Notes under the pieces: model-generated | What the model saw: only the letters and a program-made list of their open reading frames with translations | What the model was told of the DNA's origin: nothing | Databases searched by the model: none | Source: Candidatus Daviesbacteria bacterium | GTDB taxonomy: Bacteria; Patescibacteriota; Microgenomatia; Daviesbacterales; UBA10151 | Direction of reading: 5' to 3' | Length of the DNA stretch: 64,000 bases | Assembly: GCA_016186955.1 (NCBI GenBank) | Contig: JACPKP010000004.1 | Coordinates: 71,288 to 135,287, forward strand | Shown: in pieces, positions 1 to 64,000 of the stretch | Layout of the letters: every line of letters starts with the position of its first letter | Position numbering within the stretch: the first letter of the stretch is position 1 | Position numbers and translations under genes: made by a program

Positions 1-4
1 GATT

Positions 5-1363
5 GTGGTAACCCCCCCCAATTTAAAATTCAAAACAATACTTGAACATTTCCAATTTAAGGACAGGGAGGTTTTTGAGCAAAGCCTTCATCTGGTGAAA
101 AGAAAAATTGCAGAGATTCCAGTACCTCTTCAGTTGGGCAGTGTATTGTTTAAAAAAGAAATTAACCCCAAAAAACTTTGGGTAAACTTAATGGATGGTT
201 GGTTTGAGCAGATACGTTCAAAAATATGGCGCGAAGGTTTCTCACCGAAATTTACAACCGTACTGACTGCAGAACCTGTTTTTTTTACCAACAGGGTTAC
301 TGCTTCAGGAGAGGTATATTTTAACTACGGCCAGCATCTGGCGGTTGTTAAAACATACAGTGGTAGATTAATACCTGAGCAGGTGCTGGAACTTGAAGCT
401 TTAATAGAAAAAGCCAATAAAAAATTACTCCTGCCTCAAATCTACCAATGGATTGTTAATGCTGATGCAAAAAATAACGGGAAACTGTTGATTGTCAAGC
501 TGTCCCCATTTACCGGCAATCCATTCCAGGAAGGACAGGATTTATATTACAGGGATATAAACAAAAATAAGCCAGAGGATCCGGTTTCAACCGAAAAGTC
601 TTCTGTTAAGGTTTTTCTGGAAATGGGCGATGACTATAAAATTGCCCGGGGTATTGACGGGGTTTTCATTAAAGGGGAAAAAGTTACCGATTATGATACA
701 AAGATCCTGCAGCTTGTTGAGGCGGGGATAACTTTTCCGGCGGCTCCGATTATTTTTAGGTTGCCTGATATTAAGGAGGGTTTTGGAGGGGTAAGGGGAA
801 CACTGAAGTTAATACATTCGGATACAATCTTAAAAAAAGAGGCTGAAATTTATCTTTTTTGCCGGCACAAAAAAGGGCTTTTAAATGCAGCTATAGGGAT
901 ACCTTTTACCAGGTCTGTCCAGGAATTTTTACAGATCAAAAGGGATTTGGCGGTTTTGGGTATCTCCAGGAAAGGCAGCTTAAAATTATGGTTTGAAATG
1001 GCAGCCCCGGAAAATATCCTTAATTTGGAAGATTATTTGATGGCAGGTTTTGACGGGGCGATTATTAATTTAGATGAGTTGGCTGCTTGGCTTGGAGGGT
1101 TTAACCCTGAAGAGCCGGAAAGCATTTTTTATAAAAAGCAGGTAGGCGCAATGGTTAAATTTTTAGAGGATGGTTTAAAAGTTTTACATAAGGCTGGTAT
1201 TCCCATGCTTGCCAGCGGGAAACTGGCTTTGCATGATGATGTGCTGGCATTTTTGATAAATAAAGGTGTTTGGGGTATTAATGTTGATTTTTCCAATATA
1301 TTTGGAATACATGACCATCTTAGGTTTGTTGAAAAAAGAAACTTAAGGCTTAAAACAGCATGA
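5..1363 (+). CDS. PEP-utilizing enzyme family protein, similar to the C-terminal TIM-barrel of PEP synthase/pyruvate phosphate dikinase. The ORF is open to the window edge, so it is probably 5'-partial.
   Basis: ORF-track translation shows 'MAGFDGAIINLDELAAWLGG' and 'LASGKLALHDDVLAFLINKGVWGINVD', which resemble PEP-utilizer C-terminal motifs. There is no stop codon upstream within the window. Confidence 0.4.
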   Translation: MVTPPNLKFKTILEHFQFKDREVFEQSLHLVKRKIAEIPVPLQLGSVLFKKEINPKKLWVNLMDGWFEQIRSKIWREGFSPKFTTVLTAEPVFFTNRVTASGEVYFNYGQHLAVVKTYSGRLIPEQVLELEALIEKANKKLLLPQIYQWIVNADAKNNGKLLIVKLSPFTGNPFQEGQDLYYRDINKNKPEDPVSTEKSSVKVFLEMGDDYKIARGIDGVFIKGEKVTDYDTKILQLVEAGITFPAAPIIFRLPDIKEGFGGVRGTLKLIHSDTILKKEAEIYLFCRHKKGLLNAAIGIPFTRSVQEFLQIKRDLAVLGISRKGSLKLWFEMAAPENILNLEDYLMAGFDGAIINLDELAAWLGGFNPEEPESIFYKKQVGAMVKFLEDGLKVLHKAGIPMLASGKLALHDDVLAFLINKGVWGINVDFSNIFGIHDHLRFVEKRNLRLKTA

Positions 1364-1366
1364 AAG

Positions 1367-2038
1367 TTAGAGTGTAAATAATAGAATAATCTCTCCTTTG
1401 GGACGCTGCGATGAAAGTTTGTTCATCCAAAAAGATAACTTCTGTTTCTCCACAGCCTGATGGATTTTAGATAGCTCCCTAGCCAAAGTTATTTCAACAT
1501 CACCAAACACCTCCAGCATGTCCCCTAAAGTCCGGGTTAATTTAAAAGGGGCTACAAATATTATATAAGTTGTCTGTAAAATTTTGTTGCTTTGCATGAT
1601 TTTTTCCAGCATGCTTTTTCTTTTACCCTGTTTTTGGGGTAAATACCCTAAAAATAAAAACTTGTCAGGCGGTAAACCGGATAGGGTGAGGGCGGTTATA
1701 ACCGAAGTCGGGCCGGGAAGTGAATCAACAGTGATATTTTCCTCCAGACAATTTTTGACCAGTTTATATCCGGGGTCGGAAATCAGCGGAGTCCCTGCAT
1801 CAGATACCAGGGCAAAGTTTTGTCCCTGTTTGAGTTTTTCTAAAAGCATGGGGGCTGTTTTTTCTTCATTAAAGTCATTTAAAACCATCATTGGTTGTTT
1901 AATTTCATAATGGTTGAGTAAAACAGAAGTTCTTCTGGTGTCCTCGCAGATTATTCCGTCACAACTTCTAAGCGCCTCAAGCGCCCTTAAAGTGATATCT
2001 TTTAGATTACCGATAGGTGTTGGTATGATAGTTAACAT
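1367..2038 (-). CDS. rsmI: 16S rRNA (cytidine1402-2'-O)-methyltransferase RsmI (tetrapyrrole-methylase fold). The start is placed at the internal ATG (MLTIIPTPIGN...).
   Basis: 'IIPTPIGNLKDITLRALEAL...SDAGTPLISDPGYKLV' matches the RsmI family. The ATG lies at 2036-2038 on the minus strand. Confidence 0.8.
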   Translation of the reverse strand: MLTIIPTPIGNLKDITLRALEALRSCDGIICEDTRRTSVLLNHYEIKQPMMVLNDFNEEKTAPMLLEKLKQGQNFALVSDAGTPLISDPGYKLVKNCLEENITVDSLPGPTSVITALTLSGLPPDKFLFLGYLPQKQGKRKSMLEKIMQSNKILQTTYIIFVAPFKLTRTLGDMLEVFGDVEITLARELSKIHQAVEKQKLSFWMNKLSSQRPKGEIILLFTL

Positions 2039-2173
2039 AATATTTGACGGTAGAAAGTGGATGATTGATAATAGTAGTAGAAGATGGAGAATGGAAGGTA
2101 AGGATCTAGCTTCTATTTTCAATCCTCAAAATACTATTTTCTATCTTCTATAATCCATAGTCAATTATATTCT

Positions 2174-2782
2174 ATGTTGGAACAGATTGCTAATTGGATA
2201 ATAAATGTTATCTCAACAATGGGCTACCCGGGAATTATGTTGACTATGGCGGTTGAGTCAGCGCTGATCCCTTTGCCTTCTGAGATAATAATGCCTTTTT
2301 CCGGGTTTTTGGTTTCTACAGGAAAATTTGATTTAAATCTTGTTGCTTTATCAGGAGCAGTGGGAAATGTTTTAGGCTCTCTTTTGGCTTACTGGTTGGG
2401 GTATTGGGGGCATGAAAGGGTGGTGAGGAGATTAGTAAAGAGGTGGGGTAAATGGATTTTGCTCAGCGAAAAAGAACTGGATGAAGCTGAGAAGCTTTTG
2501 CATAAATATAAAGACCTGGTGGTTTTGGGCAGCAGGGTGATCCCGGGGATTAGGACTGTGATCTCACTTCCTTGCGGGATAGCAAAGCTGCCGTTGAAAA
2601 GGTTTGTCTTTTTAACCTTTATCGGGTCGCTTATTTGGTCGTATTTTTTGGCATGGATCGGGTTGGTGATGGGGGAAAATTGGGATACACTGGGGCCGTA
2701 TTTCCATAAAGCAGATGCAGTTGTGGGGGTTGCAATAGCTGGGGGATTAGTGCTATATGTTTATCATAGACTTAAGAGATAA
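2174..2782 (+). CDS. DedA/SNARE-associated family membrane protein
   Basis: 'VESALIPLPSEIIMPFSGFLVSTGKF' is the DedA signature, and hydrophobic segments are present. Confidence 0.7.
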   Translation: MLEQIANWIINVISTMGYPGIMLTMAVESALIPLPSEIIMPFSGFLVSTGKFDLNLVALSGAVGNVLGSLLAYWLGYWGHERVVRRLVKRWGKWILLSEKELDEAEKLLHKYKDLVVLGSRVIPGIRTVISLPCGIAKLPLKRFVFLTFIGSLIWSYFLAWIGLVMGENWDTLGPYFHKADAVVGVAIAGGLVLYVYHRLKR

Positions 2783-3036
2783 TGCCATACATAGAGCAGA
2801 CGATTGATCTTTTACTCCAGCCCCTTGCAGATTACCTGAAAAATTTACCAGAAAATGAGCAGGATGGGTCCTTAAATTATGCAGTTACTAAGCTGCTGCA
2901 TGAAATCTACCCTTTGCGCTACAGGCATATCAACAGGGCTATGGGTGTTTTATCCTGTATTGAAAAGGAGTACTACCGTAAGGTTGCAGCACCCTATGAA
3001 GACACAAAAATCCAGCAAAATGGGGAGGTAGTTTAA
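2782..3036 (+). CDS. hypothetical small protein
   Basis: 84-aa ORF with start/stop overlap with the upstream gene (ATGA). Confidence 0.3.
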   Translation: MPYIEQTIDLLLQPLADYLKNLPENEQDGSLNYAVTKLLHEIYPLRYRHINRAMGVLSCIEKEYYRKVAAPYEDTKIQQNGEVV

Positions 3037-3654
3037 TTAATTAAACCTTCTAATCACACCGACGCATTTTCCTTGGATTCTGCAATCTGTTGTATAAATT
3101 GGTTGCATGGCAGCGTTGGCAGGTTCCAGGCGGATCCGGTCGTTTTCCCTAAAGAAGCGTTTTAAAGTTGCCAACCCGGTGCCCAAAAGCGCTACCACAA
3201 TTTCCCCGTCATTGGCAGTCATGGTTTCTTCGATAATCACAAAATCCCCGTCTAAGATTCCATCCTCAATCATTGAATCGCCTTTAACCTGTAAAACATA
3301 GGAACGCTTTTTATCAGAAAGCAGCGAAGGTGAAACCCCTATTGTGGCATCGGGGTCAGTGTAGGGCATAATCGGTTCCCCTGCGGCGATAAACCCTAAA
3401 ACAGGCAGCTCTATGCCCTGCAAGGCGCCTGATATCTTTTGGTCTAAAACCTCAATACCCCTGACAGTCCCTTCAAACCTTTTGATCACCCCTTTTTGGG
3501 CCAGGGTCCTAAGATGCTCATGGACTGTTGCCAAGGATGAAACACCGATTGCATCGGCAATTTCACCAAGGGTTGGGGAATAGCCATACTTTTCTATATA
3601 GTCCTTTAAAAACCGTAAGACCTGTTTTTGGCGTCTGTAAAGAGTAACAATCAT
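3037..3654 (-). CDS. lexA: LexA repressor (winged-helix domain plus S24 peptidase domain)
   Basis: 'GYSPTLGEIADAIGVSS...TVHEHL' is the N-terminal HTH. 'VLQVKGDSMIEDGILDGDFVII...LKRF' is the S24 Ser/Lys catalytic domain. The ATG at 3652-3654 is preferred over the upstream TTG. Confidence 0.85.
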   Translation of the reverse strand: MIVTLYRRQKQVLRFLKDYIEKYGYSPTLGEIADAIGVSSLATVHEHLRTLAQKGVIKRFEGTVRGIEVLDQKISGALQGIELPVLGFIAAGEPIMPYTDPDATIGVSPSLLSDKKRSYVLQVKGDSMIEDGILDGDFVIIEETMTANDGEIVVALLGTGLATLKRFFRENDRIRLEPANAAMQPIYTTDCRIQGKCVGVIRRFN

Positions 3655-3672
3655 ACTACGAAACTTTACCAA

Positions 3673-3689
3673 ACAGAACCCGTAGCTGT
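3673..3689. promoter_or_regulatory. candidate LexA operator, an inverted repeat ACAG-N9-CTGT 20-35 nt upstream of the lexA start
   Basis: The sequence 'acagaacccgtagctgt' is read directly, and its position fits an autoregulatory site. The motif is not confirmed upstream of uvrA or uvrB. Confidence 0.2.
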
Positions 3690-3723
3690 CAACTGGGTAA
3701 ATTTATATCAAACATAGTCAGTT

Positions 3724-4113
3724 TTGATTATTTGTAAATTTAGTGGTAGGATTTGGGTAAAGAGTTATATGGTTGAGACAGTCAAGAAATTTACTCCGGT
3801 GCAAGAGCTTAAAATAAGGCAGTTAGTACATATATCCAAGCTTTTGTATGATCTGGATTTGGAATTTAGGACACTGGGAAAGAATACACTGGAACATAAA
3901 TGGTTTGACGGCAAAAACCATAGAGTAGAAACTATTAATCAAACATATCTGGACGGGCTTAGGAAAATAAGGAACAATATTTATTTAGCATTAGGCCAGG
4001 AAGGGTTTACCAAAGAAGGAAATATGATCCTCCAAAAATATTTAACCCCTTACGATATTGCAATGGGTGATAAATTTAAGCAAAAGTCAGTTGCGGATCA
4101 GGCTGTAACCTGA
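3724..4113 (+). CDS. hypothetical protein
   Basis: 129-aa ORF, possibly starting at the internal M (MVETVKKF). Confidence 0.35.
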   Translation: MIICKFSGRIWVKSYMVETVKKFTPVQELKIRQLVHISKLLYDLDLEFRTLGKNTLEHKWFDGKNHRVETINQTYLDGLRKIRNNIYLALGQEGFTKEGNMILQKYLTPYDIAMGDKFKQKSVADQAVT

Positions 4114-5271
4114 TTTTTTTTGGTTCTCAATTATATAACCTAAAGAGACAAAAGCCGGGTTTTTTCTAATCCTGTAAATTAAGGCATTTAAAGCCCAATC
4201 AGAGCCTTCACCGTTTTTCCAAAGCGCTTCAAAAATTTCATCCTTGGTGACTGTTTTTCCTGCCCGGCTTTTAAGCAGTGCAAACAACCTTGATTCTTGA
4301 AACGGCAGCCTTACTCTGGCGCCCGATTTTATAAAATCAGCGAGGAGGGTGGTAAAAACCTCCAATTTTCCTCCGGTTTTTTTAACAAATCCTGTATCCA
4401 AAAGGTACTTTTCCGGAGTTTTTACCTTTTTTCCCAGGGCGGTTTTTTGGAGCAGTTTTCTTTGCGGATATTTAAGATATTTGTACAAGTCTTTAAGCTG
4501 GAATTTTATGGCCTTATCCTGCAGGGGATTTTCGTGCAGGCAGTCTGATTTTAAAAGAAGCTGCAAAAGCTGGTAGTGTCCGCCTGATAATTCTAAAGCC
4601 CTGTCAAAATCTTGATGCTTCAAAAATTTGGGAGCATTTAGTCCGGTAAGTTTTTTTAGATCTTCTTTTGAGTATGGTTTCAGGTAAAAAGTTTTAGAAT
4701 ACATATTTAAATTTCCGCCTGAGAGGGCTTTTGGTGATTGTTCCAGCAAAGGCCTGTTTGCCGCAAAAACCATGACAATTTTCTCTTTGTCTATATCACG
4801 CAATGAGCGCAAATTTGAGAAAAAAGATTGTTCCAGCAAAGGCCTGTTTGCCGCAAAAACCATGACAATTTTCTCTTTGTCTATATCACGCAATGAGCGC
4901 AAATTTGAGAAAAAATCTTCATTGAATTCCTTTTTAAGCCTGTCAAAACGGTTAAAAATTATGACTATGCGTCTATGTTTTTGAGCAAGCTCTTCCAGAG
5001 GATGGCGCAACTGCTTGCGGAGCAGTTTAAAGAGCTCACTTCTTGACAGTTTTGGAAGCTCATTGATATCGACATGGACAAAGTATGCGAATTTTTGGGT
5101 CGCCAGGAAACGCAAAAAAATAGAAATACCCATCGAAGGCATGCCGCAGACTGAAAATGTTGTGGAGTTTTCAATAAGTTGCCTGATCTTTTTAATATCC
5201 TCCCTGCAAAATTTCGGCCCCAGTTTTGCTTCTTTGAAAGAATTTGACATAAGTAAGTTGAAACGCGTCAC
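4087..5271 (-). CDS. AAA-type ATPase with a C-terminal OmpR/CadC-type winged-helix DNA-binding domain (putative transcriptional regulator). It contains an exact 30-aa internal duplication.
   Basis: The C-terminus 'TVTKDEIFEALWKNGEGSDWALNALIYRIRKN...GYSL' matches trans_reg_C. The N-terminal half looks like a P-loop ATPase. The segment 'FFSNLRSLRDIDKEKIVMVFAANRPLLEQS' occurs twice. Confidence 0.55.
   Translation of the reverse strand: MTRFNLLMSNSFKEAKLGPKFCREDIKKIRQLIENSTTFSVCGMPSMGISIFLRFLATQKFAYFVHVDINELPKLSRSELFKLLRKQLRHPLEELAQKHRRIVIIFNRFDRLKKEFNEDFFSNLRSLRDIDKEKIVMVFAANRPLLEQSFFSNLRSLRDIDKEKIVMVFAANRPLLEQSPKALSGGNLNMYSKTFYLKPYSKEDLKKLTGLNAPKFLKHQDFDRALELSGGHYQLLQLLLKSDCLHENPLQDKAIKFQLKDLYKYLKYPQRKLLQKTALGKKVKTPEKYLLDTGFVKKTGGKLEVFTTLLADFIKSGARVRLPFQESRLFALLKSRAGKTVTKDEIFEALWKNGEGSDWALNALIYRIRKNPAFVSLGYIIENQKKSGYSLIRN
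4736..4915. repeat. perfect 90-bp tandem duplication (2 x 90 bp, in frame) inside the AAA/wHTH regulator gene
   Basis: 4736-4825 is identical to 4826-4915, read directly from the sequence. Confidence 0.9.
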
Positions 5272-5550
5272 TATTTTATCACTTTTTTATCAAGCAAAGC
5301 ATTAAGAAGTTGTTTATGATTCTAAAACAATGAAAGAGCATGTCGACAGGGCTAGGCGTCAATACGAAGGAGAGATGGAAAAAGAAAAGTGGTTGGTTTT
5401 TTACAGCGGTATAAAAGAAATTGAAGAAGTTGAGGAATTAGTTTCGGGATTACCGGATATAGAACTGGAAGTTGTTGCAGAGTCACCGCGGCGCTAGATT
5501 TTACGGCTTGAAAGCAATAAGAGGATATTTAAGCGGGAATATAAAAGAAT

Positions 5551-6016
5551 ATGATTAAAGAATCAGAATTGAATAGATTTGACAAAGAAAAAATTGAGGC
5601 AATTATTGCAAATTACCGCAAATATCCTTTAGATGATCCTAAAGCAGACCCTCGCAGAAAAGTTTTTGAAAGCAGCATTTTTAATGGACCATCAAGAACG
5701 AGATACATGTATAAGAATTTATAGTAAGCATATTGCAGGAGTAACAATTCCGGAGGAGGTAAGAGATAGGGAATGGTTAAACCAAGTGGGAAAGAATTTG
5801 AATGGAGTAGGGGAAAAGCCCAAAAATAATGGAGTAATCTTTTGGCAGGAAATTTCCAAACTAGTGCCCGAACTGCTTTCCCATGAAGAGTTGAGCTGGT
5901 TAATGGAAAATGATCCAAAAGGAACAGGTGGATTTGATTTGTGTTGTAATATGTATTTTTTTGGACATTCATTACTTGCAAGTATGTTTGGGGTTTCTGT
6001 ACATGCCTGGAAGTAA
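5551..6016 (+). CDS. hypothetical protein, possibly a single ~155-aa gene split by a frameshift at a T5 run (~5687-5691). Taken separately, the two pieces are ORFs 5551-5724 and 5633-6016.
   Basis: Two overlapping plus-strand ORFs in adjacent frames. Removing one T from 'gcatttttaatgg' fuses them. The minus-strand ORFs here have low-complexity translations. Confidence 0.2.
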
Positions 6017-6097
6017 AAATAGCCTGCCACCTCGGAGGTGGGAGGCAAAGGCTAAATTATTAATTTTTTGGTTGGTTTTAAAAACGACTGAAAGGAG

Positions 6098-6331
6098 GTG
6101 ATTAAAATAGCAAAAGAGAGAGAACCGGAATATTCCGGTAATGTGAAAATTAAGCTTGAATCGGCAGTAGTCACCAGTGATAGATCTGCACGTGTTTTGG
6201 TTTATGACGGTGAAAGGTTAGTGGCAGAGATTTTAGCGGAAATGAGGATGGGTTTGGGCGCAGATTATGGGATGTACCATTATGTAACGCTCCATCCTAC
6301 CCAAAAAACGGTATGTAAATTACTGGTTTAA
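6098..6331 (+). CDS. hypothetical small protein
   Basis: An AGGAGG sequence lies just upstream, and the ORF has a GTG start. No recognisable family. Confidence 0.25.
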   Translation: MIKIAKEREPEYSGNVKIKLESAVVTSDRSARVLVYDGERLVAEILAEMRMGLGADYGMYHYVTLHPTQKTVCKLLV

Positions 6332-7645
6332 AAGGTTGGATAGCATGTCCAGCACAGTTTTGCCAGGATTTTTAGGGTCAGGGATGGCAGCGAGGCATTT
6401 TTTGTACTGCCCCTCAATAGTTGCAGCCTGTTTTAATAATCCCGCATCTTTTAAATGTTCAAAAGTTTGAGCTGCAAAAAGCAGGTTGATGTTGCCTGAA
6501 AAATGGGGATCATCAAAAAAAGTTCCGCAGCTGGTCCTCGAAGTTAATGCTGAAACCTTAGCGCTGATCAGTGACAAACGGGGAGTGGTATGGACCCCGC
6601 CCGGGTTTTTAAAATGTTTATCAAAAGATGAGGCCATCAGCTCTATGTAGTCTTCCTGTTTTAATCCAAACTCTTTTTTGACAATTTTTGTGACAGCATC
6701 ATTTAATTTTTGATGTGATTTATAAAATGGGGCCTTCCATGATAAATCTCCCTGCCCGCAGCTGCAGACCCCCTGCCACCTGATTAAATTTCCGTGGGGA
6801 CAGCTCCAGGCAGTCCTTTCCTTAAGCCTGCCCCGCAGGGGGTTTTTGATCTCCAGATCATTTATAGGGATAGTGTTTATCCCATGGTTTGGCAGGGCGT
6901 TGTTTAATAAGTATTCTAAAAATATATCGCCAAACTTCCAGTGCCAGCCGAAAGTCTCCCCGTCTGTCCAGCCGATACAGATCTCATCTTCCTTCAGTTG
7001 ATAGGCTGTGGGGAGTATGAACTGTTTTGCAAAAACATTAGAGTTATGTTTTTCAGCAAAAGCCAGCGCACCGGAAAACCGCCTGTTAAACGGCAAAGCG
7101 AGAAGGTTTATTTTACCGGGAAGCTCCAAAAAAACAGGCTTGTTATCGCAAAAACCGCCTGATTCAAGCTCAATTTGTTCAGGCGCGCAGATTACACCCC
7201 GGTAACCGGATTTTGATAATATTGCCAGCGTCTCATTATCCAGTGCGCTCTCAGGCGCCCAAAAATATTTTGGTGTAAACCCCAAACTGTTGATCCCCGC
7301 TCCGGTTAAAATCTCCTTGTCTTCTTTTATAAGGTCAGGCAAAAGTGGATGGATAAAAGGATCACCCACACCGTTGCTGCTAATAGATTCTTGTATGACA
7401 GACAATGTTTGTCTGTCTCCTTTTTCCAGTTGCTCCCGCAAAATCCCATAACAGGTAAATGAAACTTTTTCAAGCAGGCCTTTTTTTGCCAGGGGGTGGT
7501 AACATTCCTCGGTTATAACTTCTGTCCAGTTTTTGCCTGTTTCCTGATAGTTTTGTGGGTCTGTTTTAATATGTCTTAAATTTTTATGGGAAGCTTCCCT
7601 AGGGGGTTGGTAAAGATGCAGGCCGACAGATAACTCTCTGGTCAT
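6320..7645 (-). CDS. GH57-like / DUF3536-type glycoside-hydrolase family protein (tentative)
   Basis: The N-terminal 'VGLHLYQPPRE' resembles the GH57 'HQP' motif. This 441-aa family call is uncertain. Confidence 0.4.
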   Translation of the reverse strand: MTRELSVGLHLYQPPREASHKNLRHIKTDPQNYQETGKNWTEVITEECYHPLAKKGLLEKVSFTCYGILREQLEKGDRQTLSVIQESISSNGVGDPFIHPLLPDLIKEDKEILTGAGINSLGFTPKYFWAPESALDNETLAILSKSGYRGVICAPEQIELESGGFCDNKPVFLELPGKINLLALPFNRRFSGALAFAEKHNSNVFAKQFILPTAYQLKEDEICIGWTDGETFGWHWKFGDIFLEYLLNNALPNHGINTIPINDLEIKNPLRGRLKERTAWSCPHGNLIRWQGVCSCGQGDLSWKAPFYKSHQKLNDAVTKIVKKEFGLKQEDYIELMASSFDKHFKNPGGVHTTPRLSLISAKVSALTSRTSCGTFFDDPHFSGNINLLFAAQTFEHLKDAGLLKQAATIEGQYKKCLAAIPDPKNPGKTVLDMLSNLLNQ

Positions 7646-7741
7646 TTTTTTGATTATACTCCACTACCTTAACCATTTGACAAATTAGATTCATAAAGGT
7701 ACAATTCACTCTCAACTATGGGTTAATTAAATCTTAAAAAT

Positions 7742-8713
7742 ATGAGCATAGAATCATCAATCCGGACAAGCCGTGAAATCAGTGTGGATCCTTTGGAAAT
7801 TTATTTAAAAGATATTAACCAGGGGGAGTTACTGACAGCGCAAGAGGAGCTAGACTTGGCTAAAACTTACGGAAAAGGCAGGAGGGCTCAAGAAAAATTA
7901 AAAACATGTGAAGGCGGCCGCAGCAAGAAAAGGTTGGAAAAGATTGTTGCTGAAGGGCAGGAGGCAAAAACAAAACTGATTGAAAGGAATTTAAGGCTGG
8001 TTGTTAGTATAGCGCAAAAACACGGCAGAAAAGGTTTACCCCTTTTGGATTTAATCCAAGAGGGCAACTTCGGACTTTTCAGGGCGGTTGATAAATTTGA
8101 TTTTAAGAGGGGATATAGATTTTCAACATATGCTTACAGATGGATAGAACAATTTATAAATAGGACTCTGGCTAATGATTCAAGGAATATCAGAATACCG
8201 GTGCATGTGGTTGAAAAGTTTGGCAGGATAGACAGGATTTCTGCAGATGTGGCACAGGAATTTGGCAGGGAGGCAACACCCGAAGAAATGGCATTGGCAA
8301 TGAATACTACAGTTGCCAGGATAAGGGAGATCGATAGAGCCAGGCAGGAATCTGTTTCGCTTGAAAAGCCTGTCAGAAGCAAGGATGGTGATGACCGGGC
8401 AGCCAAATTGGAAGATATTATAAAAGCCCCGGATGATTCTGCAGTTGAAGCGGTAGAAAGTGTTGCAGAGTCCGAACTTTTAAAAATCCTGAAAGATAAT
8501 TTAAGCGAGAGGGAATATCAAGTGTTGCTAATGCGCTTTAGTGAGCAAAAACCACTTCAGGAAATAGCAGGGGCTATTGGTATATCCAGGGAGAGGGCCA
8601 GGCAGATTGAAATAAAGGCTTTGGGGAAGTTAAGAACACCCAGAATACAAAACAGACTAAAAAAGTTCATTAGTGATGAACCGCTAAAAATTATAAGAGA
8701 AAACTATTCATAA
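7742..8713 (+). CDS. RNA polymerase sigma-70 family factor (regions 1.2, 2, 3 and 4 present)
   Basis: 'LIERNLRLVVSIAQKH...LLDLIQEGNFGLFRAVDKFDFKRGYRFSTYAYRWIEQFI' is region 2. The C-terminal HTH is 'LQEIAGAIGISRERARQIE'. Confidence 0.85.
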   Translation: MSIESSIRTSREISVDPLEIYLKDINQGELLTAQEELDLAKTYGKGRRAQEKLKTCEGGRSKKRLEKIVAEGQEAKTKLIERNLRLVVSIAQKHGRKGLPLLDLIQEGNFGLFRAVDKFDFKRGYRFSTYAYRWIEQFINRTLANDSRNIRIPVHVVEKFGRIDRISADVAQEFGREATPEEMALAMNTTVARIREIDRARQESVSLEKPVRSKDGDDRAAKLEDIIKAPDDSAVEAVESVAESELLKILKDNLSEREYQVLLMRFSEQKPLQEIAGAIGISRERARQIEIKALGKLRTPRIQNRLKKFISDEPLKIIRENYS

Positions 8714-9117
8714 GAGGTTGTATTAGGCTCCATCCTATAATTGGGGTTGTTTAAGAATTCATCAACTTTGTTTAAAATCTCAAAAGGTGTAAGACGCATT
8801 TTCATCAGATACCCCTGGGCACCTATCCGGAAAGCATAGTTTATAATATTTTCACTACCCAGGTTAGTGATCAACACCACTGGAATTTTTTTAGTGCTTT
8901 CCTGGCTTTTTAATTTTTTCAGCACCTCTATGCCGTTTAATTTAGGGATCATTATGTCCAGCAAAATCAGGTTTAAATCTGAAGAGGCCATCTTTAATGC
9001 CTGTTCCCCATCGATTACAGTAATAACCTGGTAACCTGCTTCGGTCAGAATTTTTTGGTAAAGTTCACTGATAAACGATTCATCTTCTACCAGTAAAATT
9101 TTACCTTTGCTGTTCAT
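8704..9117 (-). CDS. single-domain response regulator (CheY-like receiver)
   Basis: 'KILLVEDE...LILLDIMIPKLNGIEVLKKLK...PVVLITN' carries the receiver-domain Asp and Lys positions. Confidence 0.8.
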   Translation of the reverse strand: MNSKGKILLVEDESFISELYQKILTEAGYQVITVIDGEQALKMASSDLNLILLDIMIPKLNGIEVLKKLKSQESTKKIPVVLITNLGSENIINYAFRIGAQGYLMKMRLTPFEILNKVDEFLNNPNYRMEPNTTSYE

Positions 9118-9120
9118 ATA

Positions 9121-10587
9121 TCAAAGCGGCAGTGAAAAACTAAATACAGAGCCTTTCCCAAGCTCAGAGCTGACCCAGATCTTGCCTTTATGGACCTGGA
9201 TAATAGCTTTTGATATGTATAAGCCAAGACCAGTGCCCTTAGATCCTTGTTCCAGGTTTCCCGCCACTCTGAAGAATTTAGTAAAAAGGTGCGGCAGCGC
9301 TTCTTTGGGGATACCTTCACCTGTGTCTCCGATATGTGTGATAATTTCAGTGGGGGCAGTTTCTATCCAAACTTTCACAATTCCTCCAGGGTGGGTATAG
9401 GTTATGGCATTTGACAGCAGGTTGAATAAAACTTCGGTTATTCTTAACCTGTCCACAGATACTTTGGGTACAGGTTGGGTTGGTTCGATAAAGGTAAGTT
9501 GGATCTTTTTTTCTTTAGCGCTGTTGGAAAAGCTGTTGACAACATCTTTGACTAAAGGTGTCCAGTCTATTGGTTGGGTGGCGACAGACAACATCCCTTT
9601 CTCAATCCTTGAGACGCTTAGCAGATTGTCAACAAGACCACCCAGTTGTTGGGTTGAGATATCAATCCTGTTTAAAAACATCATCTGTTCCTCAGATAAG
9701 TTCTTGGAACTTTCCTGCAAAAAAACAGATAAATACCCTTTGATTGAAGTTAAAGGCGTCCGCAGTTCATGGGCAGCCATTGTCACAAAATCGAGTTTCA
9801 TGGCTTCCAGTTGTTTTTCCTTGGTGATGTCATGCAGGGTCATGACACAGCCTACGTTGGAGATTGTCCCCTCAGTTATATGCGATACCACAAGGTTGAT
9901 AAAAGCCTCTTTATGGTTGGGTTGCAGATGTTGCGGCTGTTTTTTCAAGCTGACAAGTTTAAGGTCTTGTTTGTTAAAAACAATCCCTTCAAAAGTATCT
10001 GTTTTAATCGGGCAATATAAAAGACTGGAAAGCTCATCTGTATTTTCAAAAATTTTGATTAAACTGCCTATTGGTTTTCCGATTGCTTCCTGGGCTGTAA
10101 ACCCTGTCAACTGCTGTGCTGCCTTATTAAATACAGTAACATTCCTGCTTAAATCTACGGCGATTACAGCATCAGCAATACTGGATAAGGTTACGGCAGA
10201 TTTATTCTTTTCCGTTAAAATAATATCCCTGTCAAGCGCTGACTTTTGCGTTGATTCCTGGAGTTTTTGGGCTAAAACATTAAAAGTTTCACCAAGGTGT
10301 TCAAATTCATCACCGCTTTGGATGCGTATCCTGTAATTTAGGTTCCCTCCGTTGATATAACCGCTGCCTGTTTCCAGCTCCTCTACAGGCTTGGTGACCT
10401 TATGGGCAAAAAAAAGGCTTAAAAGCGCTTCAGCAACCAAAAAAAATAAAGTAAGAATTAAAGCAAAAGTCCATGAGATATCTTGAACATTAAGCAATAT
10501 GAGGTTGTTAACAGTAAGCGGTACGGTAGCTGTTAAAATAAAAAGGAGTATTAATTTTTGCTTTAACCCTGGTTTTGGCAGCTCCAC
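9121..10587 (-). CDS. sensor histidine kinase (TM, HAMP, PAS, HisKA, HATPase_c)
   Basis: The H-box is 'MAAHELRTPLTSIKGY'. The G-boxes are 'GDTGEGIPKE' and 'GTGLGLYISK'. Two N-terminal TM segments are present. Confidence 0.85.
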   Translation of the reverse strand: MELPKPGLKQKLILLFILTATVPLTVNNLILLNVQDISWTFALILTLFFLVAEALLSLFFAHKVTKPVEELETGSGYINGGNLNYRIRIQSGDEFEHLGETFNVLAQKLQESTQKSALDRDIILTEKNKSAVTLSSIADAVIAVDLSRNVTVFNKAAQQLTGFTAQEAIGKPIGSLIKIFENTDELSSLLYCPIKTDTFEGIVFNKQDLKLVSLKKQPQHLQPNHKEAFINLVVSHITEGTISNVGCVMTLHDITKEKQLEAMKLDFVTMAAHELRTPLTSIKGYLSVFLQESSKNLSEEQMMFLNRIDISTQQLGGLVDNLLSVSRIEKGMLSVATQPIDWTPLVKDVVNSFSNSAKEKKIQLTFIEPTQPVPKVSVDRLRITEVLFNLLSNAITYTHPGGIVKVWIETAPTEIITHIGDTGEGIPKEALPHLFTKFFRVAGNLEQGSKGTGLGLYISKAIIQVHKGKIWVSSELGKGSVFSFSLPL

Positions 10588-10669
10588 CCTTTAATATTAT
10601 CAGGATATTTAGGGGATTGACAATAGCAAACTTGTTTTTTGCGGTTTTGAAACATAGAATATAGTGTTC

Positions 10670-12715
10670 ATGGCAAAATTTCAGATTGTGTCAGCTTTTA
10701 AGCCCACCGGTGACCAGCCACAAGCCATTAATATGCTTGCGGTTGGTCTCAGGCGTGGGGAAAAACACCAGGTTCTCCTGGGTGTAACAGGCTCAGGTAA
10801 AACATTTACTATGGCAAATGTTATTAAGGCTGTGCAAAAACCGACCCTGGTAATATCCCACAATAAAACTTTAGCCGGCCAGCTTGCCCAGGAATTTAAA
10901 TCCATTTTCCCTAAAAATGCAGTTGAATACTTTGTGTCTTACTATGATTATTACCAGCCTGAAGCCTATATCCCTCCATCAGATACATACATCGAAAAGG
11001 AAACTACAATAAATGAGGAGATTGAAAAACTACGTCTTTCGGCTACTACTTCTCTAATGACCCGCAAGGATGTTATTGTGGTAGCTTCGGTTTCCTGCAT
11101 TTATAATTTAGGCTCCCCGGTTGAATACGGAGGAGCTATCCTGGAGCTTAAAAACGGAGTAAAGGCAGGGTTTGAAGCAGTTTTAAAGGTTTTGCAGAAA
11201 ATGTTTTACTCCCGAAGTGGCATAGATTTTAAAAGGTCAACATACCGGGTTTCGGGGGATACATTGGATATTTTTCCGTCATATGCTGACTCAGCTTTCA
11301 GGGTTGAGTTTTTGGGGGACAAAATAGAAAAGATATCAAGCCTTAACCCCCTAACCGGTGAAGTATCTTTGGTGAATGAAACAGTCACCATTTATCCTGC
11401 CAAGCATTACATCACGCCGGAGCAAAGGTTAAAACCTGCTATAGCACAGATAGAAAGTGACTTAGAGTCCAGAGTCCAGAGTCTAGAGAAAGCAGGCAAG
11501 CTGTTGGAGGCGCAGAGGTTAGAACAAAGAACCAATTATGACCTGGAGATGATAAAAGAGTACGGGGTTTGCAACGGTATAGAAAATTATTCCAGATATT
11601 TTGACGGCAGAAAAGTTGGTGATCCGCCGTACACCCTGCTTGATTTCTTCTCCAAAGACTATCTGTTAATTATTGATGAATCACACATTACTTTGCCTCA
11701 AATTAGGGGGATGTACAACGGAGACAGGTCAAGGAAAGAGACATTGATTGATTTTGGTTTCAGGCTGCCTTCGGCTTTGGATAACAGGCCGCTTAAATTT
11801 GAAGAATTCCAAAGAAGGATAAATCAGGTAATTTATGTTTCAGCAACCCCTGATGAGTATGAACTAAGCCTGGCTGGCTATACCTCCATGGGATTACACC
11901 CCCGAGGTGAAGGGTATGGGTTAATGCCGGATGACACCTCGGGGGTGAAGCAAAAGGACAATATTGCAGAGCAGCTGGTCAGGCCGACAGGGATTGTGGA
12001 CCCGGAGATTTTTGTCAAGCCTACAGAAGGGCAGATCGCTGATGTGATGGGGGAGGTGGAAAAAAGAGTCAGGGCAAAGGAGAGAGTATTAATCACAACT
12101 TTGACTAAAAGAATGGCGGAGGATTTATCGGAATATTTGGCAGAGCGGGGGATCAAAGTGAATTATTTACACTCGGATATAGAAACCCTGAAGCGCTCGG
12201 ATATCCTGCAGTCATTAAGGCTTGGTGAATATGATGTATTGGTTGGGATTAATCTTTTAAGGGAGGGGTTGGATCTGCCTGAGGTGTCTCTGGTAATAAT
12301 TTTAGACGCTGACAAGGAGGGTTTTTTGCGCTCTAAGACGTCGCTCATCCAAACCATGGGTAGGGCAGCCAGGCATGTTAAGGGTCAGGTGATTATGTAT
12401 GCAGATACTGTCACTAAATCAATGCAGGCTGCAATAGATGAGGTGGAGCGTCGCCGGGGTTACCAGTTAGAATACAACAAAAAACAGGGGATAATCCCAA
12501 AAAGCATAGAAAAAGAGCTAAGGGACAGGTTGATAGAAAAAGTTGAAGCATTGGAAAAAAGGCTTAGTCATGAACTAACAATAGAGGATATTCCGCCAAA
12601 AGAGAGAGAAAAAATGGTGAAGCTTTTGGAGCAGCAGATGAAAGAAGCAGCAGAGCTGCTGGATTTTGAAGAAGCTGCAAGGCTAAGGGATCAGATTAAA
12701 GAATTAGGTGGTTAG
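10670..12715 (+). CDS. uvrB: excinuclease ABC subunit B (UvrB)
   Basis: 'FKPTGDQPQAINML...LLGVTGSGKTFTMANVI' is the helicase motif I region. The C-terminal UVR domain is 'LDFEEAARLRDQIKEL'. The ATG at 10670 is preferred over the GTG at 10664. Confidence 0.95.
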   Translation: MAKFQIVSAFKPTGDQPQAINMLAVGLRRGEKHQVLLGVTGSGKTFTMANVIKAVQKPTLVISHNKTLAGQLAQEFKSIFPKNAVEYFVSYYDYYQPEAYIPPSDTYIEKETTINEEIEKLRLSATTSLMTRKDVIVVASVSCIYNLGSPVEYGGAILELKNGVKAGFEAVLKVLQKMFYSRSGIDFKRSTYRVSGDTLDIFPSYADSAFRVEFLGDKIEKISSLNPLTGEVSLVNETVTIYPAKHYITPEQRLKPAIAQIESDLESRVQSLEKAGKLLEAQRLEQRTNYDLEMIKEYGVCNGIENYSRYFDGRKVGDPPYTLLDFFSKDYLLIIDESHITLPQIRGMYNGDRSRKETLIDFGFRLPSALDNRPLKFEEFQRRINQVIYVSATPDEYELSLAGYTSMGLHPRGEGYGLMPDDTSGVKQKDNIAEQLVRPTGIVDPEIFVKPTEGQIADVMGEVEKRVRAKERVLITTLTKRMAEDLSEYLAERGIKVNYLHSDIETLKRSDILQSLRLGEYDVLVGINLLREGLDLPEVSLVIILDADKEGFLRSKTSLIQTMGRAARHVKGQVIMYADTVTKSMQAAIDEVERRRGYQLEYNKKQGIIPKSIEKELRDRLIEKVEALEKRLSHELTIEDIPPKEREKMVKLLEQQMKEAAELLDFEEAARLRDQIKELGG

Positions 12716-12880
12716 GGTCTGGAAAGATCAATATTGAAGTCAACCCAAGGAGCTTCAGGAGTCCTTCCGAAGTATAGGATACCAGTTCCCTCAGCCATCC
12801 AATGTGTAACATTATTTGGTCCGATCGGACCATTTTGTGTTATTTTTGAACCAGAATACCTCGCAGCTCTACTGCGGGGT

Positions 12881-12933
12881 GGGATTATGAAATTTTAAAA
12901 GAGGCTGTAAAAATCAGAGATCAGATTAAAAAC
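12881..12933 (+). repeat. degenerate copy of the last ~50 bp of uvrB, located ~170 bp downstream of the uvrB stop
   Basis: 'ggattatgaa...gaggctgtaaaaatcagagatcagattaaaaac' versus the uvrB end 'ggattttgaagaagctgcaaggctaagggatcagattaaagaa'. Confidence 0.6.
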
Positions 12934-13252
12934 TTTTCAGCTTTTTTGCATTTTTTGCTGATTCCTCAAAGACCCTTTTTGTATCTTCAATCAGCTTCCG
13001 GTCTGCCATTGCCGAATGGGCCCAATTTTGGGTGTAGTTACAACCTGAAATTTCACAATACCAACCGTCATCCGCGGCAGTCAGGGTAGGGCTGAAGTCA
13101 AGTCCTTTATGCGGATAACCGCAGGTGAATGGATGCCAGACCCCGCTTTGCTGGTAAAAATTTAACGCTTCAACCTGTTCTGAAGTAAAAGGTGCGGTAA
13201 TTATTCCCGGTTGGATTTCATTGTTAATATTTTTTTCAGGAGTAGGTTCCAT
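12926..13252 (-). CDS. hypothetical protein (Trp/Cys-containing, 'WHPFTCGYPHKG')
   Basis: The ORF is cut back to the internal ATG (MEPTPEK), which avoids overlap with the uvrA start. Confidence 0.4.
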   Translation of the reverse strand: MEPTPEKNINNEIQPGIITAPFTSEQVEALNFYQQSGVWHPFTCGYPHKGLDFSPTLTAADDGWYCEISGCNYTQNWAHSAMADRKLIEDTKRVFEESAKNAKKLKSF

Positions 13253-13311
13253 GCGGATATTATACAAGGGCTTTAAAAAATTTGCAAAACTTGGTACAAT
13301 TGCTTGCATTT

Positions 13312-16239
13312 ATGGCAGCAGACAAAATTATTATTAAAGGGGCCCGCGAAAACAACCTGAAAAATATTGACTTGGAGATTCCCAAAAACCAACTTGTGGT
13401 TTTTACAGGGATCTCCGGTTCCGGTAAATCCTCGCTGGCTTTTGACACCCTTTATGCTGAAGGGCAGAGGCGTTATGTTGAATCCTTAAGCGCTTATGCC
13501 AGGCAGTTTTTGGGGGTGATGGATAAACCTGACGTTGATTATATAGAAGGGTTATCCCCTGCCATCTCAATTGACCAGAAGGCTGCTTCCCACAACCCAA
13601 GATCTACCGTAGGCACAACGACTGAAATATATGATTATTTAAGGTTGTTGTTTGCCAGGATAGGCCATCCCCATTGCCCAATCTGCGGCAGGGAGATCTC
13701 CAGGATAAGTGTGGAGCAGATAGTAGAACAGGCGCTGGAAAGTCAAAAGGAAAAAGTAAAAAGTAAAAAAGGCGGAAGGATTATGGTGTTGGCGCCTATT
13801 GTCAAAGATAGGAAGGGAGAATATACATCACTTTTTGAGGATCTTAGAAAAAAAGGGTTTTCCAGGGTGAGGATTGATGGGGTTATCAGGGATTTGGCAG
13901 AAGACTTTTTACTGATTAAAACAAACAAACACACCATTGATGTGGTAGTGGACCGCCTAGTGTTGGATAAAACTGCCATTTCGAGTATTAGCGAGAAATC
14001 TCAAGTTCTCACACGCCTTTCACAATCCATTGAAACAGCTCTTAAAATGGGGGAGGGGTCAGTTATCATTTCAGAAGTTTTAGATGCTTCACTGGAATTT
14101 CCGGTAAACCCCAAAAAAATGAAGGACCACCTTTTTTCAGAGAGGTTTGCCTGCCCTGTAGATAACATAGCGCTTGCGGAGATTGAACCAAGGCTTTTTT
14201 CATTTAACTCCCCTCATGGGGCTTGCCCTGGGTGCACCGGACTAGGCACATTACTTGAGATTGATCCTGACGCTGTGTTAAACCCAATACTATCTATAGC
14301 GGAAGGGGGGATATTGCCCTGGTCAAAGCTTGCCAATAATGAAACCTGGTTTACCAGGCTCATTGAAGCTGTCGGGAAGAAATACGGTTTTGACCTTTTT
14401 ACCAGGCTAGGGCAAATTTCCGAAAAAAGTAAGAAAGTTTTGCTTTTTGGGGCAGGAGATGAACAATTTAAAGTTGAGGGTAAAAACAGGCAGGGGAGAT
14501 GGACCCATTTTTATTCCACTTTTGGTGGTTTAGTTGAATACCTTAAAGAGCGCTACAAAGAGACTGAATCTGATTATGTAAAAGCCGAAATTGAAAAATA
14601 TATGGTTAAAGAAATATGCCGGTTATGCCTTGGCGCAAGACTCAAAAAGGATGTTTTATCTATCACTGTTGACGGATTAAACATTGCTGAGGTAACTACC
14701 CAGTCCATAAATGAGGCATTGGAGTGGTTTAAAACCTTGGTTATGCCAAAACTGACAGAGCGTGAAATAACAATAGCGAAACCGGTCCTGAAAGAAATTT
14801 GTTCCCGCCTGCAGTTTTTAGTTGACGTAGGGCTGGCATACCTAACGTTGGACCGGGCTGCCATGACTTTGGCAGGAGGGGAATCGCAAAGGATTAGGCT
14901 GGCATCCCAGATCGGATCAGGACTTTCAGGTGTTTTATATGTTTTAGACGAACCTTCAATAGGATTGCACCAGCGGGATAACAACAGACTTATTGAGACT
15001 TTAAAAAGGCTGCGGGATTTGGGCAATACAGTCATAGTTAATGAGCATGATGGGGAAACTATAGAAAATGCGGATTTTCTAATTGAGATTGGCCCGGGAG
15101 CAGGGGAACACGGCGGGTATATTACATTTACGGGTACACCCGGGGAGATGAAGCAAGATAAGGATTCTCTGACAGGTAAGTATTTGTCAGGCAAGAAAAA
15201 AATTGAAGCTTTACCCGATTCAGCCCTTAGGAAAACTTCCGAAAACTTCGGGACTTTGGAAATAGTGGGTGCGAGCGAGCATAATTTAAAAAACATCAAT
15301 GTTAAATTCCCCTTAGGAAAACTTATCAGCATAACCGGGGTGTCTGGTTCGGGAAAATCAACTCTTGTGCATGATATTTTATATCGGGCTTTAGCAAATA
15401 AATTTTTCCACTCCAGGGAAAAAGCAGGCCAATTTCAAGAACTGGTTGGGATAGAAAATATTGATAAGGTTGTTTTAGTTGACCAATCCCCGATTGGGCG
15501 CACACCAAGATCCAACCCGGCTACTTATACAGGATCGTTTACTTTTATCAGGGAGCTTTTTTCTTCATCACCTGAGGCTAAAATACGCGGTTATGATCCC
15601 GGCAGGTTTTCATTTAATGTTAAAGGTGGCAGATGTGAAGTGTGCGAAGGAGAGGGGCAGATCAAAATTGAGATGCAGTTTTTACCCGATGTATTTGTAA
15701 CTTGTGAAGCCTGCGGAGGTAAAAGGTATAACAGGGAGGCTTTGGATATGCATTTTAAGGAAAAAAATATCTCTGAGGTTTTGGATATGACAGTGGAGGA
15801 AGCTTTAGATTTTTTCAAAAATATCCCTCAGGTAAAAAATAAGCTGACGGTTTTAAATGATGTAGGGTTGGGGTATATCAGGTTGGGGCAGTCTGCCACA
15901 ACCTTGTCAGGAGGGGAGGCCCAAAGGGTGAAGCTCTCAACCGAGCTTTCCAAACGCCCAACAGGGCATACTCTTTATATCCTTGATGAACCCACAACAG
16001 GGCTGCATTTTGCGGATATTGAGAGGCTGTTACAGATTCTCAGAAGGTTGGTTAACTTGGGCAATACTGTGGTGATCATTGAACATAACCTGGATGTGGT
16101 GAAAAATGCAGACTGGGTCATAGATCTGGGCCCTGAGGGCGGGGATATGGGAGGGAAAATTATCGGTGAGGGTACACCAAAACAGCTGTCACAAATTAAA
16201 ACTTCCTACACCGGCCAATATTTAGCAAAGATATTTTAA
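13312..16239 (+). CDS. uvrA: excinuclease ABC subunit A (UvrA)
   Basis: '[59 protein letters not shown]' is present. Two ABC ATPase modules and zinc-finger Cys clusters are also present. Confidence 0.95.
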
Positions 16240-16478
16240 GGATTGCGTTTTGGGAAAGGCAGTTTTGTTTGGTTTAAAGCATCTTTGAGTTTAGGGTCAG
16301 TAATGCCTTCGAAGGTTTCCGCTGCTCTTTTGGTTGTTTGATCAACAATTCTTTCGGCCTCTTCGTCAGTTATACCACCCCTTGCTACCAATTCTCTAAA
16401 AAACTCAGTACCCAAGTGCTTTGTCCAGATATCTACATAGTCCTGAACAGTCTCAAGTTCTTTTTTAATGGATATCAC
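16236..16478 (-). CDS. hypothetical small protein
   Basis: 80-aa ORF with no recognised motif. Confidence 0.3.
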   Translation of the reverse strand: MISIKKELETVQDYVDIWTKHLGTEFFRELVARGGITDEEAERIVDQTTKRAAETFEGITDPKLKDALNQTKLPFPKRNP

Positions 16479-16581
16479 CTCCCAAATAAATTATTAAATA
16501 TAGAACATAAAAATACAAGTCTCTCAATTGATGTCAAAAATACCCTGCAGTCTTGAAGGTTGCAATGTTTGGGATAAATCT

Positions 16582-16782
16582 TCAACGTAGCGGTGTAATA
16601 TATCTTGTCGTATTTTCTAATCTTCGGGTAGTTTTTTCCAAGCGGTCAATCCTTCGGAGAAGCTGTTCCAATGCAAGAGTTTTAGCTTCCTGGGAACCCT
16701 CCTCCAAAGTTTTGGCAAGGCTAGATGCCTCCTTTGCTATATCATCTACTGGTAATCTTTCCGGCATTAATCCCACCCCCAA
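16582..16782 (-). CDS. hypothetical small protein
   Basis: 66-aa ORF that is predicted helical. Confidence 0.25.
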   Translation of the reverse strand: MGVGLMPERLPVDDIAKEASSLAKTLEEGSQEAKTLALEQLLRRIDRLEKTTRRLENTTRYITPLR

Positions 16783-16912
16783 TTTTTAATCATTATAGCA
16801 CAAAAACTATAACTGCTGTATATAGTTTGGCTAAATTCGTAATTGGTGTCTTTTCCTGCTAGAATTTAGATTAGATCCTATTGTGGTAGTTTCCACTCCA
16901 GGATGACAGTTA

Positions 16913-18781
16913 ATGAAGAAAATAATTTATTGCGTAATAATTTTACCTGTTTTACTTTTTACTTTTTACTTTTTACTTTTTACTCCTGTTTTTGCTGCAG
17001 GGGAGTTTGCCACCTCATATAACATTACCTATGATGTGCTGCCTTCAGGGGAGACTGAGGTGGAGGAAGATGTTAAACTAAGGAACTTAACTGACCGTTT
17101 CTATGCCTCCTCTTTTACCCTAAGTATTGGGGCAACCAGTATCTCTGATGTTACAGCCTCAGATTCGCAGGGGCAGATTCCAGTGGAAGTTTCAAAAAAT
17201 AATACAAAAACCAATATTACAGTTAGATTTACCTCCCAGGTTGTTGGCAAGGACAAAGAGTATCTTTGGAAACTCAGGTTTAAATCCAAGGATTTTGCAC
17301 AAGCACAAGGTAAAATTTGGCAGGTATCGGTGCCAAAGATTTCTTCGCTTGAGGATTTGGATAATTATAGCTTGGTATTATCCATACCCGTTAGCTTTGG
17401 TGATCCGACATCAATCACCCCGGAACCCAAAAAACAGACTGAGGCAGGGGGTAGATTGAATTTATATTTTACAAAGGAACAGCTTTCGGATTCAGGAGTT
17501 TTAGCTAATTTTGGCACTGACCAGACCTTTGAATTTCAGGCTAACTTTCAAATTTACAACAAATCCATAGTGCCAGCTTTAGCCAGAATCCCTTTACCTG
17601 CTGATACAGAGTACCAGCAGGTAATGATACAAAACATTAACCCGAAACCGGAAAATGTCATCAAAGATGGCGACGGCAACTATATAGCCTGGTTTAAGGC
17701 GGACAAAAGACAATCTTTAAAGGTAGAAGTTTCCGGTTTAGCCCGCCTGTCCTTCAAAAGCAAAAAAAAGACAGAACTCTCCACAGATGAGATAATTACT
17801 TATACCTCAAGCCAGAAATACTGGGAAAAAGATACTCCCCAGATTAAAAATAAACTTGCGGAGGTTTTTAAGGATAAAAAGATCAACTCAAATTCAGAAA
17901 AAGCAAGGTTGATCCATAAATTTATAAGCTCCTTTTTACAGTATGACCAGAGCAGGTTAAACGAAAAAAATTTCCAGAGGTTGGGAGCCTTAACTGCCCT
18001 TTCCAACCCTGACAAGGCATTATGCAGTGAGTTTACTGACCTGTTTGTTGCAATGGCGCGCTCAGCGGGTGTGCCCGCAAGGGCGCTCATCGGGTATGCA
18101 TACACCTCCAACAATGATTTAAGGCCGCTTTCTTTTGGAGACAGCATCCTTCATGCATGGCCTGAATATTTTGACCCTGATTTGGGATGGGTTATGGTTG
18201 ATCCGACCTGGGAAAATACTACAGGCGGAGTAGATTATTTTTCCAAGCTGGATTTAAATCATTTTGTTCTTTTAACAAGGGGGTTATCTTCCGAAGATCC
18301 GCTACCTCCGGGTGAGGTGAGTGTTAAATTTTCCGATGCAGAATTTAAACCAAGTGCGAAAATTAACCTGTCGATTGATGCCCAGCCGGAAATCTTTGCA
18401 GCCTTTCCTGCAAAAGCTACAGTGCGGGTGGAAAATTCCGGAAATGCAGTAGCTCCTATAAGCAATTTAAGCTTTTCTGCTGCAAATTTGAAAATTGTAG
18501 GTGATAATCCGGTTGGGGTTCCAGGTTTGCCCCCTTTTGGGTCATTTAAGTATGAGTATGATCTTCGGACTAATAACCTTTGGGAATCATATGATGATAT
18601 CCTGCAGCTTAAAGTAGGAGAAGAGACAATTGAAAAAAAAGTAAGAATTAAACCTTTTTTTGCCTACCAGTATTTTGCACCGGTAGTAATAAGTATTATT
18701 TTATTGATGGTAGGTATTTATGCCGGAATATTGTACCTGCGGCTTAAAAACAGAAACGATTATAATTTAAAACCCCGTTGA
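16913..18781 (+). CDS. transglutaminase-like domain membrane/secreted protein
   Basis: 'ALCSEFTDLFVAMARSAGVPARALIGY...HAWPEYFDPDLGWVMVDPT' is the Cys-His-Asp transglutaminase core. An N-terminal signal/TM segment and a C-terminal TM segment are present. Confidence 0.7.
   Translation: MKKIIYCVIILPVLLFTFYFLLFTPVFAAGEFATSYNITYDVLPSGETEVEEDVKLRNLTDRFYASSFTLSIGATSISDVTASDSQGQIPVEVSKNNTKTNITVRFTSQVVGKDKEYLWKLRFKSKDFAQAQGKIWQVSVPKISSLEDLDNYSLVLSIPVSFGDPTSITPEPKKQTEAGGRLNLYFTKEQLSDSGVLANFGTDQTFEFQANFQIYNKSIVPALARIPLPADTEYQQVMIQNINPKPENVIKDGDGNYIAWFKADKRQSLKVEVSGLARLSFKSKKKTELSTDEIITYTSSQKYWEKDTPQIKNKLAEVFKDKKINSNSEKARLIHKFISSFLQYDQSRLNEKNFQRLGALTALSNPDKALCSEFTDLFVAMARSAGVPARALIGYAYTSNNDLRPLSFGDSILHAWPEYFDPDLGWVMVDPTWENTTGGVDYFSKLDLNHFVLLTRGLSSEDPLPPGEVSVKFSDAEFKPSAKINLSIDAQPEIFAAFPAKATVRVENSGNAVAPISNLSFSAANLKIVGDNPVGVPGLPPFGSFKYEYDLRTNNLWESYDDILQLKVGEETIEKKVRIKPFFAYQYFAPVVISIILLMVGIYAGILYLRLKNRNDYNLKPR
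16961..16990 (+). repeat. tandem hexamer (TTTTAC)x5 inside the signal-peptide coding region of the transglutaminase-like gene
   Basis: 'ttttactttttactttttactttttactttttac' is read directly. Confidence 0.8.
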
Positions 18782-18783
18782 GT

Positions 18784-20118
18784 ATGGTTCCAAATTATAT
18801 TGAGAGGCTTAAAATTCCCCATAAACCCGGTATTTATATTTTTAAAAGTAGGGACGGGAAAGTTTTATATGTGGGGAAAGCAGTAGACCTTTACCGCCGG
18901 GTTTCTTCCTACTTTAATGGCAGGAGTGTTGGCAATACTGCACATTTGGTAGAGAGAATCAGCAGTTTAAAGACAATAATAGTGGAATCAGAGCTTGAAG
19001 CGCTGATTTTAGAAGCCAATCTGATCAAAAAGTATCTACCTCCTTTTAATATCCGCCTTATTGATGATAAGGATTACCTTTATATTGCAGTCACTAAAGA
19101 GGATTTTCCTAAGGTGATAACAGCCAGAAAAAAAGACCTGAAGCCTATCAAAGAATGGTTTGGGCCTTTTCCTTCCGCAACAACTGTAAAATCAACGCTC
19201 AAACAGTTAAGAAGAGTTTTTCCATGGTGTAGCAACCCACCAAAAACACGGCAACGACCGTGTTTTTACTACCATATTGGTTTATGCCCAGGGGCATGCG
19301 TTGGCAAAATTTCCAAAGCTGACTATGCAATAACCATCAGGAGATTTTCCAAATTTATGAAAGGACAAAAGCAGGCGTTGTTAGATGAGCTGACAAGTAA
19401 TATGCAAAGGTTTGCAAAAAACCAGCAGTTTGAGGAGGCGCAAAAAGTTAAAAAAATAATAACAGGAATTGAGTACCTGACCCAAACCAACAGGGTGGCA
19501 AAATATCTGGAAAACCCCAATTTTTTAGAACAGGAAAACTTAGAAGCTCTTCATAACTTACAAAAGGATCTCAATTTACCAAAACTTCCGGTTAGAATTG
19601 AAGCTTATGATATCTCCAATATACAGGGTATGGAGGCGACAGGTTCAATGGTGGTTTTGACTGATGGTGAAATTGATAAATCCCAGTATAGGAAGTTTAA
19701 AATTAGGAGCTCCGGCAGGCCTAATGATGTGGGGATGCTACAGGAGATGATGGGAAGAAGGTTAAATCATCCAGAGTGGGGTATCCCGGACCTGATTTTA
19801 ATAGACGGAGGGAGAGGACAGGTGAGGGGAGTGTACAATGTCGTTCTGCAAAACGATCTAAAGATTGCTTCGTCCTCCGATGGACATCGGAGTCCTCGCA
19901 ATGACGTCATTGCGAGCGAAGCGAAGCAATCTATCCCCATTTTTGGTCTTGCAAAGCGGATGGAATGGCTTTATCCTTCCGAAGGCGAAGTAATTAAGCT
20001 GCCAAAAAGAAGCCTGTCTTTGCGCCTTTTGCAAAAGATCCGTGATGAGTCCCACAGGTTTGCAATAACTTACCACAGAAAATTAAGGCAAAAAAAATTT
20101 GGTTTAGTCACAAAGTAG
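18784..20118 (+). CDS. uvrC: excinuclease ABC subunit C (UvrC). This is a short form with GIY-YIG, UVR and RNase-H-like endonuclease domains and no C-terminal (HhH)2 domain. It carries an in-frame palindromic insert.
   Basis: 'PGIYIFKSRDGKVLYVGKAVDLYRRV' is GIY-YIG. 'FEEAQKVKKIITGIEYL' is the UVR domain. 'LILIDGGRGQ...FGLAKRMEW...RDESHRFAITYHRK' is the endonuclease domain. Confidence 0.85.
   Translation: MVPNYIERLKIPHKPGIYIFKSRDGKVLYVGKAVDLYRRVSSYFNGRSVGNTAHLVERISSLKTIIVESELEALILEANLIKKYLPPFNIRLIDDKDYLYIAVTKEDFPKVITARKKDLKPIKEWFGPFPSATTVKSTLKQLRRVFPWCSNPPKTRQRPCFYYHIGLCPGACVGKISKADYAITIRRFSKFMKGQKQALLDELTSNMQRFAKNQQFEEAQKVKKIITGIEYLTQTNRVAKYLENPNFLEQENLEALHNLQKDLNLPKLPVRIEAYDISNIQGMEATGSMVVLTDGEIDKSQYRKFKIRSSGRPNDVGMLQEMMGRRLNHPEWGIPDLILIDGGRGQVRGVYNVVLQNDLKIASSSDGHRSPRNDVIASEAKQSIPIFGLAKRMEWLYPSEGEVIKLPKRSLSLRLLQKIRDESHRFAITYHRKLRQKKFGLVTK
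19871..19941. repeat. 71-bp GC-rich nested-palindrome mini-element inserted in frame in uvrC (MITE/REP-like)
   Basis: Outer 11-bp inverted repeats are agattgcttcg / cgaagcaatct. Inner perfect palindromes are tccgatg-ga-catcgga and tcgcaatgacgtcattgcga. The insert encodes 'IASSSDGHRSPRNDVIASEAKQS', which is absent from the aligned region of canonical UvrC. Confidence 0.6.
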
Positions 20119-20124
20119 GTTATA

Positions 20125-20535
20125 ATGAAGCTTATGAAGATCCTTTTACGAAGTTTCCTGATACATCTGATCACCATTATCGCGGTAACAAAAATTTTAC
20201 CTGGGTTTACTTATACCGGAGGTATTAAAACTTTAATTATTGGTGCAATTGGGCTGATGATTATAAATTGGCTTATTATTCCGCTTTTAAAAATTATGTT
20301 CCTGCCTTTGAATTTGTTGACTCTAGGATTTTTTACTTGGGCTGTTAATGTGGTGGCGATCTATTTTTTGACTGTATTGGTGCCACAGCTTAAGATTATC
20401 CCTTACTTTTTTCAAGGAGCGGAGATAAACGGTTTTATCATCCCTCAGGTAGAACTAAATATTTTGATGGTGGCAATTTTGGCCTCATTTTTGGTAGGAT
20501 TAATATCACATGTTTTGCAGTGGTTGGTAAAGTAG
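20125..20535 (+). CDS. DUF360/YvlD-type (phage-holin family 4-like) small membrane protein
   Basis: Four predicted TM segments, with 'LTLGFFTWAVNVVAIYFL'. Confidence 0.55.
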   Translation: MKLMKILLRSFLIHLITIIAVTKILPGFTYTGGIKTLIIGAIGLMIINWLIIPLLKIMFLPLNLLTLGFFTWAVNVVAIYFLTVLVPQLKIIPYFFQGAEINGFIIPQVELNILMVAILASFLVGLISHVLQWLVK

Positions 20536-20536
20536 C

Positions 20537-20761
20537 ATGAACCATCAGATTATAGCTATTATTCAAATCATTTTAGGACTCCTTTTGACTGGTTTAATCC
20601 TGTTGCAATCTAAAGGCACAGGTTTAGGCTCCACTTTTGGGGGTGATATGGGTTTTTACGGTACAAAACGAGGGGCAGAAAAGATGCTTTTTATACTGAC
20701 TATTGTAACTGCATCACTTTTTCTAATAACCTCTATTTTGGCAGTTTTTATAGTTAGATGA
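20537..20761 (+). CDS. secG: preprotein translocase subunit SecG
   Basis: 'LLQSKGTGLGSTFGGDMGFYGTKRGAEKMLFILT' fits the SecG consensus. The protein is 74 aa with two TM segments. Confidence 0.7.
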   Translation: MNHQIIAIIQIILGLLLTGLILLQSKGTGLGSTFGGDMGFYGTKRGAEKMLFILTIVTASLFLITSILAVFIVR

Positions 20762-22140
20762 CATTTTTAAGGAAGATTCTTTTATCTTTGAAGGTATTCT
20801 GGCTTTTTTTAAAAAGGAAAAAAACAACCTTTTTGATCTTTTTGTTTTTAATCACTGTGTTATCTGTGGGGATTTTTACCTTGAAAGATGATATTGTCAG
20901 GTCTTCAATTACAGAAGGAATAGTCGGGACTTATACGGAGAAAGATTTACCGGTTATTGTCACCAGCCTTTTATCCCAAAGCCTTTTTGTATCGGGGAAA
21001 AACGGTTTTACTAAACCCAATCTTGCTTCATCACTCCAAACCAACAATGATGCAACAGTTTTTACGGTGACACTCAAAAATAACCTTCATTGGGTTGACG
21101 GCACAGACCTGACCACCCAGGATATAGAATTTTCCATCCCTGATGTGGAAGTAAAAACCAGGGATAATAAAACTATCGAATTTAAATTGGCTGATTCTTT
21201 CAGCCCTTTTCCCACGCTTTTAACAAAGCCAATCTTTAAGAAAAATACCAATATTGGACTTGGGCCATACAGGATAGAAAGTATCCAAAAAGATAAAATA
21301 TTTATTAAAAAGATTATGCTTAAACCTGTGGGAAAAGATATGCCGGATATAGTTATCAGGTTTTATCCAAATGAGAGGATAGCAAAAGAAGCGTTAAGGT
21401 TGGGGGAGGTGCATGTTTTACTGGGTGTCCAAGAACTTGAAGACCTGCAAAAAGAAAAAACACTAAATATGATATCAAAACCAAACTACCAACAGCTGGT
21501 TACAATATTTTATAATACCAAAGACCCGGTGCTCTCAGATGAGAATTTGAGGACAGCATTAAGTTTTCAGGCGCCCAGTATTAAAGGTGAGGCAGAGGCA
21601 AAAAGCCCGATACCTCCTTTCTCTTTTGCATTCAGGGACGATGTTAGGGATTATCTTGATAATTATGAACAGGCAAGGTTAAGTTTTACCAAAGTCCGGA
21701 AAACAGATAAGATCGTTTTGACATCAACCAATTCATTAAAAGGGGTTGGAGAACAGGTTATTGCAGCTTGGAAAAAGTTAGGGGTTGATGCGGTTTTAAG
21801 GGTAGAAAGCGGAGTGCCTCAGAACTTTCAGGCTCTACTTATTGCCCAAAACATCCCGCTCGATCCTGACCAATACTCGCTTTGGCATTCAACACAGGCC
21901 CTGACAAATATATCAAAATTTTCATCACCAAGGGTTGATAAAGACTTAGAAGACGGTAGAAAGATAATAGACCCGGAGGTCAGGAAGCAGAAATACCAGG
22001 ATTTTCAGAAAGTTTTACTGGACCATCCCCCCGCAACCTTTTTATATTTCCCCAAATATAACATTGTTTACAGGAAAAAAGTTGAGGGAATGCTTACAAA
22101 GATAATAAAACTTCAGCTGCCTCAATTTTTCCAGGAATGA
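20758..22140 (+). CDS. membrane-anchored solute-binding protein, ABC substrate-binding family 5 (peptide/nickel type, tentative)
   Basis: An N-terminal TM segment is followed by an SBP_bac_5-like region ('TVTLKNNLHWVDGTDLTTQDIEFS'). Confidence 0.5.
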   Translation: MTFLRKILLSLKVFWLFLKRKKTTFLIFLFLITVLSVGIFTLKDDIVRSSITEGIVGTYTEKDLPVIVTSLLSQSLFVSGKNGFTKPNLASSLQTNNDATVFTVTLKNNLHWVDGTDLTTQDIEFSIPDVEVKTRDNKTIEFKLADSFSPFPTLLTKPIFKKNTNIGLGPYRIESIQKDKIFIKKIMLKPVGKDMPDIVIRFYPNERIAKEALRLGEVHVLLGVQELEDLQKEKTLNMISKPNYQQLVTIFYNTKDPVLSDENLRTALSFQAPSIKGEAEAKSPIPPFSFAFRDDVRDYLDNYEQARLSFTKVRKTDKIVLTSTNSLKGVGEQVIAAWKKLGVDAVLRVESGVPQNFQALLIAQNIPLDPDQYSLWHSTQALTNISKFSSPRVDKDLEDGRKIIDPEVRKQKYQDFQKVLLDHPPATFLYFPKYNIVYRKKVEGMLTKIIKLQLPQFFQE

Positions 22141-23172
22141 TTATCTACTCCTATTTATCAAGAAATCTGAAAGCCCGTTTAAAAGTAACTGGTTTAACCG
22201 GTTTTTTGTAATGGCGGGGATGATTTTTTTAGCATTTGTGGTATAGGCTAAAGCTTTATTTTCAGCATATTCCAGCGCTCCGCACCGGGTAAATATTTGC
22301 CTGGTCTCCAGGAAGTTTTTTGGACTGATTTTGCCTTTGCCGTAATTCTTTTTGATAAAATCTCTCTGTTTTTGGTTTGCATTTTGCAGCGCATAGGTCA
22401 AAAGAAGTGTATTTTTGCCTTCCTCAATATCAGAAGTGACGGATTTACCAAGAGTCTTTTCATCTCCGAACACCCCTAAAATATCATCTTTAATCTGATA
22501 GGCTATCCCCAAGTTTTTTCCGAAAAGCTCCAGGTTTTTCAAAAAACTTTCAGAAGCTCCTCCCAGTATTGCACCCACCAGCAGGGGTCCTATAATTGAA
22601 TATTTTGCAGTTTTTAAGTTGTAAATACCAATTACATCCTTTTCCCGGGGATTTTTTTGCCGGGGCAGTTCTATATCAAGCATTTGCCCGAAGGCGGTAT
22701 TGATGCATGTTAAGTTAAATAGGTCAATCGCCTTATTTTTCCTGCTGGTGTGAAAATTACTTGAGTTTAAAAGTTCTATGGCAAGGAATATGCCAAAATC
22801 TCCAAGACAAATAGCCTGTGAAATACCGTAATGATTTCCTCCCAAACTTTGATATAAACTTTTCCTGCCCCTTCTGAGAATACTCCGGTCTATAATGTCA
22901 TCATGCGCTAGAAGCGAGCTGTGAAGTGTTTCATAGGCGGCAGCTGCCTGAAGTATTGATCCATTTTTTGGAGCTTTTGTCAGCTCATATCCTAATTTCA
23001 CAAGGACTCCCCTAAGGTATTTCCCCCTTTTAAGACTGCCAATAAAGAGTTTTATAAACTGGGAAAGTTTGGGATTTATTATACCCGCCTGTTTTGCCCA
23101 AAATGACAAGTTTTTCACAGCCTCTTTTTCTATTTCGGTTTTTGATTTATGAAGGTAATAGTCAAAATTCAC
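22141..23172 (-). CDS. polyprenyl diphosphate synthase (trans-isoprenyl diphosphate synthase family)
   Basis: The FARM motif is 'LLAHDDIIDRS' and the SARM motif is 'YQIKDDILGVFGDE'. Confidence 0.85.
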   Translation of the reverse strand: MNFDYYLHKSKTEIEKEAVKNLSFWAKQAGIINPKLSQFIKLFIGSLKRGKYLRGVLVKLGYELTKAPKNGSILQAAAAYETLHSSLLAHDDIIDRSILRRGRKSLYQSLGGNHYGISQAICLGDFGIFLAIELLNSSNFHTSRKNKAIDLFNLTCINTAFGQMLDIELPRQKNPREKDVIGIYNLKTAKYSIIGPLLVGAILGGASESFLKNLELFGKNLGIAYQIKDDILGVFGDEKTLGKSVTSDIEEGKNTLLLTYALQNANQKQRDFIKKNYGKGKISPKNFLETRQIFTRCGALEYAENKALAYTTNAKKIIPAITKNRLNQLLLNGLSDFLINRSR

Positions 23173-23257
23173 TTTCGCGAAAGTTTAGCATGATAGGTAT
23201 TTTTATGCAAATTGACCCGTTGATTTTTAAATTAAAGATTGGTATCTTTCGGTTTAG

Positions 23258-24616
23258 ATGCTTGAACTTTCTCCGGACAATTTGAGAGTCCCTAAGCTTT
23301 CCCGTCCCGTTTATGCCATCGGCGGCGGGTTAACGGATTTCCGCAAATTTTACCCTGAAAAACAAAGTACCGAGCTTTGCATGGAAGCTGCCAAAATGGC
23401 TGTTACCGAAGATTTGGGAATGGGTGTGAAAGAATTTAAACAATTGGTGAATTTCTCCGTATATTCCCAATTTGCTGACCATTTTGGCGACCAGCTTCTG
23501 GCAGCAGCCAAAATTCATGATTATCTGGGGTTTGACCCTCTGGGAAATATAGAGGTCAAAACAGGCGGGGCAACGGGTGGTTCATCTGTTTTGGCAGGAA
23601 TTATGGCAGTTGCCTCAGGTTATGCGTCGCTGGTGCCGGTAATTGGGTGGGAGCGGATGGACGAGGTTGACACCAAGCAGGGAAATTCTTATATCGCCTC
23701 GGCAGCTTGCAAAGATTTTGAATCCGAGCTGGGGTGGCTTTATGCCACATACTATGCCCTGATGATGCAAAGGTACCTGTATGAATATTCTCCAAATAGG
23801 GAAACCCTTGCTAAAATCGCCCAAAAAAATCACCATTATGCCAAGTTTTCTCCCTACTCGCAGTTGCCTGGAGATCTTACCCTGGAACAAATAATGGAGT
23901 CAAAGATTGTCTCTGACCCGTTAACATTCCCCGAATGCTGTGCTATGAGTGTCGGTGCCGCCTGCATAATTTTGGCTGATGAAGAAACTGCATTTAAACT
24001 GACTGATAAACCGGTTAAAGTTGTGGGGGTTGGCTCTGGTTCACATACTTTAAGAACTGCAGACAGAAGGAATATGCCTGTTCTGCTGCTTCCCAACGAA
24101 GACCAAGGGCTTTATAAGGATAGGGAAAATGAATGGCCCGGGTTTACCAGTTTCCTGGCAGCGAGAATGGCGGCGTATCTTTCATATAATATGGCAGGTA
24201 TCAAGGATCCGGTTGAAGATTTGGATATTTTGGAAACGCACGATGCATTTACGGTTTCCGATATACAGACATATGAAGATATCGGCTTGAGGCCTTATGG
24301 ACAGGGACAGGAATTTGTAGAAAGCGGTGAAGCATATTTGGAAGGTAAACTTCCCACCAATCTTTCGGGAGGGCTTTTGGGGACTATGCACTCGGTTGGG
24401 GCAACCGGAATATACCAGCTAGTGGAGGTCATGTGGCAGTTGAAAGGGGAGTGGGACAAATTCCATGGTGATGAAAAATATTGGCAGAAGTATGGTAAAA
24501 GGAAGCCCGTGGATTTTAAAAGCCTGCAGGTTGACAATCCCAGGCGGGGAATGGCGATCAGCCATGCAGGGACCGGTTCGCATGTAACTTCCATAATTTT
24601 TGAGAGGGGGTGGTGA
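23258..24616 (+). CDS. thiolase-like protein, archaeal-type acetoacetyl-CoA thiolase that partners with DUF35
   Basis: 'VYAIGGGLTDF' and a thiolase-fold C-terminus. The DUF35 gene follows immediately. Confidence 0.65.
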   Translation: MLELSPDNLRVPKLSRPVYAIGGGLTDFRKFYPEKQSTELCMEAAKMAVTEDLGMGVKEFKQLVNFSVYSQFADHFGDQLLAAAKIHDYLGFDPLGNIEVKTGGATGGSSVLAGIMAVASGYASLVPVIGWERMDEVDTKQGNSYIASAACKDFESELGWLYATYYALMMQRYLYEYSPNRETLAKIAQKNHHYAKFSPYSQLPGDLTLEQIMESKIVSDPLTFPECCAMSVGAACIILADEETAFKLTDKPVKVVGVGSGSHTLRTADRRNMPVLLLPNEDQGLYKDRENEWPGFTSFLAARMAAYLSYNMAGIKDPVEDLDILETHDAFTVSDIQTYEDIGLRPYGQGQEFVESGEAYLEGKLPTNLSGGLLGTMHSVGATGIYQLVEVMWQLKGEWDKFHGDEKYWQKYGKRKPVDFKSLQVDNPRRGMAISHAGTGSHVTSIIFERGW

Positions 24617-25134
24617 TGGAAAGACAAAAAGTTGACATCTCAAAATTTAAGAAGGTTGAGCTGATAAAAAAACTTTTCAGGGAAGATGTGCCTGAGGGGG
24701 TAATTGTCAGGCCCAACCCCAAAGATTACAACCACTACCACTCATACGGTGGTCTGTCGCCTTTTTTTGAAGGACTAACAAAAGGAAAACTGTTAGGGAC
24801 TGAATGCCAAAACTGCCGAAATACAGGTTTATGGCTTCCGCCAAGGGTGGATTGCCCTGATTGTTGGGAAAAGACGGAGTGGAGGGATGTTGATACAAAA
24901 GATGCAAAAGTTTATACATATTCTGTTACCAATTACCCTGGTGCAGGTTTTAAAGCCACAGTTCCCTGTCCGCTGATTTCACTGGAGATACCCGGGGTTT
25001 GTACTAAATTTATGAGCTACCTATCTGAGTTTGGAGAGGGTGAGCCTTACATAGGTATGCCTGTCAAGCCAAAATTCAGGATCAGAAAACCCACCTACAC
25101 AATTTTAGACATCAGCTGGGTGCCTACCAGCTAA
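24616..25134 (+). CDS. DUF35 OB-fold/zinc-ribbon protein (thiolase/HMG-CoA synthase scaffold protein)
   Basis: 'CQNCRNTGLWLPPRVDCPDCW' is the Zn ribbon. 'VYTYSVTNY' marks the OB fold. Confidence 0.65.
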   Translation: MERQKVDISKFKKVELIKKLFREDVPEGVIVRPNPKDYNHYHSYGGLSPFFEGLTKGKLLGTECQNCRNTGLWLPPRVDCPDCWEKTEWRDVDTKDAKVYTYSVTNYPGAGFKATVPCPLISLEIPGVCTKFMSYLSEFGEGEPYIGMPVKPKFRIRKPTYTILDISWVPTS

Positions 25135-25202
25135 TATGCCGATACAGTTTACATAAGACCACCTTCCAGGAGTCAGGGCTCACCTGGAAGGTGGTATAAG
25201 CG

Positions 25203-26333
25203 TCATGGTTTTTTTTGGATTGAAAGAGTTGATTGTTTCATCTCATCCAAAATTCTTATTGCTTCAGCCTTGGTGGCAAACCTGGGCTGGGCGTAATTTT
25301 CAATAATAACCGGATAAAATTTTACATCCTCAAGGCTGTTTTTATTAAAGGTATATTTTCCTAAAACCCCTTCCCTAGTTTTTTGGCTCCATTCCTGGTC
25401 AAACACAAAATTGCCATGGGCATAGGTTATAAACTTATCCTGGTACTTTTCAACCCCCTGCACCCAATGGGGATGGTTGCCGATAATAAGGTCTGCTCCC
25501 GAATCTATGGCGAGATGGGCTAAATCCCTCTGCCTTTGATTGGGTACCGGGGTGTATTCAATACCCCAATGGAATGTCACTATTAAAAAATCAACCTGGG
25601 GCCGCAGGGTCTGTATCTCCTTTTGGATTGTCTCTTCCTTGGCCCAGGAGATGCCGGGCTCCTGATGTCCGATGTCGTTATAGCCTAAAAAGCCGAATTT
25701 TTTATCCCGTATGGTTAATACTGCAGGATTGCCGTTTCCGGTAACCTGTATGCGGTTTTTTTCAAGAAGTGCAGTTGTGTAGTTTACTCCATCTGAACCG
25801 TGATTGCCTGCATGGTTATTGGCGATGCTGGCAACAGTTACTCCGGCAAATTTCAAACCTTCAATATTCCTTAAATCTCCGCAAAAAATCATTCCCTCAT
25901 CTGTAAGCGGGCAGTTTGGGATAAGCGGGGATTCAAGGTTAATAAATACGGCATCTGCGCTTTTTAAAAAATCGGCTGTTTTTTCAAAAGGATATTTGAA
26001 ATTGTCCAATCTGACTACTTTTGAATTGACGCTTCTGGCAGGGATAACATCCCCTGTGGCAATTATTGTATATTGGTCAAGGTCATTTTTTGAGATTTTG
26101 CCGGGATCTGTATAGGTGAAAATCCGGTCAAGTGATATTTGAGGTGGGGATTTTGTTGTAGGTTTTGCCGAGGAGGCAGGTAAAAGATTCGGAGAGATGA
26201 TTTTTACCAAGGGATTAGAAAGCGGGTGGGATTTGTCAGCAGATACCAAGAGATAGATGCCGGAAGTCAGAAATATTGTAATACATAAAAAAATTACCAG
26301 AATTAAAAGCGCGTTACCTTTTTGGTAAGTCAT
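25203..26333 (-). CDS. CapA/PGA_cap-family metallophosphatase-like protein (capsule/poly-gamma-glutamate synthesis family)
   Basis: 'IATGDVIPARSVN...FINLESPL...IANNHAGNHGSDG...GNHPHWVQG' is present, with an N-terminal TM anchor. Confidence 0.8.
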   Translation of the reverse strand: MTYQKGNALLILVIFLCITIFLTSGIYLLVSADKSHPLSNPLVKIISPNLLPASSAKPTTKSPPQISLDRIFTYTDPGKISKNDLDQYTIIATGDVIPARSVNSKVVRLDNFKYPFEKTADFLKSADAVFINLESPLIPNCPLTDEGMIFCGDLRNIEGLKFAGVTVASIANNHAGNHGSDGVNYTTALLEKNRIQVTGNGNPAVLTIRDKKFGFLGYNDIGHQEPGISWAKEETIQKEIQTLRPQVDFLIVTFHWGIEYTPVPNQRQRDLAHLAIDSGADLIIGNHPHWVQGVEKYQDKFITYAHGNFVFDQEWSQKTREGVLGKYTFNKNSLEDVKFYPVIIENYAQPRFATKAEAIRILDEMKQSTLSIQKKP

Positions 26334-26388
26334 TAACTAAACTATTTCACTTTCCAGCATTAAGATCAAGGGCACTGATATCTGGTAA

Positions 26389-26475
26389 CCCCGGAGCTGC
26401 AATATACCCCACATTCAGTTACATGAACGTGGAGCGAACGCTCAATATCTGTGAACCGCCTCAGACTAGAATCGA
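26389..26475. repeat. decayed copy of the tRNA-Lys 3' end plus ~55 bp of flanking sequence (att-like direct repeat)
   Basis: 'ccccggagctgcaatatacc...gagcgaacgctcaatatctgtgaaccgcctc...atcgaacacc' matches 27295-27375. Confidence 0.55.
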
Positions 26476-26490
26476 ACACCTTCTCTCCCA

Positions 26491-27213
26491 CTATAGTTTT
26501 TTGATTGTCGGAAGGACATTAGGCCATAAAACTTTTCCTGTGTTATCGTAAATAGGAACTCTGGCTGTAGGACTTTTTGTAGTAGCCGCTAACATGTTAT
26601 CTTTGGCCATTTGAACTAGTTCTTCAAAAGAGAGAACCTTCCCATAAACTGTAGTCATAATATCATTGATTGTTCCCCGCTCACCTGTGCTTTTGAGTGG
26701 TATATTTCTAATAGTGGTATCTCCTAGACTCCTTGCATAATTAGAGCCTCCGAACTTGCCCTCTAATTCTCTTTGGTATAATTCACCAACTACCTTATCT
26801 AAAACTACTCCTTGAATGGATGATAAAGGAACCATATTCGCCCTTTTATGCCCAAGGGGTATTAAAGGATGGTCTTTTACTAAATGAGGTGTTACTGTGC
26901 TATCTATGAGAAGGTAGGTGTCATAAAGACCTCTCCAAGTTAATCCCTTACCAGCAAATGCATTTTCTTGGGTTTCTTCTATGTATATATAGTCACCAGC
27001 ATCTCTACGAGTAGCAGCTTTTCCACCAGATGTGCCAAGATAACCGGCAACAGCCTGTTCCGACTCGGGAGTTAGGCCTGTGCTAAAAATACCAGTTAGA
27101 TTTTCTACAAATGTACCATGGACAATTAATCCTGGTTTTTGTATATCTATGATTTTACTTTTAACTTCTTCTTCCCAATTAGCATGAGGCAGCTCGTCTG
27201 ACAGTAGGTACAT
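26491..27213 (-). CDS. hypothetical protein, a single-gene islet bracketed by tRNA-Lys 3'-end repeats
   Basis: 240-aa ORF with no recognised motif. Confidence 0.45.
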   Translation of the reverse strand: MYLLSDELPHANWEEEVKSKIIDIQKPGLIVHGTFVENLTGIFSTGLTPESEQAVAGYLGTSGGKAATRRDAGDYIYIEETQENAFAGKGLTWRGLYDTYLLIDSTVTPHLVKDHPLIPLGHKRANMVPLSSIQGVVLDKVVGELYQRELEGKFGGSNYARSLGDTTIRNIPLKSTGERGTINDIMTTVYGKVLSFEELVQMAKDNMLAATTKSPTARVPIYDNTGKVLWPNVLPTIKKL

Positions 27214-27240
27214 CAGGTGATTATATCAAAACCAAACTGT

Positions 27241-27257
27241 GAGCCGCCTCGGGATCG
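27241..27257. repeat. second short copy of the tRNA-Lys 3' end ('gagccgcctcgggatcg')
   Basis: Identical to 27352-27368, as read from the sequence. Confidence 0.5.
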
Positions 27258-27350
27258 TTAGTAGTACGGCGAGGCAAGAGGGAGTCTGATGTGACCCCGG
27301 AGCGACAATATACCACTCACCTGCGGTGAGTAGCGAACGCTCAATATCAG

Positions 27351-27424
27351 TGAGCCGCCTCGGGATCGAACCGAGAACCTACTCCTTAAGAGGGAGTTGC
27401 TCTAGCCAATTGAGCTAGCGGCCC
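27351..27424 (-). tRNA. tRNA-Lys (anticodon CUU)
   Basis: The reverse complement is GGGCCGCTAGCTCAATTGGCTAGAGCAACTCCCTCTTAAGGAGTAGGTTCTCGGTTCGATCCCGAGGCGGCTCA. It folds as a cloverleaf with anticodon loop CTCTTAA. CCA is not encoded. Confidence 0.85.
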
Positions 27425-27427
27425 AAA

Positions 27428-27628
27428 CTATTCATCTGCTTCATCTTCTGTCAGATCCTTCCGGGAGTCTAGTTCTTTCAGGTTGCCATCAGGATCCGGT
27501 CTTAGCCCTGCTTGTTCTAGCGCCTGATCCACATCAACTACATCCTCAGACGGTTCACCCTCTGCCTGTTCGTCTAGCTTTTGGAGCACATCATGTTTTT
27601 GCTCTTCACTGTTATCCAGGCCAATCAC
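27428..27628 (-). CDS. hypothetical acidic small protein
   Basis: 66-aa Asp/Glu-rich ORF of low complexity. Confidence 0.2.
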   Translation of the reverse strand: MIGLDNSEEQKHDVLQKLDEQAEGEPSEDVVDVDQALEQAGLRPDPDGNLKELDSRKDLTEDEADE

Positions 27629-27716
27629 CTCCGATCTGTGGTAATTGTACCAAAGATCAAACTAAAATTGTACGATAGTTGAAGATTGGTTATAATAATT
27701 TAAGATACTTAAATTA

Positions 27717-28475
27717 ATGCTTAAATACAGGCTATATATTTTCATGGCTGTTTTCGGACTGGTTGCGTTCCTTTTAGTGACCTCGGTTGTAAATTTTAAT
27801 GACAGGATATTCCAGTATTTATTCTCTAAGCCCGCTTCCAGAGCCCAGGCTGTTGATGAAACACCTTTAGTCGATTTAAAGATTACGTATAGCGGTACTA
27901 TAAGAGATGAGGTGTTGGATGTCCCCAAGAATACGCAGGGGATAACCTTAAGCTGGACCACCACCCAAAATCCGGTTTCATGCACTGGCTTGGGTTACGG
28001 CTTGACTGATAAGGATGAGTCCTGGAATGGCCCCAAAGACCCTAAAGGGGGAACCTTTAAAATTAAAAAGTTAAATTCCAATAACCCCTATGTCTATACG
28101 ATTAACTGTTCCAATGATCAGGGTGACGGCAGCGGGGATAGTGTAACTATCAACATAGGCGCATCCGATAATTTTATTTCACCATATATAACTACATTCG
28201 ATATTTTTTTGGGCAGTAAGAACTATGACCAGGCAAGCTTTATAAATGTCAAAAAGGGTGATGTTGTTACCATCAACTGGAAGACACTCAACCTTGCCAC
28301 ACCTTACTCAATATGTGTTGTGTCCGGCTCTGTAAATAAAAGCTTTACCAGTATTAACGGCTATAAAGCAAGAGAGGAGATTAAGATAGCAGGGGATAAG
28401 ATTTTTAAATATGCAATATATTGCAGCAATGAGCATGGTTTTACCAAGCAGAGCGCTGCATTTTTCCCGGAATAA
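27717..28475 (+). CDS. hypothetical secreted protein
   Basis: N-terminal signal/TM segment followed by a beta-rich sequence. Confidence 0.45.
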   Translation: MLKYRLYIFMAVFGLVAFLLVTSVVNFNDRIFQYLFSKPASRAQAVDETPLVDLKITYSGTIRDEVLDVPKNTQGITLSWTTTQNPVSCTGLGYGLTDKDESWNGPKDPKGGTFKIKKLNSNNPYVYTINCSNDQGDGSGDSVTINIGASDNFISPYITTFDIFLGSKNYDQASFINVKKGDVVTINWKTLNLATPYSICVVSGSVNKSFTSINGYKAREEIKIAGDKIFKYAIYCSNEHGFTKQSAAFFPE

Positions 28476-28478
28476 ATT

Positions 28479-29903
28479 ATGGCTATACCAGCGCTACCAA
28501 CACCTACATTGACACCTGCACCAGCGCCTGCGCCGGCGCCGCCAAACCAAGTAAGCAATGGTCAACCAAAAGCCGATGAACAGCAAAAAAAGATTAATTT
28601 TTTGGAAAAAATTATTGAAATCAATATCGGTTTGAATTTAGCAGTAGGAGGGATTTTGCTGTTTGTACTGATACTTGTTTTTGCTTGGCGTTTGAATCTG
28701 ATTAATGTTTTCGGGCCTAAGGAGGCAAACAAACCTGCTTCTGCGCCTGCTGTTGTGGTTAAACCTGCGGCAGTTGCCCAGGATCTGGATGATAAAACAG
28801 CTCCGGCAATTTTTATCAGCAAGCAGGGCTTGGATATCAAAAAAGCCTTTCAAGCTAAACCCAATGATTTGCGTTTGACAATTAGCGGCCAGCTTAAAAA
28901 AGAGGTTTTGGGATTTTTGCCTTATTGGGCTTTAGCTGAAAGCGGGGATATCAACATTAACCTTTTAACATCCGTAAGTTACTTCGGGTTGGAGGTAGAC
29001 GGTAACGGTAATATTATCAAAACCGACGCAGGAGGCAATATTATTGAACCCTGGTTCCATTTCCAATCCGACCCTAAGTTTTCGGAATTTATAAAAAGGG
29101 TCAAAAGAAACAGGACTAAAATTTACCTGACACTTAAATGTTTTAACCAGGCCAATATTGTCCGTTTGGTGACGGATGAGGAAGCAATAAATAATTTTGT
29201 AAATAATGCTGTTTATCTTGTCAATTCCAGGTCGCTGGACGGCATAAATCTGGATTTTGAATATATAGGCACTCCTGACCAGGCTGTCACAGATGGTTTT
29301 TCCCTACTGGTTATAAAGCTCAATAAGGAGTTGAAAAGGGAAAATCCTAAAACCAAATTAACTATAGATACTTTTATTGATGCTGCATCCAACACCAGGA
29401 TCCATGATGTGCCTATTTTAGCTGCAAACAGTGACGGTTTGGTTATAATGGGCTATGATTTTCATACCCCTGATTCCTCTGCCCCGGGTCCGATTGCACC
29501 TATGGAAGGGGCAGGAATTTCCGTTACAGGTCTGATGAGCAGCTACCTGGAAAAAGCTCCGGCAGATAAGTTGATTTTAGCAATTGCGTATTATGGCTAT
29601 GATTGGCCCACTACTGGTGGGAGGGCAGATGTAAAAGCATTGACTTATGCTGAAATTGCGGATAATAATAAAAACTCCCAGATTAACTGGGATGAAAATG
29701 CCCAGTCGCCATGGTACTCATACAAAGATCCGCAAGAGGGAGGGCAAGTCAGGACAGTATATTTTGAAAACCCGCGTTCATTAGGGGTCAAATATGACTT
29801 TGTAAACCAAAAAAAACTGCAGGGGATGGGGATTTGGGCGCTGGGTATGGATGGTAAAAGGACAGACCTGTTGCATCTTTTGTCTGACAAATTCTCTTAC
29901 TAA
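28479..29903 (+). CDS. glycoside hydrolase family 18 (chitinase-like) protein with an N-terminal Pro/Ala-rich linker and a TM segment
   Basis: 'LDGINLDFEYIG' is the GH18 DxxDxDxE catalytic motif. 'MGIWALGMD' is also present. Confidence 0.75.
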   Translation: MAIPALPTPTLTPAPAPAPAPPNQVSNGQPKADEQQKKINFLEKIIEINIGLNLAVGGILLFVLILVFAWRLNLINVFGPKEANKPASAPAVVVKPAAVAQDLDDKTAPAIFISKQGLDIKKAFQAKPNDLRLTISGQLKKEVLGFLPYWALAESGDININLLTSVSYFGLEVDGNGNIIKTDAGGNIIEPWFHFQSDPKFSEFIKRVKRNRTKIYLTLKCFNQANIVRLVTDEEAINNFVNNAVYLVNSRSLDGINLDFEYIGTPDQAVTDGFSLLVIKLNKELKRENPKTKLTIDTFIDAASNTRIHDVPILAANSDGLVIMGYDFHTPDSSAPGPIAPMEGAGISVTGLMSSYLEKAPADKLILAIAYYGYDWPTTGGRADVKALTYAEIADNNKNSQINWDENAQSPWYSYKDPQEGGQVRTVYFENPRSLGVKYDFVNQKKLQGMGIWALGMDGKRTDLLHLLSDKFSY

Positions 29904-29904
29904 G

Positions 29905-30340
29905 TTGGCGCCCCTGGAGGGGTTTGAAGAGGGCTGCGGGGTTTACCCCGCAGCCCACCAAGACCTTAGTCAAAACTATCGTAAGGTCCCATGTCTATGG
30001 TACGGCCGCAACACAGGCAAAGAGCCACCTGGTAGCCGAAAGTTGTGGTTATGAGTCTAGTCCTCCCACATTTCCGGCACCGTTGGTCCTGTACCTTTTC
30101 GCGGCGGGCCATTGGTTGGGTGCAGCAGCTCGTATGCCCGTAAACCAGGGTTCCCAAGAACCCCGGATCGGGCTCGTAGCGTACCTGCCCAACGTTTTCC
30201 CACTCCGGCGAGTGGTTCAGACACATGCCGTGAGGACACGGGGAGTGGGATTTCTGAACCACCTGCTTGCCATGGTCCATGGCAAACCTCCTTATTTGCT
30301 CACCCTTTTACAGGGTGACGCAGGCATTTTATAGTAAACT
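29905..30340. ncRNA. GC-rich, highly structured ~430-nt non-coding segment next to tRNA-Arg. It is a candidate structured RNA or a foreign GC-rich insert.
   Basis: GC content is very different from the flanks, and multiple perfect hairpins occur, for example 'gggctgcggggtttaccccgcagccc'. Six-frame ORFs overlap on both strands, which indicates non-coding sequence. No RNase P or tmRNA signature was recognised by eye. Confidence 0.35.
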
Positions 30341-30359
30341 TAAACAAAAAGCAAGCCTA

Positions 30360-30435
30360 TGGCGCGCCTGGAGGGAGTCGAACCCCCAACCCCGTGGTCC
30401 GAAGCCACGTGCTCTATCCATTGAGCTACAGGCGC
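30360..30435 (-). tRNA. tRNA-Arg (anticodon UCG), with encoded CCA
   Basis: The reverse complement is GCGCCTGTAGCTCAATGGATAGAGCACGTGGCTTCGGACCACGGGGTTGGGGGTTCGACTCCCTCCAGGCGCGCCA. The anticodon loop is CUUCGGA. Confidence 0.85.
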
Positions 30436-30547
30436 AAAGTCAAACTCTGCCTACCCATTTTATCAGCTTCCGCTTTGGTAATCAAAATCTGTATCTGAAA
30501 TCCGATATCAGATATCAGAAATTGGGGGTATTGTTTTTTACAAAATC

Positions 30548-31270
30548 ATGGTATTATCCAAAAGAAGTATGCCAAGAAAAGAAAGCCTAAAAACTACCAA
30601 ACCGAAAAAGAAAAAGGTTGTCGGGAAGAAGCTTACTGAGGATTTAGATTCAAGCGGGGGAACATATTTTAGCGCTATCAGGAAACTGGCTTCAAAAAAA
30701 ACTTACTATATCCTTTTGCTTGTGATGGGATTTTTAATATTTGTATATCTTATGAGCAGGTTCTTAGTGGTTGCTTGGGTAGACAAAATGCCTGTCTCAA
30801 GGATCAAATACTTAAGCGAACTGGATAAAAAATACGGTAAGGAAGTAAAGGAGCAGTTAATAGTTGAAAAACTGTTGGAAAATGAGGCTAAAAAGAAAAA
30901 TGTAATAGTTTCAGCCCCAGATATTGCCAATGAAACCAAAAGGATTGAGGATGCCCAGGGAGGCGCAGACCAGTTGAACCAGATTCTTGAGGTTCAAGGG
31001 ATAAGCAAAGATGAATTTAAAAAACTGGTCAGGCTGCAAATTTTAAAGCAGAAAGTATTTGGCGGGGATGCTGCTATTACTGATGAAGAGGTCAACAAAT
31101 ATATAGAAACTAACAAAGAGCAATTTAAAGATATTGACAAAGAAGCCAGTACGGCAGCAAAAACTAAAGAGATGTTAAAAGAGCAACTGAGGCAGCAAAA
31201 GATAAATGCCAGCTTCAATAGTTTCCTGGGTGATGCATTAAAAGGCCCTAGGGTGGTAAGAATACAATAA
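30548..31270 (+). CDS. membrane-anchored SurA-N-like / PpiC-type chaperone-like protein (tentative)
   Basis: TM segment and a helical 'SurA N-terminal domain'-like region. The start may be the internal M (MPRKES). Confidence 0.45.
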   Translation: MVLSKRSMPRKESLKTTKPKKKKVVGKKLTEDLDSSGGTYFSAIRKLASKKTYYILLLVMGFLIFVYLMSRFLVVAWVDKMPVSRIKYLSELDKKYGKEVKEQLIVEKLLENEAKKKNVIVSAPDIANETKRIEDAQGGADQLNQILEVQGISKDEFKKLVRLQILKQKVFGGDAAITDEEVNKYIETNKEQFKDIDKEASTAAKTKEMLKEQLRQQKINASFNSFLGDALKGPRVVRIQ

Positions 31271-31286
31271 CTCCGGAACTATAACG

Positions 31287-31943
31287 TCATTTTCTGTCAA
31301 GACAGGGTGTTGTAAAGATTGAGGCCAGCATCCCGAAGGAGCTTCCAAGCAACAACCCTCCTAAAACATCACTGGCCCAGTGCTCCCCCAGGTAAATCCT
31401 GGAAAAAAGCATTATAAAAAGAAATAAGGCAAGAATAAACAAAACAATTTTTTTACGCCTGTATTTTCCGAAATATACAAAAGCCAAAAAAATGACAATT
31501 AAAAATGTTGTCCTGGTAACATGGCCGGACGGGTATGAATACCCTGTTTGGATAAATTGACTTGGCAGGTTAAAATGGAGGATTCCTCTATATAATGCAA
31601 CCGGTGGACCGCTATGATGTATAAAAAACTTACCTGCGAGTTCAATTAACGAAATAACCGGAAAAAGCGTCAACCCCAGCAGTGCAAGGTAATTTTTTTT
31701 AACCAGCCACTGGATAGCTAAAATAATCAGTATAAAGGTTGTAATTTCTGCCGAGCCCAGAAGTGAAAACATTGAAAAAAACAGGTCAAATATCCTTGGT
31801 ATATTCTGCTGCAAAACATCAGTCAAAAAAATATCAAGCGCCAAAGTATCATATTGTGCAACAAATACCGAAAGAAGGATAAACGACAAAAAAAGTAAAC
31901 AGGCTTTGGTAAAAAATTTTTTTTGAACTTCAAAAAAATACAT
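31287..31943 (-). CDS. PAP2-family membrane phosphatase
   Basis: 'SYPSGHVTRTT...GEHWASDVLGG' is the PAP2 KxxxxxxRP / PSGH / SRxxxxxHxxxD-like motif set. Multiple TM segments are present. Confidence 0.75.
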   Translation of the reverse strand: MYFFEVQKKFFTKACLLFLSFILLSVFVAQYDTLALDIFLTDVLQQNIPRIFDLFFSMFSLLGSAEITTFILIILAIQWLVKKNYLALLGLTLFPVISLIELAGKFFIHHSGPPVALYRGILHFNLPSQFIQTGYSYPSGHVTRTTFLIVIFLAFVYFGKYRRKKIVLFILALFLFIMLFSRIYLGEHWASDVLGGLLLGSSFGMLASIFTTPCLDRK

Positions 31944-31949
31944 AAAAAT

Positions 31950-32444
31950 TTAGCCTACCACCAAATATAAAGAGATAACAATTGCCGAAAGTTGCCAGAT
32001 ATCACGGACCCCAAACATTAAGCAGTTATCCCCTCTGCCATGCCAGTGCAACCATTGGTGAAAATTATTCTCATATTTAATAAATCCCTGTTTCGGGAGC
32101 GCTTTTATATAGATTAAGCCATCTAAAACATCAGGCAGTTGTGCACCGCCTATCCCAAACAGTATATAAAAAAACCTTAACCCAATCTGGTCTTTTAAAA
32201 AAGCAGCTGCCAAAAAGATTATTATCCCAAGTAAAAGGTCAAAAATAATGACAGGTATAATTTGAGTTTTATAATCACGCATTTTTATAAAATGCCCGTG
32301 GGGTATAAAATCAGTTATATAATGAGAAATTATTCCGGTTACGCCTGCTGCTAAAAGCCCTGGTAATAAACCGGTTTCTCCAAAGATTTGATATGTAAAA
32401 ACGCCTGCAAAAGCCCCTACAGCTGTATGGCCAATAGCAACCAT
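31950..32444 (-). CDS. membrane-bound metal-dependent hydrolase, YdjM/DUF457-like
   Basis: Polytopic protein with 'SHYITDFIPHGHF'. Confidence 0.45.
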   Translation of the reverse strand: MVAIGHTAVGAFAGVFTYQIFGETGLLPGLLAAGVTGIISHYITDFIPHGHFIKMRDYKTQIIPVIIFDLLLGIIIFLAAAFLKDQIGLRFFYILFGIGGAQLPDVLDGLIYIKALPKQGFIKYENNFHQWLHWHGRGDNCLMFGVRDIWQLSAIVISLYLVVG

Positions 32445-32462
32445 TTATAGATAATATACAAT

Positions 32463-35264
32463 TTACAGGTATTTGGCAATTAACTTTTGGATGGATTCAG
32501 TATTTGGGACAACCATGTCTAGATTTATCTTATCTGCAGGCGGGGCCGGGACATTTTTTGAGCCAATAAGCAACGGGCCTTTTTGATCGACCATATATTT
32601 TATGGAGATATCTTCAAACTCCTTATTAGTGGTTAGCCTTTTTATAATCTGGTTGCCAAAGCCTTTTGACTCTGTTTCCTGGTGGGCAACAATAATCCTG
32701 CCGCTGCCTTCTTTGAGAAATATGTGGAGGTCTTCGGTTGGAAAAGGACGCAGGGAAATCAGATCCAAAAGACCGATATTGGTTTTGCCGGATTGTTCAA
32801 TCGCATCCAAAATTGTGTTGACCATCGGGCCATAGGAGATAAACTGAAGCTTACCCCCTTCTTTTACCAACCTGGCCCTACCCGGAGTCCAAAGTCCGGT
32901 TCCCAGCTCAAATTCCTCTCTCTTGCCCAAAATCCTGGTTTTGTCAACCATAAAGATATAAGGGTTGTTTTCGTAAAGCAGGCAATACCTTAAGAGTTTA
33001 TAAGTGGTTTGGGGGTTGCAGGTATAAAAAACATCAACACTCTCAGGAGTTTGGTAAGCTGCCGATGCCAGCTCATGGGAATGCATAAAACCACCTCCGG
33101 CTGATGCTCCGGATAAAAGCAATGTCCCAAAAGTTCTGGTGATCTGGCCTGATGTGGCATATAAGACACTGTCAAAAACATGGAAGGAGGGCCAAGCCTC
33201 AATTCCATAGTCAACATACTGGGGGTCATACAAAATCCGGTAGAACTTTTTTAAAGATTTTTCATCAGTTAGGGTGGTAGCCATTCCCTGCAGGTAATCG
33301 GAAACAGCCAATTCATCAATTTCAGTGTTATGCAGTCTCCCCGGGAATCTAGCAAATTTTTCAAATAACCCCTCTTCCTGCCTGAAATATCCTCCCGAAT
33401 GAATAATATGTTTCTCTTTTTCATTCCGCTCCTGGGAAACCGATAAACCTTTGTATATATCTGTGCCTCGAAGCAATACATTGGGATTTTCCTCCATTGC
33501 ACCATAAATCGCTTGTCTGATCGCTTCCGAAATATTCAATTTTAAAACATCTTTTGAATCAGGTTTTATAATTTCCGGGGTAGGCATCCTGATATGTTTG
33601 ACGGCATTTTCAGGCTTTGGTCGGTTCCTTTTAAAAACTTGGTCTAAGGCACCCTCAAACTCTTTTTTTGCCTCATGCTGCCAGTTTTGGATATCGGCAG
33701 GAGTGATATAACCTTTTTTGGTCCACAGGTTATTTGCAACTTCAACAGGGTCTACAATATCGTCAATAAGCTTTAGCAGTTGCAGGTGTACCTCATTATT
33801 CAATTTTGTTTCCCGGATAAACTTTTGCAATCGTTCTTTAAGTAAAATCTGGTTATCTGTTTGGGAAGGTTTAACCAGTGTATTTTCCAGAAATCTTGCA
33901 ACAGCCTCATCAGATGCGTATAGTTCCAAAAGGCTTTTTGCCTGTTGGATAAACTCTGCTGTCAGATGGTCTCCGTGGGCGCTGGAGTGGGGTAGCAGCC
34001 TGGATGTCATCGCCTCAATAATGGTTGGGCCGGCGTCTAAAAGAGCCCTGGTCGTGGCAAATCTCATGGCCAGATATAAACCATCTGGGTCATCTTTTCC
34101 GATCCGGATCCCTGGTATGCCTGCACCGTGCCCGTCTTTCCAAAGGTTTTTGTCGGCAACCACCTCATCAATATCCACCCCGATTGCTACACTATTATTG
34201 AAGATTACATCTATAACAGGGTTTTTGTTGGCAGCTTGCATTTTCAGGCTTTGCATAAGTTTTGGGTCAGCGCCATCCCCCAAACTGATCATTACCGCAG
34301 CCTTGGTATTTTTAAGCAGGATATCGCGGTAAGCGCCAGCGCGCATAGGCTTATCATAAACAATACCCTGTTTTTTGATTTCGCGAAGCCTCAGCCCGTC
34401 AGCATAGCCTGAAGCTGCCAGAATATGCCTTCCCACATTGGCAACACCATGAAAAACGCTGAGCACATTTTCACTGTTTATTTTCATCTTCAAGCAGATA
34501 TTTAATCCTTCGCCCGGCAGTGAACCTTTTATCCTGCAAAGTTCAGAAACTGCTTCATCAAAGGTCATAAAATTGCCCTTCGGATCGTCAAGGGGGTCTA
34601 AACGCATTGTCTCCATATGGGATCTGTAATAAGGCGCTACAACCGGTTGGGCATTAAATTCATCGCATGTATCAGCCAGGGCCTGTTGGGTGATAACCTG
34701 TGCCGTTTCAGCGCCCCTTGTCCCAAGATAGATTACGGTACCTCTCCCTTCACTTTCAGCTTTTTTTGCAGCCTTTTCCAGAAGCGTATCAGCCTCCCTG
34801 GCATAATTTATTTTTTTTGCCAGCTGACAGTATGTAAAAAGCGCCTCTTCCTGTCCCCATAAACGTTCAATTGTTAAAAATGTGCAGTAGGCATGCAGAG
34901 CCGCTTCAGCTTGCTCCATATCCCATCTCTCTTTAGCGCTTCTTTCTTTAATGTCCTCTAAAACCTTAGGGGTGAGTTTTTCATAGAGTAACTCTTTAAG
35001 CTGCAGGGGAGTGTTTTGGTCTTTGTAAAGGAAGGTGGCTGTCCCCAGGAATTTTCCGGCTCTCTCCGGGTTTAGATCATTTTTTTGGAAGATTTCATCA
35101 AATAGTTGTCTTGCGATCTGAATTTTGCGGTTTAACTGGACTGACTTACTTTTTAAAGATCCGATAAGAAGCGGGTCGTCTCCACCCGTTTCAAAATCAA
35201 GGTTTTTTAAAAGGCTAGGTTCGGACTCCATACTAAAAGCCCCTACCAGAAAGAGATTGTACAA
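32463..35264 (-). CDS. fused 2-oxoacid dehydrogenase E1 component (TPP-dependent E1 alpha and E1 beta in one polypeptide)
   Basis: The alpha part has 'ISLGDGA...' as the TPP-binding motif and 'RLLPHSSAHGDH'. The beta part has a transketolase-like Pyr domain and C-terminal domain ('GGGFMHSHELASAAYQ...', 'ISLRPFPTE'). The true start may be the internal M (MESEPS). Confidence 0.7.
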   Translation of the reverse strand: MYNLFLVGAFSMESEPSLLKNLDFETGGDDPLLIGSLKSKSVQLNRKIQIARQLFDEIFQKNDLNPERAGKFLGTATFLYKDQNTPLQLKELLYEKLTPKVLEDIKERSAKERWDMEQAEAALHAYCTFLTIERLWGQEEALFTYCQLAKKINYAREADTLLEKAAKKAESEGRGTVIYLGTRGAETAQVITQQALADTCDEFNAQPVVAPYYRSHMETMRLDPLDDPKGNFMTFDEAVSELCRIKGSLPGEGLNICLKMKINSENVLSVFHGVANVGRHILAASGYADGLRLREIKKQGIVYDKPMRAGAYRDILLKNTKAAVMISLGDGADPKLMQSLKMQAANKNPVIDVIFNNSVAIGVDIDEVVADKNLWKDGHGAGIPGIRIGKDDPDGLYLAMRFATTRALLDAGPTIIEAMTSRLLPHSSAHGDHLTAEFIQQAKSLLELYASDEAVARFLENTLVKPSQTDNQILLKERLQKFIRETKLNNEVHLQLLKLIDDIVDPVEVANNLWTKKGYITPADIQNWQHEAKKEFEGALDQVFKRNRPKPENAVKHIRMPTPEIIKPDSKDVLKLNISEAIRQAIYGAMEENPNVLLRGTDIYKGLSVSQERNEKEKHIIHSGGYFRQEEGLFEKFARFPGRLHNTEIDELAVSDYLQGMATTLTDEKSLKKFYRILYDPQYVDYGIEAWPSFHVFDSVLYATSGQITRTFGTLLLSGASAGGGFMHSHELASAAYQTPESVDVFYTCNPQTTYKLLRYCLLYENNPYIFMVDKTRILGKREEFELGTGLWTPGRARLVKEGGKLQFISYGPMVNTILDAIEQSGKTNIGLLDLISLRPFPTEDLHIFLKEGSGRIIVAHQETESKGFGNQIIKRLTTNKEFEDISIKYMVDQKGPLLIGSKNVPAPPADKINLDMVVPNTESIQKLIAKYL

Positions 35265-35306
35265 CTTCTACAAAGGAATGCAAGACTTGCTTTCTAATTT
35301 CATATC

Positions 35307-36149
35307 TCAAGTGAAGGTTGATGAAGTTAAGGGTTTTCTAAGACCTCTTCTTTTTGGAGGTTCAAGGGTTGATTTGATCTCATCTCTCAAATTACAAATC
35401 ATCCTCAGTCTTGCCAGTTCAGCGCTGTCTTCTTCTATATTTGGATTTGTTGCCATTATGGCCAGCTTCATGCGTAGTGGTCTGTTGTGCATAAAAACTA
35501 CCCGGTTTACTGCAACATTTAGCCGGTCTTGCGCCCATGATGTTTTTCCCTGCTCAAATATAACTTTAGCTTGTTCCACAAGTTCTTCAGGGGTATGCAT
35601 AATCAACATCAGATCATAGTGCAAAACCAACCCATGATTCCTATAAATCTCAGCAAAATATTCTCTCCTACCTTTGGCCTCTTGCCTTAAACTGTCAACA
35701 AATTCTTCATCTTCTTGACTACCCCGTAAAAATGCAGCATTAAGAAGCATCCTTTTATAAGCCTCCTCGCCTGTTAGGAGAAACCTTAATTTAGCAGGTT
35801 GTCTTCTACCTCTGGTATGAGCTTTTGAACCAGGAGGGAAAAGTACATCCCACTTTTTGACTTTTAAAGCATCAGCTATGCTTTTTGCTGTATCCTTTGT
35901 TGGGAATCCTCGGTTTGTTTCTATTAAATTTATTATTCTGCTAGGCACTCCGGCTTTTTTTGCAACACCCTCCTGAGTTAACTTATCCGCATTTTTTTTC
36001 TGGTCGCTTTTTCTTTCCATTACAAAAGCCCCGTTTGAATCCCGGTGTTCAGCTGTAATAGTCCTATCAGTAAAATCACTTTCTTTGAGCTTAAAAAGAT
36101 CTTCAATAGAAAAGAATGATTCGGGGACTAAAAATTCTTTTTGCGACAT
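35307..36149 (-). CDS. XRE-family HTH domain protein with a C-terminal uncharacterised domain
   Basis: 'LTQEGVAKKAGVPSRIINLIETNRGFPTKDTAKSIADAL' is the HTH_3 motif. Confidence 0.5.
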   Translation of the reverse strand: MSQKEFLVPESFFSIEDLFKLKESDFTDRTITAEHRDSNGAFVMERKSDQKKNADKLTQEGVAKKAGVPSRIINLIETNRGFPTKDTAKSIADALKVKKWDVLFPPGSKAHTRGRRQPAKLRFLLTGEEAYKRMLLNAAFLRGSQEDEEFVDSLRQEAKGRREYFAEIYRNHGLVLHYDLMLIMHTPEELVEQAKVIFEQGKTSWAQDRLNVAVNRVVFMHNRPLRMKLAIMATNPNIEEDSAELARLRMICNLRDEIKSTLEPPKRRGLRKPLTSSTFT

Positions 36150-36264
36150 ATTAGGGGGAATATAACTTACAAATTTTTGCTTGTCAACCCATTAATTAAT
36201 TCCACAATCTCCTATATTGACAAGGGGTGATGAATTTGAAATAGTGGATTTGCAATCATGCTAA

Positions 36265-38604
36265 ATGGCAGAACGTAAAGTAGAGGAACCTAAAAAACTT
36301 CAAAAGACAATTCCCGCCCAGGATATTATTCCAAATGGCTCTGCCTCAAAATCAAAACAAAAGGAGATGACCCAAGAAGACCGTCTCCGTGCTTCACTAG
36401 CCCTGGAAGCGTTATTACCTCAAAAAATTAAACCTATTCAGTCCTTGGATCAGGTGCACAAGATCTATCAAACAAAGGATGAATCCAATAAGATTGATGA
36501 ATTAAAATATGATATCAAAAGTGATTCTGTCAGGACATTGTATCTATCAGAAATACTCGCCGGTAATAATACTGCAGACCTCCCTTTTTTAATTGAAACA
36601 ATACAAAGAATTAAAGGGTCCCCGGAAGAGTACCAACCTGATATTGTTGTGGTATCAGGACTTTTGGAAGGAAATTATAAATTTAGGGATAAGGATAGAC
36701 GTTCAACCTTAGTTTTATCATTGGACCAGCAGTTTGCAACTGCGAATTTAATATTGAAGGAGCTTGAGGGATTGGGATCTGAGATTATCTATTCATTATC
36801 AACCGAAGATAGGGAGATTTGCAGGGACGGTACAATAGAAGCTATGCGGGCGCTGCAGAATACAGCTAAACCTTTGATTGACAAAAATAAGGGGCTGGTA
36901 ACCTATTGGCAGATTGATCAGATTAAACAAAACCCGGCTTGGGATACCCACCTGAAATTCCAGACCAATGTGGTTTTTGAATACTGCCTGCGTTCTGGCA
37001 GAAGATTAAAATCAGCAGAAGAGGTCAAAGAGGCAACAAAAGGCAAAATAATGATGGAGGAGTATTTAATGCTGTATGATGCTTTTCAAAAATTAGTAAA
37101 ATTACAGGATATACCTGCGGGCTACAGAGAAGTTCTGGAACTTGATAATATTCCCCTTCCTGATAAAAAATTCAGCGCTTTTGAATTGGCAGATGACATG
37201 GATCTGGTTGTAAATGCAAACAGCAACAATTTTACCCAAAAGGTCAAACACAACTTTAAATTCGGCGCTAAACCGTTAACCCGTAACCCAACCGATGTGC
37301 CTGAAGCAATTACCAGACAATTAAGTTCCGAGGGAATTAAACCACCCAACGCGCTTATTACTTTAAGCCAGCATCAGACTTTGGGGGTAGGGGATGCAGA
37401 AAACACCTGGATGATATCAACAGGCAGTTTTTTAGATACCAGTAAGACGCTTGATCAAAAAGGCAGTATAGCCTCAGCCGGCCGAGCGCCTTCCTGGAGA
37501 AGTTTAACTACTAGAAAAATCGTCAGTTTACCAACAGCTACCATGCACGAGTTTACAGATGACGGTAGGCATGTCATTACTTTCTATAATAAAAAACTGC
37601 TGGAAAAGGCAGACTATGCTGAGCGGACCACTATTTTAACAATTACTGATTGGCAGACAGGTTCAATGTCCGCCAGGCCGGATTTGCAGGTTAAGCTTCT
37701 GGACCTGGCTATTTCAGAGATTTTGCCGGGTAGGCCCATGTGGGTGCTTTCTACGGGAGATTTATTCCACGGGCAAAATTATAAAGGGTTATCAATGGAA
37801 AATTTCCGGACAGGGCAAATCAGAATTGAGGATCAGCAAAGGTTTGTTCAAGAACTGCTGGAAAGATCAACAAGCCATATTTCAACGGGAAATTTATCAA
37901 ACATAGCCGGTGTGAGCATTGTTCCGGGCAATCATGAATGGAATTCCAACTATGTTAATACAGGGGCGATATTCAACCTCTCCCTGGTAAATTCTTTTAG
38001 AAATCTTTTAAAAACGGATGTGGAAACTGCCGGAAAAAAGGTTCGCGCCAGCGAGCTGCTTGATACTCCAAACGGGGATGTTGTGCCTGTTTGGAGCTCG
38101 TTTGATGAAATCGCAGGGTATGGAGTATTATCCCAGCATATGTACCTTGATAAAGCCGGTGGTAAGGTGCCGATCTACCATGCACAGAAATTTATAGAAG
38201 GGTCAGGGGACTTTGGAAGAAAAATTGATATCTCATCAACCGGCCACTGGCACCACAACCAATATGCCGTGTTCGGCAATAAGCTGCATGTGATCAACCC
38301 CTCTGTGGCAGGTTTGACCAACTATGAAATGATGAAAGGTTTACGGCCCACAGTGGGAGGAGCCCTGATCCATGTGGGGGGTGGTTTACCGGTGCAGGTT
38401 GAATTTTTAAGCTTAGATACTTTGCTTAGCCATAAAATTACTGATGGATATTTCTCAGATGAAAACCTGGCCAGGGAGGGGTTTATTGACGACCGGCACT
38501 TTGACCCGAAAAGGGATGGGTATTTTCATAGAAAATCCGCCCTCCAGAAAGCTTTATGGGGTTTACATGATGAGCTGATCAAAAAGATCGACTCCCATCT
38601 TTAA
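36265..38604 (+). CDS. large protein with a C-terminal calcineurin-like metallophosphoesterase domain
   Basis: 'STGDLFHG', 'VPGNHEWN' and 'GHWHH' are the MPP motifs. The N-terminal ~470 aa is uncharacterised. Confidence 0.5.
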   Translation: MAERKVEEPKKLQKTIPAQDIIPNGSASKSKQKEMTQEDRLRASLALEALLPQKIKPIQSLDQVHKIYQTKDESNKIDELKYDIKSDSVRTLYLSEILAGNNTADLPFLIETIQRIKGSPEEYQPDIVVVSGLLEGNYKFRDKDRRSTLVLSLDQQFATANLILKELEGLGSEIIYSLSTEDREICRDGTIEAMRALQNTAKPLIDKNKGLVTYWQIDQIKQNPAWDTHLKFQTNVVFEYCLRSGRRLKSAEEVKEATKGKIMMEEYLMLYDAFQKLVKLQDIPAGYREVLELDNIPLPDKKFSAFELADDMDLVVNANSNNFTQKVKHNFKFGAKPLTRNPTDVPEAITRQLSSEGIKPPNALITLSQHQTLGVGDAENTWMISTGSFLDTSKTLDQKGSIASAGRAPSWRSLTTRKIVSLPTATMHEFTDDGRHVITFYNKKLLEKADYAERTTILTITDWQTGSMSARPDLQVKLLDLAISEILPGRPMWVLSTGDLFHGQNYKGLSMENFRTGQIRIEDQQRFVQELLERSTSHISTGNLSNIAGVSIVPGNHEWNSNYVNTGAIFNLSLVNSFRNLLKTDVETAGKKVRASELLDTPNGDVVPVWSSFDEIAGYGVLSQHMYLDKAGGKVPIYHAQKFIEGSGDFGRKIDISSTGHWHHNQYAVFGNKLHVINPSVAGLTNYEMMKGLRPTVGGALIHVGGGLPVQVEFLSLDTLLSHKITDGYFSDENLAREGFIDDRHFDPKRDGYFHRKSALQKALWGLHDELIKKIDSHL

Positions 38605-38626
38605 AATCCTTTTAAAAAAGAAAAAA

Positions 38627-38662
38627 GGCGGCCTGGTATAAAACCCGGCCGCCTCATGTTTC
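38627..38662. terminator. bidirectional rho-independent terminator between convergent genes
   Basis: 'GGCGGCCtggtataaaacccGGCCGCC' has a 7-bp GC stem. On the minus strand it is followed by TTTTTTCTTTTTT. Confidence 0.7.
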
Positions 38663-38683
38663 CGGCCTGAGCCGGCATATGCA

Positions 38684-38905
38684 CTACGACTTTGGAAATT
38701 TGGGCTTTACAAGATACACCATACTATTTCCGAACTGGAGTTTTACCTCCGAACCACACTGGCTGCAGAATGCAGCCCCCACTCTGACATGGTGGAAGGG
38801 GTCTCTACTGCAGACCCGGTGGCCCTGGTCTGTCCCACACCTGTGGCAATAGTTGTCCCCAGGGGACACCATTGCGGTACAATACGCACCTCTGCAATAA
38901 AACAC
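38684..38905 (-). CDS. small Cys-rich zinc-ribbon protein
   Basis: 'CHRCGTDQGHRVC...CSQCGSEV' gives CxxC...CxxC. A terminator follows. Confidence 0.45.
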   Translation of the reverse strand: MFYCRGAYCTAMVSPGDNYCHRCGTDQGHRVCSRDPFHHVRVGAAFCSQCGSEVKLQFGNSMVYLVKPKFPKS

Positions 38906-39004
38906 AGCCTACCTCCAGTTGTAATAGTGCGGGGAATATTATAGCACATTTTGCCCTATAGTCAACCACCACCCTGGTATGAGTTCAGTTCCCCCCAGCA
39001 ATTT

Positions 39005-39032
39005 CGTCATTGCGAGCGTAGCGAAGCAATCT
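39005..39032. repeat. second copy (28/29 identity) of the right half of the uvrC palindromic mini-element. Related fragments are at 39192-39209 and 39243-39262.
   Basis: 'cgtcattgcgagcgtagcgaagcaatct' versus 19913-19941 'cgtcattgcgagcgaagcgaagcaatct'. Confidence 0.6.
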
Positions 39033-39276
39033 TATTGTTCAAACGCAATACTCCTGGCGTTGAGCCAGGAGATGAAGTTTGTACGAGCGGTAGCGAGTAC
39101 TCTGCGAAGCAGATAAAACAAGAACGATACCGCATGCGTAAGCTTGCGGTAATTCATTAGATCGCCACGGGGCGTACCATTTTGGTACATCCCTCGCGAT
39201 GACGTTTGATTGGAAAAAACTGAATAGTTACCCACCCTGCGTCCTGATAAATCGGGACCCGGAATGACATCGTAGG

Positions 39277-41583
39277 TTATTTGAGGAACTTAACAAACAG
39301 TTCCTTGCTGTTTATTTTGGGAGCAGTAATTTTTCCTTCACCGGGTTTAGTCTCTTCTGTTTGTTTACCTGGTCTTTGGTCATTTTCATCAGGATACGTC
39401 CTGCCTTTAATCTCAGGGGCAAATTTGCTCATGTCAATCGGTTTGTCCCCGGTGTGCTCCTTGGTGTAGCGCTCTCTGGAAGCCCTGATTGCTTTTTCCC
39501 GGTTCTGGGTTTTGGATTGGGGCAGGGGTAGGGATTGGGCGAAAAAAGGGGTGGAAGTCAGTCCGTTAATGGACATCTTCAAAAGCAGCTGGTAATTTCC
39601 CAAACTTAATAAATCTTCCTCCTTAAACCGTTCCCCAAATTCCCTTGCCATAATCGGGGTATCCTCCGCCCCGATAATAAAGGACATGATAGTACCGGCG
39701 TTACCAAAAATTGCCGAACGCACCAGAGGGTCAATTTGGGCAGTGTATTGGTTTGCCAGGATCAGGTTAAGATGGTATTTCCTCGCCTCTGATAAGATTT
39801 TGATAAATGAGGTGGTGGCGAAGTTTTGGAACTCATCAACATAAAGGTAAAAATCACGCCTCTCTGCCTCAGGTGTATTAACCCGGTTCATGGCAGCAAG
39901 CTGAAGCTTGGTAATAATCATTGCCCCCAAAAGCGCGCTGTTGTCTTCACCTATCCTTCCCTGCGACAGGTTTAAGATTGCTATTTTACCGTTGTTCATA
40001 ATGTCTTCCAGATTAACAGTGGATTTGGGGAATGCCACAATATTGCGGATAACTTTGGATGATAAAAACTGCCCAACTTTATTTAAGATAGGGGAGATTG
40101 ACTCTTCCCTTAATTTGTCAGGCATTTTTTCAAACTCATTTGTCCAGTAGTTGACCAAAACCGGGTCCTGCAAATCTGCCACTGTTTTCTTCCTGAATTT
40201 CTGGTTTGTCAGGATTTCCGGAACCATCATTAAGGTTGAACTTGGTACGGCGATTAAAGTTAAAATTACATTGCGCAAAATATATTCCAGCCTGGGCCCC
40301 CATGAATCCCCGTAAAGCTTGTAAAAAATAGAGACAATGCCTGAGGCTATCAACTCTTTTTGGGCAGGGTTTGTTACCTCGAGCGGGTTTAAATGAAAAG
40401 GCCTGTCAACGTCAGCCGGGTTTAAATATACTATATCGTTGACCCTGTAGGAGGGGATGTAATCAAGCAGCACTTCTGACAGATCCCCGTGGGGGTCAAT
40501 GACTGCCAGCCCTTCGTTGTTCCGGATATCATTGATTGCGAGGTTGGCGATAAGCGTGGATTTACCGGTCCCGGTTTTTCCGATGATATACATATGTTTT
40601 CTCCGGTCTATCTGGTATATCCCGAAAATTGAAGACTTATTTTTAAATTCGGTCCTGGCAAAAAAGTTAATGCCTTTTTTTTCATCATCCGTCAGCTCAT
40701 AGGCAACGGGTAGGTTTTCCGGGGGGTCGGAGAGGATCGTTTTTGACCAGGAAATATTGCCTATTGTGGCTATTTTTGTACCGGGGAAATGGTATATTGT
40801 TGCTATTTCCATAATGTTTAATATTTGGTTTCTGGGAATATACGATATTTCTCTTAAAAGGATTGCCCTAATCAGCCCTTTGTGCTGCCAGAAAAAAGGC
40901 CTGACCAATGAAAGGCTGTTACCGGTGACGTTGTTAAAACTTATAAATGTTGCGGCAACAAGGTCCATTAGCGCCGGGTTGGAGCTTTTGGTGAGTATCC
41001 TGATTGCTGTTTTAAAACCAGGATAAGCAACTTTGTCAGATATCTGTTTAGAGTATGTACTGACCATTAAAGTATCCGGGGTAGTCTCATCCTTGTTCCC
41101 CTTTGACTCCATCATCCGCTGGCCTTTTGACTGCCACTTTGAGTTGACAGGACAAAGCAGAAACTGGACAACCACAACATCTTCTTTGGCTATCCTGGTC
41201 AGTATCCCCAAAAGGGATGACATCGGGTCAACATCCTTAAAATCATTAAAACTTTTAAGGGGATACAAAAAATTATGCTGAAGTTTAACCTGTCCTGCTT
41301 CAATATCTTTTTTTTCGGAAAGCAATGCCTGAAGTCCATCATCCTTGACCGGGGTTACTAAAGCTTTAGGGTATTGGGAGAGCAGTTGACTTTCAATGTA
41401 AGTCTGGTAAGCCAGTGGTGCGGCTATATAAAAATGGATGGCCTGGTTTACAACAACTATCTCCAAACTGAAGGCAGTTTTTGCTTTGATGCTTGTCAGC
41501 GATGCTAAAAACTGTACCATAGCTTCAGGTGTTTCTTCACCTGTGCGGGGGGTTTTAATCTCGAGTATTATTTTTTGATGCAT
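39277..41583 (-). CDS. VirD4/TraG/TraD-like P-loop ATPase (type IV coupling-protein family)
   Basis: Walker A is 'IIGKTGTGKST' and Walker B is 'FYLYVDEFQNF'. Length and architecture resemble the TrwB/TraD AAA_10 family. Confidence 0.6.
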   Translation of the reverse strand: MHQKIILEIKTPRTGEETPEAMVQFLASLTSIKAKTAFSLEIVVVNQAIHFYIAAPLAYQTYIESQLLSQYPKALVTPVKDDGLQALLSEKKDIEAGQVKLQHNFLYPLKSFNDFKDVDPMSSLLGILTRIAKEDVVVVQFLLCPVNSKWQSKGQRMMESKGNKDETTPDTLMVSTYSKQISDKVAYPGFKTAIRILTKSSNPALMDLVAATFISFNNVTGNSLSLVRPFFWQHKGLIRAILLREISYIPRNQILNIMEIATIYHFPGTKIATIGNISWSKTILSDPPENLPVAYELTDDEKKGINFFARTEFKNKSSIFGIYQIDRRKHMYIIGKTGTGKSTLIANLAINDIRNNEGLAVIDPHGDLSEVLLDYIPSYRVNDIVYLNPADVDRPFHLNPLEVTNPAQKELIASGIVSIFYKLYGDSWGPRLEYILRNVILTLIAVPSSTLMMVPEILTNQKFRKKTVADLQDPVLVNYWTNEFEKMPDKLREESISPILNKVGQFLSSKVIRNIVAFPKSTVNLEDIMNNGKIAILNLSQGRIGEDNSALLGAMIITKLQLAAMNRVNTPEAERRDFYLYVDEFQNFATTSFIKILSEARKYHLNLILANQYTAQIDPLVRSAIFGNAGTIMSFIIGAEDTPIMAREFGERFKEEDLLSLGNYQLLLKMSINGLTSTPFFAQSLPLPQSKTQNREKAIRASRERYTKEHTGDKPIDMSKFAPEIKGRTYPDENDQRPGKQTEETKPGEGKITAPKINSKELFVKFLK

Positions 41584-41638
41584 ATGGGTCAGCCGGTACT
41601 CTTATATTTTAGCATTTTTAAGTGGGAAAGGGAAAGTT

Positions 41639-42244
41639 TTAGGGGATGGGGTTATCAGGCAGTTCCGGTATCTGGTTGATAAAATCCTTAATAAACCCAG
41701 GGACAGCGATACATTCCCCGGAGGTTTTTTCGGATTCATCGGATGGATCCGAAAAGTAGTATTCCTTGACGTAAACACCCGAGTCCAAAAAAGACCTAAC
41801 CACCCCGATGGTTTTTTCCTTAATCCATGGATCGGATGATATTAGGGGGTGAAGTAACCTGATGCGTTGAAGCTGTACCATGATATCGGTTAAAAAAAGG
41901 TTGGCAACGTCAAAATCTTTTACTTCATGCCCGATGAGAAAAAGTGTTTTAGCGACTTGACTAAGGATTGTGTTGTCTGAGTCTCCCCGGAATACATGAT
42001 GGTGTTTGGCCGCTATTAAAAGCAGGTCTGTGCTTAGGTCTGTAAAACCTAGACCCAGATTATCATCAATCTCCCCTTCAATGTTAAAGGTCAGTTCTGC
42101 CAGTTCACCAACCCATCCGTCAAAATCTGCAAGCTTTTTGTAGTTTAAGAATGTTCTAAGCAGGGGTGACTGGCTTAAAATAATCTCCTTGTGTTGATTT
42201 ATAGAAAATTCCGGACTTGCAGGCACAAATAAATTATATAGCAT
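41639..42244 (-). CDS. hypothetical protein
   Basis: 201-aa ORF. Confidence 0.4.
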   Translation of the reverse strand: MLYNLFVPASPEFSINQHKEIILSQSPLLRTFLNYKKLADFDGWVGELAELTFNIEGEIDDNLGLGFTDLSTDLLLIAAKHHHVFRGDSDNTILSQVAKTLFLIGHEVKDFDVANLFLTDIMVQLQRIRLLHPLISSDPWIKEKTIGVVRSFLDSGVYVKEYYFSDPSDESEKTSGECIAVPGFIKDFINQIPELPDNPIP

Positions 42245-42471
42245 TACTTAAGATGTTTTGCAATCAGCTTAAAAGCGCCGGCTAAAGTAAGCTTGCTTTC
42301 CAAATTTAACTTTATGCTATAGTTTAAATATGCCAAGAAAATACCTTTTAAAATTCTTACTTGCAGTAATTTTGGTAGCTTTTCTAGCAGCAGGCTGGCT
42401 TTATTATGACTATTACCAGAGGAACACGTATCAGGACAGGAATTATAATAAAAACCACCCTGCAGTGACAA
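42244..42471 (-). CDS. hypothetical small protein. It overlaps the plus-strand ORF 42330-42782, so one of the two may be spurious.
   Basis: 75-aa ORF that abuts the upstream gene. Confidence 0.2.
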   Translation of the reverse strand: MSLQGGFYYNSCPDTCSSGNSHNKASLLLEKLPKLLQVRILKGIFLAYLNYSIKLNLESKLTLAGAFKLIAKHLK

Positions 42472-42782
42472 TATATTTAAATGATGATGTCAATATTGGA
42501 CAGGTCAATACGCTCTTGGAGAACCTAAAAAGCACAAAAGGTCTGATCATGGTCCAGTACCTTACTAAAGAGGAAGCTTTTGGGGAATATAAAAAAGGGA
42601 TCCAAAATATCCCGCCTGAGGAAATCCAACTGACTGATGATGAGGTCAAACAAAGCCTGAGTCCTAAAGTTAATGTTTATCTTAAAAGTTCCGCCTCAAC
42701 AGATAGCATAAAACAGCTTGTTGAAAATAAATCTTTTATTAAGAATGTGGTATACAACCCAAGACCGCCAAAGAGTAATTAA
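42330..42782 (+). CDS. membrane-anchored protein resembling the FtsX extracellular domain (tentative)
   Basis: N-terminal TM segment followed by 'AVTIYLNDDVNIGQVNTLLENLKSTKGLIMVQYLTKEEAFGEY'. Confidence 0.4.
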   Translation: MPRKYLLKFLLAVILVAFLAAGWLYYDYYQRNTYQDRNYNKNHPAVTIYLNDDVNIGQVNTLLENLKSTKGLIMVQYLTKEEAFGEYKKGIQNIPPEEIQLTDDEVKQSLSPKVNVYLKSSASTDSIKQLVENKSFIKNVVYNPRPPKSN

Positions 42783-42978
42783 TAAGTAGAGCTTCTGGCG
42801 AGGTCTTATTTTCCCTTCATTTACCTTCTTTTAACTATTGTTAAGTAAGCGTTTTACCTGTACAATTATGCATAAACAGGCACGAGACGCGGTGTTGGCG
42901 CCTGCCCTGAGCGAAGCCGAAGGGAAAGACGCTATCACCGAGAGGACATTATTAAGCTAATAGCTAAAGAAAGTTAAT

Positions 42979-44258
42979 ATGAACGAGATTTAATTTCCAA
43001 AATTTATAAATCCATTTGTGATCTCCTTGGAGAAAACAATTGCATACAAATAGGTTCTTACCCCCGTCGTACAGCCATTACACCTGTTCACGATTTAGAT
43101 GTGCTTTATGTAATTGGCAATTGGGACGAGAACAGCCACGATCCCTCGACAGTATTACAAAACCTAGCCTCGCGATTTAACGATTATGTTAATCCGACTT
43201 CCTACAGCGTAGAATTGGGACCACCACAATCTCATTCGATTACAATCTTATTTAAGGACAATGCAGGTAAAGAAATACTTTCCATTGATATTGTTCCCAC
43301 ATACATTTTTTCGAAAAATGAATTTAATGAAGATACTTATAAAGTACCTGAAATTGCACGAAGAAGGCATGGGAAAAAGAGGACTCAATACTATCAAGAG
43401 CTTTCACTACAACATAAGGAAATGGGTTGGGTTGTTTCTGATCCAAGGGGATATATCCATGTTGCCTCCGAAACCGATACAGTAACGGGTGGTGAGTTCA
43501 GAAAAACTGCAAAGGTAGTTAAAAGGTGGAAAAATAATTTAGTGGCGGAAGATGAAAACCTTAAATTACAGTCTTTCCACATTGAACAGGTAATTACAAA
43601 TTACTTTAGAGAAAATAATTCACTTGAAATATTTGATGCTGTTTTTAATTTTTTTCTTGAGTTACCGGAAATTATAGATAATCCTAATCAAATTAAGGAT
43701 CGCGCTAATAATGGTAAATTCATTGACGATTATCTTGAACAATTTACCGACGAGCAAAAGAGCAAAATTAGAAGCGCGCGTGATGGATTTTTTATCAAAC
43801 TCGAAAGTTTCGGAGAAAATAATTCTATAGAGCAGCTATTTGAAATACTCTTTTATTCCAGAAAACCCACAGAGGAGTTTTTATTTGATAAAGGCATTAA
43901 GACATTTATTGATAACAGCTTAAAATTTAGGATTGATGGGTTTGTTAAACCGCTTTCGGGTTTTACTTCTGGCTGGTTAACAGAAACACCACATTTACAA
44001 AACGGTCTTACGAGAGGCGGAACCAAGAAAAGATATATAGAATTTAGAATAAGAAAGAACGAAACGCCTGCAGAAGAATATAGATGGAAAGTAAAAAATT
44101 CTGATACCTGCTTTCAGCCAAGAGGAGAAATAACACTTAATCGCACAAGGAATGACCCAGAGAGTACAGAATATGCCGGAAATCACTACGTCGAGTGTTA
44201 TGCAATCAAAAATGGTGATTGTATTGCAAGATCAAAAGTTCCAGTAAAAATTCTTTAG
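42979..44258 (+). CDS. cGAS/DncV-like nucleotidyltransferase (CD-NTase)-type Pol-beta NTase. Its 5' end is disrupted by a 1-nt frameshift at a T run (~42989-42996).
   Basis: Just upstream of the called GTG start, the 'G[SG]...D.D' motif 'IGSYPRRTAITPVHDLDVLYVIG' lies in frame. A third acidic residue occurs in 'SIDIVPTY'. A ~300-aa helical C-terminal domain follows. The ATG at 42979, with an RBS-like 'aaagaaag' upstream, reads M-N-E-I-stop. Adding one T fuses it to the downstream frame. Confidence 0.55.
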
Positions 44259-44267
44259 AATTTAATT

Positions 44268-45041
44268 ATGAAGAAGAAACAGAAATTTTTAGTTCCGATA
44301 TATGGCTTAAAAAAGAGCCCGAAACAAAGCATTAAATTAGATAAAAGTATTCTAATAAGACCAGTTGATATTTTTGCAGAAGAACAAAAACACTTTGAGA
44401 AATTCGGTTTGAAAGGAAGTTATGATGGAGTGTTGGAAGTTAATTATGAGTACGATTCAGACAATCCCAGTGAACCCTTCCCTGGTCTCTTTATAAATTT
44501 AATCAATAAGATAGATGCTTCGCTAGTTGTCTATGGAGACGGAGTTGTGGGAGTCGCGGGCGTTGTCCCAGCTCCTAACGAAGAATTTTCGGGAGGGGGT
44601 ATTCTTTCGTCATCAACAAAACCCCAATATGAAGAAAAGCTAGACAAAGAGATTGATGAAAACTTTGCAGCTTACTATAAAAGATTTGTTAAAGCCTATG
44701 ATATGCGGCCAGTAGCATTTGATGTTTACAGGCGAAGTTGTGATAGGTTCGCCAATAATGATAGGACTATAGATAGCTGTATTATTCTGGAAAGCCTATT
44801 TGTTCCTCCTAGCGAAAGGTCTAAGAAATCCTTTATTCTATATGGATTAAATATCTTAAAGTTTAGTACCGATGAAATTAAGGCTATAGATGATTTAATT
44901 GAATATCGCAATGCGATTATTCATGCAGATAGGAAAAAGCAGCTTAAATTACTATCTGGATCAAAATATACACATAAGTGGTTCGAGGATACTTTCAAGA
45001 TAATACGCAGAATTCTTTATAAATACATTGAGAGTCCTTAG
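44268..45041 (+). CDS. HEPN-motif protein. The C-terminal Rx4H motif 'EYRNAIIHA' marks a putative RNase effector, and the N-terminal ~150 aa is uncharacterised.
   Basis: An Rx4-6H motif sits at the end of a predicted helical ~110-aa C-terminal domain. The gene starts 10 nt after the NTase stop, in an operon-like arrangement. Confidence 0.4.
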   Translation: MKKKQKFLVPIYGLKKSPKQSIKLDKSILIRPVDIFAEEQKHFEKFGLKGSYDGVLEVNYEYDSDNPSEPFPGLFINLINKIDASLVVYGDGVVGVAGVVPAPNEEFSGGGILSSSTKPQYEEKLDKEIDENFAAYYKRFVKAYDMRPVAFDVYRRSCDRFANNDRTIDSCIILESLFVPPSERSKKSFILYGLNILKFSTDEIKAIDDLIEYRNAIIHADRKKQLKLLSGSKYTHKWFEDTFKIIRRILYKYIESP

Positions 45042-45093
45042 AATTGAAATGAAACACTTTAATTTGTCGCCGTCAACACTAGGTTTATCTAAA

Positions 45094-45216
45094 ATATGGT
45101 TAAATTATCGAGGTCTAAGTTAGAATTATTATTCGACTGTCCCCGTTGTTTTTGGTTATCTTGACTTTCGGGCTATAGTCCTGAGTCTTGCCGAAGGGTA
45201 ATTTATGGTTTAAAGT
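45094..45216 (+). repeat. copy 1 of the ~125-bp cassette-junction repeat (micro-ORF 45096-45164, MVKLSRSKLELLFDCPRCFWLS)
   Basis: Direct repeat shared with 48442, 49566 and 50728. Confidence 0.85.
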
Positions 45217-45222
45217 AAACTT

Positions 45223-45372
45223 ATGGCTAATGCTAGAAAGTTGCTGGTTAAATCTACGATATCTAGATTAGAAAAGAAAGATATACTTACAGAAATGTTT
45301 GAGAACTTTGGGATTAAAGTAATTACTGTAAGTAATCAGAACTCTAAGTCTGATAGTAGTAAGAGAAATTGA
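45223..45372 (+). CDS. conserved 49-aa small protein (paralog of 48569-48718)
   Basis: 'KKDILTEMFENFGIKVITV' versus 'KRDILTEMFEHFGIKVVDV' in the paralog. Confidence 0.4.
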   Translation: MANARKLLVKSTISRLEKKDILTEMFENFGIKVITVSNQNSKSDSSKRN

Positions 45373-45381
45373 AATAATACT

Positions 45382-45627
45382 ATGAAAAACGATTATCAAA
45401 TTGTCACTTTTAAAGATAAGAAAATTCGCCGGCATTGGGATGAAAAAACGGAGAAATGGTATTTTTCGGTGGTGGATATTATTGCCAAGAATTATAACCT
45501 CTCCGCCAAAAATCCAAATAATACAAATTCGGCCGTATACAAATCACCAAATGAAATCCTTATAAATATCCAAAACTCTGAGAAAAAAGTAAACCAAATT
45601 TTATCTGAGATCAAAGATTTATTGTGA
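45382..45627 (+). CDS. hypothetical small protein (possibly Bro-N/antirepressor-like)
   Basis: 81-aa ORF with 'IRRHWDEKTEKWYFSVVDIIA'. Confidence 0.3.
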   Translation: MKNDYQIVTFKDKKIRRHWDEKTEKWYFSVVDIIAKNYNLSAKNPNNTNSAVYKSPNEILINIQNSEKKVNQILSEIKDLL

Positions 45628-45717
45628 TGTTTTACTCTGTTGGAGTGAATTACTTCTTGATTTTTTATCCGGTTATAGTGTATTATATATACAGTTAGCT
45701 CGTTTTAGCCTCAAAAT

Positions 45718-47190
45718 ATGGCAAATATTGATGTACAATTACTCGCCCAATTAAAAACCTGGAATCCTTGGTGGCAACAAGGCAAAGATGGTATAGCCAG
45801 ATATAATGACCCGGTCTACAAGCGAGAACTGTATAGTAATGTAATTAGTCAATATAAACAAGGTAATCAAATTGTAAGTATTGTTGGTATGCGGCAAGTT
45901 GGTAAATCAACACTTATGCGACAAGTTATAAAAGAGTTGTTGGATGAGGGAGTTGACCCAAAAACAATTTTGTATATTTCCTTTGATGACCCTTTCGTAC
46001 GCATAAAATATGATAAAAAAAAGATTTTTGACATTGTGGTACAAACTTTTATAGGAGGGTTACTTCAAGAAGATCTTGATTCTTATAAAGGTAAATTATA
46101 TTTTTTCCTGGATGAGATACATCAACTGCCTGAATGGGAGAAAACTCTCAAGACCTATTATGACCGTTCGTTCCCTATCAATTATATGGTGAGTGGCTCC
46201 TCTTCCCTTCACCTTCAGTCAAAAAATAAAGAAAGCCTGCTCGGGCGAATTTCAGAACATGTCCTTTGGCCATTTTCATTCAGGGAGTATTTTGAATATC
46301 ATTCTGGTCAAGAAAAACAGGTTTCCGAAATCATTGAGGAAGCAAGACAAATATACAATAAATATATTACTACATTTGATATGGCTGAAACGTACCCATC
46401 TCTACAAGAAACATATAAAAAAGCTTTTGTTTGGAGTAAGCAAATCATAGAATCAAATCTTCAAAGATTTATTGTTTGCGGGGGATTCCCCCGGGCATGG
46501 CAGCAGCCTGATTTTGTATCCAGGCAGCGGATTTTATGGGAACAGCATGTTGGAAAAGTAATTTTTGAAGATCTGGTGCAAGTAGCAAGTATACGGAAAC
46601 CACGTGACCTAGAGTTTTTATTTACTTACATTATTGAAAATAATGGGAAAGAAGTAAAACTTGGAGAAATGAAAAGGAATCTGAATATTCACTGGGAAAC
46701 TCTGGACCGATATTTAAGCTATCTCATAAGGACATTTTTAATATTCAGAATCGAAAGGACAAAAACAAAACGGCTACTTATTAAGAGAAGGTCAGGGAAT
46801 GTTAAATTCTATCTGACAGATGTTGCCCTCCGCAACGCATTTTATAATAAAACAGAAGATGTTTATTTTGATTCCGAAGAAATGTCTTTCATCTCTGAGA
46901 ACTTAGTTTGTACAACACTCCAGAGGTGGCTTCGTGGCCCAAAGCGTGAAGAACAGGTATCCTTTTATAAAGATAGAAGTGGAGAAGTAGATTTTGTGTT
47001 TAAAGGTTTTAATACAATTATCCCAATCGAAATTAAGTGGAGAAGTGACATACCTCCTTTGAAAACACTAAAAAAAGTAGAAAATGCTTGGGATGTTAGT
47101 CAAAGTATTTTAATTACTAAGGATCAAGATCTTGATCTAAGGAGTGGAAGATTATCAATACCATTATGGTTTTTCCTACTGTGTTTTTAA
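45718..47190 (+). CDS. AAA_14/DUF4143-family ATPase
   Basis: 'VSIVGMRQVGKSTLMRQV' is Walker A. The length and C-terminal DUF4143-like region fit the family. Confidence 0.8.
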   Translation: MANIDVQLLAQLKTWNPWWQQGKDGIARYNDPVYKRELYSNVISQYKQGNQIVSIVGMRQVGKSTLMRQVIKELLDEGVDPKTILYISFDDPFVRIKYDKKKIFDIVVQTFIGGLLQEDLDSYKGKLYFFLDEIHQLPEWEKTLKTYYDRSFPINYMVSGSSSLHLQSKNKESLLGRISEHVLWPFSFREYFEYHSGQEKQVSEIIEEARQIYNKYITTFDMAETYPSLQETYKKAFVWSKQIIESNLQRFIVCGGFPRAWQQPDFVSRQRILWEQHVGKVIFEDLVQVASIRKPRDLEFLFTYIIENNGKEVKLGEMKRNLNIHWETLDRYLSYLIRTFLIFRIERTKTKRLLIKRRSGNVKFYLTDVALRNAFYNKTEDVYFDSEEMSFISENLVCTTLQRWLRGPKREEQVSFYKDRSGEVDFVFKGFNTIIPIEIKWRSDIPPLKTLKKVENAWDVSQSILITKDQDLDLRSGRLSIPLWFFLLCF

Positions 47191-47196
47191 ATCTAT

Positions 47197-48420
47197 ATGA
47201 AAAATAACTGGCCAATTAAAAAATTAGGAGAGGTTTGTAAGGTTTTTGCTGATGGTGATTGGATCGAAAGTAAAGATCAGTCATCAAGCGGAATTCGTCT
47301 TGTTCAAACTGGGAATATTGGGAGGGGTATTTTTTTAAATAAAGGAGGAAAATCAAGGTTTATCTCTGAACAAACTTTTAAAAGGTTAAACTGTACAGAA
47401 ATTCTTCCAGGAGATTTGCTGATATCACGGTTACCTGATCCAGTTGGTCGTTCCTGTATAATTCCTGATACAGGAACAAAAATGGTAACAGCTGTTGATT
47501 GTACCATTGTCCGTGTGAATGAAAAATTAATACTTAGAGATTTTTTGCTGTTATACACAAATAGCTCAAATTACTACACTCAAATTCAAGCTCATTTATC
47601 AGGAACGACCCGCAAAAGAATAAGCCGAGGAAATTTATCACAAATTGAAATCCCTCTCCCACCACTTTCAGAACAAAAGAAAATTGTGGCGAAACTTGAG
47701 AAATTGTTGGCGAAAGTGAATGAAGCAAAAAAGCTCCGCGCTAAAGCGCAAGAAGCCGCGAGTCAGCTCCTCCCCGCCGAATTCCACAAAATTTTTGAAG
47801 AAGGAAGAGAAAAAGGATGGGAGGAAATAGATTTTGGTGATAAAAAATACATTGAGATTATAGATGGTGACCGAGGGAAAAATTATCCAAAAAAAAGTGA
47901 TTTTACACCTGAAGGCTACTGCCTTTTCTTAAATACAAGTAATGTAAGACACGGATCTTTTAATTTTTCTAAATGTGATTTTATTTCAAAGGAACGAGAT
48001 GAAATATTACGAAAAGGCAAATTGAAACGTGGCGATGTAATATTAACTACTCGAGGAACTCTCGGTAACTCTGCATTTTTTGATGATAAAGTACCTTTCG
48101 ACAATATGAGGATAAATTCTGGAATGGTTATATTGCGCGTTAATGAGAAAGTACTCACTCAACGTTTTTTACTGTATGTATTAAACTCACCAAATGTCAT
48201 GGATTTGATTAAGAAGGCGAACTCAGGCAGTGCTCAGCCGCAACTACCGATTCGTGTGTTATCAAAATACATTTTATACTTCCACCCATCACAGAGCAAA
48301 AAAAGATAGTTGCACGACTGGACTTAATTTCCGAAAAAGCGCGTCAACTTCAAGACTACCAAAAATCCACCGAGCGCGATCTCCTCACCCTCGAACAATC
48401 AATTTTACACAAGGCTTTTT
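47197..48420 (+). pseudogene. hsdS: type I restriction-modification specificity subunit HsdS with two target-recognition domains. It is frameshifted near the 3' end (~48265-48282, a T4 run), and no hsdM or hsdR is in the window.
   Basis: TRD1 ends with 'IPLPPLSEQKKIVAKLEKLL'. The frame stops at 48309, but the conserved 'ILPPITEQKKIVARLDLISEKARQL...' continues in another frame to 48420. One extra T restores the full-length protein. Confidence 0.8.
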
Positions 48421-48441
48421 AAGGAAGATTAGTAAATTAAA

Positions 48442-48563
48442 ATGATTAAATTATCAAGGTCTAAGTTAGAATTATTATTTGACTGTCCCCGTTGTTTCTG
48501 GTTATCTTGACTTTCGGGCTATAGTCCTGAGTCTTGCCGAAGGGTAATTTATGGTTTAAAGTG
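48442..48563 (+). repeat. copy 2 of the cassette-junction repeat (micro-ORF 48442-48510)
   Basis: Read from the sequence. Confidence 0.85.
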
Positions 48564-48568
48564 AGGTT

Positions 48569-48718
48569 ATGCTTAGCAAGAAAAATCCAGAGATTGAAAC
48601 GATAAAATCCAAACCTGAAAAAAGAGATATCCTGACGGAAATGTTTGAACACTTTGGGATTAAAGTAGTAGATGTAGGTTCTCAAATCCCAAAGGCCAAC
48701 AGGAAAAGAAAGGGATGA
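48569..48718 (+). CDS. conserved 49-aa small protein (paralog of 45223-45372)
   Basis: See the paralog entry above. Confidence 0.4.
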   Translation: MLSKKNPEIETIKSKPEKRDILTEMFEHFGIKVVDVGSQIPKANRKRKG

Positions 48719-48725
48719 AGTAAAG

Positions 48726-49565
48726 ATGAAAAAGATAATTACCAAAGGAATAAAAGTGTATACGTTTCAGCAAAATGAAATAGATTACATCTCCCTCACT
48801 GATATTGCCAGGTACAAAGATAAAGAAAGAACAGACTATATCATCCAAAATTGGATGAGGAATAGAGAAACTATAGAGTTCTTGGGTATTTGGGAACAAA
48901 TCAATAATACAAATTTTAAACCCATCGAATTCGATGGGTTAAGAAAAAATGCAGGATTAAATAGTTTTTCACTTACTCCTAAAAGATGGGTCTCTTCTGT
49001 CAATGCCATTGGCATTATTGCAAAATCGGGCAGATATGGAGGTGGGACATTTGCACACAAAGATATTGCTTTTGAATTTGCTTCCTGGATTAGCGCTGAA
49101 TTTAAGCTTTACTTGATTAAAGAATTTCAACGACTCAAAGTTGAGGAAAACGAGAGGTTAATTTTAGGTTGGGATGTTAAGCGTCAGCTGACCAAAATTA
49201 ATTATCTTATCCATACAGATTCCATTAAGGAAAACTTAATCCCTCTGTCAATTACTAAAAATCAAGCCAAAGTCATTTATGCCTCGGAAGCAGATATCTT
49301 GAACGTGGCTTTGTTTGGTAAAACCGCAAAAGAATGGCGCGATGAAAATAAGGATAAAGATGGTAATATCCGTGATTATTGTGACGTTACACAATTAGTA
49401 GTTTTGGCTAATCTTGAAGGTATTAATGCCGAGCTAATTCGTCAAGGCTTGCCTCAATCTAAGAGATTAGTTCAACTAAACCAGATCGCTATCTCCCAAA
49501 TGCAATCTTTACTTGGTAATGCCTCAATAAGCAAAGCTTTTCTACGAATAAAGAAATTAAAATAA
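48726..49565 (+). CDS. KilA-N domain protein
   Basis: 'ISLTDIARYKD...NWMRNRETIEFLGIWE...GGTFAHKDIAFEFASWISAEFKLYLIKEFQRL'. Confidence 0.75.
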   Translation: MKKIITKGIKVYTFQQNEIDYISLTDIARYKDKERTDYIIQNWMRNRETIEFLGIWEQINNTNFKPIEFDGLRKNAGLNSFSLTPKRWVSSVNAIGIIAKSGRYGGGTFAHKDIAFEFASWISAEFKLYLIKEFQRLKVEENERLILGWDVKRQLTKINYLIHTDSIKENLIPLSITKNQAKVIYASEADILNVALFGKTAKEWRDENKDKDGNIRDYCDVTQLVVLANLEGINAELIRQGLPQSKRLVQLNQIAISQMQSLLGNASISKAFLRIKKLK

Positions 49566-49686
49566 ATGATTAAATTATCGAGGGCTAAATTAGAATTACT
49601 TTTTGAATATCCCCGTTGTTTCTGGTTATCTTGACTTTCGGGCTATAGTCCTGAGTCTTGCCGAAGGGTAATTTATGGTTTAGAGT
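49566..49686 (+). repeat. copy 3 of the cassette-junction repeat (micro-ORF 49566-49634). It starts immediately after the KilA-N stop codon.
   Basis: Read from the sequence. Confidence 0.85.
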
Positions 49687-49695
49687 AGAATTTAT

Positions 49696-50727
49696 ATGAA
49701 AAAAGGCAGACAAATTATTAAACAAAATAGCTTCACCGAGTTTTTGCTTTATACAACGCCAAATGGAAAAGTAAAGGTAGAGATATTTCTTCATAATGAA
49801 AATATCTGGTTAACTCAATCTAAAATAGCAGAGCTTTTTGGAGTGCAGAGGCCGGCAATTACCAAGCATCTAAAAAACATATTTGAGACTATGGAGTTGA
49901 ACGAGAAATCAGTTAGTTCCATTTTGGAACATACTGCCAAAGACGGTAAGAAGTACAAAACCCTATTCTATAACCTTGATGCGATTATTTCGGTTGGATA
50001 CAGAATAAACAGCTCTCAAGCAACGCAGTTCCGTATTTGGGCAACAGAAAGACTTAAAGAATACATAATTAAAGGATTTACCATGGATGATGAAAGACTC
50101 AGGGATCCCTACAATATCTTTGGAAAAGATTATTTTGAAGAACAACTTGCCCGAATAAGGGATATACGTTCAAGCGAAAGGCGTATGTACCAGAAGATCA
50201 CTGATATTTACGCACAATGCAGCGCTGATTACGATCCAAATGAAGAAATTACCAGGCAATTTTTTGCGACAGTGCAAAACAAACTCCATTTTGCGATTAC
50301 CAATAAAACTGCCGCAGAGATAATACACGAAAGAGTAGATAGCGCCAAACCATATATGGGGCTCACTGTTTGGAAAAATTCTCCAAAAGGTGCTATTCGG
50401 GAATCCGATGTCATTATTGCCAAAAACTATCTTAATGAAAAAGAACTGGATCATTTAAATAGAATTGTTACCATGTATCTTGATTATGCAGAAATGCAAG
50501 CCGAGCGTGGGATTGTCATGTATATGAAGGACTGGGTAGCAAAGCTGGACGCCTTTCTTAAATTTAATGAGCAACAAATACTTAGTGACACTGGACTCAT
50601 AAGCCACGAGGTTGCAGAATCTCTGGCCTTGAAAGAATTTGAAAAATATCGCAGGGAGCGGGACAAAAACTACATATCAGATTTTGACCGCGAAATGAAA
50701 AAACTTTTGAAGAGAGCAAGGAAATAA
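49696..50727 (+). CDS. RhuM-family protein
   Basis: 'YNLDAIISVGYRINSSQATQFRIWATERLKEYIIKGFTMDDERL' is the hallmark RhuM block. Confidence 0.85.
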   Translation: MKKGRQIIKQNSFTEFLLYTTPNGKVKVEIFLHNENIWLTQSKIAELFGVQRPAITKHLKNIFETMELNEKSVSSILEHTAKDGKKYKTLFYNLDAIISVGYRINSSQATQFRIWATERLKEYIIKGFTMDDERLRDPYNIFGKDYFEEQLARIRDIRSSERRMYQKITDIYAQCSADYDPNEEITRQFFATVQNKLHFAITNKTAAEIIHERVDSAKPYMGLTVWKNSPKGAIRESDVIIAKNYLNEKELDHLNRIVTMYLDYAEMQAERGIVMYMKDWVAKLDAFLKFNEQQILSDTGLISHEVAESLALKEFEKYRRERDKNYISDFDREMKKLLKRARK

Positions 50728-50787
50728 ATGATTAAATTATCGAGGTCTAAATTAGACTTACTTTTTGAATGTCCCCGTTGTTTCTGG
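50728..50787 (+). repeat. copy 4 (truncated) of the cassette-junction repeat. It starts immediately after the RhuM stop codon and diverges into GC-rich sequence.
   Basis: Read from the sequence. Confidence 0.8.
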
Positions 50788-50902
50788 GAGCGGGTGAGGG
50801 GAGTAACAACCTTTCGTTTCGCGAAAGAACGTTGCCCCGATAAATCGGGGTCGAACAGCTTTGCACTCCGTGCTGCGCAGCCTAACTCTCCAACCACCCT
50901 TT

Positions 50903-50935
50903 CAAACAGAAAAACTGGCCACAAGGACCAGTTTT
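50903..50935 (+). terminator. rho-independent terminator
   Basis: 'aaaaACTGGccacaaggaCCAGTtttttg' is a hairpin followed by a T6 run. Confidence 0.55.
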
Positions 50936-51158
50936 TTGTTCGAGAGCGGGTAATGACAATCTGTTCGAACTTTATTTAAAAACCTTTAATGGTTTGATGC
51001 AATGTTTTAGACCCTACCCTCAGGTTTATTCTTTTTGATGCTTGATGTGTTTTTAAACTTAAGGCCTTCTACAAAATCCTCTAATACTGTCGTTAATCTG
51101 GTTAAAAATTAATCCATATTTTCTGACATTAGATTATCTGTGACGGTTACTTTATGTT

Positions 51159-51362
51159 TCATGAACCAAAAAGAAAATGCCACATCTTTTCTACAAGAAA
51201 CCAACCAAAAAACCCTGCAATAACATATAATGGGAACCGCTTAAACTCTCCTAATATCTCTTTAATCTCGTTTAATACACCATTCTGGTAAGATATTTGC
51301 TCACTAAGTGTTTCCAATTGTTCTTCTAAATTTTCTAAGCTTTTTTTATCCATTTTTAACAT
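51159..51362 (-). CDS. hypothetical small membrane protein
   Basis: 67-aa ORF with a C-terminal TM segment. Confidence 0.3.
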   Translation of the reverse strand: MLKMDKKSLENLEEQLETLSEQISYQNGVLNEIKEILGEFKRFPLYVIAGFFGWFLVEKMWHFLFGS

Positions 51363-51595
51363 TCTACCATAAATTTGACTTTCGGGTAACCTATGGTATT
51401 ATTAAAATAATAATTACTTTGCTTCACAAAAAGCGGTAATTAGGTTTTAGATTTGCTGGGTCTTTAGAAGGAGCACAGGAATCTAGGAATCTGACGTTCA
51501 CTTAAGAAAAAGAAATGCGGTCGCAAGACAAACAGCTTTTTCACTTGGACTATTGCAGGTTCTTGGACTTTTGTGCTTTTTTAATGTAAAAAAAT

Positions 51596-52111
51596 ATGCA
51601 AACTTTTGAGTGGAAAACAGACAACCTAGACGAAATGGCCGTGAGAATGGCTCAAATTAGAAAAAATCAAACTGAAGAAACTGAGGCAATCAATTTTAAC
51701 AGGGACTCTAACCCCTTAAATGGTGGAGAAGCTGGTGGGGCGACAGAGGGGATGTGGAAGTACCTTAAAGAGGCACAGGGTGATAACAATAAGGAAAAGT
51801 TCATGGAAGCTAACTCGACTGGTGCTGCTATTGACCGTTTGAGGGAGCAAAAGACAGAGGGGAAAAAGGAAGATTCCAGGACCCAATGGCAAAAAGATCA
51901 AGATATGGCAAGGGAGTTGAGGAATCCTAACTGGAGAGCAGAGTACGAGGCTTCAAGAGGTTTTGATAGGGCCGAATATTTGGCAGCGTTGCCAGTAGTA
52001 CAGAATGGAAAAACATATCATAAAGACGGCAGGGTGTGGGCCCGACAGGATTGGGATGCACTAAAGGAAAAACATGGACAACCGAAGCATTATCAGGGAA
52101 AGGAGGGTTAA
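51596..52111 (+). CDS. hypothetical protein in the mobile/phage-like block
   Basis: 171-aa charged, helical ORF. Confidence 0.4.
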   Translation: MQTFEWKTDNLDEMAVRMAQIRKNQTEETEAINFNRDSNPLNGGEAGGATEGMWKYLKEAQGDNNKEKFMEANSTGAAIDRLREQKTEGKKEDSRTQWQKDQDMARELRNPNWRAEYEASRGFDRAEYLAALPVVQNGKTYHKDGRVWARQDWDALKEKHGQPKHYQGKEG

Positions 52112-52114
52112 TTT

Positions 52115-52300
52115 ATGAAGACAGCAAATGATAGATTTTTTGTACATAATATTGAGTTCGAGCCTGATGCCGGAGCAGAAATGCTCAAGAAACAATGGGC
52201 GATAGGTTTGGATACAAAGAATCATGGAAAATTAAGTGGAGAGCGGAAACGAAGTGCCTATGCTCAGAAAGCTAATAACTCTTTGACAGGAGAAAGATAA
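52115..52300 (+). CDS. hypothetical small protein
   Basis: 61-aa ORF 3 nt after the upstream stop. Confidence 0.3.
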   Translation: MKTANDRFFVHNIEFEPDAGAEMLKKQWAIGLDTKNHGKLSGERKRSAYAQKANNSLTGER

Positions 52301-52303
52301 GAT

Positions 52304-53368
52304 ATGGCTATACCATTGCAACTCTTACCTAATGTCTTTAATGCAGCCCAAAAAGCTGTAGGACAGCTATCCCAACCCGTATATCAGGTAGGGAAAACAG
52401 CACAACAATTTTTTAATCCAGGTGGAAATGCACCCCAGCGATTCGGTCCTGTTAACCCCCCAACAGATCAGGGTGATTATCTAGAGCAAGTCCCCTCAAT
52501 GAACATTCCAGAATTGGATCTAAGCCCATACATCGAGCAGCAACAGCGGGAAATGGAGCTGGCACAAGCCGGATATAGCGAAAATATTGCAGAAATAGGA
52601 TCGCAGACTGAAAAACAAAAGGGGCTAATCGAAGCAAACAAACAATCGGCCTTGGGTGATCTGGCCTCAAGCCAGGAACAATCACAAAACACTGCGGAAA
52701 GGGCAATCAATGAAGCAAGGAGGGCGCAGGCGGAATTATCTCAGGGATTATCAGCCAGATATGGTACAGGTGTATCAACAGGTCTTGGAGCTCAAGCGAT
52801 CCTGGGAGCTCAAACAGTCAAAAATATTGGGGAGACTCGCCAGAGCCTAGCTGCAAGATTGGGAGAAATTCAAAAAAGAAAAGAACAGGTAACAAACGAA
52901 GCTAACAGACTGGTACTAGATGCTGACCAACAAGCGGAAGTATTGAAACAAAGAGCTTCGGTTGCCTTGAAAGAGGGTTTGGCAGCAGCCAGTAGGTACA
53001 GACTAGAAGGAACTCGCGCCAGGCAGGATCTTATAAATTCATATATGAGCCAGTACCGGGATATTGTTGCAGGGGTCAACGCTAGAAATGCAGCTTTTAA
53101 GCAGGCTATCGCAAAACAATTAATGGCTAATGAAATTTCTCTGAATAAATATTACCAAACTACAGCTACTGCAAGAGATACTGTAGATTTAAATGATAGA
53201 TTTGCATTATATAAAGCTGGAAAATTGTCTGCCCCGGCAGTTGACCAGCTTGAGCAAGACGCACAACTCCCTTCGGGTTCTCTGATCAGATCAACAGAAA
53301 TAGACGAAAACGATCCTTTCGCTGGATTGAAGAAAATCTCACAGGTTGGGATTGGTAATCTTGCATAA
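52304..53368 (+). CDS. hypothetical coiled-coil protein (phage structural or scaffold-like, tentative)
   Basis: 354-aa Gln/Ala-rich helical sequence tightly packed with its neighbours. Confidence 0.4.
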   Translation: MAIPLQLLPNVFNAAQKAVGQLSQPVYQVGKTAQQFFNPGGNAPQRFGPVNPPTDQGDYLEQVPSMNIPELDLSPYIEQQQREMELAQAGYSENIAEIGSQTEKQKGLIEANKQSALGDLASSQEQSQNTAERAINEARRAQAELSQGLSARYGTGVSTGLGAQAILGAQTVKNIGETRQSLAARLGEIQKRKEQVTNEANRLVLDADQQAEVLKQRASVALKEGLAAASRYRLEGTRARQDLINSYMSQYRDIVAGVNARNAAFKQAIAKQLMANEISLNKYYQTTATARDTVDLNDRFALYKAGKLSAPAVDQLEQDAQLPSGSLIRSTEIDENDPFAGLKKISQVGIGNLA

Positions 53369-53374
53369 TTATGT

Positions 53375-56300
53375 ATGGCACTTCCCTTTTTATCGGATAT
53401 AGAACAAAAAATCACAGATGCTAGAGATGCAGCGCAACGCATTTTGAAGCAACCTCAAAATTTTATTCAAGGTTTTAAACCCTCCGCAATAAATACCCTA
53501 AACACAATTACAAAAGCTGTATCAAGCTATCTGCCACAGTATGCACCCCAAACCCAACAGGTTAAGCCACAACCATTGTCTGCAATTAGAAAACAAGCAG
53601 AGAATTATTTAAACGCAGGATTAAACACAGCACAAAATTATGGAAACTATTTAAAGACTGAGGGGAGAAGATTGACCAGCCCGGAGTTCTTCAAACCAAA
53701 ATTCACTTTCGCAGATGAAATTAAAAATCCAGTGCTTAATTTTGCTGCACAGATCCCTCAATCTATTTTAAACGCACCCATTAACACAGGCGAGGGATTA
53801 GTTAATCTACCCAGGTCAAAATCCCCACAACAGGTTATTTCTAACGCAGCCAAGATTGCAGACTTACCCCTAACTTTGGCTACTTTTGGAGCTGGGGGCA
53901 CTGCTTTAAATATTGGCAAGCAAGGATTAAAGTCATCAATTTTGAAAGGTGGGTTAGAAGGGTTAAAATACGGTGCTGCTTATGGTGGTTTGTCTGGTTT
54001 GCGGGAAGGCGAGAATCTTAATTTGGAGGAACAATTAAGAATAGGGGCTGAAAGGGCAGTATTGGGTGGTGTAGGAGGGGCGGTTGTAGGGGGAGTGGTA
54101 CCATTGGTAGGTTATGGAATTGATAGGGGCGGTAAATTTGTTGTAAAAATCATGGGAGATGAAAAGGGTTTTGTTAAAATTCCGGGTAAAAAACCACCTA
54201 TTTTAGCAAAAGCGATTGAAGACGCAATTAATGGTGATGATTTAGCAAAAGCCCAGGATATTATTGACAAGTTACCTGATAAAAACCCCTATAAAGCCCC
54301 GTTTCAAAGCACACTAAATGCTCATATTAAAAACCAAAGTACAGCAGGGAAATATTCATACAATATCAATTTAGACAGACTAAAGCTATCGCCAAAAGAA
54401 AAAAAGGTTTTCGACACAAGAATTTCTACTGCAAAAAACATACTAGAAAAAGCCAAGGGGCAGAAGCTAACGGATGAAGAAGTGATTAATGCTGCAAAAA
54501 CCTCAGAGATTTTACAAAACGTAACTTCTAGGGAAGACACAGTGAGAGCTAATGCTGCTATGCTTAGAGCCCGCCAAAATATGGTTGAGCTTGATAAAAA
54601 CCTTGATGTTTACATTAAAAAAGGAAATGTCTTAAAAGCCCGGACAACAATGGCCGATTTGGTTGACTCTCTTAGGGTTGTTTCTTCTGAAGCAGCGGAC
54701 AGAGGACGGAAATTACAGAGCTTGTCTATTGAAGCCGGAGATGAAAGTTTAAGAAGTCAGGTTTTAAGAAGTATTGCTCGAGTTGAAAATGATAGCAACA
54801 GGATAGCAAAAGAAGCCTTAAAAGTTAACTGGAATAATGCAAACTCGATTACTACTTTCTACCGGCAGTTTGTCAAACCCAGCACAGGGGAGATATTGGA
54901 TGAGTTTAGGTATAATAACATCCTCTCTAATCCTCTTACCCACGAACGGAACGCATTTTCAAATCTCATCCAGACCTTTATATCAAGACCACTAACCCTG
55001 GTAGTACAAGGTGATATAAGCGGTGCAGGCAGATATTACAAAGGTGCGTTTGGGAGTTTTCCTGATGCTATAAAAGCATTTCAGGACTCGTTTTTAGGGA
55101 AGGGATTGATTCAAAAGCCCGATTTATCGAGGTTATCGACCAAAAAAATACCGGGAGCCTTGACAATCCCCACCAGGGCAATGGAGGCCTCAGACAGATT
55201 TTTTCAAACAATAATCTCATCCGGTGAAAGAGCACGAGGTGTCAGCAGCAAAGAAGCGGAAAAGATAGCCCAGTATTCACTATTCAGATCCATTTTAGAC
55301 CCTTCAAATAGAACAGGGCAGGGAGTGTTATTATCAAAAATTGATAACGCTACATTGGGAATTTACCAACTGGGGGAGAAGGTGCCAGGTCTCAGATGGT
55401 TCGTTCCTTTTTTGCAAACTCCGATGAATGTCGCAAAACAGTGGCTTGAATATTCCCCAGGGGGTTTTGCGACAATCCCGGGAGCAGCCAAGCCAAAAGA
55501 ACAAATTGCAAAAGCCGTGATTGGATCGGTTATAACTGCGATGGGTGGTTGGTTAGCCAGTCAAGACAAAACAACCTGGTCAGCCCCGGTTGACCCTAAA
55601 GCAAAAGAGCTTTTCTATGCTTCAGGCAGGAAACCTTTTAGTATTAAGGTGGGTGATGCTTGGGTGCCAATGCCATTTTTAGGGGTGTACGCCTTTCCGG
55701 TTGCGTTAGCTGCTGCTGCAAAGTATTATCAGGATGAGTCCAGAACGGCATTGACTGATTCACAGATTGAGAGGTTGACCAAAGGGGTGTTTTCTATGAC
55801 TGAGTTTTTTAGTCAACAGACTTTTATGGAGGGGCTTGGTAATTTCGTTTCTCTGGTCAAAGGTGATAAAGATTATTCTCTGCCGGCAAACCTGGCATTT
55901 ACCGCACAACAGATAATACCCTTAAATGGGCTGGTAGGTTACATAAGCCGAATTTTAGATCCTATCTTCAGGAAAGCAGATGGTGAAGGTATTGGTGGTA
56001 AATTTATTGCTGGAGTCCAAAGGAATATTCCATTTCTCTCAAGTGGGCTTCCGGCTTATACAAACCCCTTGGGTGAGGAATCCAGACGGAACATTTCAAG
56101 CTATCTTGCGCCCTATGCTTTGGGAGTTCAAGACAAGAGGTTTGAACAACAGTATCAGGGTAGGGAGATCTTGCTACAAAGTAATGATGTTTTGAATAAA
56201 ATCGATGATGCGATAGTAAATGGGAGAGTACCAACAGGGGATCCGGCATTAGTTGAATTTAGGCAAGCGGAATACTATTACAAAAAAATATTAAACAGAG

Positions 56301-56578
56301 AAGCTTCCGTTGATGATCTAATCTCACAAGATAAAATTACCAAAGGGTTGGCAGAGAAAATACTAATTATTAGAAACCTTGATAAAAACTTGAAAATTTC
56401 CTCACAAGATAGGATGTTACCATTTTTTGAGCCAAAGATTAAAGCTGAACGGATATTACAAAGATTACAGGACTTTGAAAGCGGAAAAGGGAAGAAAGAA
56501 TATCTGGAAAAATTGATTAGGAATAAAATTATTGATCCTGAAACAGCTAGGCTTATATTAGAGCAAACTCCTCAGTGA
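53375..56578 (+). CDS. large (1067-aa) hypothetical protein with a Gly-rich segment. A tail/tape-measure-like or transfer-related role is speculative.
   Basis: 'GGVGGAVVGGVVPLVGYGIDRGG' is present. The ORF has a long uninterrupted reading frame and operon-like packing. Confidence 0.45.
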   Translation: MALPFLSDIEQKITDARDAAQRILKQPQNFIQGFKPSAINTLNTITKAVSSYLPQYAPQTQQVKPQPLSAIRKQAENYLNAGLNTAQNYGNYLKTEGRRLTSPEFFKPKFTFADEIKNPVLNFAAQIPQSILNAPINTGEGLVNLPRSKSPQQVISNAAKIADLPLTLATFGAGGTALNIGKQGLKSSILKGGLEGLKYGAAYGGLSGLREGENLNLEEQLRIGAERAVLGGVGGAVVGGVVPLVGYGIDRGGKFVVKIMGDEKGFVKIPGKKPPILAKAIEDAINGDDLAKAQDIIDKLPDKNPYKAPFQSTLNAHIKNQSTAGKYSYNINLDRLKLSPKEKKVFDTRISTAKNILEKAKGQKLTDEEVINAAKTSEILQNVTSREDTVRANAAMLRARQNMVELDKNLDVYIKKGNVLKARTTMADLVDSLRVVSSEAADRGRKLQSLSIEAGDESLRSQVLRSIARVENDSNRIAKEALKVNWNNANSITTFYRQFVKPSTGEILDEFRYNNILSNPLTHERNAFSNLIQTFISRPLTLVVQGDISGAGRYYKGAFGSFPDAIKAFQDSFLGKGLIQKPDLSRLSTKKIPGALTIPTRAMEASDRFFQTIISSGERARGVSSKEAEKIAQYSLFRSILDPSNRTGQGVLLSKIDNATLGIYQLGEKVPGLRWFVPFLQTPMNVAKQWLEYSPGGFATIPGAAKPKEQIAKAVIGSVITAMGGWLASQDKTTWSAPVDPKAKELFYASGRKPFSIKVGDAWVPMPFLGVYAFPVALAAAAKYYQDESRTALTDSQIERLTKGVFSMTEFFSQQTFMEGLGNFVSLVKGDKDYSLPANLAFTAQQIIPLNGLVGYISRILDPIFRKADGEGIGGKFIAGVQRNIPFLSSGLPAYTNPLGEESRRNISSYLAPYALGVQDKRFEQQYQGREILLQSNDVLNKIDDAIVNGRVPTGDPALVEFRQAEYYYKKILNREASVDDLISQDKITKGLAEKILIIRNLDKNLKISSQDRMLPFFEPKIKAERILQRLQDFESGKGKKEYLEKLIRNKIIDPETARLILEQTPQ

Positions 56579-56817
56579 GTGTTTGGGTAATCTTCGGGAC
56601 TTGAAGCCGAAATAGACGGTATTTTGGGCTTTGTATGGCCAGAAAACGGAAGAGATCCAGAGGGTAGGAATATATCTAAGGAAAAAAGTTATAATCCCCT
56701 ATTATTTTTTTCAATGATTAAATTGTTAGCTTCAAGGTAGGACCAAAAATCACCATAAAAAGATTTCTCAACATTTTTAGCTAGGAAATTAAAACGGGAG
56801 TAAAATAGCTTCAAAAA

Positions 56818-57723
56818 TCATTTCCCAACATTCCCGGGGTAAACAGATTTATAAATATCTTCTAATTCCTGGTTTGTGTGGTGCAAATATAACTCCGAAG
56901 TCTGTATGCTGCTATGCCCCAAGAATTTGCTCACATGATAGATGCTGATCCCGTGATTTAATAAATTTGTTGCATAGGAATGTCTTAAGCTATGCGGGGT
57001 TAAACTAACCCCCACTTTCTCACCAGCCTGCTTGACTAATCTTTCGATATGAGTAGGGGTTAAATCAAAAAGCTTATTACTATTTTTCTTTCTAGCTGCC
57101 AGATATTTTTTAATTAGGATGGCGGTTTCGGGGGAGAACTGGATTAACCGCGGTTTTGACCCCTTGCCAAGAATGGTTGTTCTTCCATTTTCAAGATCTG
57201 GTTTAGCTACCTCTAGGGAAACGAGCTCCGATATTCTCAAACCGGAGGTTTGGAGAAGAGACAAAATTGTTTTTAGCCGTAGACCCTTTTTATTTCTGAG
57301 GTCTAAAGAAGCAATCAATTTTTCAATATCTTCGGGGTTGGGGATCTCTTTATACATCCGAACCACCTTAGGCAACTCAATAGCTTCAGCGTCCAGACAA
57401 TCGATTTTCTGGAGCCTTAACCACTTTAAAAGCTGCCGGATTGCAATTAGCTTCAAAGATTGGGTTTTTGGGTTAAGTTTTTGATCTAGCATTATTACCC
57501 GGTAGTCTTCTATGGTTGCTAAGGTAATTTGCTGAATGGGTTTATCTGGACCTGTGAATTTACAGAAGTCTAAAAGGTGTTGTGAGTATTTTTTAACAGT
57601 CCCCAAGCTCTTTTTTTGTGTTAGTGTTAGACTTTTAACATAAACTTTTATTGCCTGGCTTAGGGTTGTTTGAGAATTTTGGTCAAAATTAGTATAATTC
57701 ATATAGTTGTCCGGTTCTGTCAT
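56818..57723 (-). CDS. tyrosine recombinase/integrase (XerD/phage-integrase family)
   Basis: C-terminal 'LRHSYATNLLNHGISIYHVSKFLGHSSIQTSELYLHH' carries the HxxR...Y catalytic motif. An N-terminal SAM-like domain is present. Confidence 0.85.
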   Translation of the reverse strand: MTEPDNYMNYTNFDQNSQTTLSQAIKVYVKSLTLTQKKSLGTVKKYSQHLLDFCKFTGPDKPIQQITLATIEDYRVIMLDQKLNPKTQSLKLIAIRQLLKWLRLQKIDCLDAEAIELPKVVRMYKEIPNPEDIEKLIASLDLRNKKGLRLKTILSLLQTSGLRISELVSLEVAKPDLENGRTTILGKGSKPRLIQFSPETAILIKKYLAARKKNSNKLFDLTPTHIERLVKQAGEKVGVSLTPHSLRHSYATNLLNHGISIYHVSKFLGHSSIQTSELYLHHTNQELEDIYKSVYPGNVGK

Positions 57724-57758
57724 TGCTTCAAAACTAAGGCAGGGCCGGATGGCTTTTT

Positions 57759-58190
57759 TTATTTACTTCTTAATTTTTTAATTTTCTCCTTCATAAACTC
57801 AAAGGATTTTTCAAACTCCTGTTCGCTAATATTCAGATTTCCAGTTAATGCTCCGAATTCGAACGCAATAAAATGTGAATAGCAAACGTTAAGGATATTG
57901 TATCTATAAATTTTTACTATATCTCCGGATTTACAAATAACACACTCACCATCTGCGGTATTTATTAAATCCTTAAGATAATTTATTTCGCGTTCCGAAA
58001 AAGGTTTGGCAATTTTCCAACGGGTTCTTCTATCTATTTTTCCGAATGGTATAATCCAACCTTTTTTGATTAAAGCCCTGGCAGTACCACCCTCATTTTT
58101 ACCATCCGCGGTAGCCCATCCCTTATCAGATTCAATAATTTTAAGTAATAATCGGGCTTGTGAAACCTCTAATCTAGCAAAATCTTCCAT
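57759..58190 (-). CDS. hypothetical protein
   Basis: 143-aa ORF. Confidence 0.4.
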   Translation of the reverse strand: MEDFARLEVSQARLLLKIIESDKGWATADGKNEGGTARALIKKGWIIPFGKIDRRTRWKIAKPFSEREINYLKDLINTADGECVICKSGDIVKIYRYNILNVCYSHFIAFEFGALTGNLNISEQEFEKSFEFMKEKIKKLRSK

Positions 58191-58370
58191 GCAATAAAAA
58201 CATTATATCATATCCACTACATTATGTCAAATAGTAGTTTAAAGTTCTAAAAAGGGCAAAAAATGAGAAAAATCAAGCTTTGCTACCCACAAAATCCAAG
58301 CAAATCAAGCTGTTAGTGATAAAAGGGATAATTTTAGGTTAACGGGATATTGTATTGACGAAAACTGAAT

Positions 58371-58724
58371 CTATAAATTAGAGTTAAGGATTATCTCCCC
58401 CTCTCTGATTGGTTTGATTATCTCTGAATGATTATCCCAATCTTTTTCATCGGGAATTCTATAAACATTCCCAGGATAAACAGTAATATAAATAACTTCT
58501 TGAGCCATGTTTTTTCCGTCGAATATCTTGTTCTCATCTCCTAATAATAGTGCGGGGCCGGTAAAAGCTGCTGATACTGTATTACCTAGATTTATTTCAT
58601 GAACGTCCCACTGATCAATGTATTTGTCTGCATTTAAATCCCTTACAGATAATTTTTGTTTTATATTTAAAATTTGTTTTGTATATTTTTCAGAATCCTT
58701 TAGTTTTATAGAAGGTGATGTCAT
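58371..58724 (-). CDS. hypothetical protein
   Basis: 117-aa ORF. Confidence 0.4.
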   Translation of the reverse strand: MTSPSIKLKDSEKYTKQILNIKQKLSVRDLNADKYIDQWDVHEINLGNTVSAAFTGPALLLGDENKIFDGKNMAQEVIYITVYPGNVYRIPDEKDWDNHSEIIKPIREGEIILNSNL

Positions 58725-58954
58725 AGCAGATAATGTACAGCTTTAGAAAATATTATGCAATATTTGGCAATATCTGAGGATTTCAAGAATTTAGGCACAA
58801 AATTATTAACTCAACATTAATATTGGGGGTGTTTGATACATTTTTATCTAGATATTTAGGGTGGATTTGACTTGACGTGCATTTGACGAATTTTGAAACC
58901 ATAGTATAATAATATCAAGGCCTGTGGAGAAAAACCAATGGTCACCCAAAAAGG

Positions 58955-59158
58955 GTGGCTTTTTTTGTGGCAAAAATGGATAAGATTTTTGAGCCTAATA
59001 GATTTTTTAAAAGAAAAGAGATTTGCGCGATTTTACGTATCAGTGAGGCCACTTTAGGAAAGATGCTGAAGGGAAAGATTAGAGCTGTCAGATTACCCGG
59101 TCAATATAGGGTACTCGGTTCGGAAATAAATTTGTTTTTAAAATCATTAAATCATTAA
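58955..59158 (+). CDS. AlpA/Xis-like HTH DNA-binding protein (putative excisionase/regulator)
   Basis: 'ICAILRISEATLGKMLKGKI' is an MerR/AlpA-type HTH in a 67-aa protein. Confidence 0.55.
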   Translation: MAFFVAKMDKIFEPNRFFKRKEICAILRISEATLGKMLKGKIRAVRLPGQYRVLGSEINLFLKSLNH

Positions 59159-59273
59159 AATTGACATAGTAAAAAACCATGATATAAAAAAAGGAGCAAC
59201 TTTTAAAACCCATAATTCTTCTTTTTTACTAGTGGGAAGAGAAATTTAGGTTAGGCATGAAACATCAAACAAA

Positions 59274-59525
59274 ATGAACAATAGTGCATCAGACAATTTT
59301 AAATCAGACGTTATCTCTCTTTGCGGGGCGCTGCTTGCTTCCGGTAAAATCCAACTCTCAGGATATATCAAACTCCCAAATGGTAAAACTGAATTTCATC
59401 TCTCCCCCAAACCTATTTGCGAAGAACTTTACAATCTATATTTAAACGATAAACTCATTCTCTCGGCCTCAGCCATAGCCAGAAAAGTAGCCGAATTAAA
59501 TGTTATCCGGAAAGGAAATTATTAA
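59274..59525 (+). CDS. hypothetical small protein
   Basis: 83-aa ORF. Confidence 0.3.
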   Translation: MNNSASDNFKSDVISLCGALLASGKIQLSGYIKLPNGKTEFHLSPKPICEELYNLYLNDKLILSASAIARKVAELNVIRKGNY

Positions 59526-59806
59526 TGGATTATCAGGCTTTTTTAACTCAGTTTGAGCAAGAAGAGGAAAACAGGAGAGTAGCCCAACTCCAAAAGTTAA
59601 ATGAATCTTTAAAACTTCTGCCTGTAAGAAATGAATTACACGAGCAAGTAGAAAGTTTTATTAAATTCTTGGGTTTAGATAATGAGTGGTTTTGTTTAAG
59701 CAGGTTTGAAAAGGATCAGGAAAGACAAAAACTAGCAGCTCATATTTCAAATTTTTATTCTTTGAGGGGAGATTTAATAGCGGATGAATTAGAGGGGATA
59801 GTATGA
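59525..59806 (+). CDS. hypothetical small protein
   Basis: 93-aa ORF, overlap-coupled to its neighbours. Confidence 0.3.
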   Translation: MDYQAFLTQFEQEEENRRVAQLQKLNESLKLLPVRNELHEQVESFIKFLGLDNEWFCLSRFEKDQERQKLAAHISNFYSLRGDLIADELEGIV

Positions 59807-61362
59807 ATTCAGAGGAAGTTTTTAAAACTGAAAATTGTGAGGAAAGAGATACAGAAAGATTTACCGATACCTCCAATGCTGAAAAAATAAACCAGGTTTT
59901 TGGTAACAAAATCAGATATGACCATAGGAGGAAAAGGTGGCTGGTTTGGAAAGATCACAGATGGCAACCTGATGTTGATGGAGCAATTAATCGGATGGCG
60001 ATTGATGCTTCGAGGGTTAGATATCAAGCTGCAACCGAAATTTCAGATTTAAACCAAAGGACTATTGCTTCTAAATGGGCTATTCAATCTGAAAGCAGAT
60101 TAAGGTTGGATGCTGCAACCAGTATTGCCAAAAACCTATTACCCATTGCTGATTCTGGTGAAAACTGGGATTCAGACCCAATGTTGTTATCTTGTTTAAA
60201 TGGCATTGTTGATTTGAGGACTGGGAAAATTAGAAAAGGTTTGCCGGGAGATAGAATAACAATGGTAACAGGCGGAAAATATGACCCTGATGCTGATTGC
60301 CCTCTTTGGAAGAAATTTATCTCTGAGGTTTTTGAAGATAACCAGGATTTGATTAATTACGTTAAAAAAGCCCTAGGATATAGCCTGACCGGGGAAATGA
60401 AGGAACAAGCGGTTTTCTTTTGTTTTGGGGTGGGTTCCAACGGTAAGAGTGTTTTGTTTTCGACAATAAGGGAAATTTTAGGGGATTATGCTTATAACGC
60501 TCCCGCCACCCTCTTTCAAAGAAATACAATGGCCACCTCTAGCAATGATGTGGCATCTACCGAATTTAAGCGGTTTATAATGTCTGCGGAGATTTTATCC
60601 TCCACTAAGATTAACGAACTTCGGTTAAAAAAATGGTCAGGTGGTGACCAGGAGACCGCCAGATACCTTTATTCAGAGTATTTTTCGTTCTATCCTGCTT
60701 GTAAAATATGGCTTTTTGTGAACCATAAACCCCAAGTGGAGGATGATTCTTTTGGATTTTGGAGAAGAGTTAGGTTAATTCCATTTAATAGGGTGTTTTC
60801 GGAAAGCGAACAAGACAAAGATTTAACCAAAAAGCTGAAAAATGAACTATCAGGAATTTTAAATTGGTTAATTGAGGGGTGTTTGCTATGGCAGGCCGAG
60901 GGTCTGCAACCATTACCCGCGATAATTGAAGGTGCAACCAAGAGTTACCAGGCTGAAAATGATGTTCTGGCTGAATTTCTATTTGATTGTATTGAAGAGA
61001 CTGAGAATGACTCTCAAGCAATGGCGGTTTTTAAAAAATATAAAGAATGGGCGGAGATGCAGGGATTACAAGGGAAGGATACTTTAACCAATACTTCATT
61101 CGGGAGACGGATGAGTGATAAGTTTCCCAAGAGAATGGTTGATGGGCGGGTTTTTTATCGGGGAATTTCCATAAAAGGCGGTTTTAGTAGAGGGTTTGCC
61201 GTGCCTGAAGTGATAGTTGACCCCCATTTTCATAAAAGTCCCCTTATAAAAACTCGTATAAATAGTTTAGTGAAAACGACCTCAAACCCTCTACCTAGGC
61301 ACGAAAACCCTCTACCTACCAAAAGCGCCCAAATACCGCCAGGGTTACAAGGAATTTTATGA
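59803..61362 (+). CDS. phage/plasmid primase, P4-family C-terminal domain protein (D5_N plus P-loop NTPase)
   Basis: 'KALGYSLTGEMKEQAVFFCFGVGSNGKSVLFSTIREILGDYAY' is Walker A in the D5/P4 primase-helicase context. Confidence 0.75.
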   Translation: MNSEEVFKTENCEERDTERFTDTSNAEKINQVFGNKIRYDHRRKRWLVWKDHRWQPDVDGAINRMAIDASRVRYQAATEISDLNQRTIASKWAIQSESRLRLDAATSIAKNLLPIADSGENWDSDPMLLSCLNGIVDLRTGKIRKGLPGDRITMVTGGKYDPDADCPLWKKFISEVFEDNQDLINYVKKALGYSLTGEMKEQAVFFCFGVGSNGKSVLFSTIREILGDYAYNAPATLFQRNTMATSSNDVASTEFKRFIMSAEILSSTKINELRLKKWSGGDQETARYLYSEYFSFYPACKIWLFVNHKPQVEDDSFGFWRRVRLIPFNRVFSESEQDKDLTKKLKNELSGILNWLIEGCLLWQAEGLQPLPAIIEGATKSYQAENDVLAEFLFDCIEETENDSQAMAVFKKYKEWAEMQGLQGKDTLTNTSFGRRMSDKFPKRMVDGRVFYRGISIKGGFSRGFAVPEVIVDPHFHKSPLIKTRINSLVKTTSNPLPRHENPLPTKSAQIPPGLQGIL

Positions 61363-61799
61363 ATAAAAAAGAACTTATTGAACAATATCTAAAGCTCGGG
61401 TTATGGTGGGTTCTTTATGAGAACGATTTTAGGGAATTTCCCCAAAATGTTCATGATCAAGCATTAGCCAAGCTTGAAGAGACTGAAACAAAACTTAAGG
61501 AAATAGGGATAACAGATATAGCAATAATCGCATTAAATGACCATGTTCAAAGAATCAAAAACTCCAAGATAGGGGATCTCAAACCAAGCGAGCAACTTTT
61601 CCTTTGCAAGGTAATTTTCGGTAATGATTGCGCAGAGGCTAAAACAGATAATATTGAGAAAAAAATGCTTCAGCTAGAAGCAGTTAGAGTTGGACCAAAA
61701 GAACCAACTCCAGGTTTTGGTGGGATGCACTGGACGGAGTTTGCCGACAAGCTTTCAGATTATCATTTCAATAAAGTGAAAAAATCAGAGGGATTATGA
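61359..61799 (+). CDS. hypothetical protein
   Basis: 146-aa ORF overlapping the primase stop. Confidence 0.35.
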   Translation: MNKKELIEQYLKLGLWWVLYENDFREFPQNVHDQALAKLEETETKLKEIGITDIAIIALNDHVQRIKNSKIGDLKPSEQLFLCKVIFGNDCAEAKTDNIEKKMLQLEAVRVGPKEPTPGFGGMHWTEFADKLSDYHFNKVKKSEGL

Positions 61800-62051
61800 A
61801 TAGACTAATTGAAGGTTGTGTGTTCCTGCTATTGTTTATTGGGTTTTTAGTAAGACCAGTGTTTTGAAAGGATTTGAAAAATGGATCGCAAAAAAAAAGA
61901 AATATTTGTCGCGTTGGAGGAATTTAGGAGGCTAACAGGCTGGAAAATACCAGACGATCTTAAACTGGAAGTGTTAAAAGAAAGGTTTAAAGCAATAGCA
62001 AAAAAATATGAAAAAAATTAGAACTGCTATAGGTTGTAATATTTGCAATAG

Positions 62052-62369
62052 ATGTGGGATATCAAAAAAAAGGTTTCCTGGTATCCAAATGACTGCGAAC
62101 CGCACTCAAGACATCTGGTTTGTATTGATTGCCAATCCAACCTAGCTGAAGTTCCGCAATTTGATAAAGAAACCTTTGAAGCTTCAGTAATGGAGGAGGC
62201 GGCCTTATATAGAAATAATATTTCATCGATAACCCAAACTCAAATAGACAAAATAACCAAAGCCTTAACCAATAAGCAAAAACTAAAACTGGCTTTAAAT
62301 GAATTTTACGAAGAAACAGATGGACTTTACCCAAAACTAAGATCCATGAAGGGAGGCGAAAAATGTTAG
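62052..62369 (+). CDS. hypothetical protein
   Basis: 105-aa ORF. Confidence 0.3.
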   Translation: MWDIKKKVSWYPNDCEPHSRHLVCIDCQSNLAEVPQFDKETFEASVMEEAALYRNNISSITQTQIDKITKALTNKQKLKLALNEFYEETDGLYPKLRSMKGGEKC

Positions 62370-62818
62370 CAAAACATGAGATAACACAGAGCAAAGCGGT
62401 TATTAAAGCCTTGGACTCTTTAGGCAAAGACGAAAAAGAGGCATTGGCAATACTTCAAAAAAGCTTTGGTATGACAGAAGTGCAAGCGCAAGAGACCTTC
62501 TTTGACCCAGGCAAATGGCAGGAATGGAAACACCTGCAACAAAAAAAACTCGATATAAAAGATCTGCAAATGGTTTCAAAGGTTCAAGATGCTATTAATG
62601 CCAAATTAGACTCAGGTTCCGGTGCTCAAGCAAAGGAGCTTTACATATTGCTAGCTACACTGCGCGATAAGGTTTTTGGTGCAAATAAACCTGGAGGTCA
62701 TAGTTTCCTGGTTGGTGAAAAAATAACTGTAAACATGGGTTGGAAGTTTACCCCTCAACCAAGTCCAAATAAAAAGCTTGATGAGAGAATACTAAATGGG
62801 GAAGTTATTGAAGGTTAG
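62363..62818 (+). CDS. hypothetical protein
   Basis: 151-aa ORF. Confidence 0.35.
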   Translation: MLAKHEITQSKAVIKALDSLGKDEKEALAILQKSFGMTEVQAQETFFDPGKWQEWKHLQQKKLDIKDLQMVSKVQDAINAKLDSGSGAQAKELYILLATLRDKVFGANKPGGHSFLVGEKITVNMGWKFTPQPSPNKKLDERILNGEVIEG

Positions 62819-63924
62819 GGATGAGCTTTGATTTTAGGGATGAAGTATAAGCTGTTGGATGAATTGTTGATTTAGGCTGAATTTTAGGTTTGGTTTTAGG
62901 CTTATATGAACGTAAATTGCACTTTAAAAAACGTCTGTGTGTACGCACGCGGGGAAGCTAAAAATAACCCCAAAATTAGGTACAAAAGCACTTTAAAAAG
63001 TTAAATATTTCAGTGAATATTTAGTTAATTTGAGCCTAGTAGGTCGTAGAGTGCATACTCTACGACACAATTCAGGCACAATGTATATTTAATTATGCTA
63101 ATCAATCCTATAATATTAAATATTTACAGTTATTGGGATATATTCTGGCTTGAGATTATTCGGTACTATCCCCAGCTTAGTTCTGGTAATTCGTGGTCAG
63201 TACGCTTTGAAAGCTGGATATGCTGAAAGGGAAGGGTAAGCTTAGAACCCAAACCCTTCTCTTAAGGCTAAAATCCGGAGATGCAAATAATTAAAAATAG
63301 ATATTTTAAAGTATGGGGTGGGTATTCCAGCTAGGGTAACAGATAAAAGCTTGGGACCGAAGAAAAAAAATCAATCCCGCCAGAAAAAGGGATGGTTAAC
63401 CAATGAACCTTGTCGGGATTGGGTATAGCTATATAACTCATTTCTAAAGCACATTAAATATTTTTTTAAAAATTAAAAAGGGATGTTACAAAAATAACAT
63501 CCCTAACAAAAATATTAAATATTTGTGCCTAAAAAACTTTACTTGAAAACGAGCGACAAAATGTTGTGGGTTGTGCCTAAGAACACTACTATTTTACGCA
63601 CAAAAGTTTAGTGGTATGACCCATAGGTCATCTAAAAAAGATGGATAATCTATTTAGCTTATTATATCAATCTAAACTAGAAATGCTCTAAACAAACCTC
63701 ATTTTTTAGAGGCGTACAGGGGCTTGTAGCAAGAATATTTACTATTTTGAGGCTAATTATTTAAAAATGTTAGGGATTTATTAAAAAGCTGGGGTATGTA
63801 TATTTACCAGACGGCACAGGCACAAACTTAAAGCAAAAATGCCTCTAAAACGGCTAGAAAGGTGGTAAGAGGACTAACGTCCCTAGAAAAAAATTAAACC
63901 AATAGAAAGGAAGGTGAGATTTTA

Positions 63925-64000
63925 TGGAAGAAGACAAAACAAAGCAAATTGTACAACCAGAAAATCCGGAGTTCATTAAAAATGACTTGGATCAGAAAGA
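63925..64000 (+). CDS. hypothetical protein, 3'-partial at the window edge
   Basis: RBS 'aaggaaggtgag' followed by ATG and an open frame to the window end (MEEDKTKQIVQPENPEF...). Confidence 0.3.

Follow-up and report, generated by a model that had tools for sequence, protein, structure and literature searches.

A nested palindrome within uvrC

The DNA analysed here, a 64-kb window of a 206,757-bp contig, carries on its forward strand a uvrC open reading frame (18778..20118) whose 446-aa product, P0001, is 100% identical to a Candidatus Daviesbacteria UvrC. A transglutaminase-like gene precedes it. Pfam assigns GIY-YIG, UVR and RNase H-like endonuclease domains to the translated protein and finds no (HhH)2 domain. 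The initial annotation had already reported the absence of this C-terminal domain, which is also missing from most of the UvrCs sampled in the candidate phyla radiation (CPR).

Inside this gene lies a 71-bp nested palindrome, which had been recognised correctly but placed nine bases off, at 19871-19941 instead of 19862..19932. Its GC content is 53.5%, against about 40% for the window. The outer arms, AGATTGCTTCG and CGAAGCAATCT, are 11 nt long and 100% complementary, and the two inner palindromes that had been claimed are located at 19875-19892 (the hairpin CTCCGATG-ga-CATCGGAG) and at 19895-19916 (CTCGCAATGAC|GTCATTGCGAG). The fold prediction proposed for the segment gave -26 kcal/mol for the 71 nt as DNA and -39.4 kcal/mol as RNA, with a z-score of about -6.8 and none of 200 shuffles folding as well.

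While the perfect arms stand, the idea that they are the terminal inverted repeats of one element does not. Two repeat units in inverted orientation make up the segment, with 2 nt common to their CGTC tags (GACGTC), and the supposed terminal repeats are the 3' halves of these units. The left unit, on the reverse strand (19862..19906), reads CGTC-ATTGC-GAG-GACTCCGATGTCCATCGGAGGA-CGAA-GCAAT-CT, with its apical hairpin at 19875-19892. The right unit, on the forward strand (19905..19932), is compact, reads CGTC-ATTGC-GAG-CGAAG-CGAA-GCAAT-CT and contains a GCGAAGC mini-hairpin. This fused-tag geometry is unique among the 292 units that we examined. Just upstream of the pair, on the forward strand, the sequence TGTCGTTCTGCAAAACGATCTA (19839..19860), which encodes the helix end VVLQNDL, aligns with plus-orientation units of the orthologues L088, L090 and L086 (TGTCATTCTG...AGAATCTA), and it may be a decayed third unit.

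The initial annotation had described an in-frame segment adding about 23 residues to UvrC and absent from canonical UvrC; both the reading frame and the orthologues bear this out. The insert occupies a helix-strand loop of the RNase H-like domain, where the spacing is 14 residues in all outgroups and in most of 120 orthologues, and 37 in P0001. The extra 69 nt (19864..19932, forward strand) encode IASSSDGHRSPRNDVIASEAKQS, residues 361-383 of P0001; the insert measures 69 nt and not 71 because the Lys codon AAG takes in the palindrome's first AG. Since these 69 nt are added in an open, stop-free frame, uvrC stays intact. In agreement with this layout, Thermotoga maritima UvrC (2NRR) aligns to P0001 as two blocks flanking the insert. 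The AlphaFold2 model shows the insert as a coil with a pLDDT of about 50, between a helix (344-363) and a strand (386-389), while the flanks score 84-95. The insert is most likely an extra 23-residue disordered surface loop.

The repeat unit, its copies and its distribution

Comparison of the copies yields a unit of 28-45 nt, CGTC-ATTGC-GAG-[CGNAG or a hairpin]-CGAA-GCAAT-CTN. Its basal stem, of 5 bp, is initiated by AT, the internal loop GAG...CGA(A) is conserved and the apical part is free; an unpaired C/TGTC tag and a 3-nt tail complete the unit. Two apical forms occur, a GCGNAGC mini-hairpin, in which 2 bp carry a GNA triloop, and a longer hairpin of 6-10 bp. The compact interior CGNAG is found with all four bases at N. 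We considered a kink-turn for the GAG/CGAA junction and rejected it by reasoning, as its strands are not arranged in the way that the k-turn consensus requires.

The window of 64 kb holds four full units and about three diverged ones. The four full units have in common the tag, the GAG/CGNN junctions and the CTN tail, and their stems are compensatory (ATTGC/GCAAT and ATCGC/GCGAT, with ATCCT/AGGAT in a diverged unit). Similarly, in CPR loci, 30 of 49 stem triplets found with a search pattern that carried no pairing requirement are fully complementary, against 0.77 expected, and they include 7 pair types. GCGNAGC DNA mini-hairpins are known to be stable. The predicted fold of a single 28-nt unit is no better than that of shuffles (z about 0), so the proposal that each unit forms a hairpin rests on the covariation and on GCGNAGC stability, not on the energy model.

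Beyond uvrC, a compact intergenic unit on the forward strand (39005..39032, CGTCATTGCGAGCGTAGCGAAGCAATCT) repeats the 28-mer with 1 mismatch, against 0 occurrences expected by chance. It forms a tags-outside pair, across a 126-bp spacer (39033-39158), with a unit on the reverse strand (39159..39204) that reads CGTC-ATCGC-GAG-[hairpin GGATGTACCAAAATGGTACGCCC]-CGTG-GCGAT-CT and shows the compensatory stem change. On the reverse strand, a partial unit (39238..39269) adjoins the stop codon of a 768-aa gene. By our reading of its sequence, it has a TGTC-ATTCC head and the apical hairpin GATAAATC without a closing arm; this apical module is also found within a full unit of a viral contig. A diverged unit, also on the reverse strand, lies at 16872..16908, directly upstream of the transglutaminase-like gene, and reads TGTC-ATCCT-GGAGTGGAAACTACCACAAT-AGGAT-CTA. 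Finally, CCCT-GAGCGAAGCCGA-AGGG (42906..42928, forward strand), when set against the interior consensus GAG-CGNAG-CGA(A), is a headless relic with a weak family relationship.

These copies allow the fragments proposed at the outset to be reassessed. The near-identical 28-bp piece at 39005-39032 is present, and the core was found again in the window, in other phyla and in viral contigs. The stretch at 39192-39209 is indeed related, but it is no mere fragment, being part of the full inverted unit just described. The piece at 42907-42925 amounts to the headless relic only, while the region at 50795-50960 shares just the GATAAATC hairpin module, which does not demonstrate membership. No Rfam family, at the gathering threshold or at E<=10, matched 19780-20010, and 38550-39330 gave only sub-threshold chance matches.

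The initial annotation had also proposed a small family of palindromic REP/MITE-like repeats with one copy kept as an in-frame protein insertion. Our data support such a family; however, it is not specific to this genome but belongs to a cross-phylum superfamily. The 27-mer occurs at 93-97% identity in Novosphingobium, Methylosinus, Methylobacterium, Aulosira, Calothrix and Fischerella, on carriers that include alphaproteobacterial and cyanobacterial plasmids. Novosphingobium has it at at least 40 places on one replicon, and plasmid2 of Aulosira laxa carries a 27-mer identical to the unit at 39005..39032. IMG/VR adds at least 120 contigs that carry it, and some of the copies there lie in frame within phage proteins. 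In the units of viral contigs, the base preceding GTC is T in 95 and C in 82 out of 185 cases, and the tails include CTC (72) and CCA (51), the two commonest, as well as CCC (23). Close pairs have their tags outside (45), stand in tandem (14) or have their tags facing (6). That CPR bacteria, alphaproteobacteria, cyanobacteria and viral contigs share a nearly unchanged 27-nt unit speaks for horizontal carriage or for a conserved partner protein, and carriage by phages and plasmids would account for near-identical units in such distant phyla. Text searches of the literature with the motif strings matched only unrelated primers.

The UvrC loop itself is a turnover hotspot, in which several Daviesbacteria lineages have repeatedly gained, swapped and collapsed or lost units. 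Inserts of 8-55 aa are scattered at this loop over at least 8 clades, and at the DNA level they are REP units. L084 carries a homologue of the left unit in the identical place and frame, L088 shares the interior of the left unit, canonical CGTC-2-type units (TGTCATTCTGAACTCGTTTCAGAATCT) occupy the loop in L086, and the closest relative retains only CGTCATTCTGGGAATGACG. All the orthologue inserts seen are in frame and open, which is partly an ascertainment effect of protein-based searching. When genome and metagenome contigs were searched with the UvrC alignment, the matches listed were mostly CPR loci from outside Daviesbacteria. As a natural series of variants (empty, single unit, pairs and collapsed remnant), this loop is well suited to the study of insertion, deletion and function.

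We also looked for an enzyme that could mobilise the units, including the IS200/IS605-type association suggested by the initial annotation. Searches of the 64-kb window by tblastn, using IS608 TnpA and E. coli RAYT sequences and then CPR RAYTs, revealed no HUH transposase. The genes that recur beside the units in 120 viral contigs are phage structural genes only, with no transposase among them. Relatives do encode RAYT-like Y1 transposases (Pfam Y1_Tnp); those of L002, L003, L005, L056 and L143 are flanked by unrelated REPs, of GTAG type or other (GCAACCTTCGAGGTTGC, ACACCTCGAAGGTGT, ACAGGTCCGACCTGT). A REPIN/RAYT system was rejected on this basis, since no cognate RAYT flanked by CGTC-ATTGC units was found in the window or at these five loci.

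Origin of the insert and the bias toward uvr genes

Taken together, these observations make it quite probable that the uvrC insert is a pair of selfish-looking, hairpin-forming repeats of the CGTC-tagged REP type, carried in frame in the DNA for a UvrC surface loop as a tolerated passenger. A pair of non-coding CGTC-type units would have lodged in this DNA, and their open 69 nt would then be translated into a 23-residue disordered loop, analogous to the Rickettsia palindromic elements. The loop has repeatedly gained, swapped and lost units, and the repeat would most likely be a tolerated passenger more than an adaptation, and probably a neutral one. The units may spread via a single-stranded hairpin form acted upon by an enzyme supplied in trans.

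The distribution of the intragenic copies touches on this neutrality. UvrA and UvrC account for 28% of the ORF bases in 2.0 Mb of CPR loci centred on uvrC, and they hold 17 of the roughly 20 strict units that are intragenic. Counted by units, this excess has a binomial P of 2e-7; counted by events (at least 8 of 11), P is about 0.003, in a sample whose loci were chosen around uvrC and whose events are phylogenetically linked. Besides the UvrC helix-strand loop, a UvrA loop (residue ~232) is occupied in several lineages. Such a bias sits uneasily with pure neutrality. It is tempting to speculate that the nucleotide-excision-repair genes UvrA and UvrC do more than tolerate CGTC-type hairpin repeats, being either a specific target for them or a place where selection retains them; such repeats are found again at identical loops in CPR bacteria and in unrelated phyla. 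New units may also home next to an existing CGTC tag, as at the fused GACGTC junction. We rate these ideas as unlikely. If either were true, it would tie hairpin repeats functionally to the enzymes handling unusual DNA structures or, alternatively, reveal a site-specific mobilisation system, so far undiscovered, common to phyla and phages.

A related explanation is that the insert is a selected functional element altering the activity or expression of UvrC and UvrA, for instance if an mRNA hairpin slowed translation or the loop changed incision, or that it results from gene-specific targeting. The excess in UvrA and UvrC, the two repeatedly occupied loops and the RNA fold of -39 kcal/mol all favour it, as does an identical bias in other phyla, which its authors doubted as fortuitous (Di Nocera, De Gregorio & Rocco 2013, BMC Genomics 14:522, PMC3733652). 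However, the inserts in the loop differ widely in sequence and are often lost or collapsed, most orthologues have none, and AlphaFold2 predicts a disordered loop. Moreover, the sampling around uvrC and the linkage of the events weaken the statistics, and relaxed selection on nucleotide excision repair in reduced genomes would yield an equal bias. We therefore hold a selected function, or targeting of the gene, to be distinctly unlikely.

Very unlikely, in our view, is a recent one-step insertion of one 71-bp MITE bounded by terminal inverted repeats of 11 bp, even though the outer arms match perfectly and the entire segment forms one structure when folded. The full 71 bp has no second copy, and the piece that recurs is the unit of 28-45 nt. 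L084 carries the left unit alone in the identical place and frame, and the occupation of the loop by such repeats in several Daviesbacteria lineages contradicts a single fresh insertion. The flanks of the insert (CTAAAG and ATCCCC) show no target-site duplication, 71 nt is not divisible by 3 and, as mentioned, the fused-tag geometry has no parallel among the units examined. A MITE was thus rejected as a class, the supposed terminal repeats being internal parts of two units and a parent IS having been found neither in the window nor beside the units in viral contigs.

Another view would have the insert escape translation, either cut from the mRNA or skipped by the ribosome. Precedents for ribosome bypass are the GC-rich byp elements of yeast mitochondria and the hop in T4 gene 60, and the high GC content and strong folding of the insert, set in an AT-richer gene, would suit such a role. 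Nevertheless, the insert has a length of exactly 69 nt and no stop codon in the frame of its host, the orthologue inserts are all in frame and open, and plus-orientation units in UvrA and UvrC share the common VIAS-EAKQS reading frame (in the window, L090, L091 and L093). At the insert we saw no take-off and landing codon pair and no intron features, and Rfam had no match. To us, these features make an untranslated insert highly improbable and point to its translation. Practically negligible is a native, lineage-specific loop with coincidental palindromes: Daviesbacteria UvrCs commonly have variable loops here, but the outgroups are fixed at the 14-residue spacing, the 71 nt fold far better than shuffles, and the recurrence of the 28-mer, both in the window's non-coding DNA and among other phyla and viral contigs, contradicts both native sequence and a core that is not repeated, the outcomes that the initial annotation had named as refuting it.

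The passenger reading has implications beyond this gene. With it, "selfish DNA in proteins" of the in-frame REP/RPE type reaches the candidate phyla radiation, and the build-up of repeats in uvrABC genes, observed in 2013 and unexplained, recurs here in an independent phylum. In practical terms, such units inflate and split protein alignments and yield spurious small ORFs in CPR annotation.

Comparison with known repeat classes

Elhai and colleagues reportedly described, in 2008, small dispersed repeats (SDR) of heterocystous cyanobacteria that are very short and mobile, with conserved flanks and variable hairpin interiors. Our units resemble these repeats in their shortness, conserved flanks and variable interiors, and the 27-mer is present in Aulosira, Calothrix and Fischerella plasmids. 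In contrast, the SDR description is reportedly limited to cyanobacteria and not centred on in-frame genic copies.

A likeness in behaviour comes from Rickettsia, in which Ogata and colleagues reportedly found, in 2000, palindromic elements in frame in protein genes, including repair genes such as uvrB, where their translation yields additional loops that the protein fold accommodates. Here too, an in-frame palindromic repeat in a reduced genome adds a surface segment to an otherwise conserved protein. Indeed, as in elements of the RPE type, a 23-residue, low-pLDDT coil sits between conserved secondary-structure elements and splits the alignment to 2NRR. Compared by description, however, RPE-1 is about 100-150 bp long and not known outside Rickettsia, whereas the units here measure 28-45 nt and cross phyla.

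With REPIN/RAYT systems (Bertels & Rainey 2011; Nunvar et al. 2010), our pair shares the arrangement of two inverted REPs that can form one long hairpin. It differs in that the RAYTs of the relatives are flanked by their own REPs and not by CGTC-ATTGC units, and the window has no RAYT.

Judged by its motifs, the closest known class is the CGTC-tagged REP superfamily, which includes Rickettsia RPE-4 and RPE-6 and Neisseria dRS3 (PMC3733652). In its members, one end carries CGTC (or TGTC/CCTC) unpaired, the stem, of 8-9 bp, opens with an A-T and a T-A pair and closes on 4-5 nt of loop (Table 1 of that study), and a short unpaired 3' tail has the consensus CCA. They form dimers, mostly inverted pairs, reach tens to thousands of copies per host genome and have no known dedicated transposase; they are often intragenic in uvrABC and other repair genes, with in-frame copies encoding 20-30 residues (PMC3733652). 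The Daviesbacteria unit would be a version with a somewhat different hairpin design. Its stem is a 5-bp basal one, beyond which come an internal loop and the free apical module, an arrangement that departs from the published stem and loop lengths; its Patescibacteria/CPR host falls outside the five phyla listed for CGTC repeats; and the uvrC pair with fused tags is a rare geometry. A tail of 3 nt is present, reading CTA or CTT in the window and most often CTC or CCA in viral contigs. On the other hand, the tag is CGTC in 4 of 4 full units of the window and TGTC in the diverged unit at 16908, the stems are AT-initiated (ATTGC/GCAAT, ATCGC/GCGAT and ATCCT/AGGAT), pairing is mostly inverted, no transposase recurs nearby, and copies are intragenic, 17 of them in UvrA and UvrC ORFs, just as in the published superfamily.

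Two repeat units in a surface loop of UvrC

The nested palindrome that the initial annotation described as a REP/MITE-like element lying in frame within uvrC is genuine, and that interpretation is correct in outline. The segment consists of two CGTC-type REP units lodged in a surface loop of UvrC, presumably translated and most likely neutral. It occupies positions 19862-19932, nine bases upstream of where it had been placed, and all its parts were found in the window sequence: perfectly complementary 11-nt outer arms at its ends (AGATTGCTTCG/CGAAGCAATCT), a central palindrome (CTCGCAATGAC followed by GTCATTGCGAG, 19895-19916) and a hairpin (CTCCGATG-ga-CATCGGAG, 19875-19892). The segment has a GC content of 53.5%, against ~40% in the window, and is predicted to fold into a three-way structure (-26 kcal/mol as DNA, -39.4 kcal/mol as RNA; z ~ -6.8) that no shuffled sequence equalled in stability.

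The 71 bp are not a single element, as a two-strand scan resolves them into two separate units: the right one on the plus strand at 19905-19932 (CGTC-ATTGC-GAG-CGAAG-CGAA-GCAAT-CT) and the left one on the minus strand at 19862-19906 (CGTC-ATTGC-GAG-GACTCCGATGTCCATCGGAGGA-CGAA-GCAAT-CT). Their tags share 2 nt, producing a GACGTC junction. The core is repeated elsewhere, as had been claimed: the 28-mer CGTCATTGCGAGCG[A/T]AGCGAAGCAATCT, for which no chance occurrence is expected, is found again as an intergenic plus-strand unit at 39005-39032, with an inverted partner on the minus strand at 39159-39204 that carries an ATCGC/GCGAT stem and another apical hairpin. The 'intergenic' region holding both is shorter than first apparent, since a 73-aa ORF at 38684-38905 (minus strand) with two CxxC pairs (YCHRCG...FCSQCG) probably encodes a small zinc-ribbon protein. 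The window also contains a diverged unit (16872-16908) and a partial one (~39238-39269). Two other proposed relatives fared less well: the fragment at 42907-42925 is only a headless relic (42906-42928), and the 50.8-kb region shares the GATAAATC hairpin module, which also forms the apex of one unit from a viral contig, but otherwise has no demonstrable kinship. An 870-bp gene-free stretch at 50728-51595 is locally GC-richer and contains a terminator-like stem as well as several hairpins, CCCCGATAAATCGGGG among them; an Rfam search of it gave no match at the gathering threshold.

The host ORF (18778-20118, 446 aa), with GIY-YIG, UVR and UvrC RNase H-like domains, lies in the order uvrB-uvrA-transglutaminase-like-uvrC, and its product is 100% identical to the UvrC of a Candidatus Daviesbacteria MAG (206,757-bp contig). 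The distance between DGGxGQ and IPxxGLAK is exactly 14 residues in outgroup CPR lineages, in Armatimonadota and in most of 120 Daviesbacteria-type orthologues, and 37 in the window protein. The 23 additional residues (IASSSDGHRSPRNDVIASEAKQS; 69 nt, 19864-19932) also split the alignment to Thermotoga maritima UvrC (2NRR) into two flanking blocks, so the segment is indeed an insert relative to canonical UvrC. AlphaFold2 (mean pLDDT 80.6 for the model) predicts the insert as coil (pLDDT ~50) between helix 344-363 and strand 386-389, with flanks scoring 84-95; it is placed on a connecting loop, though inside the catalytic domain. The DDH catalytic triad is assigned as reported by Karakas et al. 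2007. This UvrC has no C-terminal (HhH)2 domain, as noted initially, but its absence is shared by most of the sampled CPR UvrCs and not peculiar to the window gene: only ~30 of 164 sampled UvrC ORFs keep it, mostly from non-Daviesbacteria CPR lineages or other phyla, while every Daviesbacteria-type UvrC among them terminates directly after the RNase H-like domain.

Remodelling of the loop and bias toward excision-repair genes

Inserts of 8-55 aa occupy this same loop in ~25 of the 120 orthologues, scattered across at least eight clades of a neighbour-joining tree, and several further orthologues have shortened loops. In the orthologues examined, the insert DNA is REP material. A homologue of the left unit occupies the identical place and frame in locus L084, its CTCCGATGGA...CGGAGTCC interior recurs in L088, and L086 and L090 have TGTC-type pairs. 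At the same loop, L087 (186-1601, protein P0120) contains a different 19-nt inverted repeat (CCTCTCCCTAACCCTCTCC/GGAGAGGGTTAGGGAGAGG), encoding PLPNPLLKGEG...RERVRERG, which is another widespread GC-rich repeat type. In the closest UvrC relative (P0002, L089:10001-11272), the site is reduced to CGTCATTCTGGGAATGACG, a perfect palindrome of 19 nt in which two CGTC tags and stem starts are joined, and the loop has 11 residues, three under canonical; the remnant resembles a scar left by deletion between repeat-pair arms. Just upstream of the window pair, 19839-19860 (TGTCGTTCTGCAAAACGATCTA) aligns to plus-orientation units of L088 and L090 and may be a decayed third unit, now encoding the helix end. 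The fused-tag geometry of the window pair is unique among 292 units; the tags lie outside in 45 pairs of that set and face each other in 6, and 14 pairs are tandem. REP material and remnants at one loop in several lineages speak against a single recent insertion and for an old, repeatedly remodelled occupancy.

A set of CPR loci retrieved around uvrC and totalling 2.0 Mb contained 44 strict units, of which 9 lie inside UvrA ORFs, 8 inside UvrC and ~3 inside other credible ORFs, UvrA and UvrC making up 28% of ORF bases. For the excess, the binomial P is 2e-7 when units are counted and ~0.003 when independent events are (at least 8 of 11), values to be read in the light of uvrC-centred loci and events with common ancestry. 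Alignments place REP-type peptides in several UvrA and UvrC loops, in different lineages. The bias agrees with that reported by Di Nocera et al. 2013 (PMC3733652); relaxed constraint on nucleotide-excision repair is a possible explanation, as is a real functional or targeting link. Separately, UvrA ORFs of related Daviesbacteria (L089-L093) carry in-frame units at residues ~150, 232 and 487-509 (e.g. IASEAKQSSLESKIATSPSAPRNDK), residue ~232 being occupied in several lineages; the window UvrA (13282-16239) has none at these positions.

Distribution, structural constraint and mobilisation

By blastn, the 27-mer occurs at 93-97% identity on plasmids of Novosphingobium, Methylosinus, Methylobacterium, Aulosira, Calothrix, Fischerella and others, typically in inverted pairs with tags outside; Novosphingobium pSA1 has it in at least 40 places, and the Aulosira copy is exactly the window's 39005 version. 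The same ends, enclosing different interiors, are found in further CPR classes, among them Gottesmanbacteria and Komeilibacteria. The pattern GTCATTGCGAG-N3-30-CGAAGCAATC is present in at least 120 IMG/VR contigs, with some copies in frame within phage proteins. Such in-frame runs, seen in viral contigs L232 (ORF L232_1, e.g. ...DVIASPSPSVILSPSPPVILT...ATSPRFSGASRNDRV), L176, L254 and L288 and including a portal-like protein, suggest that viruses carry and translate the same repeats as the window. In another viral contig (L216:2695-2818), the compact unit is repeated four times in tandem with a 33-nt period.

With a search pattern fixing only GTCAT...GAG...ATCT and leaving pairing free, the stem triplets were fully complementary in 30 of 49 matches from CPR loci (0.77 expected), involving seven pair types. 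The compact interior reads CGNAG, and each of the four bases occurs at N in viral contigs (28 A, 12 C, 8 T, 8 G). It corresponds to GCGNAGC, reportedly described by Hirao and co-workers as a DNA mini-hairpin of unusual stability. The energy model folds a single unit no better than shuffles, so support for the hairpin is comparative, not thermodynamic.

A check for association with an IS200/IS605-type TnpB/TnpA found no HUH/Y1 or TnpB-like gene in the window, and in viral contigs with units no neighbouring gene recurs apart from phage structural ones. RAYT-like genes (221 aa, Pfam Y1_Tnp) occur in CPR loci (L003:7341-8006 and 1063-1668; L002:7391-8020; L005:4014-4628; L056:4916-5581; L143:477-1145), each bordered by its own, different REP (e.g. 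GTAG-CAACCTTCGAGGTTG, ACACCTCGAAGGTGT); Patescibacteria therefore possess classical REP/RAYT systems. Two of the RAYT-like genes, L003b and L005, lie at the uvrB 3' end with the uvrB tail duplicated. The L005 locus (Curtissbacteria) also has near-identical inverted REP pairs (CGTCATGCCGAAC.../...GTTCAGGATGACA) at 4812-4911 and 7871-7966, directly before the uvrA start and after its stop. By analogy with REP/RAYT and IS200/IS605 elements, a single-strand hairpin mechanism would move the units.

Relation to known CGTC repeats

GTAG- and CGTC-tagged REPs were defined by Di Nocera et al. 2013 (PMC3733652). Their CGTC repeats, Rickettsia RPE-4/-6 and Neisseria dRS3 among them, carry an unpaired CGTC/TGTC tag, AT-initial stems and a 3-nt tail, are chiefly inverted dimers, have no dedicated transposase and are intragenic, notably in uvrA/B/C, uvrD, recBCD, polA and dnaE2. 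The window unit shares the tag, the stem beginning with AT, the pairing and the intragenic location. It also ends in a 3-nt tail, which reads CTA/CTT in the window where the published consensus is CCA. Its stem and loop depart from the published lengths of 8-9 bp and 4-5 nt, respectively; by those authors' own account, their search would have missed members with short stems or bulges. Their supplementary peptides (VIPAKAGI, ...RFRGND, RHSELVSGS) match in kind the insert peptides of our UvrC orthologues. A literature search returned no paper connecting REPs to CPR, Microgenomates or Daviesbacteria. Neither the class nor the phenomenon of in-frame REPs, most notably in uvr genes, is new. The novelty lies in the host phylum, in a short-stem design whose apex is modular, in the dynamics of the hotspot and in the identity of the unit across phyla.

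Follow-up and report, generated by a model that had tools for sequence, protein, structure and literature searches.

tRNA genes are classic landing sites of mobile DNA, and to our knowledge integration at such sites has been little mapped in the CPR/Patescibacteria, whose tiny genomes are known almost solely from metagenomes. According to the Islander definition, the ends of an island are marked by an intact tDNA and a displaced 3′ fragment, and the crossover sublocations catalogued for tDNA islands include fragments that start in the anticodon and T-stem regions (PMC4383910). Cis-mobilizable elements (CIMEs) are decayed ICEs or IMEs that have attL and attR and are devoid of integration and transfer genes; the decay to att-flanked, integrase-less elements has been described together with a tRNA-Lys CTT hot spot (PMC5704250).

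The locus described here, located in a 64-kb stretch of DNA (the window) from a metagenome-assembled genome, belongs to this known kind of feature, as a decayed, integrase-less tDNA mini-island that resembles a CIME. All elements of the Islander definition were found except an integrase gene within the interval. With tDNA islands the locus shares an intact tRNA as one boundary, directly oriented cognate 3′ fragments downstream of it, tandem fragments starting at the anticodon (X2) or in the T-stem region (Y), in line with the catalogued sublocations, and variable occupancy between relatives. It differs from them in its size of about 0.9 kb, its single cargo gene, the lack of an integrase in the interval, the involvement of two tRNA-Lys alleles and a palindromic T-loop insertion in two of the fragments. 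Likewise, with CIMEs it shares att-like flanks, the absence of a recombinase, a site at the tRNA-Lys(CTT) 3′ end and a tandem accreted architecture that implies serial integration and decay. However, it is far smaller than CIMEs, it resides in a CPR host, no conjugation genes are in view, phage and plasmid collections contain no relatives of it, and its flanking sites are putative att sites. Elements with a large serine recombinase (CcrB/XisF-like) offer a third comparison, as one of them occupies the same chromosomal slot just 3′ of tRNA-Lys(CUU) in a sister genome, whereas no serine recombinase is encoded in the window. Enzymes of this type create no long direct repeats and therefore do not explain the tRNA fragments.

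tRNA-derived fragments around a single gene

Table 1. Features of the locus, their positions in the window and the evidence for each
Feature	Position	Strand	Evidence
Whole variable segment, 1,045 bp	26384..27428	.	L032 and L007 compared with the window by blastn
Y3, second T3-type T-arm and acceptor fragment	26385..26450	-	repeat alignment, pattern scan, fold
X3, decayed T1-like 3′ fragment	26451..26486	-	local alignment, 26/35 identical, ungapped
ORF240, 240-aa orphan protein	26491..27213	-	ORF scan; dN/dS; GC3; family searches
TGATATAAT, promoter-like extended -10 element that lies 6 nt before the ORF240 ATG	27220..27228	-	direct reading
X2, decayed T1 fragment, anticodon stem to 3′ end	27239..27288	-	alignment, shuffles, direct reading
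Y1, displaced fragment of the other tRNA-Lys(CUU) allele, T3	27292..27349	-	comparison with L005
tRNA-Lys(CUU), intact, allele T1	27351..27424 (27350 as alternative end)	-	ARAGORN; Infernal/Rfam tRNA model, 63.6 bits

The intact tRNA gene, which both ARAGORN and Infernal placed where the preliminary description had it, starts 3 nt past the stop codon of an upstream 66-aa gene. It is followed on its own strand by Y1, X2, the promoter with ORF240, X3 and Y3 (Table 1). The repeats thus bracket the gene, as had been claimed and as the ORF coordinates confirm, and when aligned computationally, which had been set as the refuting test, they do align to the tRNA. The displaced 3′ fragments were shown to be tRNA-derived, in direct orientation and from two alleles, T1 and T3. 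The earlier count of two decayed copies was too low, as there are four, all on the tRNA strand, and no copy at the locus keeps the tRNA 5′ half. The fragments begin at the anticodon stem 5′ strand in X2 and 2 nt before the T-stem in Y.

At its 3′ end X2 is identical to T1 in 19 of 19 positions (27239-27257 against 27350-27368). It also holds the anticodon stem 5′ strand and loop, ACTCCCTCTT, in 10 of 10 positions (27276-27285), while its interior is scrambled by indels. The 17-bp copy originally reported at 27241-27257 is therefore real but was drawn too short, the fragment reaching to about 27288. The 18-mer GATCCCGAGGCGGCTCAC has exactly two occurrences in the 64 kb, two matches being obtained in 0 of 100 shuffles, and this middle copy reaches an alignment score of 38 against a shuffle maximum of 25. 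X2 has no Y partner. X3 begins 4 nt beyond the ORF240 stop codon, and its T-arm is no longer able to pair.

Two X-Y units are present at a spacing of 906 nt. The long direct repeat that they form, first estimated at about 85 bp, was verified as a gapped repeat of about 100 nt (26388-26486 against 27294-27385; local alignment score 67, shuffle maximum 23), within which the blocks GATATTGAGCGTTCGCT (17/17) and GGTATATTGnnGCTCCGGGGT (19/19 specified bases) are each confined to the two repeat sites in the window (0 of 100 shuffles). The X-Y junction is identical in X3-Y3 and X1-Y1, both sharing CAC(A/T)GATATTGAGCG. Y1 consists of TGATA, TTGAGCGTTCG, a palindromic insertion of 28 nt (27306-27333) and TCGCTCCGGGGTCA, and Y3 of AGATA, TTGAGCGTTCG, a palindromic insertion of 35 nt (26400-26434) and CAGCTCCGGGGTTA-C. 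In Y1, TTGAGCGTTCG corresponds to the last two variable-loop bases, the T-stem 5′ strand and the start of the T-loop, and TCGCTCCGGGGTCA to the T-stem 3′ strand, the acceptor 3′ strand and the discriminator; the fragment folds into a 10-bp hairpin inside an outer stem GAGCG/CGCUC. We know of no palindromic T-loop insertion as a by-product of integrase action.

The Y blocks and both hairpins have no further copies in the window. In public data, the two-block exact pattern gave three matches in the JGI metagenomes, all of them unrelated high-GC chance matches; in IMG/VR the Y 17-mer matched only phage coding sequences (FDIERSL), the 14-mer was too unspecific, and the T1 3′ end was absent. Y was accordingly ruled out as a widespread element and as a dispersed palindromic repeat (REP, MITE, PATE), while an Rfam search without matches at the gathering thresholds or at E <= 10 ruled it out as a known RNA. 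An integron cassette was rejected as well, Y being without the core/inverse-core consensus (RYYYAAC ... GTTRRRY) and having a tRNA T-stem as its conserved ends; the scanned window ORFs yielded no IntI integrase. An IS200/IS605 reading was also rejected, as was a gene-end remnant, given stop codons on translation and a tblastx comparison with the sister contig L032 that matched the tRNA alone. The T-arm and acceptor string of Y is also present in bona fide phage-borne tRNA genes.

At a second tRNA gene 3 kb away, tRNA-Arg, the 3′ end recurs 454 nt downstream with 19 of 23 positions identical. This repeat brackets foreign GC-rich DNA with a one-ORF insert, a similar mini-islet.

Occupancy of the slot in relatives

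The slot between the 66-aa gene and capA differs both in a sister species and in a co-occurring strain, and gene and repeats are thus not invariant among relatives, the comparison that the preliminary description had proposed as a check. The co-occurring strain variant is represented by L005, a short contig truncated at its 5′ end, the slot around its tRNA not being covered. It is 100% identical to the window over 27306-26446, and upstream of this shared DNA it reads ...GTGCC-CTCTTAA-GGCAT-TTGTT-GAGCG-TTCGAGT-CGCTC-CGGGGTC-A, a tRNA-Lys(CUU) of allele T3, to which the ORF240 gene is joined in this variant. There, the T3 sequence TTGAGCGTTCGAGTCGCTCCGGGGTCA is uninterrupted and continues into the same downstream DNA as Y1 of the window. 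Y is therefore the T-arm and acceptor 3′ strand of T3 and not flanking DNA; in the long repeat, the degenerate tRNA 3′ half had been correctly recognised, but the "flank" of about 55 bp assigned to it is itself tRNA-derived. The variant junction lies exactly within the 15-nt T-stem-3′/acceptor block GTCGCTCCGGGGTCA.

In the sole close relative (CAZFVS01), whose CapA is 86% identical, homology breaks off at 26383 (CapA side) and at 27429, where the 66-aa gene has its stop codon, and the whole segment between them is replaced. The sister slot holds 4.5 kb with another tRNA-Lys(CUU) allele, T2, identical to T1 in only 58 of 76 positions, and a 610-aa large serine recombinase whose gene overlaps the 3′ end of T2. 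It also holds a decayed T3 fragment matching in 19 of 20 positions, whose score of 35 was reached in 0 of 300 shuffles (highest shuffle score 28). This match is significant only with T3 as the query, a 13-nt match with X-Y as the query being marginal (score 29, shuffle maximum 38). Beyond this relative, CapA homologues in the protein database reach no more than 69% identity, and no tRNA-Lys was found near CapA in the 17 loci scanned (at most 56% identity; 24 further CapA loci were retrieved). The comparison covers one close relative and one short variant contig, and it revealed no empty site and no circular form.

ORF240 and its small family

ORF240 is a genuine, foreign-looking gene of atypical composition. 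Its dN/dS against the 65%-identical homologue P0002 is 0.16, and its GC3 of 0.27 is the lowest among 41 window ORFs (mean 0.38, sd 0.056). The position of the promoter-like element upstream of it implies an mRNA predicted to be leaderless or near-leaderless; the promoter scan, which demanded a -35 element, did not list this sequence. TGCTATAAT precedes the homologue in L006, the contig with the closest homologue, whose flanks align to the window with no homology beyond this possible -10 box.

The family is tiny. An exhaustive HMMER search gave four matches, of which one, to an Hcp repeat protein, was spurious, and the four homologues known are all in other genomic contexts, with no tRNA on the three short contigs scanned (the fourth, L158, was left out). 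Searches of phage, plasmid and IMG/VR collections returned no relatives. The search against toxin and effector families that had been recommended yielded a sub-threshold likeness to Tpt1/KptA and DarT, whereas PADLOC gave nothing and PHROGs only a match with E = 0.11. This likeness lies in an N-terminal motif of a beta-strand, HGT and a helix (LIVHGTFVENLTGIFSTGL), at which Tpt1 or DarT was matched in three of five family members. The Tpt1 match of ORF240 covers residues 20-60 only (E = 0.016, 15.7 bits against a cut-off of 26), the PDB Tpt1 match has E = 0.62, and the DarT match of the family member P0125 reaches 19.2 bits against 22.5; with all scores under the curated thresholds, ORF240 was assigned to neither family. 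It further differs from both in that the rest of the protein, which includes a conserved C-terminal VPIYDxxGKVLWP, has no detectable similarity and no DarG-like partner gene was found. The AlphaFold2 models, with pLDDT of 30 and 37, were unusable. Judging from the motif, the best candidate function, which we put forward tentatively and with more doubt than confidence, is that of an NAD+-using transferase with an ADP-ribosyltransferase fold.

Possible origins of the islet and its meaning

The slot is probably a tRNA-Lys(CUU) integration hot spot, and what the window holds would be left over, in decayed form and without a recombinase, from small integrative elements inserted there repeatedly. 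Integration at a tRNA gene pushes the old 3′ part downstream, with a replacement coming from the incoming DNA, and repeated insertions followed by the loss of element interiors leave a stack of 3′ fragments, in the window a stack with two X-Y units around one cargo gene. Site-specific recombinases, of the tyrosine type as suggested by the fragment boundaries, would have been the catalysts; their genes may have been deleted afterwards, leaving a cassette that would now be immobile, or mobile solely with help in trans. The probable order of events has a single constraint, which is that the X-Y composite including its T-loop hairpin appears to predate the duplication because its junction is common to both units. 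Searches of ORF240, the only ORF of at least 50 aa in the islet, against Pfam, NCBIfam and PHROGs showed no recombinase domain. Since no integrase is present, integration and excision are read from their scars, and it is with this qualification that the original interpretation, att duplications left by repeated integration and excision around a one-gene islet, is supported. Furthermore, the acceptor stems differ among T1, T2 and T3, and replacement of 3′ halves alone therefore cannot interconvert these alleles, so that whole-gene replacement, by homologous recombination or by element-borne tRNA genes, is also required. As long duplications, the X-Y units could alternatively result from homologous (Campbell-type) recombination.

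A wholly local origin without any site-specific recombination is unlikely; here a unit of tRNA-Lys and a trailing fragment (X-Y) would have been copied by unequal crossing-over or by Campbell-type integration of a circle bearing an X-Y homologue, with later decay of the copies and the arrival or trapping of ORF240 in their midst. It would suit a unit of about 100 nt that extends past the T1 gene with like junctions at a locus without an integrase. However, all copies are 3′ fragments from canonical att sublocations and none has a 5′ half, X2 stands without a Y, and the 15-nt block at the L005 junction is short for RecA-mediated exchange. The recombinase-bearing element that fills this slot in the sister genome and the analogous 3′-end repeat at tRNA-Arg also speak against it.

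Alternatively, the unit of 906 bp, which comprises X2, the promoter, ORF240, X3 and one Y site, could be an integrase-less, cis-mobilizable cassette that is still mobile and on whose hairpin-bearing, T-arm-derived Y sites a chromosomal tyrosine recombinase, such as that encoded at 56818-57723, would act in trans. We regard this as quite improbable, even though it would explain why one and the same cassette borders T1-Y in the strain of the window and an uninterrupted T3 in the strain variant, and even though it suits the L005 join to the other allele exactly at the T-stem-3′/acceptor block and the tight packing of ORF240, 25 nt and 4 nt from the flanking fragments; the one-ORF insert at tRNA-Arg is comparable. 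For mobilization in trans, or by accretion with an incoming element, L005 is no more than suggestive. Just two junction types were found, neither a circular form nor an empty site nor any additional copy turned up, and the Y motif is absent from the public collections bar chance matches. The 301-aa recombinase is Xer-like in appearance and 29 kb distant, and the divergence of X3 and Y3 from X1 and Y1 suggests an old event.

Selection rather than history could also lie behind the conservation of Y, if its T-arm stem and extended hairpin served as a terminator or processing signal after tRNA-Lys and after ORF240. The Y blocks are indeed more conserved (36/39) than the neighbouring X fragment (26/35), and the hairpin apex differs wholly between Y1 and Y3 and yet pairs in both, giving like folds; palindromes, on the other hand, may stay paired neutrally through template-switch correction. 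With fold z-scores of only -1.8 and -1.9, no U-tract after the hairpin, 0 terminators in the scan, no Rfam match and hairpins unique in the window, such a role is highly improbable. It would leave X2, L005 and L032 unexplained, and it is compatible with repeated integration rather than opposed to it. Finally, although the genome was assembled from a metagenome and Logan contigs break within the tRNA, an assembly or binning artefact has next to no probability, as 27378-26267 with both Y units recurs at 100% identity in four independent single-run assemblies, the repeats are too short and diverged for collapse or misjoin in k=31 graphs, and the reproduction of the ORF240 gene and its flanks at 100% identity in five independent Logan assemblies shows that the locus is not an assembly artefact.

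The practical value of the locus is modest, as a marker of strain-level variation, and ORF240 with its four relatives is flagged as a possible new family of NAD+-dependent transferases. A new mechanism would be opened only if the cassette were mobile. In that direction, a speculation to which we give very little credence is that the CPR genome has a class of tiny, recombinase-less, single-gene cassettes at tRNA 3′ ends (906 bp at tRNA-Lys, 454 bp at tRNA-Arg), moved in trans via sites that mimic the T-arm and acceptor and at this locus would bear a variable palindromic hairpin where the T-loop crossover lies, ORF240 being a new effector of the ADP-ribosyltransferase fold; if true, this would be a functionally integron-like system built on tRNA-derived sites. 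For the host, an uncultured groundwater bacterium, the slot reveals turnover between sister populations of one aquifer, among which three alleles of tRNA-Lys(CUU) occur along with as many different contents. The scars of integration can be resolved here to single tRNA arms, and lone orphan genes can persist as the sole cargo.

The tRNA-Lys(CUU) gene and its fragments

In this metagenome-assembled genome of Candidatus Daviesbacteria (CPR/Patescibacteria), the intact tRNA-Lys(CUU) gene (allele T1) lies where the preliminary description had placed it, and a short copy of its 3′ end was confirmed, 27239-27257 being identical to 27350-27368 at 19/19 positions. The 18-mer of this copy occurs exactly twice in 64 kb, which was equalled by 0/100 shuffles. 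The long repeat was likewise recovered: when the distal region was aligned locally, with gaps allowed, to the tRNA and the DNA downstream of it, the score was 67 (shuffle maximum 23). The middle copy scored 38 (shuffle maximum 25), and blocks GATATTGAGCGTTCGCT and GGTATATTGnnGCTCCGGGGT were found, within the window, at the two long-repeat sites only. As claimed, the repeats flank the 240-aa gene ORF240 on both sides.

The ~55 bp taken for plain flanking DNA within the long repeat proved to be the T-arm and acceptor strand (Y1) of another allele, as shown by comparison with Logan contig L005 (SRR12113384; present in two samples). This contig is 100% identical to window 27306-26446, while its initial 44 nt diverge. 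Its start, AATGGTAGAGCA-GTGCC-CTCTTAA-GGCAT-TTGTT-GAGCG-TTCGAGT-CGCTC-CGGGGTC-A, is that of another tRNA-Lys(CUU), named T3, with the 3′ side of the D-arm, anticodon arm (CTT), variable loop, T-arm and acceptor 3′ strand. L005 begins within the tRNA and carries the 3′ two-thirds of T3; at L005 1-59 these are fused straight to X2 and ORF240, forming a strain-variant junction.

Judged by its sequence, Y1 corresponds to the T3 T-arm and acceptor strand interrupted by a palindromic hairpin, in which CTACTCACC-GCA-GGTGAGTGG, then TATATTG, takes the place of two T-loop bases. The hairpin of the distal copy, Y3, agrees with that of Y1 only in its basal pairs and in the tail, TATATTG, and such palindromic T-loop insertions are unique within the window. 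Y is confirmed as tRNA-type sequence by GAGCGTTCGAGTCGCTCCGGGG, which in ordinary tRNA genes carried by phages likewise makes up T-arm and acceptor. Quasipalindromes stay paired through template-switch correction, so the differing hairpin apices need not mean selection. In the Y1 hairpin, the 3′ arm together with the tail (27307-27319) has a 13/13 inverted match (TGAGTGGTATATT) to a site within ORF240 (26694-26706), which may be due to chance.

The X fragments are of T1 type. X2, ending in the 19/19 copy, also matches at ACTCCCTCTT (10/10), with an interior scrambled by indels, while X3 retains 26/35 identity and its T-arm can no longer pair. tRNA-derived repeats around one gene were rightly recognized, and the att-scar interpretation is supported overall, although the copy count has to be refined to four fragments from two alleles. 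All four are 3′ fragments in direct orientation, X starting at the anticodon stem and Y just before the T-stem. These starts coincide with both sublocations of tDNA islands in the Islander catalogue, which holds 2,083 anticodon-centred and 1,836 T-stem-region sites, with 3′ fragments in 3,760/3,919 islands (PMC4383910).

Features of the tRNA-Lys locus (parts numbered along the tRNA strand), of the rest of the window and of sister-genome contig L032
Feature	Position	Strand	Remarks
Upstream 66-aa gene			NCBI HYW46_02905
tRNA-Lys(CUU), T1	27351-27424	-	part 1; ARAGORN and Rfam tRNA model agree
Y1	27292-27349		part 2, after C-TGATA; TTGAGCGTTCG, 28-nt insertion, TCGCTCCGGGGTCA, by comparison with T3
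X2	27239-27288		part 3; T1 fragment, anticodon stem to 3′ end
ORF240	26491-27213	-	NCBI HYW46_02895; ATG preceded by part 4: TGATATAAT, six bases
X3	26451-26486		part 5; T1-like; starts four bases past ORF240 stop codon
Y3	26385-26450		part 6, after AGATA; architecture as Y1, hairpin 35 nt
capA			part 7; ~50 nt beyond Y3
tRNA-Arg copy	29906-29928		direct, 19/23
Cys-rich ORF, 104 aa	29966-30280	-	AAGGAGG (strong) Shine-Dalgarno
tRNA-Arg(TCG)	30360-30435	-	other tRNA of window
AGS_C sensor-domain protein	43101-44258
AAA_14/DUF4143	45718-47190
Type I R-M specificity subunit	47197-48309
KilA-N	48726-49565
RhuM	49696-50727
Tyrosine recombinase, 301 aa	56818-57723	-
D5-like primase	59803-61362
L032: spacer			68 nt
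L032: tRNA-Lys(CUU), T2	124-196		58/76 identical to T1
L032: large serine recombinase, 610 aa	157-1989	-	Resolvase, Recombinase, Zn_ribbon_recom domains; CcrB/XisF-like
L032: RsmC-like methyltransferase	2865-3410
L032: several orphan ORFs
L032: decayed T3-type fragment	3819-3838		AGGTATTTGTTGAGCGTTCG; 19/20 to T3 anticodon-stem-to-T-loop region

The same slot in relatives

When GTDB species genomes were scanned by means of CapA, one close relative emerged, CAZFVS01 (CapA 86% identical), with the locus spread over contigs L007 and L032; identity of the remaining CapA loci was at most 56%, and no tRNA-Lys was found near CapA in the 17 of these more distant loci scanned for tRNAs. Towards capA, homology with CAZFVS01 runs as far as 26383, and on the other side it ends at 27429, where the 66-aa gene has its stop codon; the whole 1,045-bp segment including the tRNA has therefore been replaced, by 4.5 kb in L032 (1-4734, CAZFVS010000086.1). 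There, the 3′ end of the serine recombinase gene overlaps tRNA-Lys, and the T3-type fragment (score 35, shuffle maximum 28, 0/300 shuffles) falls within a 218-aa ORF, at the 3′ end of the latter. Invariance of the gene and repeats among relatives was looked for, and the slot varies: since the window, L032 and L005 differ, one slot appears to hold three tRNA-Lys alleles and three contents. The compared organisms all appear to come from one aquifer study.

Over the final 53 nt of the 66-aa gene (27429-27481), identity to L032 1-53 is 100%, while neighbouring homologous DNA shows 82-90%; a recent recombination tract may have its edge here, which hints at recent exchange. Logan contig L181 (SRR12113383) also stops exactly at 27429.

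The cargo gene and other features of the window

ORF240 is a real gene, as its dN/dS against P0002, the only close homologue (65% identity), is 0.16. Its GC3 of 0.27, the lowest of 41 window ORFs (mean 0.384, sd 0.056), is in keeping with a foreign source. The family has very few members: one relative was obtained from 5.8 billion proteins by word-indexed search, exhaustive HMMER on 1.84 billion representatives brought in P0125 and, from P0124, the C-terminal domain (one further match, an Hcp repeat protein, was spurious), a profile search added P0126, and phage, plasmid and IMG/VR collections held none. No tRNA was called on the homologue contigs, which are short and of which three of four were scanned (L158 left out), and the flanks of L006, the only one aligned to the window, showed no homology.

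Family members have in common an N-terminal PGL-IVHGT-VENL--I---G and a C-terminal VPIYD--GKVLWP motif. The suggested search against toxin and effector families yielded consistent matches at the N-terminal motif, all of them sub-threshold: Tpt1/KptA (E = 0.016), solved Tpt1 structures (E = 0.62) and, for P0125, DarT (E = 0.0011), with 3/5 members matching Tpt1 or DarT families. Because of this, and because two AlphaFold2 runs reached a pLDDT of only 30 and 37, the predicted NAD+-using ADP-ribosyltransferase fold is assigned with low confidence. No antitoxin-like partner gene is present. In P0124 (674 aa; L158, ENA ERZ23498901) the ORF240-type domain forms the C-terminal ~175 residues, behind 500 N-terminal residues without a Pfam match, and this hints at a modular effector or toxin head.

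A second mini-islet (29906-30435) repeats the theme at tRNA-Arg, whose T-loop-to-CCA end has a direct copy 454 nt downstream (0/100 shuffles). The pair encloses a 431-nt segment of 58% GC, against a genome background of 40%, which folds far beyond shuffles (z = -6.7) and has no Rfam match. Its Cys-rich ORF, reported by Logan's gene caller only, has no Pfam match; the segment might represent either a structured RNA of unknown type or a gene from elsewhere. Defence and mobile-element genes are clustered at 43101-61362, and the ORFs of this cluster at 43-50 kb have low GC3 (0.28-0.32 up to 49565).

Origin of the tRNA-Lys islet

The locus is probably a tRNA-Lys(CUU) integration hot spot where att scars are stacked and a single cargo gene has survived, a decayed, recombinase-less mini-island. 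In L005 the cassette meets intact T3 exactly inside the 15-nt T-stem-3′/acceptor block GTCGCTCCGGGGTCA, the place at which recombination would be expected for an att site of the T-arm type, and this is not a chance join, since 15 shared bases are too few to link sequences by accident in a k=31 graph of the Logan assembly. The acceptor stems of T1, T2 and T3 differ, so 3′-half replacement alone cannot interconvert them and whole-gene replacement must also have occurred, which could have involved either element-borne tRNA genes or homologous exchange by way of the genes on both sides.

The two X-Y units, spaced 906 nt apart, have an identical X-Y junction, and the composite is thus older than its duplication; a purely homologous duplication is unlikely as the whole explanation. 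It is quite improbable that the cassette is still mobile and moved in trans, although the window encodes a tyrosine recombinase 29 kb off. That Y was kept for a function in termination or processing, which is compatible with integration at the tRNA, seems very doubtful: the hairpins fold on the tRNA strand, but with modest z-scores (-1.8 and -1.9) and no U-tract, and a terminator scan found none. An artefact is practically negligible, the locus having been recovered base for base in independent single-run assemblies.

Accretion frequently leaves cis-mobilizable elements (CIMEs) in tandem, and a hot spot at the tRNA-Lys CTT gene has been noted in streptococci (PMC5704250). The feature described here is of a known kind, a CIME-like islet or decayed tDNA island, and comes from a phylum that has received little study.

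Follow-up and report, generated by a model that had tools for sequence, protein, structure and literature searches.

CPR (Patescibacteria) bacteria have tiny genomes with few recognised mobile elements, and they commonly retain genes for DNA uptake. Several described systems come close to the locus that we present here. The CIME concept, developed in streptococci, covers integrase-less, cis-mobilisable islets at tRNA genes, and homology-facilitated illegitimate recombination during natural transformation has been described in Acinetobacter and Streptococcus. At the protein level, small zinc ribbons of the C(P)XCG type are exemplified by the zinc-finger micro-proteins of haloarchaea, such as HVO_2753. 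Partial tRNAs flanking integrated elements, together with degenerate material near a tRNA, are a hallmark of tRNA-targeting integrative elements (10.1101/2020.12.28.424599), and in IS200 a stem-loop sequesters the Shine–Dalgarno (SD) sequence and thereby blocks binding of the 30S subunit (PMC4513863).

In this work, we analyse a stretch of 64,000 nucleotides from a metagenome-assembled genome (MAG) of Candidatus Daviesbacteria, referred to as the window throughout, and focus on a GC-rich, hairpin-dense segment that lies next to a tRNA-Arg(TCG) gene. The segment is probably a self-contained foreign gene cassette of roughly 430 nt that reads from the minus strand and was inserted at the 3′ end of that tRNA.

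The GC-rich segment and its gene

Between the stop codon of a GH18 gene (position 29903) and a tRNA-Arg(TCG) gene with an encoded CCA end (30360–30435, minus strand; found by ARAGORN and, with 68.7 bits, by the Rfam tRNA model), positions 29904–30359 have a GC content of 0.55, compared to 0.40 across the 64-kb window, and 29906–30359 is the only site in the 64 kb where a GC content of at least 0.55 is reached over 315 nt. Positions 29904–30359 are also predicted to fold far more stably than dinucleotide shuffles (z = −6.85 for the minus strand and −4.82 for the plus strand) and, taken together with the GC switch and the hairpins, these scores reveal a genuine anomaly, far outside what chance would produce. 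A previous, sequence-only reading of this DNA had noted the abrupt switch in base composition as well as the two genes that bound it, and we confirm all of these. It had placed the segment at 29905–30340; the segment is real but the limits are not, as the true unit is slightly broader and spans 29906–30359. A promoter-like site for the tRNA-Arg(TCG) gene itself lies at 30485–30457 on the minus strand.

The same reading had called the segment non-coding, a view that does not hold, as one of the overlapping ORFs, on the minus strand at 29966–30280 (104 codons and a stop), is almost certainly a conserved protein-coding gene for a small Cys/His-rich protein, as homologues, profile searches and an AlphaFold model indicate. 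Its ATG, at position 30280, is placed 6 nt 3′ of the SD sequence AAGGAGG (30287–30293, minus strand), which was read from the sequence and where GAAAGGAGGA is near-invariant across the family. The homologue search covered this ORF alone and, among 5.8 billion proteins, returned three distinct relatives with 46–58% identity and 36 invariant residues, a set that in these close relatives includes C15, H17, C20, H23, PEW, C52, C53, RCxKCGR and ALCLCCGR. Searched with a profile, 1.84 billion cluster representatives then yielded a family of 162 members at E ≤ 1e-3 (101 at E ≤ 1e-10), where each member is the representative of a cluster at 50% identity. In an alignment of 97 sequences, C68 and C88 are invariant, and conservation reaches at least 90% at C20, H23, C53, M57, C71 and C91.

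The DNA of the homologues carries the same signal. Differences per site at codon positions 1, 2 and 3 are 0.26, 0.22 and 0.41, all indels in the alignment of the cassettes are multiples of three, and the GC content of the homologous genes follows that of the host (about 0.39–0.40 in locus L001 and 0.55 in L004), with the protein retained all the same. No Pfam match was found for the plus-strand 136-aa ORF or for the other overlapping ORFs. The exact 104-aa product is recorded only in Logan gene calls and is absent from the NCBI protein set of the MAG, a set in which the neighbouring GH18 protein is present; recognising the gene thus corrects an annotation gap.

With the 97-sequence alignment as input, AlphaFold2 predicts an all-beta model with a pLDDT of 86.7 (a model built from a four-sequence alignment had a pLDDT of 52.6 and was too poor for use). 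The model contains a C-terminal C4 zinc ribbon (C68, C71, C88 and C91) with strands flanking both knuckles, and a second metal site is probably formed by C20, H23 and C53. The predicted fold has no match in the PDB, with a long beta-hairpin and the N-terminal CxHGxCLxHxPEWENxG region left unmatched, and searches of Pfam, NCBIfam, PHROGs and PADLOC with the protein and its family members gave weak, generic zinc-ribbon matches only, zinc-ribbon profiles being the only ones to recur. Longer family members have no informative Pfam domain fused to them, only C-terminal hydrophobic tails, and some distant members are membrane-anchored. By eye, the [DN]HxP..N and CxxCG..DH..N..LCxxC motifs could be taken as HNH-like, an idea that we rejected: their elements are too closely spaced, the protein of the window does not conserve the residues and the model has no beta-beta-alpha unit.

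The product is predicted to be a two-zinc, all-beta and mildly basic protein that most likely binds nucleic acid or another protein. The family it belongs to is large, has not been described before and consists of small zinc-ribbon proteins almost confined to CPR bacteria, and a search of the literature for a tRNA-linked zinc-ribbon gene in CPR bacteria found no relevant description. A sizeable family of small CPR proteins, with a confidently predicted and unmatched fold, is hereby defined.

Promoter, hairpins and terminator

The window copy and 15 homologous cassettes have a promoter-to-terminator layout in common. In the window, the putative sigma-70-like promoter, assigned by sequence, reads TTGCTT–17 nt–TAAAAT (30326–30354, minus strand), aligns with the TTGACT...TGTATTATA of the family and starts 5 nt past the CCA end of the tRNA-Arg; a consensus promoter scan is silent here because the −35 hexamer matches at only three of its six positions. 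Three hairpins follow on the same strand. The minimum free energy fold places the first in the 5′ part of the mRNA (TCACCC, a 7-nt loop and GGGTGA; 30299–30319), and across the family 94.6% of the cells of its helix are paired, with one-sided changes only. An 8-bp hairpin, UUGCCAUG-GAC-CAUGGCAA (30267–30285), covers the start codon and is kept in all 16 aligned cassettes, with compensatory double changes at 5 of its 12 pairs. Downstream of the ORF, a terminator stem-loop with a perfect 12-bp stem (29931–29956) is 98.4% paired across the family and has compensatory changes at 7 of its 12 pairs; its U-tract is shortened to UCUUC in the window, at the junction with a remnant of the tRNA, and the homologues carry a full U-run.

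Taken jointly, the three helices are 96.1% paired and 12 pairs have changed on both sides, compared to 4.5 ± 1.4 pairs in 500 shuffles and 2–4 when the partners are slid. In the start-codon helix, position −3 of the 5′ untranslated region covaries with the middle base of codon 4, which encodes Ser, Asn or Gly; this points to selection on the RNA helix as such. With the stem-loop of IS200 as an analogy, we infer that this hairpin would limit the initiation of translation on the cassette mRNA and so throttle translation. The hairpins are the gene's own control elements. The sequence-only reading had listed three long hairpins and all are present, although only two of them, gccatggtccatggc at the start codon and gggctgcggggtttaccccgcagccc in the terminator, are hairpins in their own right, as the third, cccctggagggg, is part of a tRNA-end repeat.

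That reading had also proposed RNase P RNA, tmRNA or another large non-coding RNA, to be checked by a covariance-model search and by covariation, as well as a large member of a family of palindromic elements. Neither idea withstood the analysis. At the gathering score, Rfam 15 matches two tRNAs in the window and nothing in the segment; up to E = 10, there is nothing credible in 29904–30359, where the best scores (16.8 and 15.5 bits) fall on the terminator hairpin. ARAGORN finds no tmRNA, and 12 homologous loci return only tRNAs from Rfam at the gathering score. When run on the homologues, the covariation check recovers the three local hairpins only: over 16 copies, RNAalifold predicts no long-range or intra-ORF helices and no global structure, and the covariation term contributes −3.4 of −69.9 kcal/mol. 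As for palindromic elements, the terminator palindrome has no second copy in the window at up to three mismatches, none of the hairpins recurs there and the window holds no family of similar close inverted repeats.

These results bear on two readings that give the RNA more than a messenger's role. A large non-coding structured RNA, be it RNase P RNA, tmRNA, 6S RNA or a new class, would suit a GC-rich and strongly folding segment that sits beside a tRNA in an AT-rich genome. We consider it extremely improbable in view of the coding evidence, the lack of any covariance-model match at any threshold and the lack of a global structure; a new class in particular was rejected as the reading frame is conserved, the indels are in frame, differences are in excess at third positions and there is no global fold, so that what the segment conserves is a protein. 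A dual-function transcript, in which the structured body of the mRNA doubles as a regulatory or structural RNA, fares slightly better and is still highly improbable. The folding score of the window transcript (z = −6.85) speaks for it, as do those of the homologous transcripts, which are more structured than their shuffles (z between −2.8 and −4.8), and the synonymous sites, which are more conserved than in neighbouring genes. However, the excess structure of the homologous transcripts is largely due to local hairpin elements. The consensus fold consists of the 5′, start-codon and terminator hairpins, the ORF body has neither conserved helices nor an Rfam match, and the low-GC members L001 and L005 conserve the protein and not the sequence.

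The tRNA boundary and movement of the cassette

The distal end of the unit, 2 nt from the GH18 stop, is formed by what appears to be a remnant of a tRNA-Arg 3′ end that runs from the T loop to the CCA (TTCAAACCCCTCCAGGGGCGCCA; 29906–29928, minus strand) and contains the cccctggagggg mentioned above. It makes a direct repeat with the last 23 nt of the intact tRNA. The proximal, attL-like copy (30360–30382) reads TGGCGCGCCTGGAGGGAGTCGAA and the distal, attR-like copy (29906–29928) reads TGGCGCCCCTGGAGGGGTTTGAA; the two agree at 19 of 23 positions, lie 454 nt apart from start to start and leave a gap that the cassette fills exactly. With up to one mismatch, the 16-mer core of the repeat is confined to these two sites in the 64 kb and did not arise in any of 100 shuffles. 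These features make an insertion at the tRNA 3′ end with an att-like duplication likely.

Four mismatches between the copies indicate that the insertion was not a recent event. One of them, a G for C at acceptor position 70 in the remnant, would break the acceptor stem of the present tRNA, and this G matches the end of the tRNA-Arg(TCG) (..AGGGGCGCA) of a cassette-free Daviesbacteria relative (L031), where the context is rearranged. The match to this one relative suggests that the remnant may be the displaced original end of the tRNA. The remnant is confined to the window copy, and none was found downstream of 15 other tRNA-adjacent cassettes.

Composition also sets the gene apart from its surroundings. 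The GC content of the ORF is 0.565, compared to 0.402 ± 0.030 in 36 host ORFs (z = 5.4), and its GC3 is 0.657 compared to 0.384 ± 0.056 (z = 4.9). We collected further loci with two narrow peptide patterns, and a same-strand tRNA is found within 450 nt upstream of 16 of the 33 de-duplicated cassettes but of only 11 of 187 other ORFs at the same loci, a comparison to be read with the phylogenetic non-independence of the sample (18 loci from Patescibacteria MAGs and 33 from metagenomes). The upstream tRNAs end 79–421 nt before the cassette ORFs and belong to eight species: Arg-TCG, Arg-GCG, Gly-CCC, Lys-TTT, Leu-CAA, Leu-GAG, Leu-TAA and Phe-GAA. The gene is single-copy within the window, the recovered loci each come from a different MAG or contig, and a scan of viral contigs with the peptide pattern yielded no relatives.

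Comparison of the loci points to movement of the whole unit. Cassette DNA is 75–84% identical over 500–770 nt, non-coding parts included, whereas the flanks of the same loci cannot be aligned. The genes of these cassettes have a GC content of 0.53–0.59 and their hosts one of 0.35–0.52. Loci L010 and L017 share the order dnaK–dnaJ–tRNA-Lys(TTT)–cassette, with identities of 69% for dnaK and 83% for the cassette, and divergence at four-fold sites is 0.70 for dnaK and 0.68 for dnaJ but 0.33 for the cassette ORF. Between L014, at a tRNA-Phe, and L017, at a tRNA-Lys, the cassettes differ by just 0.20 at such sites. Low four-fold-site divergence and different tRNA sites together imply that the cassette moved between genomes and tRNA sites after the hosts had diverged and, with about 78% protein identity in the exchanged pairs (L010/L017 and L014/L017), that the protein, its Cys/His scaffold apart, is evolving fast. 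These sequence comparisons show an exchange of related cassettes among distant CPR lineages, and the Candidatus Daviesbacteria host very probably acquired its own copy horizontally. A foreign GC-rich insert was the one explanation of the sequence-only reading that found support, through the atypical composition, the bounding tRNA-end repeat, the homologues at other tRNAs in unrelated contexts and a divergence lower than that of the flanks.

As for the mechanism, recombination at the tRNA 3′ end would place the cassette there, and the tRNA end would be duplicated by either of two routes. A tyrosine-integrase-type att × att event could have been catalysed in trans, with the rest of the element subsequently lost; alternatively, homology-facilitated illegitimate recombination could have been anchored on the tRNA. 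We regard the two routes as about equally likely. The unit has no integrase or transposase, nor are such genes enriched around the cassettes of the family (145 ORFs at 36 loci), where the neighbours are housekeeping genes (for example, those for DnaK/J, ParB, RelA/SpoT and MurJ). With a single ORF of 104 aa and no recombinase, the unit is at most a remnant or a cassette mobilised in trans. At its left boundary, the shared DNA begins at a distance from the tRNA end that differs among loci, which makes for a poor fit to a precise site-specific event. The high GC content of many family members means that selection on composition or structure could contribute as well. A search for an empty site through relatives of the GH18 (at most 61% aa identity) and SurA-like (at most 57%) neighbours found none, synteny being lost at 55–61% aa identity.

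Some of these observations would also suit a native, vertically inherited small gene, whose GC content and hairpins reflect constraint on the protein and mRNA and whose repeat arose by local duplication or chance; its closeness to tRNAs would then only reflect how few intergenic sites are permissive where genomes are as densely packed as those of CPR bacteria. Single-copy occurrence among housekeeping neighbours without a recombinase, a high gene GC content across many hosts and the failure to reach an empty site through the GH18 and SurA-like neighbours are all in line with this reading, and in two pairs of loci (L010/L017 and L012/L034) the cassette has kept its place beside one and the same tRNA, as would be expected under vertical descent. 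We nevertheless consider it unlikely. Vertical descent does not account for a four-fold divergence of the cassette (0.20–0.33) far under that of dnaK and dnaJ (0.68–0.70), for promoter and terminator DNA that is conserved between classes while the flanks are unalignable, or for near-identical cassettes at different tRNAs. Moreover, ameliorated low-GC members (0.39 in L001 and 0.48 in L023) imply that a high GC content is not required, and the 16-mer of the repeat never arose in the 100 shuffles. Still less probable, in our view, is an autonomous miniature mobile element in which the zinc-ribbon protein acts as the recombinase or targeting factor that inserts a 450–700-nt unit by tRNAs. Size and main-group layout, with an upstream terminator, then a translation-blocking hairpin and a single ORF, do recall IS200 (PMC4513863), direct repeats flank some copies (49 nt at L015, 16 nt at L009 and 20 nt at L021), and there is horizontal exchange with a change of tRNA site and no other linked recombinase. 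Yet searches link the protein to no family of transposases or recombinases, and it lacks HUH/Y1 or DDE features and has a predicted fold without a match; each genome sampled has one copy, the ends of the unit are not constant, and membrane-anchored distant members would be odd for a recombinase. A related possibility, about as doubtful as the native gene, is a new kind of minimal CPR mobile unit of 450–700 nt, single-gene and integrase-less, that colonises many tRNA 3′ flanks and moves between classes; within it, the protein could be a targeting factor or a small recombinase, provide an addiction function or have a role in conflict. A horizontally acquired cassette, placed at the tRNA end by recombination, remains our preferred reading.

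Significance and relation to known systems

The locus provides a complete promoter-to-terminator cassette that has passed among distant CPR lineages, with a preference for tRNA flanks and no linked integrase. As CPR genomes are tiny and few of their mobile elements are known, a recurrent mini-cassette of this kind offers a handle on gene exchange in these bacteria. For genome scans, the lesson is that where high GC content and dense hairpins coincide beside a tRNA, the cause can be a small foreign gene whose hairpins are ordinary control elements of its mRNA.

Among known proteins, the uS14 type Z, eL43 and Rpo12 zinc ribbons resemble the product in their two CxxCG knuckles (RCxKCGR ... LCxCCG) and C4 ribbon, and the likeness is limited to this ribbon. 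The protein profile aligns with uS14 at E = 0.002 over 31 residues, with an hhalign probability of 51% over 33 columns only, and we rejected membership of uS14 type Z as the NCBIfam scores, 17 and 15.9 bits, fall well short of the cut-offs (54 and 77).

IS200 (PMC4513863) is likewise a compact unit of a few hundred nucleotides with one ORF and a stem-loop that occludes the translation start. Main-group cassettes further share with it an upstream terminator that would block read-in transcription, which the window copy does not have. Unlike IS200, the cassette encodes no HUH/Y1 transposase, its hairpin lies over the AUG and not over the SD, and there is no sign of multiple copies; membership of IS200/IS605 was rejected on the lack of a Y1_Tnp or other transposase match and on the single copy in the window. 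With homology-facilitated illegitimate recombination, the tRNA would serve as a conserved anchor and allow integrase-free insertion beside it, but a clean 23-nt duplication starting at the T loop is not predicted by that mechanism itself.

Compared to integrase-less islets at tRNA genes, the cassette differs in its length of 454 nt, in carrying one small gene, in having no known cognate integrase, in its association with eight tRNA species and in a tRNA-end repeat that is confined to the window copy. Among its closest counterparts are the remnants of tycheposons at the tRNAs of Prochlorococcus (10.1101/2020.12.28.424599), which it resembles in the choice of the tRNA 3′ end as a site, in being bounded by one full and one partial tRNA, in its foreign composition and in carrying cargo without a recombination module.

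Cassette divergence and flanking repeats

Two different MAGs share the arrangement dnaK–dnaJ–tRNA-Lys(TTT)–cassette (L010:2653-6411 and L017:223-3915), and when their four-fold sites are compared, the zinc-ribbon cassette is far less diverged (0.33) than the adjacent dnaK (0.70) and dnaJ (0.68). A cassette so much more similar than its flanking genes implies that it was replaced, or acquired again, at this one site.

Cassettes of the main (Paceibacteria-type) group carry additional conserved non-coding blocks, which comprise an intrinsic terminator upstream and the repeats TTGCCGCCAAAGAAAAACTTGAAATTGTC... and TTTTTRAT..TGAATTCAT. On either side of the main-group unit these extra blocks form direct repeats 16-49 nt long, as at L015:5738-5786 and 6398-6445, L009:2278-2293 and 2967-2982, and L021:5863-5882 and 6361-6380. 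The cassette copy in the window is without them. Candidate readings of the main-group flanking repeats are att sites, target duplications or members of an unrelated repeat family.

tRNA-derived repeats at other loci

At L004:1-200, a contig that starts within a tRNA (Rfam 33.9 bits for the truncated gene), a degenerate second copy of the half running from the anticodon loop to the 3' end lies roughly 75 nt after that tRNA, has a 16-nt hairpin insert within its T arm and is followed, about 150 nt further on, by a zinc-ribbon cassette; the arrangement has the look of a footprint left by an older integration event at a site of the same kind. Another CPR genome, represented by L013, has a tRNA-Arg(CCG) at 7165-7239 and, 137 nt after it, an 18-nt stretch that repeats the tRNA-Arg 3' end without a mismatch (GATTCCTGCCGAGCGCAC; L013:7376-7393), approximately 1.1 kb downstream of the cassette at that locus. 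This stretch is a further att-like repeat within a CPR genome.

The window locus and its relatives

An independently assembled copy of the window locus, from the same population (L067, run SRR12113422), breaks 11 nt past the GH18 stop (L067:2509-2520), within the imperfect copy of the tRNA-Arg 3' end; the break may be an effect of the repeat alone, or it may point to a junction that varies within the population. In a Daviesbacteria relative whose tRNA-Arg(TCG) is not followed by a cassette, tRNA-Lys(CTT) and tRNA-Arg(TCG) lie near a SurA-like gene, as in the window (L031:2050-2973). The tRNA-Arg(TCG) is inverted relative to the window arrangement, and 5 nt past it a convergent gene for a 114-aa protein comes to its end; in a related contig this gene is DUF192-like. 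Gene order around the tRNA-Arg is rearranged between relatives.

The zinc-ribbon products

The exact 104-aa product of the window cassette (29966-30280, minus strand) was found in Logan gene calls only and not among NCBI proteins; the adjoining GH18 protein from the same MAG is present in NCBI. Five distant members of the family (P0094, P0109, P0115, P0146 and P0147) have a hydrophobic C-terminal extension of 50-70 residues beyond the zinc-ribbon domain. Because this extension, judged by eye, consists of two transmembrane helices, some of the family's members may be anchored in the membrane.

What the first reader, a model, noticed from the sequence alone, without database searches (positions are those of the whole stretch)
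42880..45041. Two-gene module: frameshifted cGAS/DncV-like nucleotidyltransferase followed by a HEPN-motif protein
The ORF at 43101-44258 lacks its catalytic N-terminus as called. Upstream, in frame, lies a textbook Pol-beta/CD-NTase active site (IGSYPRRTAITPVHDLDVLYVIG; third acidic residue in SIDIVPTY). A plausible RBS and ATG at 42979 sit in the -1 frame (M-N-E-I-stop), and one extra T in the T run at ~42989-42996 gives a ~426-aa NTase with a long helical C-domain, typical of CD-NTases rather than minimal MNT toxin partners. Ten nucleotides downstream is a 257-aa protein whose C-terminal helical domain carries an Rx4H HEPN motif (EYRNAIIHA) and whose N-terminal ~150 aa are uncharacterised and could be a ligand sensor. 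The arrangement of NTase then HEPN resembles both CBASS type I (CD-NTase plus effector) and MNT/HEPN toxin-antitoxin logic, but the sizes and domain order fit neither standard case. The module sits at the start of a defence island. A GC-rich fragment related to the palindromic mini-elements (tgagcgaagccgaaggg) lies just upstream.
Basis: partly seen in the sequence, partly recalled or inferred. Interest (0 to 1): 0.8.

Follow-up and report, generated by a model that had tools for sequence, protein, structure and literature searches.

The report
Truncated CBASS cyclase beside HEPN gene
This stretch holds the leftover of a known bacterial anti-virus alarm system (CBASS), which lost its start and its membrane-killing partner in a 2.8-kb deletion, followed by an unrelated, rare and uncharacterised HEPN-type (putative RNase) gene; they look like neighbours by accident, not a new two-gene system.

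Summary
The NTase is a CBASS cyclase of a catalogued family (PADLOC PDLC00785, E=4e-196) with its GS/DxD/D residues intact. It is not frameshifted. Relatives are 445-447 aa, and the window copy lacks codons 1-21.

Compared with the closest intact relative (L009/L010), a ~2.79-kb deletion at an AAT microhomology removed four things: an EcoRI-like methylase, a GmrSD/HNH gene, the 182-aa TM effector (PADLOC PDLC00664) and the cyclase start. The TAA at 42975-42977 is the stop codon of a decayed HTH gene. The "ATG" at 42979 is an out-of-frame triplet inside Tyr22-Glu23. The "T run" reads TTTAATTT.

In all 8 other cyclase contexts examined, the conserved partner is the overlapping upstream TM effector. 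That gene is absent from the window.

Verdict: a decayed type I CBASS next to an independent, uncharacterised HEPN gene. Interest is low to moderate.

The parts
42815..42875 (+). Leader or promoter-like region of the ancestral island operon (TTGTTA-17-TACAAT at 42838-42866).
   Evidence: Aligns to L009 1643-1703, which lies upstream of that locus's HTH gene (0 of 500 shuffles reach the score). The promoter-like match itself is no better than chance.
42876..42977 (+). 3' remnant of a small HTH_17/excisionase-type gene: TGTRRGVG-ACPERSRR-ERRYHREDIIKLIAKES, followed by its stop TAA at 42975-42977. About 144 nt of 5' sequence, including the HTH motif, is missing.
   Evidence: L009 1722-1919 encodes a 65-aa HTH_17 protein (Pfam 1e-10) ending GTRRGVGERRYRREEIIKLITKR*. 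Window 42921-42978 aligns to L009 1865-1920.
42900..42923 (+). 24-nt in-frame GC-rich insertion (GCCTGCCCTGAGCGAAGCCGAAGG) inside the HTH remnant.
   Evidence: Absent from L009. It contains most of the 19-mer CCTGAG-N4-GCCGAAGGG, which is found 4 times in the window.
42975..42978 (+). Deletion junction at a (T)AAT microhomology. About 2.79 kb present in L009 (roughly 1921-4711) is missing here: an EcoRI-like methylase, a GmrSD_N/HNH gene, the TM effector, and cyclase codons 1-21.
   Evidence: the same AAT aligns to both L009 1918-1920 and L009 4709-4711.
42978..44258 (+). CD-NTase (CBASS cyclase with a C-terminal AGS-C domain), codons 22-447 plus the stop. There is no in-frame ATG, GTG or TTG before GTG 43101, and that codon lies beyond the GS and DxD motifs.
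   Evidence: PADLOC PDLC00785 4e-196; Pfam AGS_C 2e-13. It is 92% identical to the 447-aa P0073. dN/dS is 0.08-0.10 with no internal stops.
44268..45041 (+). 'HEPN-259' gene: a novel alpha/beta N-domain (about residues 1-125) plus a C-terminal HEPN domain with R214-N215-x3-H219. It ends prematurely at TAG 45039-45041 (TGG in relatives); the ancestral stop TGA is at 45045-45047.
45093..45225 (+). First copy of a 133-nt direct repeat. It contains a ~60-nt pseudo-ORF start (MVKLSRSKLELLFDCPRCFW, stop after 22 codons) and the GC-rich 19-mer. It marks the 3' edge of the block shared with relatives (homology ends at about 45074).

Best explanation
The region is a decayed piece of a defence island, not a two-gene signalling module.

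(1) Ancestral arrangement. As preserved in the relative L009/L010, the order was: HTH regulator, EcoRI-like adenine methylase, GmrSD/HNH nuclease, 182-aa TM effector, CD-NTase, HEPN-259. The TM effector plus CD-NTase form an ordinary type I CBASS. By analogy with characterised CBASS, the cyclase senses infection and makes a cyclic oligonucleotide, which activates the membrane effector and aborts infection. This mechanism is inferred from family membership.

(2) What happened in the window. A ~2.79-kb deletion between two AAT triplets fused the stop codon of the (itself decayed) HTH gene directly to cyclase codon 22. This is shown by alignment. The cyclase now has no start codon, follows an in-frame stop, and has no effector gene, so the CBASS is non-functional (inferred). 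Its otherwise clean sequence (dN/dS about 0.09) indicates that the loss is recent.

(3) The downstream gene. It belongs to a rare, separately mobile family: a novel N-terminal alpha/beta domain fused to a HEPN domain with a conserved R-N-x3-H site. It most likely acts on its own as a stress- or phage-triggered RNase toxin or abortive-infection effector, with the N-domain as its regulator (inferred from fold, motif and defence-island contexts). In the window it may still be transcribed from the retained upstream leader, but it has lost its last two residues, including a Trp conserved in at least 90% of homologues.
For: Cyclase identity:
- PADLOC Cyclase PDLC00785 E=4e-196, covering model positions 24-441 of 443, and Pfam AGS_C 2e-13.
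- The profile matches the solved CdnD/CdnC structures 6p82 and 6p80.

Truncation rather than frameshift:
- Homologues are 445-447 aa and begin MKKDDFNAKFRDYARTLSPRQ|YERDL.
- DNA homology to L001, L009 and L010 starts at 42976.
- tblastn finds no effector gene or cyclase N-terminus anywhere in the window.

Deletion reconstruction:
- Window 42921-42978 matches L009 1865-1920, and window 42976 onward matches L009 4709 onward; both alignments share the AAT.
- The L009 genes were identified by Pfam: HTH_17 1e-10, EcoRI_methylase 4e-136, GmrSD_N plus HNH.

True partner of the cyclase:
- The 182-aa gene is PADLOC CBASS 'Effector 1TM' PDLC00664, E=3.6e-64.
- It lies directly upstream of the cyclase in all 8 other contexts: L001, L009/L010, L035, L036-40, L041, L042/43, L044 and L045. 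In the six called or listed from the true start, the two genes overlap by 14 nt.
- The gene downstream of the cyclase varies: DUF2958, a type III res helicase, a phosphatase, thioredoxin.

HEPN-259 is independent:
- 18 distinct contexts were recovered, and a cyclase is adjacent only in L001 and L009/L010.
- Upstream genes elsewhere are diverse: an OLD-type ATPase, another HEPN protein, DUF2207, multi-TM proteins.
- DNA homology to L002, L008 and L011-16 (~84%) begins at the start codon, 44267.
- dS between L001 and L009 is 0.23 for the cyclase but 0.74 for the HEPN gene.

HEPN fold and family:
- AF2 pLDDT 92.5.
- N215 and H219 are invariant and R214 is conserved in at least 90%.
- The family has 33 clusters with E<=1e-3 among 1.84e9 representatives.

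Other evidence of decay:
- TGG->TAG at 45039-45041.
- A 144-nt deletion and a 24-nt insertion in the HTH gene.
Against: - The ancestral gene order rests on one relative lineage (L009/L010, ~88% DNA identity). L001 has a different gene upstream of its effector, so the exact content of the deletion could differ.
- Reads were not available, so an assembly error cannot be formally excluded. A 3-nt microhomology is, however, far too short for an assembler to join.
- Non-canonical initiation cannot be excluded by sequence alone. One route would be ATT at 42993, which overlaps the TAA of the 4-codon mini-ORF. In L044 and L045 the cyclase appears to start at ATC.
- The cyclase remnant shows no excess of damaging substitutions (3 of 94 highly conserved positions; the median for homologues is 2). 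Continued selection therefore cannot be ruled out.
- The function of HEPN-259 is inferred only from fold, motif and neighbourhood. No member has been tested, and tight spacing to variable upstream genes could reflect functional coupling.
Confidence: 0.75

Rival explanations
1. A single-base frameshift in a T run masks an intact ~426-aa CD-NTase, which together with the HEPN protein forms a new NTase-to-HEPN signalling or TA-like module. The HEPN N-domain would act as the ligand sensor.
For: The two genes are adjacent, on the same strand, and 9 nt apart. The same pair occurs in L001 and L009/L010. The cyclase catalytic residues and the HEPN motif are intact.
Against: - The NTase frame upstream of the T's already matches the homologues (YERDL), and 21 N-terminal codons are simply absent.
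- The pair is confined to one narrow clade, 2 of 18 HEPN contexts and 2 of 8 cyclase contexts.
- In that clade the cyclase still has its own TM effector.
- There is no CARF, SAVED or STING signal by HMM or by fold.
- The two genes have incongruent dS.
Confidence: 0.05
2. Assembly artefact. The junction at 42975-42978 is a chimeric join, and the real genome carries an intact island.
For: The window is probably from a metagenome-assembled CPR genome, a type of assembly in which mis-joins occur. No reads could be examined.
Against: - The junction shares only 3 nt (AAT) between the two sides, far below any assembler's overlap.
- The same locus carries three further independent lesions: a 144-nt deletion, a 24-nt insertion in the HTH gene, and TGG->TAG in the HEPN gene.
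- No second copy of the missing genes exists in the 64 kb.
Confidence: 0.08
3. HEPN-259 is the toxin (or effector) half of a two-gene system whose partner is whichever gene lies immediately upstream. Here and in L001 and L009 that partner would be the cyclase, so the pair is functionally coupled even though the partner varies.
For: In many loci the upstream gene ends 1-25 nt before, or overlaps, the HEPN-259 start: L002, L003, L014, L018, L019, L025, L027. One upstream partner is itself a HEPN-domain protein (L014, Pfam PF05168, 2e-5).
Against: - Upstream genes share no detectable similarity, with sizes ranging from 188 to 652 aa and unrelated Pfam or PADLOC content.
- Several loci have gaps of 190-430 nt or a divergent upstream gene: L004, L006, L007, L017.
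- Tight spacing is normal in these small genomes.
Confidence: 0.12
4. The truncated cyclase is still made, by termination-reinitiation at ATT 42993 after the MNEI mini-ORF or from GTG 43101. It would then retain a role such as a decoy, a regulator or an AGS-C sensor.
For: There are no internal stops in 426 codons, dN/dS is 0.08-0.10, and there are only 3 deviations at 94 highly conserved positions. The relatives L044 and L045 appear to start at ATC. The TAA of the mini-ORF overlaps an in-frame ATT.
Against: - The same dN/dS is expected after a recent deletion.
- The missing N-terminus lies within the part of the profile (positions 6-132) that aligns to the N-terminal ~140 residues of solved CdnD.
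- No effector is present to receive a signal.
- A GTG 43101 start would remove the GS and DxD motifs.
- An F31R change sits next to the GS motif, at a position conserved in at least 90% of homologues.
Confidence: 0.05

Closest known systems
Type I CBASS with a transmembrane effector (PADLOC cyclase family PDLC00785 plus effector '1TM' PDLC00664; SMODS/AGS-C cyclases of Burroughs et al. 2015, classification of Millman et al. 2020; the citations are from my own knowledge)
   Same: The cyclase matches the family model end to end (4e-196), with GS, DxD and D conserved. In relatives the overlapping upstream 167-183-aa TM gene matches the catalogued effector model.
   Different: The window copy lacks the effector gene, the cyclase start and codons 1-21. 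It is a remnant, not a system.
Solved CD-NTases CdnD (6p82, 6p8u) and CdnC (6p80)
   Same: The family profile aligns over positions 6-132 to the NTase core (E=3.6e-13).
   Different: Similarity is distant. This family carries an extra ~130-aa C-terminal AGS-C domain and pairs with a TM effector rather than with a NucC- or HORMA-type module.
HEPN toxins of HEPN-MNT toxin-antitoxin systems (5yep_B SO_3166; 7ae2_A)
   Different: Sequence identity is 8-9%. HEPN-259 has an additional ~125-aa N-terminal domain. The neighbouring NTase is a 447-aa CBASS cyclase, not a minimal MNT antitoxin, and most family members have no NTase neighbour at all.
Single-protein HEPN defence or abortive-infection proteins (ApeA, AbiV 9bj5, HepS 9oik; Pfam HEPN_RiboL-PSP)
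CARF-HEPN and SAVED effectors (Csm6/Csx1) of cyclic-oligonucleotide signalling

Membership tests
CD-NTase / CBASS cyclase | Pol-beta NTase core with G[GS], [DE]x[DE] and a third acidic residue, and significant similarity to CD-NTase models. | tested here: met
   PADLOC PDLC00785 4e-196. G26/S27, D39/D41 and D104 are invariant columns retained in the window copy. Pfam SMODS (22.5 bits against a 26.5 cut-off) and NCBIfam CBASS_cyclase_b (93 against 200) fall below their curated cut-offs.
CD-NTase / CBASS cyclase | A complete, translatable ORF with a start codon and full N-terminus. | tested here: not met
   An in-frame TAA sits at 42975-42977. There is no ATG, GTG or TTG before 43101. Codons 1-21 are absent when compared with 445-447-aa homologues.
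Type I CBASS operon | An adjacent effector gene that responds to the cyclase's signal. | tested here: not met
   The family's effector (PDLC00664, 3.6e-64 in L001) is upstream in 8 of 8 other contexts but absent from the whole window by tblastn.
CBASS effector (HEPN-259 as effector) | A recognised nucleotide-sensing domain (SAVED, STING, CARF or similar), or a match to a catalogued effector. | tested here: not met
CBASS effector (HEPN-259 as effector) | Conserved co-location with a cyclase across the family. | tested here: not met
   A cyclase is adjacent in 2 of 18 distinct HEPN-259 contexts. HEPN-259 is downstream in 2 of 8 cyclase contexts. All of these belong to one clade.
HEPN superfamily | A conserved Rx4-6H motif. 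| tested here: met
   In R214-N215-A-I-I-H219, N215 and H219 are invariant and R214 is conserved in at least 90% of 50 sequences.
HEPN superfamily | The all-alpha HEPN fold. | tested here: met
HEPN superfamily | RNase activity. | not testable with these tools
   Needs biochemistry.
HEPN-MNT toxin-antitoxin | A minimal MNT nucleotidyltransferase antitoxin (~100-150 aa) encoded next to the HEPN toxin. | tested here: not met
   The neighbouring NTase is a 447-aa CBASS cyclase with an AGS-C domain. Most HEPN-259 loci have no NTase neighbour.

The most novel reading that the evidence does not exclude
HEPN-259 may be a previously undescribed single-gene (or plug-in) antiviral effector family, largely restricted to CPR bacteria, DPANN-like archaea and other uncultivated lineages. 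Its novel N-terminal alpha/beta domain would sense an infection cue. In the L009/L001/window clade that cue could be the CBASS cyclic nucleotide, which would make it a second, RNA-targeting output of a TM-effector CBASS.
Probability: 0.1. Interest if true: 0.6.

Novelty: new member of a known kind. Interest (0 to 1): 0.28.

Why it matters
- It removes a false lead. There is no new NTase-HEPN signalling architecture here and no sequencing frameshift to repair.
- It documents, base by base, how a defence island in a small-genome (CPR-type) organism decays. One microhomology deletion took out a methylase, a type IV-like nuclease and the working half of a CBASS. Smaller lesions affect the flanking genes.
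- The one item of forward interest is the HEPN-259 family. It is rare, confidently modelled and unannotated, has an N-domain of unknown fold affinity, and recurs in defence-gene neighbourhoods. That makes it a reasonable low-cost candidate for a toxicity and defence screen.

Tried and rejected
- T-run frameshift: rejected by homologue N-termini and the DNA alignment.
- Effector or cyclase 5' end displaced elsewhere in the window by an insertion: rejected (tblastn).
- Integron-like cassette idea, based on the repeated element downstream of the genes: dropped. The repeat is a 133-nt unit containing a truncated pseudo-ORF, not an attC-like palindrome, and it does not fold better than shuffles (z=-0.6).
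- GC-rich upstream fragment as a structured RNA or mini-element hairpin: fold z=-1.4, and no Rfam hit. It is a 24-nt in-frame insertion in an HTH gene remnant.
- Short (366-387 aa) database cyclases as evidence for recurrent truncation: rejected for the two loci examined (P0171 and P0173, i.e. L044 and L045). These are gene-call artefacts of an ATG->ATC start.
- Searching viral contigs for the 19-mer gave more than 120 hits to a 15-specified-base pattern, which is uninformative.
- Foldseek against afdb50 was unavailable. Foldseek against the PDB found nothing.
- No phage or plasmid records encode HEPN-259.
- Hidden common domain among upstream partners of HEPN-259: all-vs-all BLAST, Pfam and PADLOC found none. 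Profile or structure comparison of those partners was not done.
Full report
OBSERVATION

The ORF called at 43101-44258 is open in the same frame back to 42978. That extension encodes ...CIQIGSYPRRTAITPVHDLDVLYVIG..., with SIDIVPTY further on. A 257-aa ORF follows 9 nt later (44268-45041) and carries EYRNAIIHAD. These features are real.

The proposed lesion is not real. Positions 42989-42996 read TTTAATTT. The peptide encoded upstream of them in the NTase frame (YERDLISKIY) is exactly what full-length homologues have at residues 22-31.

THE NTase

- It matches the PADLOC CBASS cyclase model PDLC00785 at E=4e-196, covering model positions 24-441 of 443.
- It has a Pfam AGS_C domain at its C-terminus (2e-13).
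- It has sub-threshold SMODS and NCBIfam CBASS-cyclase hits.
- A search of 5.8 billion proteins gave 712 relatives, almost all 445-447 aa, beginning MKKDDFNAKFRDYARTLSPRQ|YERDL....
- The GS, DxD and third-Asp columns are invariant and are retained in the window copy.
- A family profile reaches the solved CdnD and CdnC structures over profile positions 6-132. The missing N-terminus therefore overlaps the region that aligns to the solved NTase core.

The window copy lacks codons 1-21. DNA homology to the closest relatives (L001, L009/L010; ~88% identity) starts abruptly at 42976.

THE REAL PARTNER

In L001 a 182-aa membrane protein lies upstream and overlaps the cyclase start by 14 nt. It matches the PADLOC CBASS effector '1TM' model PDLC00664 at 3.6e-64.

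The same effector-cyclase arrangement is present in every other cyclase context I retrieved: L009/L010, L035, L036-40, L041, L042/43, L044 and L045. The gene downstream of the cyclase differs each time. The family is therefore an ordinary type I CBASS with a TM effector. In the window, neither the effector nor the cyclase 5' end exists anywhere in the 64 kb.

WHAT HAPPENED

L009/L010 carries a co-directional array:
- HTH_17 protein, 65 aa
- EcoRI-like adenine methylase (Pfam 4e-136)
- GmrSD_N/HNH protein
- TM effector
- cyclase
- the 259-aa HEPN protein

Window 42815-42875 aligns to the leader upstream of that HTH gene. Window 42921-42978 aligns to the HTH gene's last codons and stop (L009 1865-1920). 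Window 42976 onward aligns to L009 4709 onward, within the cyclase. The triplet AAT is shared by both alignments (0 of 500 shuffles reach either upstream score).

The simplest reading is a ~2.79-kb deletion at an AAT microhomology. Several points follow from it:
- The TAA at 42975-42977 is the HTH gene's own stop, which happens to be in the cyclase frame.
- The 'RBS' is the HTH gene's last codons (AAA GAA AGT).
- The 'ATG' at 42979 is the out-of-frame triplet of TAT-GAA. L009 has the same triplet inside its intact gene.
- The HTH gene is itself a wreck. About 144 nt, including the HTH motif, are missing.

The remnant cyclase has no internal stops. Its dN/dS of 0.08-0.10 against intact relatives is the same as intact against intact (0.105). 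It deviates at only 3 of 94 highly conserved positions. The deletion therefore looks recent. A 3-nt overlap could not have been created by an assembler, but no reads were available to confirm this.

THE 257-aa PROTEIN

- Seventy-two relatives were found, nearly all 256-259 aa.
- An exhaustive profile search of 1.84 billion representatives found only 33 clusters at E<=1e-3.
- No member reaches a curated Pfam, PADLOC or NCBIfam threshold. Seventeen of 50 give sub-threshold HEPN_RiboL-PSP hits.
- The AF2 model is confident (pLDDT 92.5).
- The R-N-x3-H site is conserved. The HEPN call is right.
- Relatives end ...ESPWN. The window has TGG->TAG, which removes a Trp conserved in at least 90% of homologues.

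IS THE PAIR A MODULE?

I recovered 33 further HEPN-259 loci by collection scans, and L001 makes 34 in all. These collapse to 18 distinct contexts.

- A cyclase is adjacent only in L001 and L009/L010, the window's closest relatives.
- Elsewhere the upstream gene varies: a multi-TM protein, a 221-aa protein, another HEPN protein, an OLD-type ATPase/TOPRIM, DUF2207, a tail-fibre-like protein and others. These share no similarity with one another.
- DNA homology to the L002, L008 and L011-16 copies (~84%) starts at the start codon and ends about 15 nt after the stop.
- Within the cyclase-adjacent clade the two genes have different histories. For L001 against L009, dS is 0.23 for the cyclase and 0.74 for the HEPN gene.

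The adjacency is best read as one lineage-specific juxtaposition inside a defence island. The 'island' claim itself holds: PDC-S01, a type I S subunit, PDC-S22 and PDC-S05 follow downstream.

MECHANISM

Shown:
- the identity of the parts
- the deletion junction
- the loss of the effector and of the cyclase start
- the HEPN fold and motif
- the lack of conserved pairing

Inferred:
- The ancestral TM-effector/cyclase pair worked as a type I CBASS, with a cyclic-oligonucleotide signal, membrane disruption and abortive infection.
- The window copy is inactive.
- HEPN-259 acts autonomously as a regulated RNase toxin or abortive-infection effector, probably as a dimer that forms the composite Rx4H site, with the N-domain as its switch.

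The rival explanations, with their evidence, are listed separately in this report.

NOVELTY AND SCORE

The CBASS part is already catalogued and is broken here. The HEPN gene is a new, rare member of a well-known superfamily, with an N-domain of unknown affinity. The proposed new architecture is not supported. Interest is about 0.28. The residual novel reading, that HEPN-259 is a new defence effector possibly tuned to CBASS signals in this clade, has a probability of about 0.1.

Noticed in passing
window 45093-45225, 48439-48571, 49563-49695; partial copy at 50722-50787; L019 4013-4079: A 133-nt direct repeat. Its first ~60 nt read like a gene start, M(V/I)KLSRSKLELLFDCPRCFW (Cas4/PD-(D/E)XK-like N-terminus). 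In three window copies and in L019 it stops after about 20 codons; the copy at 50728 instead runs on for 83 codons into the GC-rich stretch listed in the next entry. The same 60 nt occur at 88-92% identity just downstream of the HEPN-259 gene in the distant locus L019. This looks like a conserved DNA element or the end of a mobile element rather than a gene.
   Followed up: partly
window ~50787-50940, with a hairpin plus U-run at about 50910-50940: A GC-rich stretch in an AT-rich region folds into a very stable multi-branch structure (-71.9 kcal/mol, z=-3.98, 0 of 200 shuffles reach it), followed by a terminator-like hairpin. There is no Rfam match, even at E<=1. It is a candidate unknown structured RNA.
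   Followed up: partly
window 42906, 45180, 48526, 49650: The 19-mer CCTGAG-N4-GCCGAAGGG occurs 4 times, against 0.03 expected. Three copies lie inside the 133-nt repeat. One lies inside a 24-nt in-frame insertion in the HTH gene remnant.
   Followed up: partly
L044 2800-2805; L045 equivalent site: In one cyclase subclade the start that overlaps the effector gene is ATC instead of ATG, while the N-terminus is otherwise intact in frame. Gene callers therefore report 366-381-aa 'truncated' cyclases (P0171 and P0173; probably P0154 and P0159 as well, not checked). This suggests non-canonical, translationally coupled initiation.
   Followed up: yes
L036-L040 (for example L036 1467-7948): The TM-effector/cyclase pair sits between the mod (methylase) and res (helicase) genes of a type III restriction-modification system, all on the same strand with overlapping or abutting ORFs.
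   Followed up: no
L035 2715-3344; L041 1052-1684; L042/L043 1757-2365: A LexA-like HTH plus Peptidase_S24 gene lies immediately upstream of the CBASS pair in three independent contexts. It may be a damage-responsive regulator.
   Followed up: no
window 45382-45627 and 45718-50727: The candidate defence genes PDC-S01 (DUF4143 ATPase), a type I HsdS, PDC-S22 (KilA-N) and PDC-S05 (RhuM) follow the HEPN gene. No hsdM or hsdR was recognised among the ORFs scanned. By eye, the 81-aa ORF at 45382-45627 looks like a Bro-N-like start fused to an HsdM C-terminal tail. That would be further decay, but it was not tested.
   Followed up: partly
window 39277-41583 (minus strand); L035 1-2536: A T4SS coupling-protein-like ATPase lies upstream of the locus. 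The related cyclase locus L035 is also flanked by T4SS pilin, TrbC and TraC-like genes. This hints that the island rides on, or sits next to, a conjugative-type element.
   Followed up: no
window 43068-43070 (residue 31 of the in-frame stretch): F->R at a position conserved in at least 90% of homologues, immediately after the GS motif (YPRF -> YPRR). It is the only radical change in the remnant cyclase.
   Followed up: no
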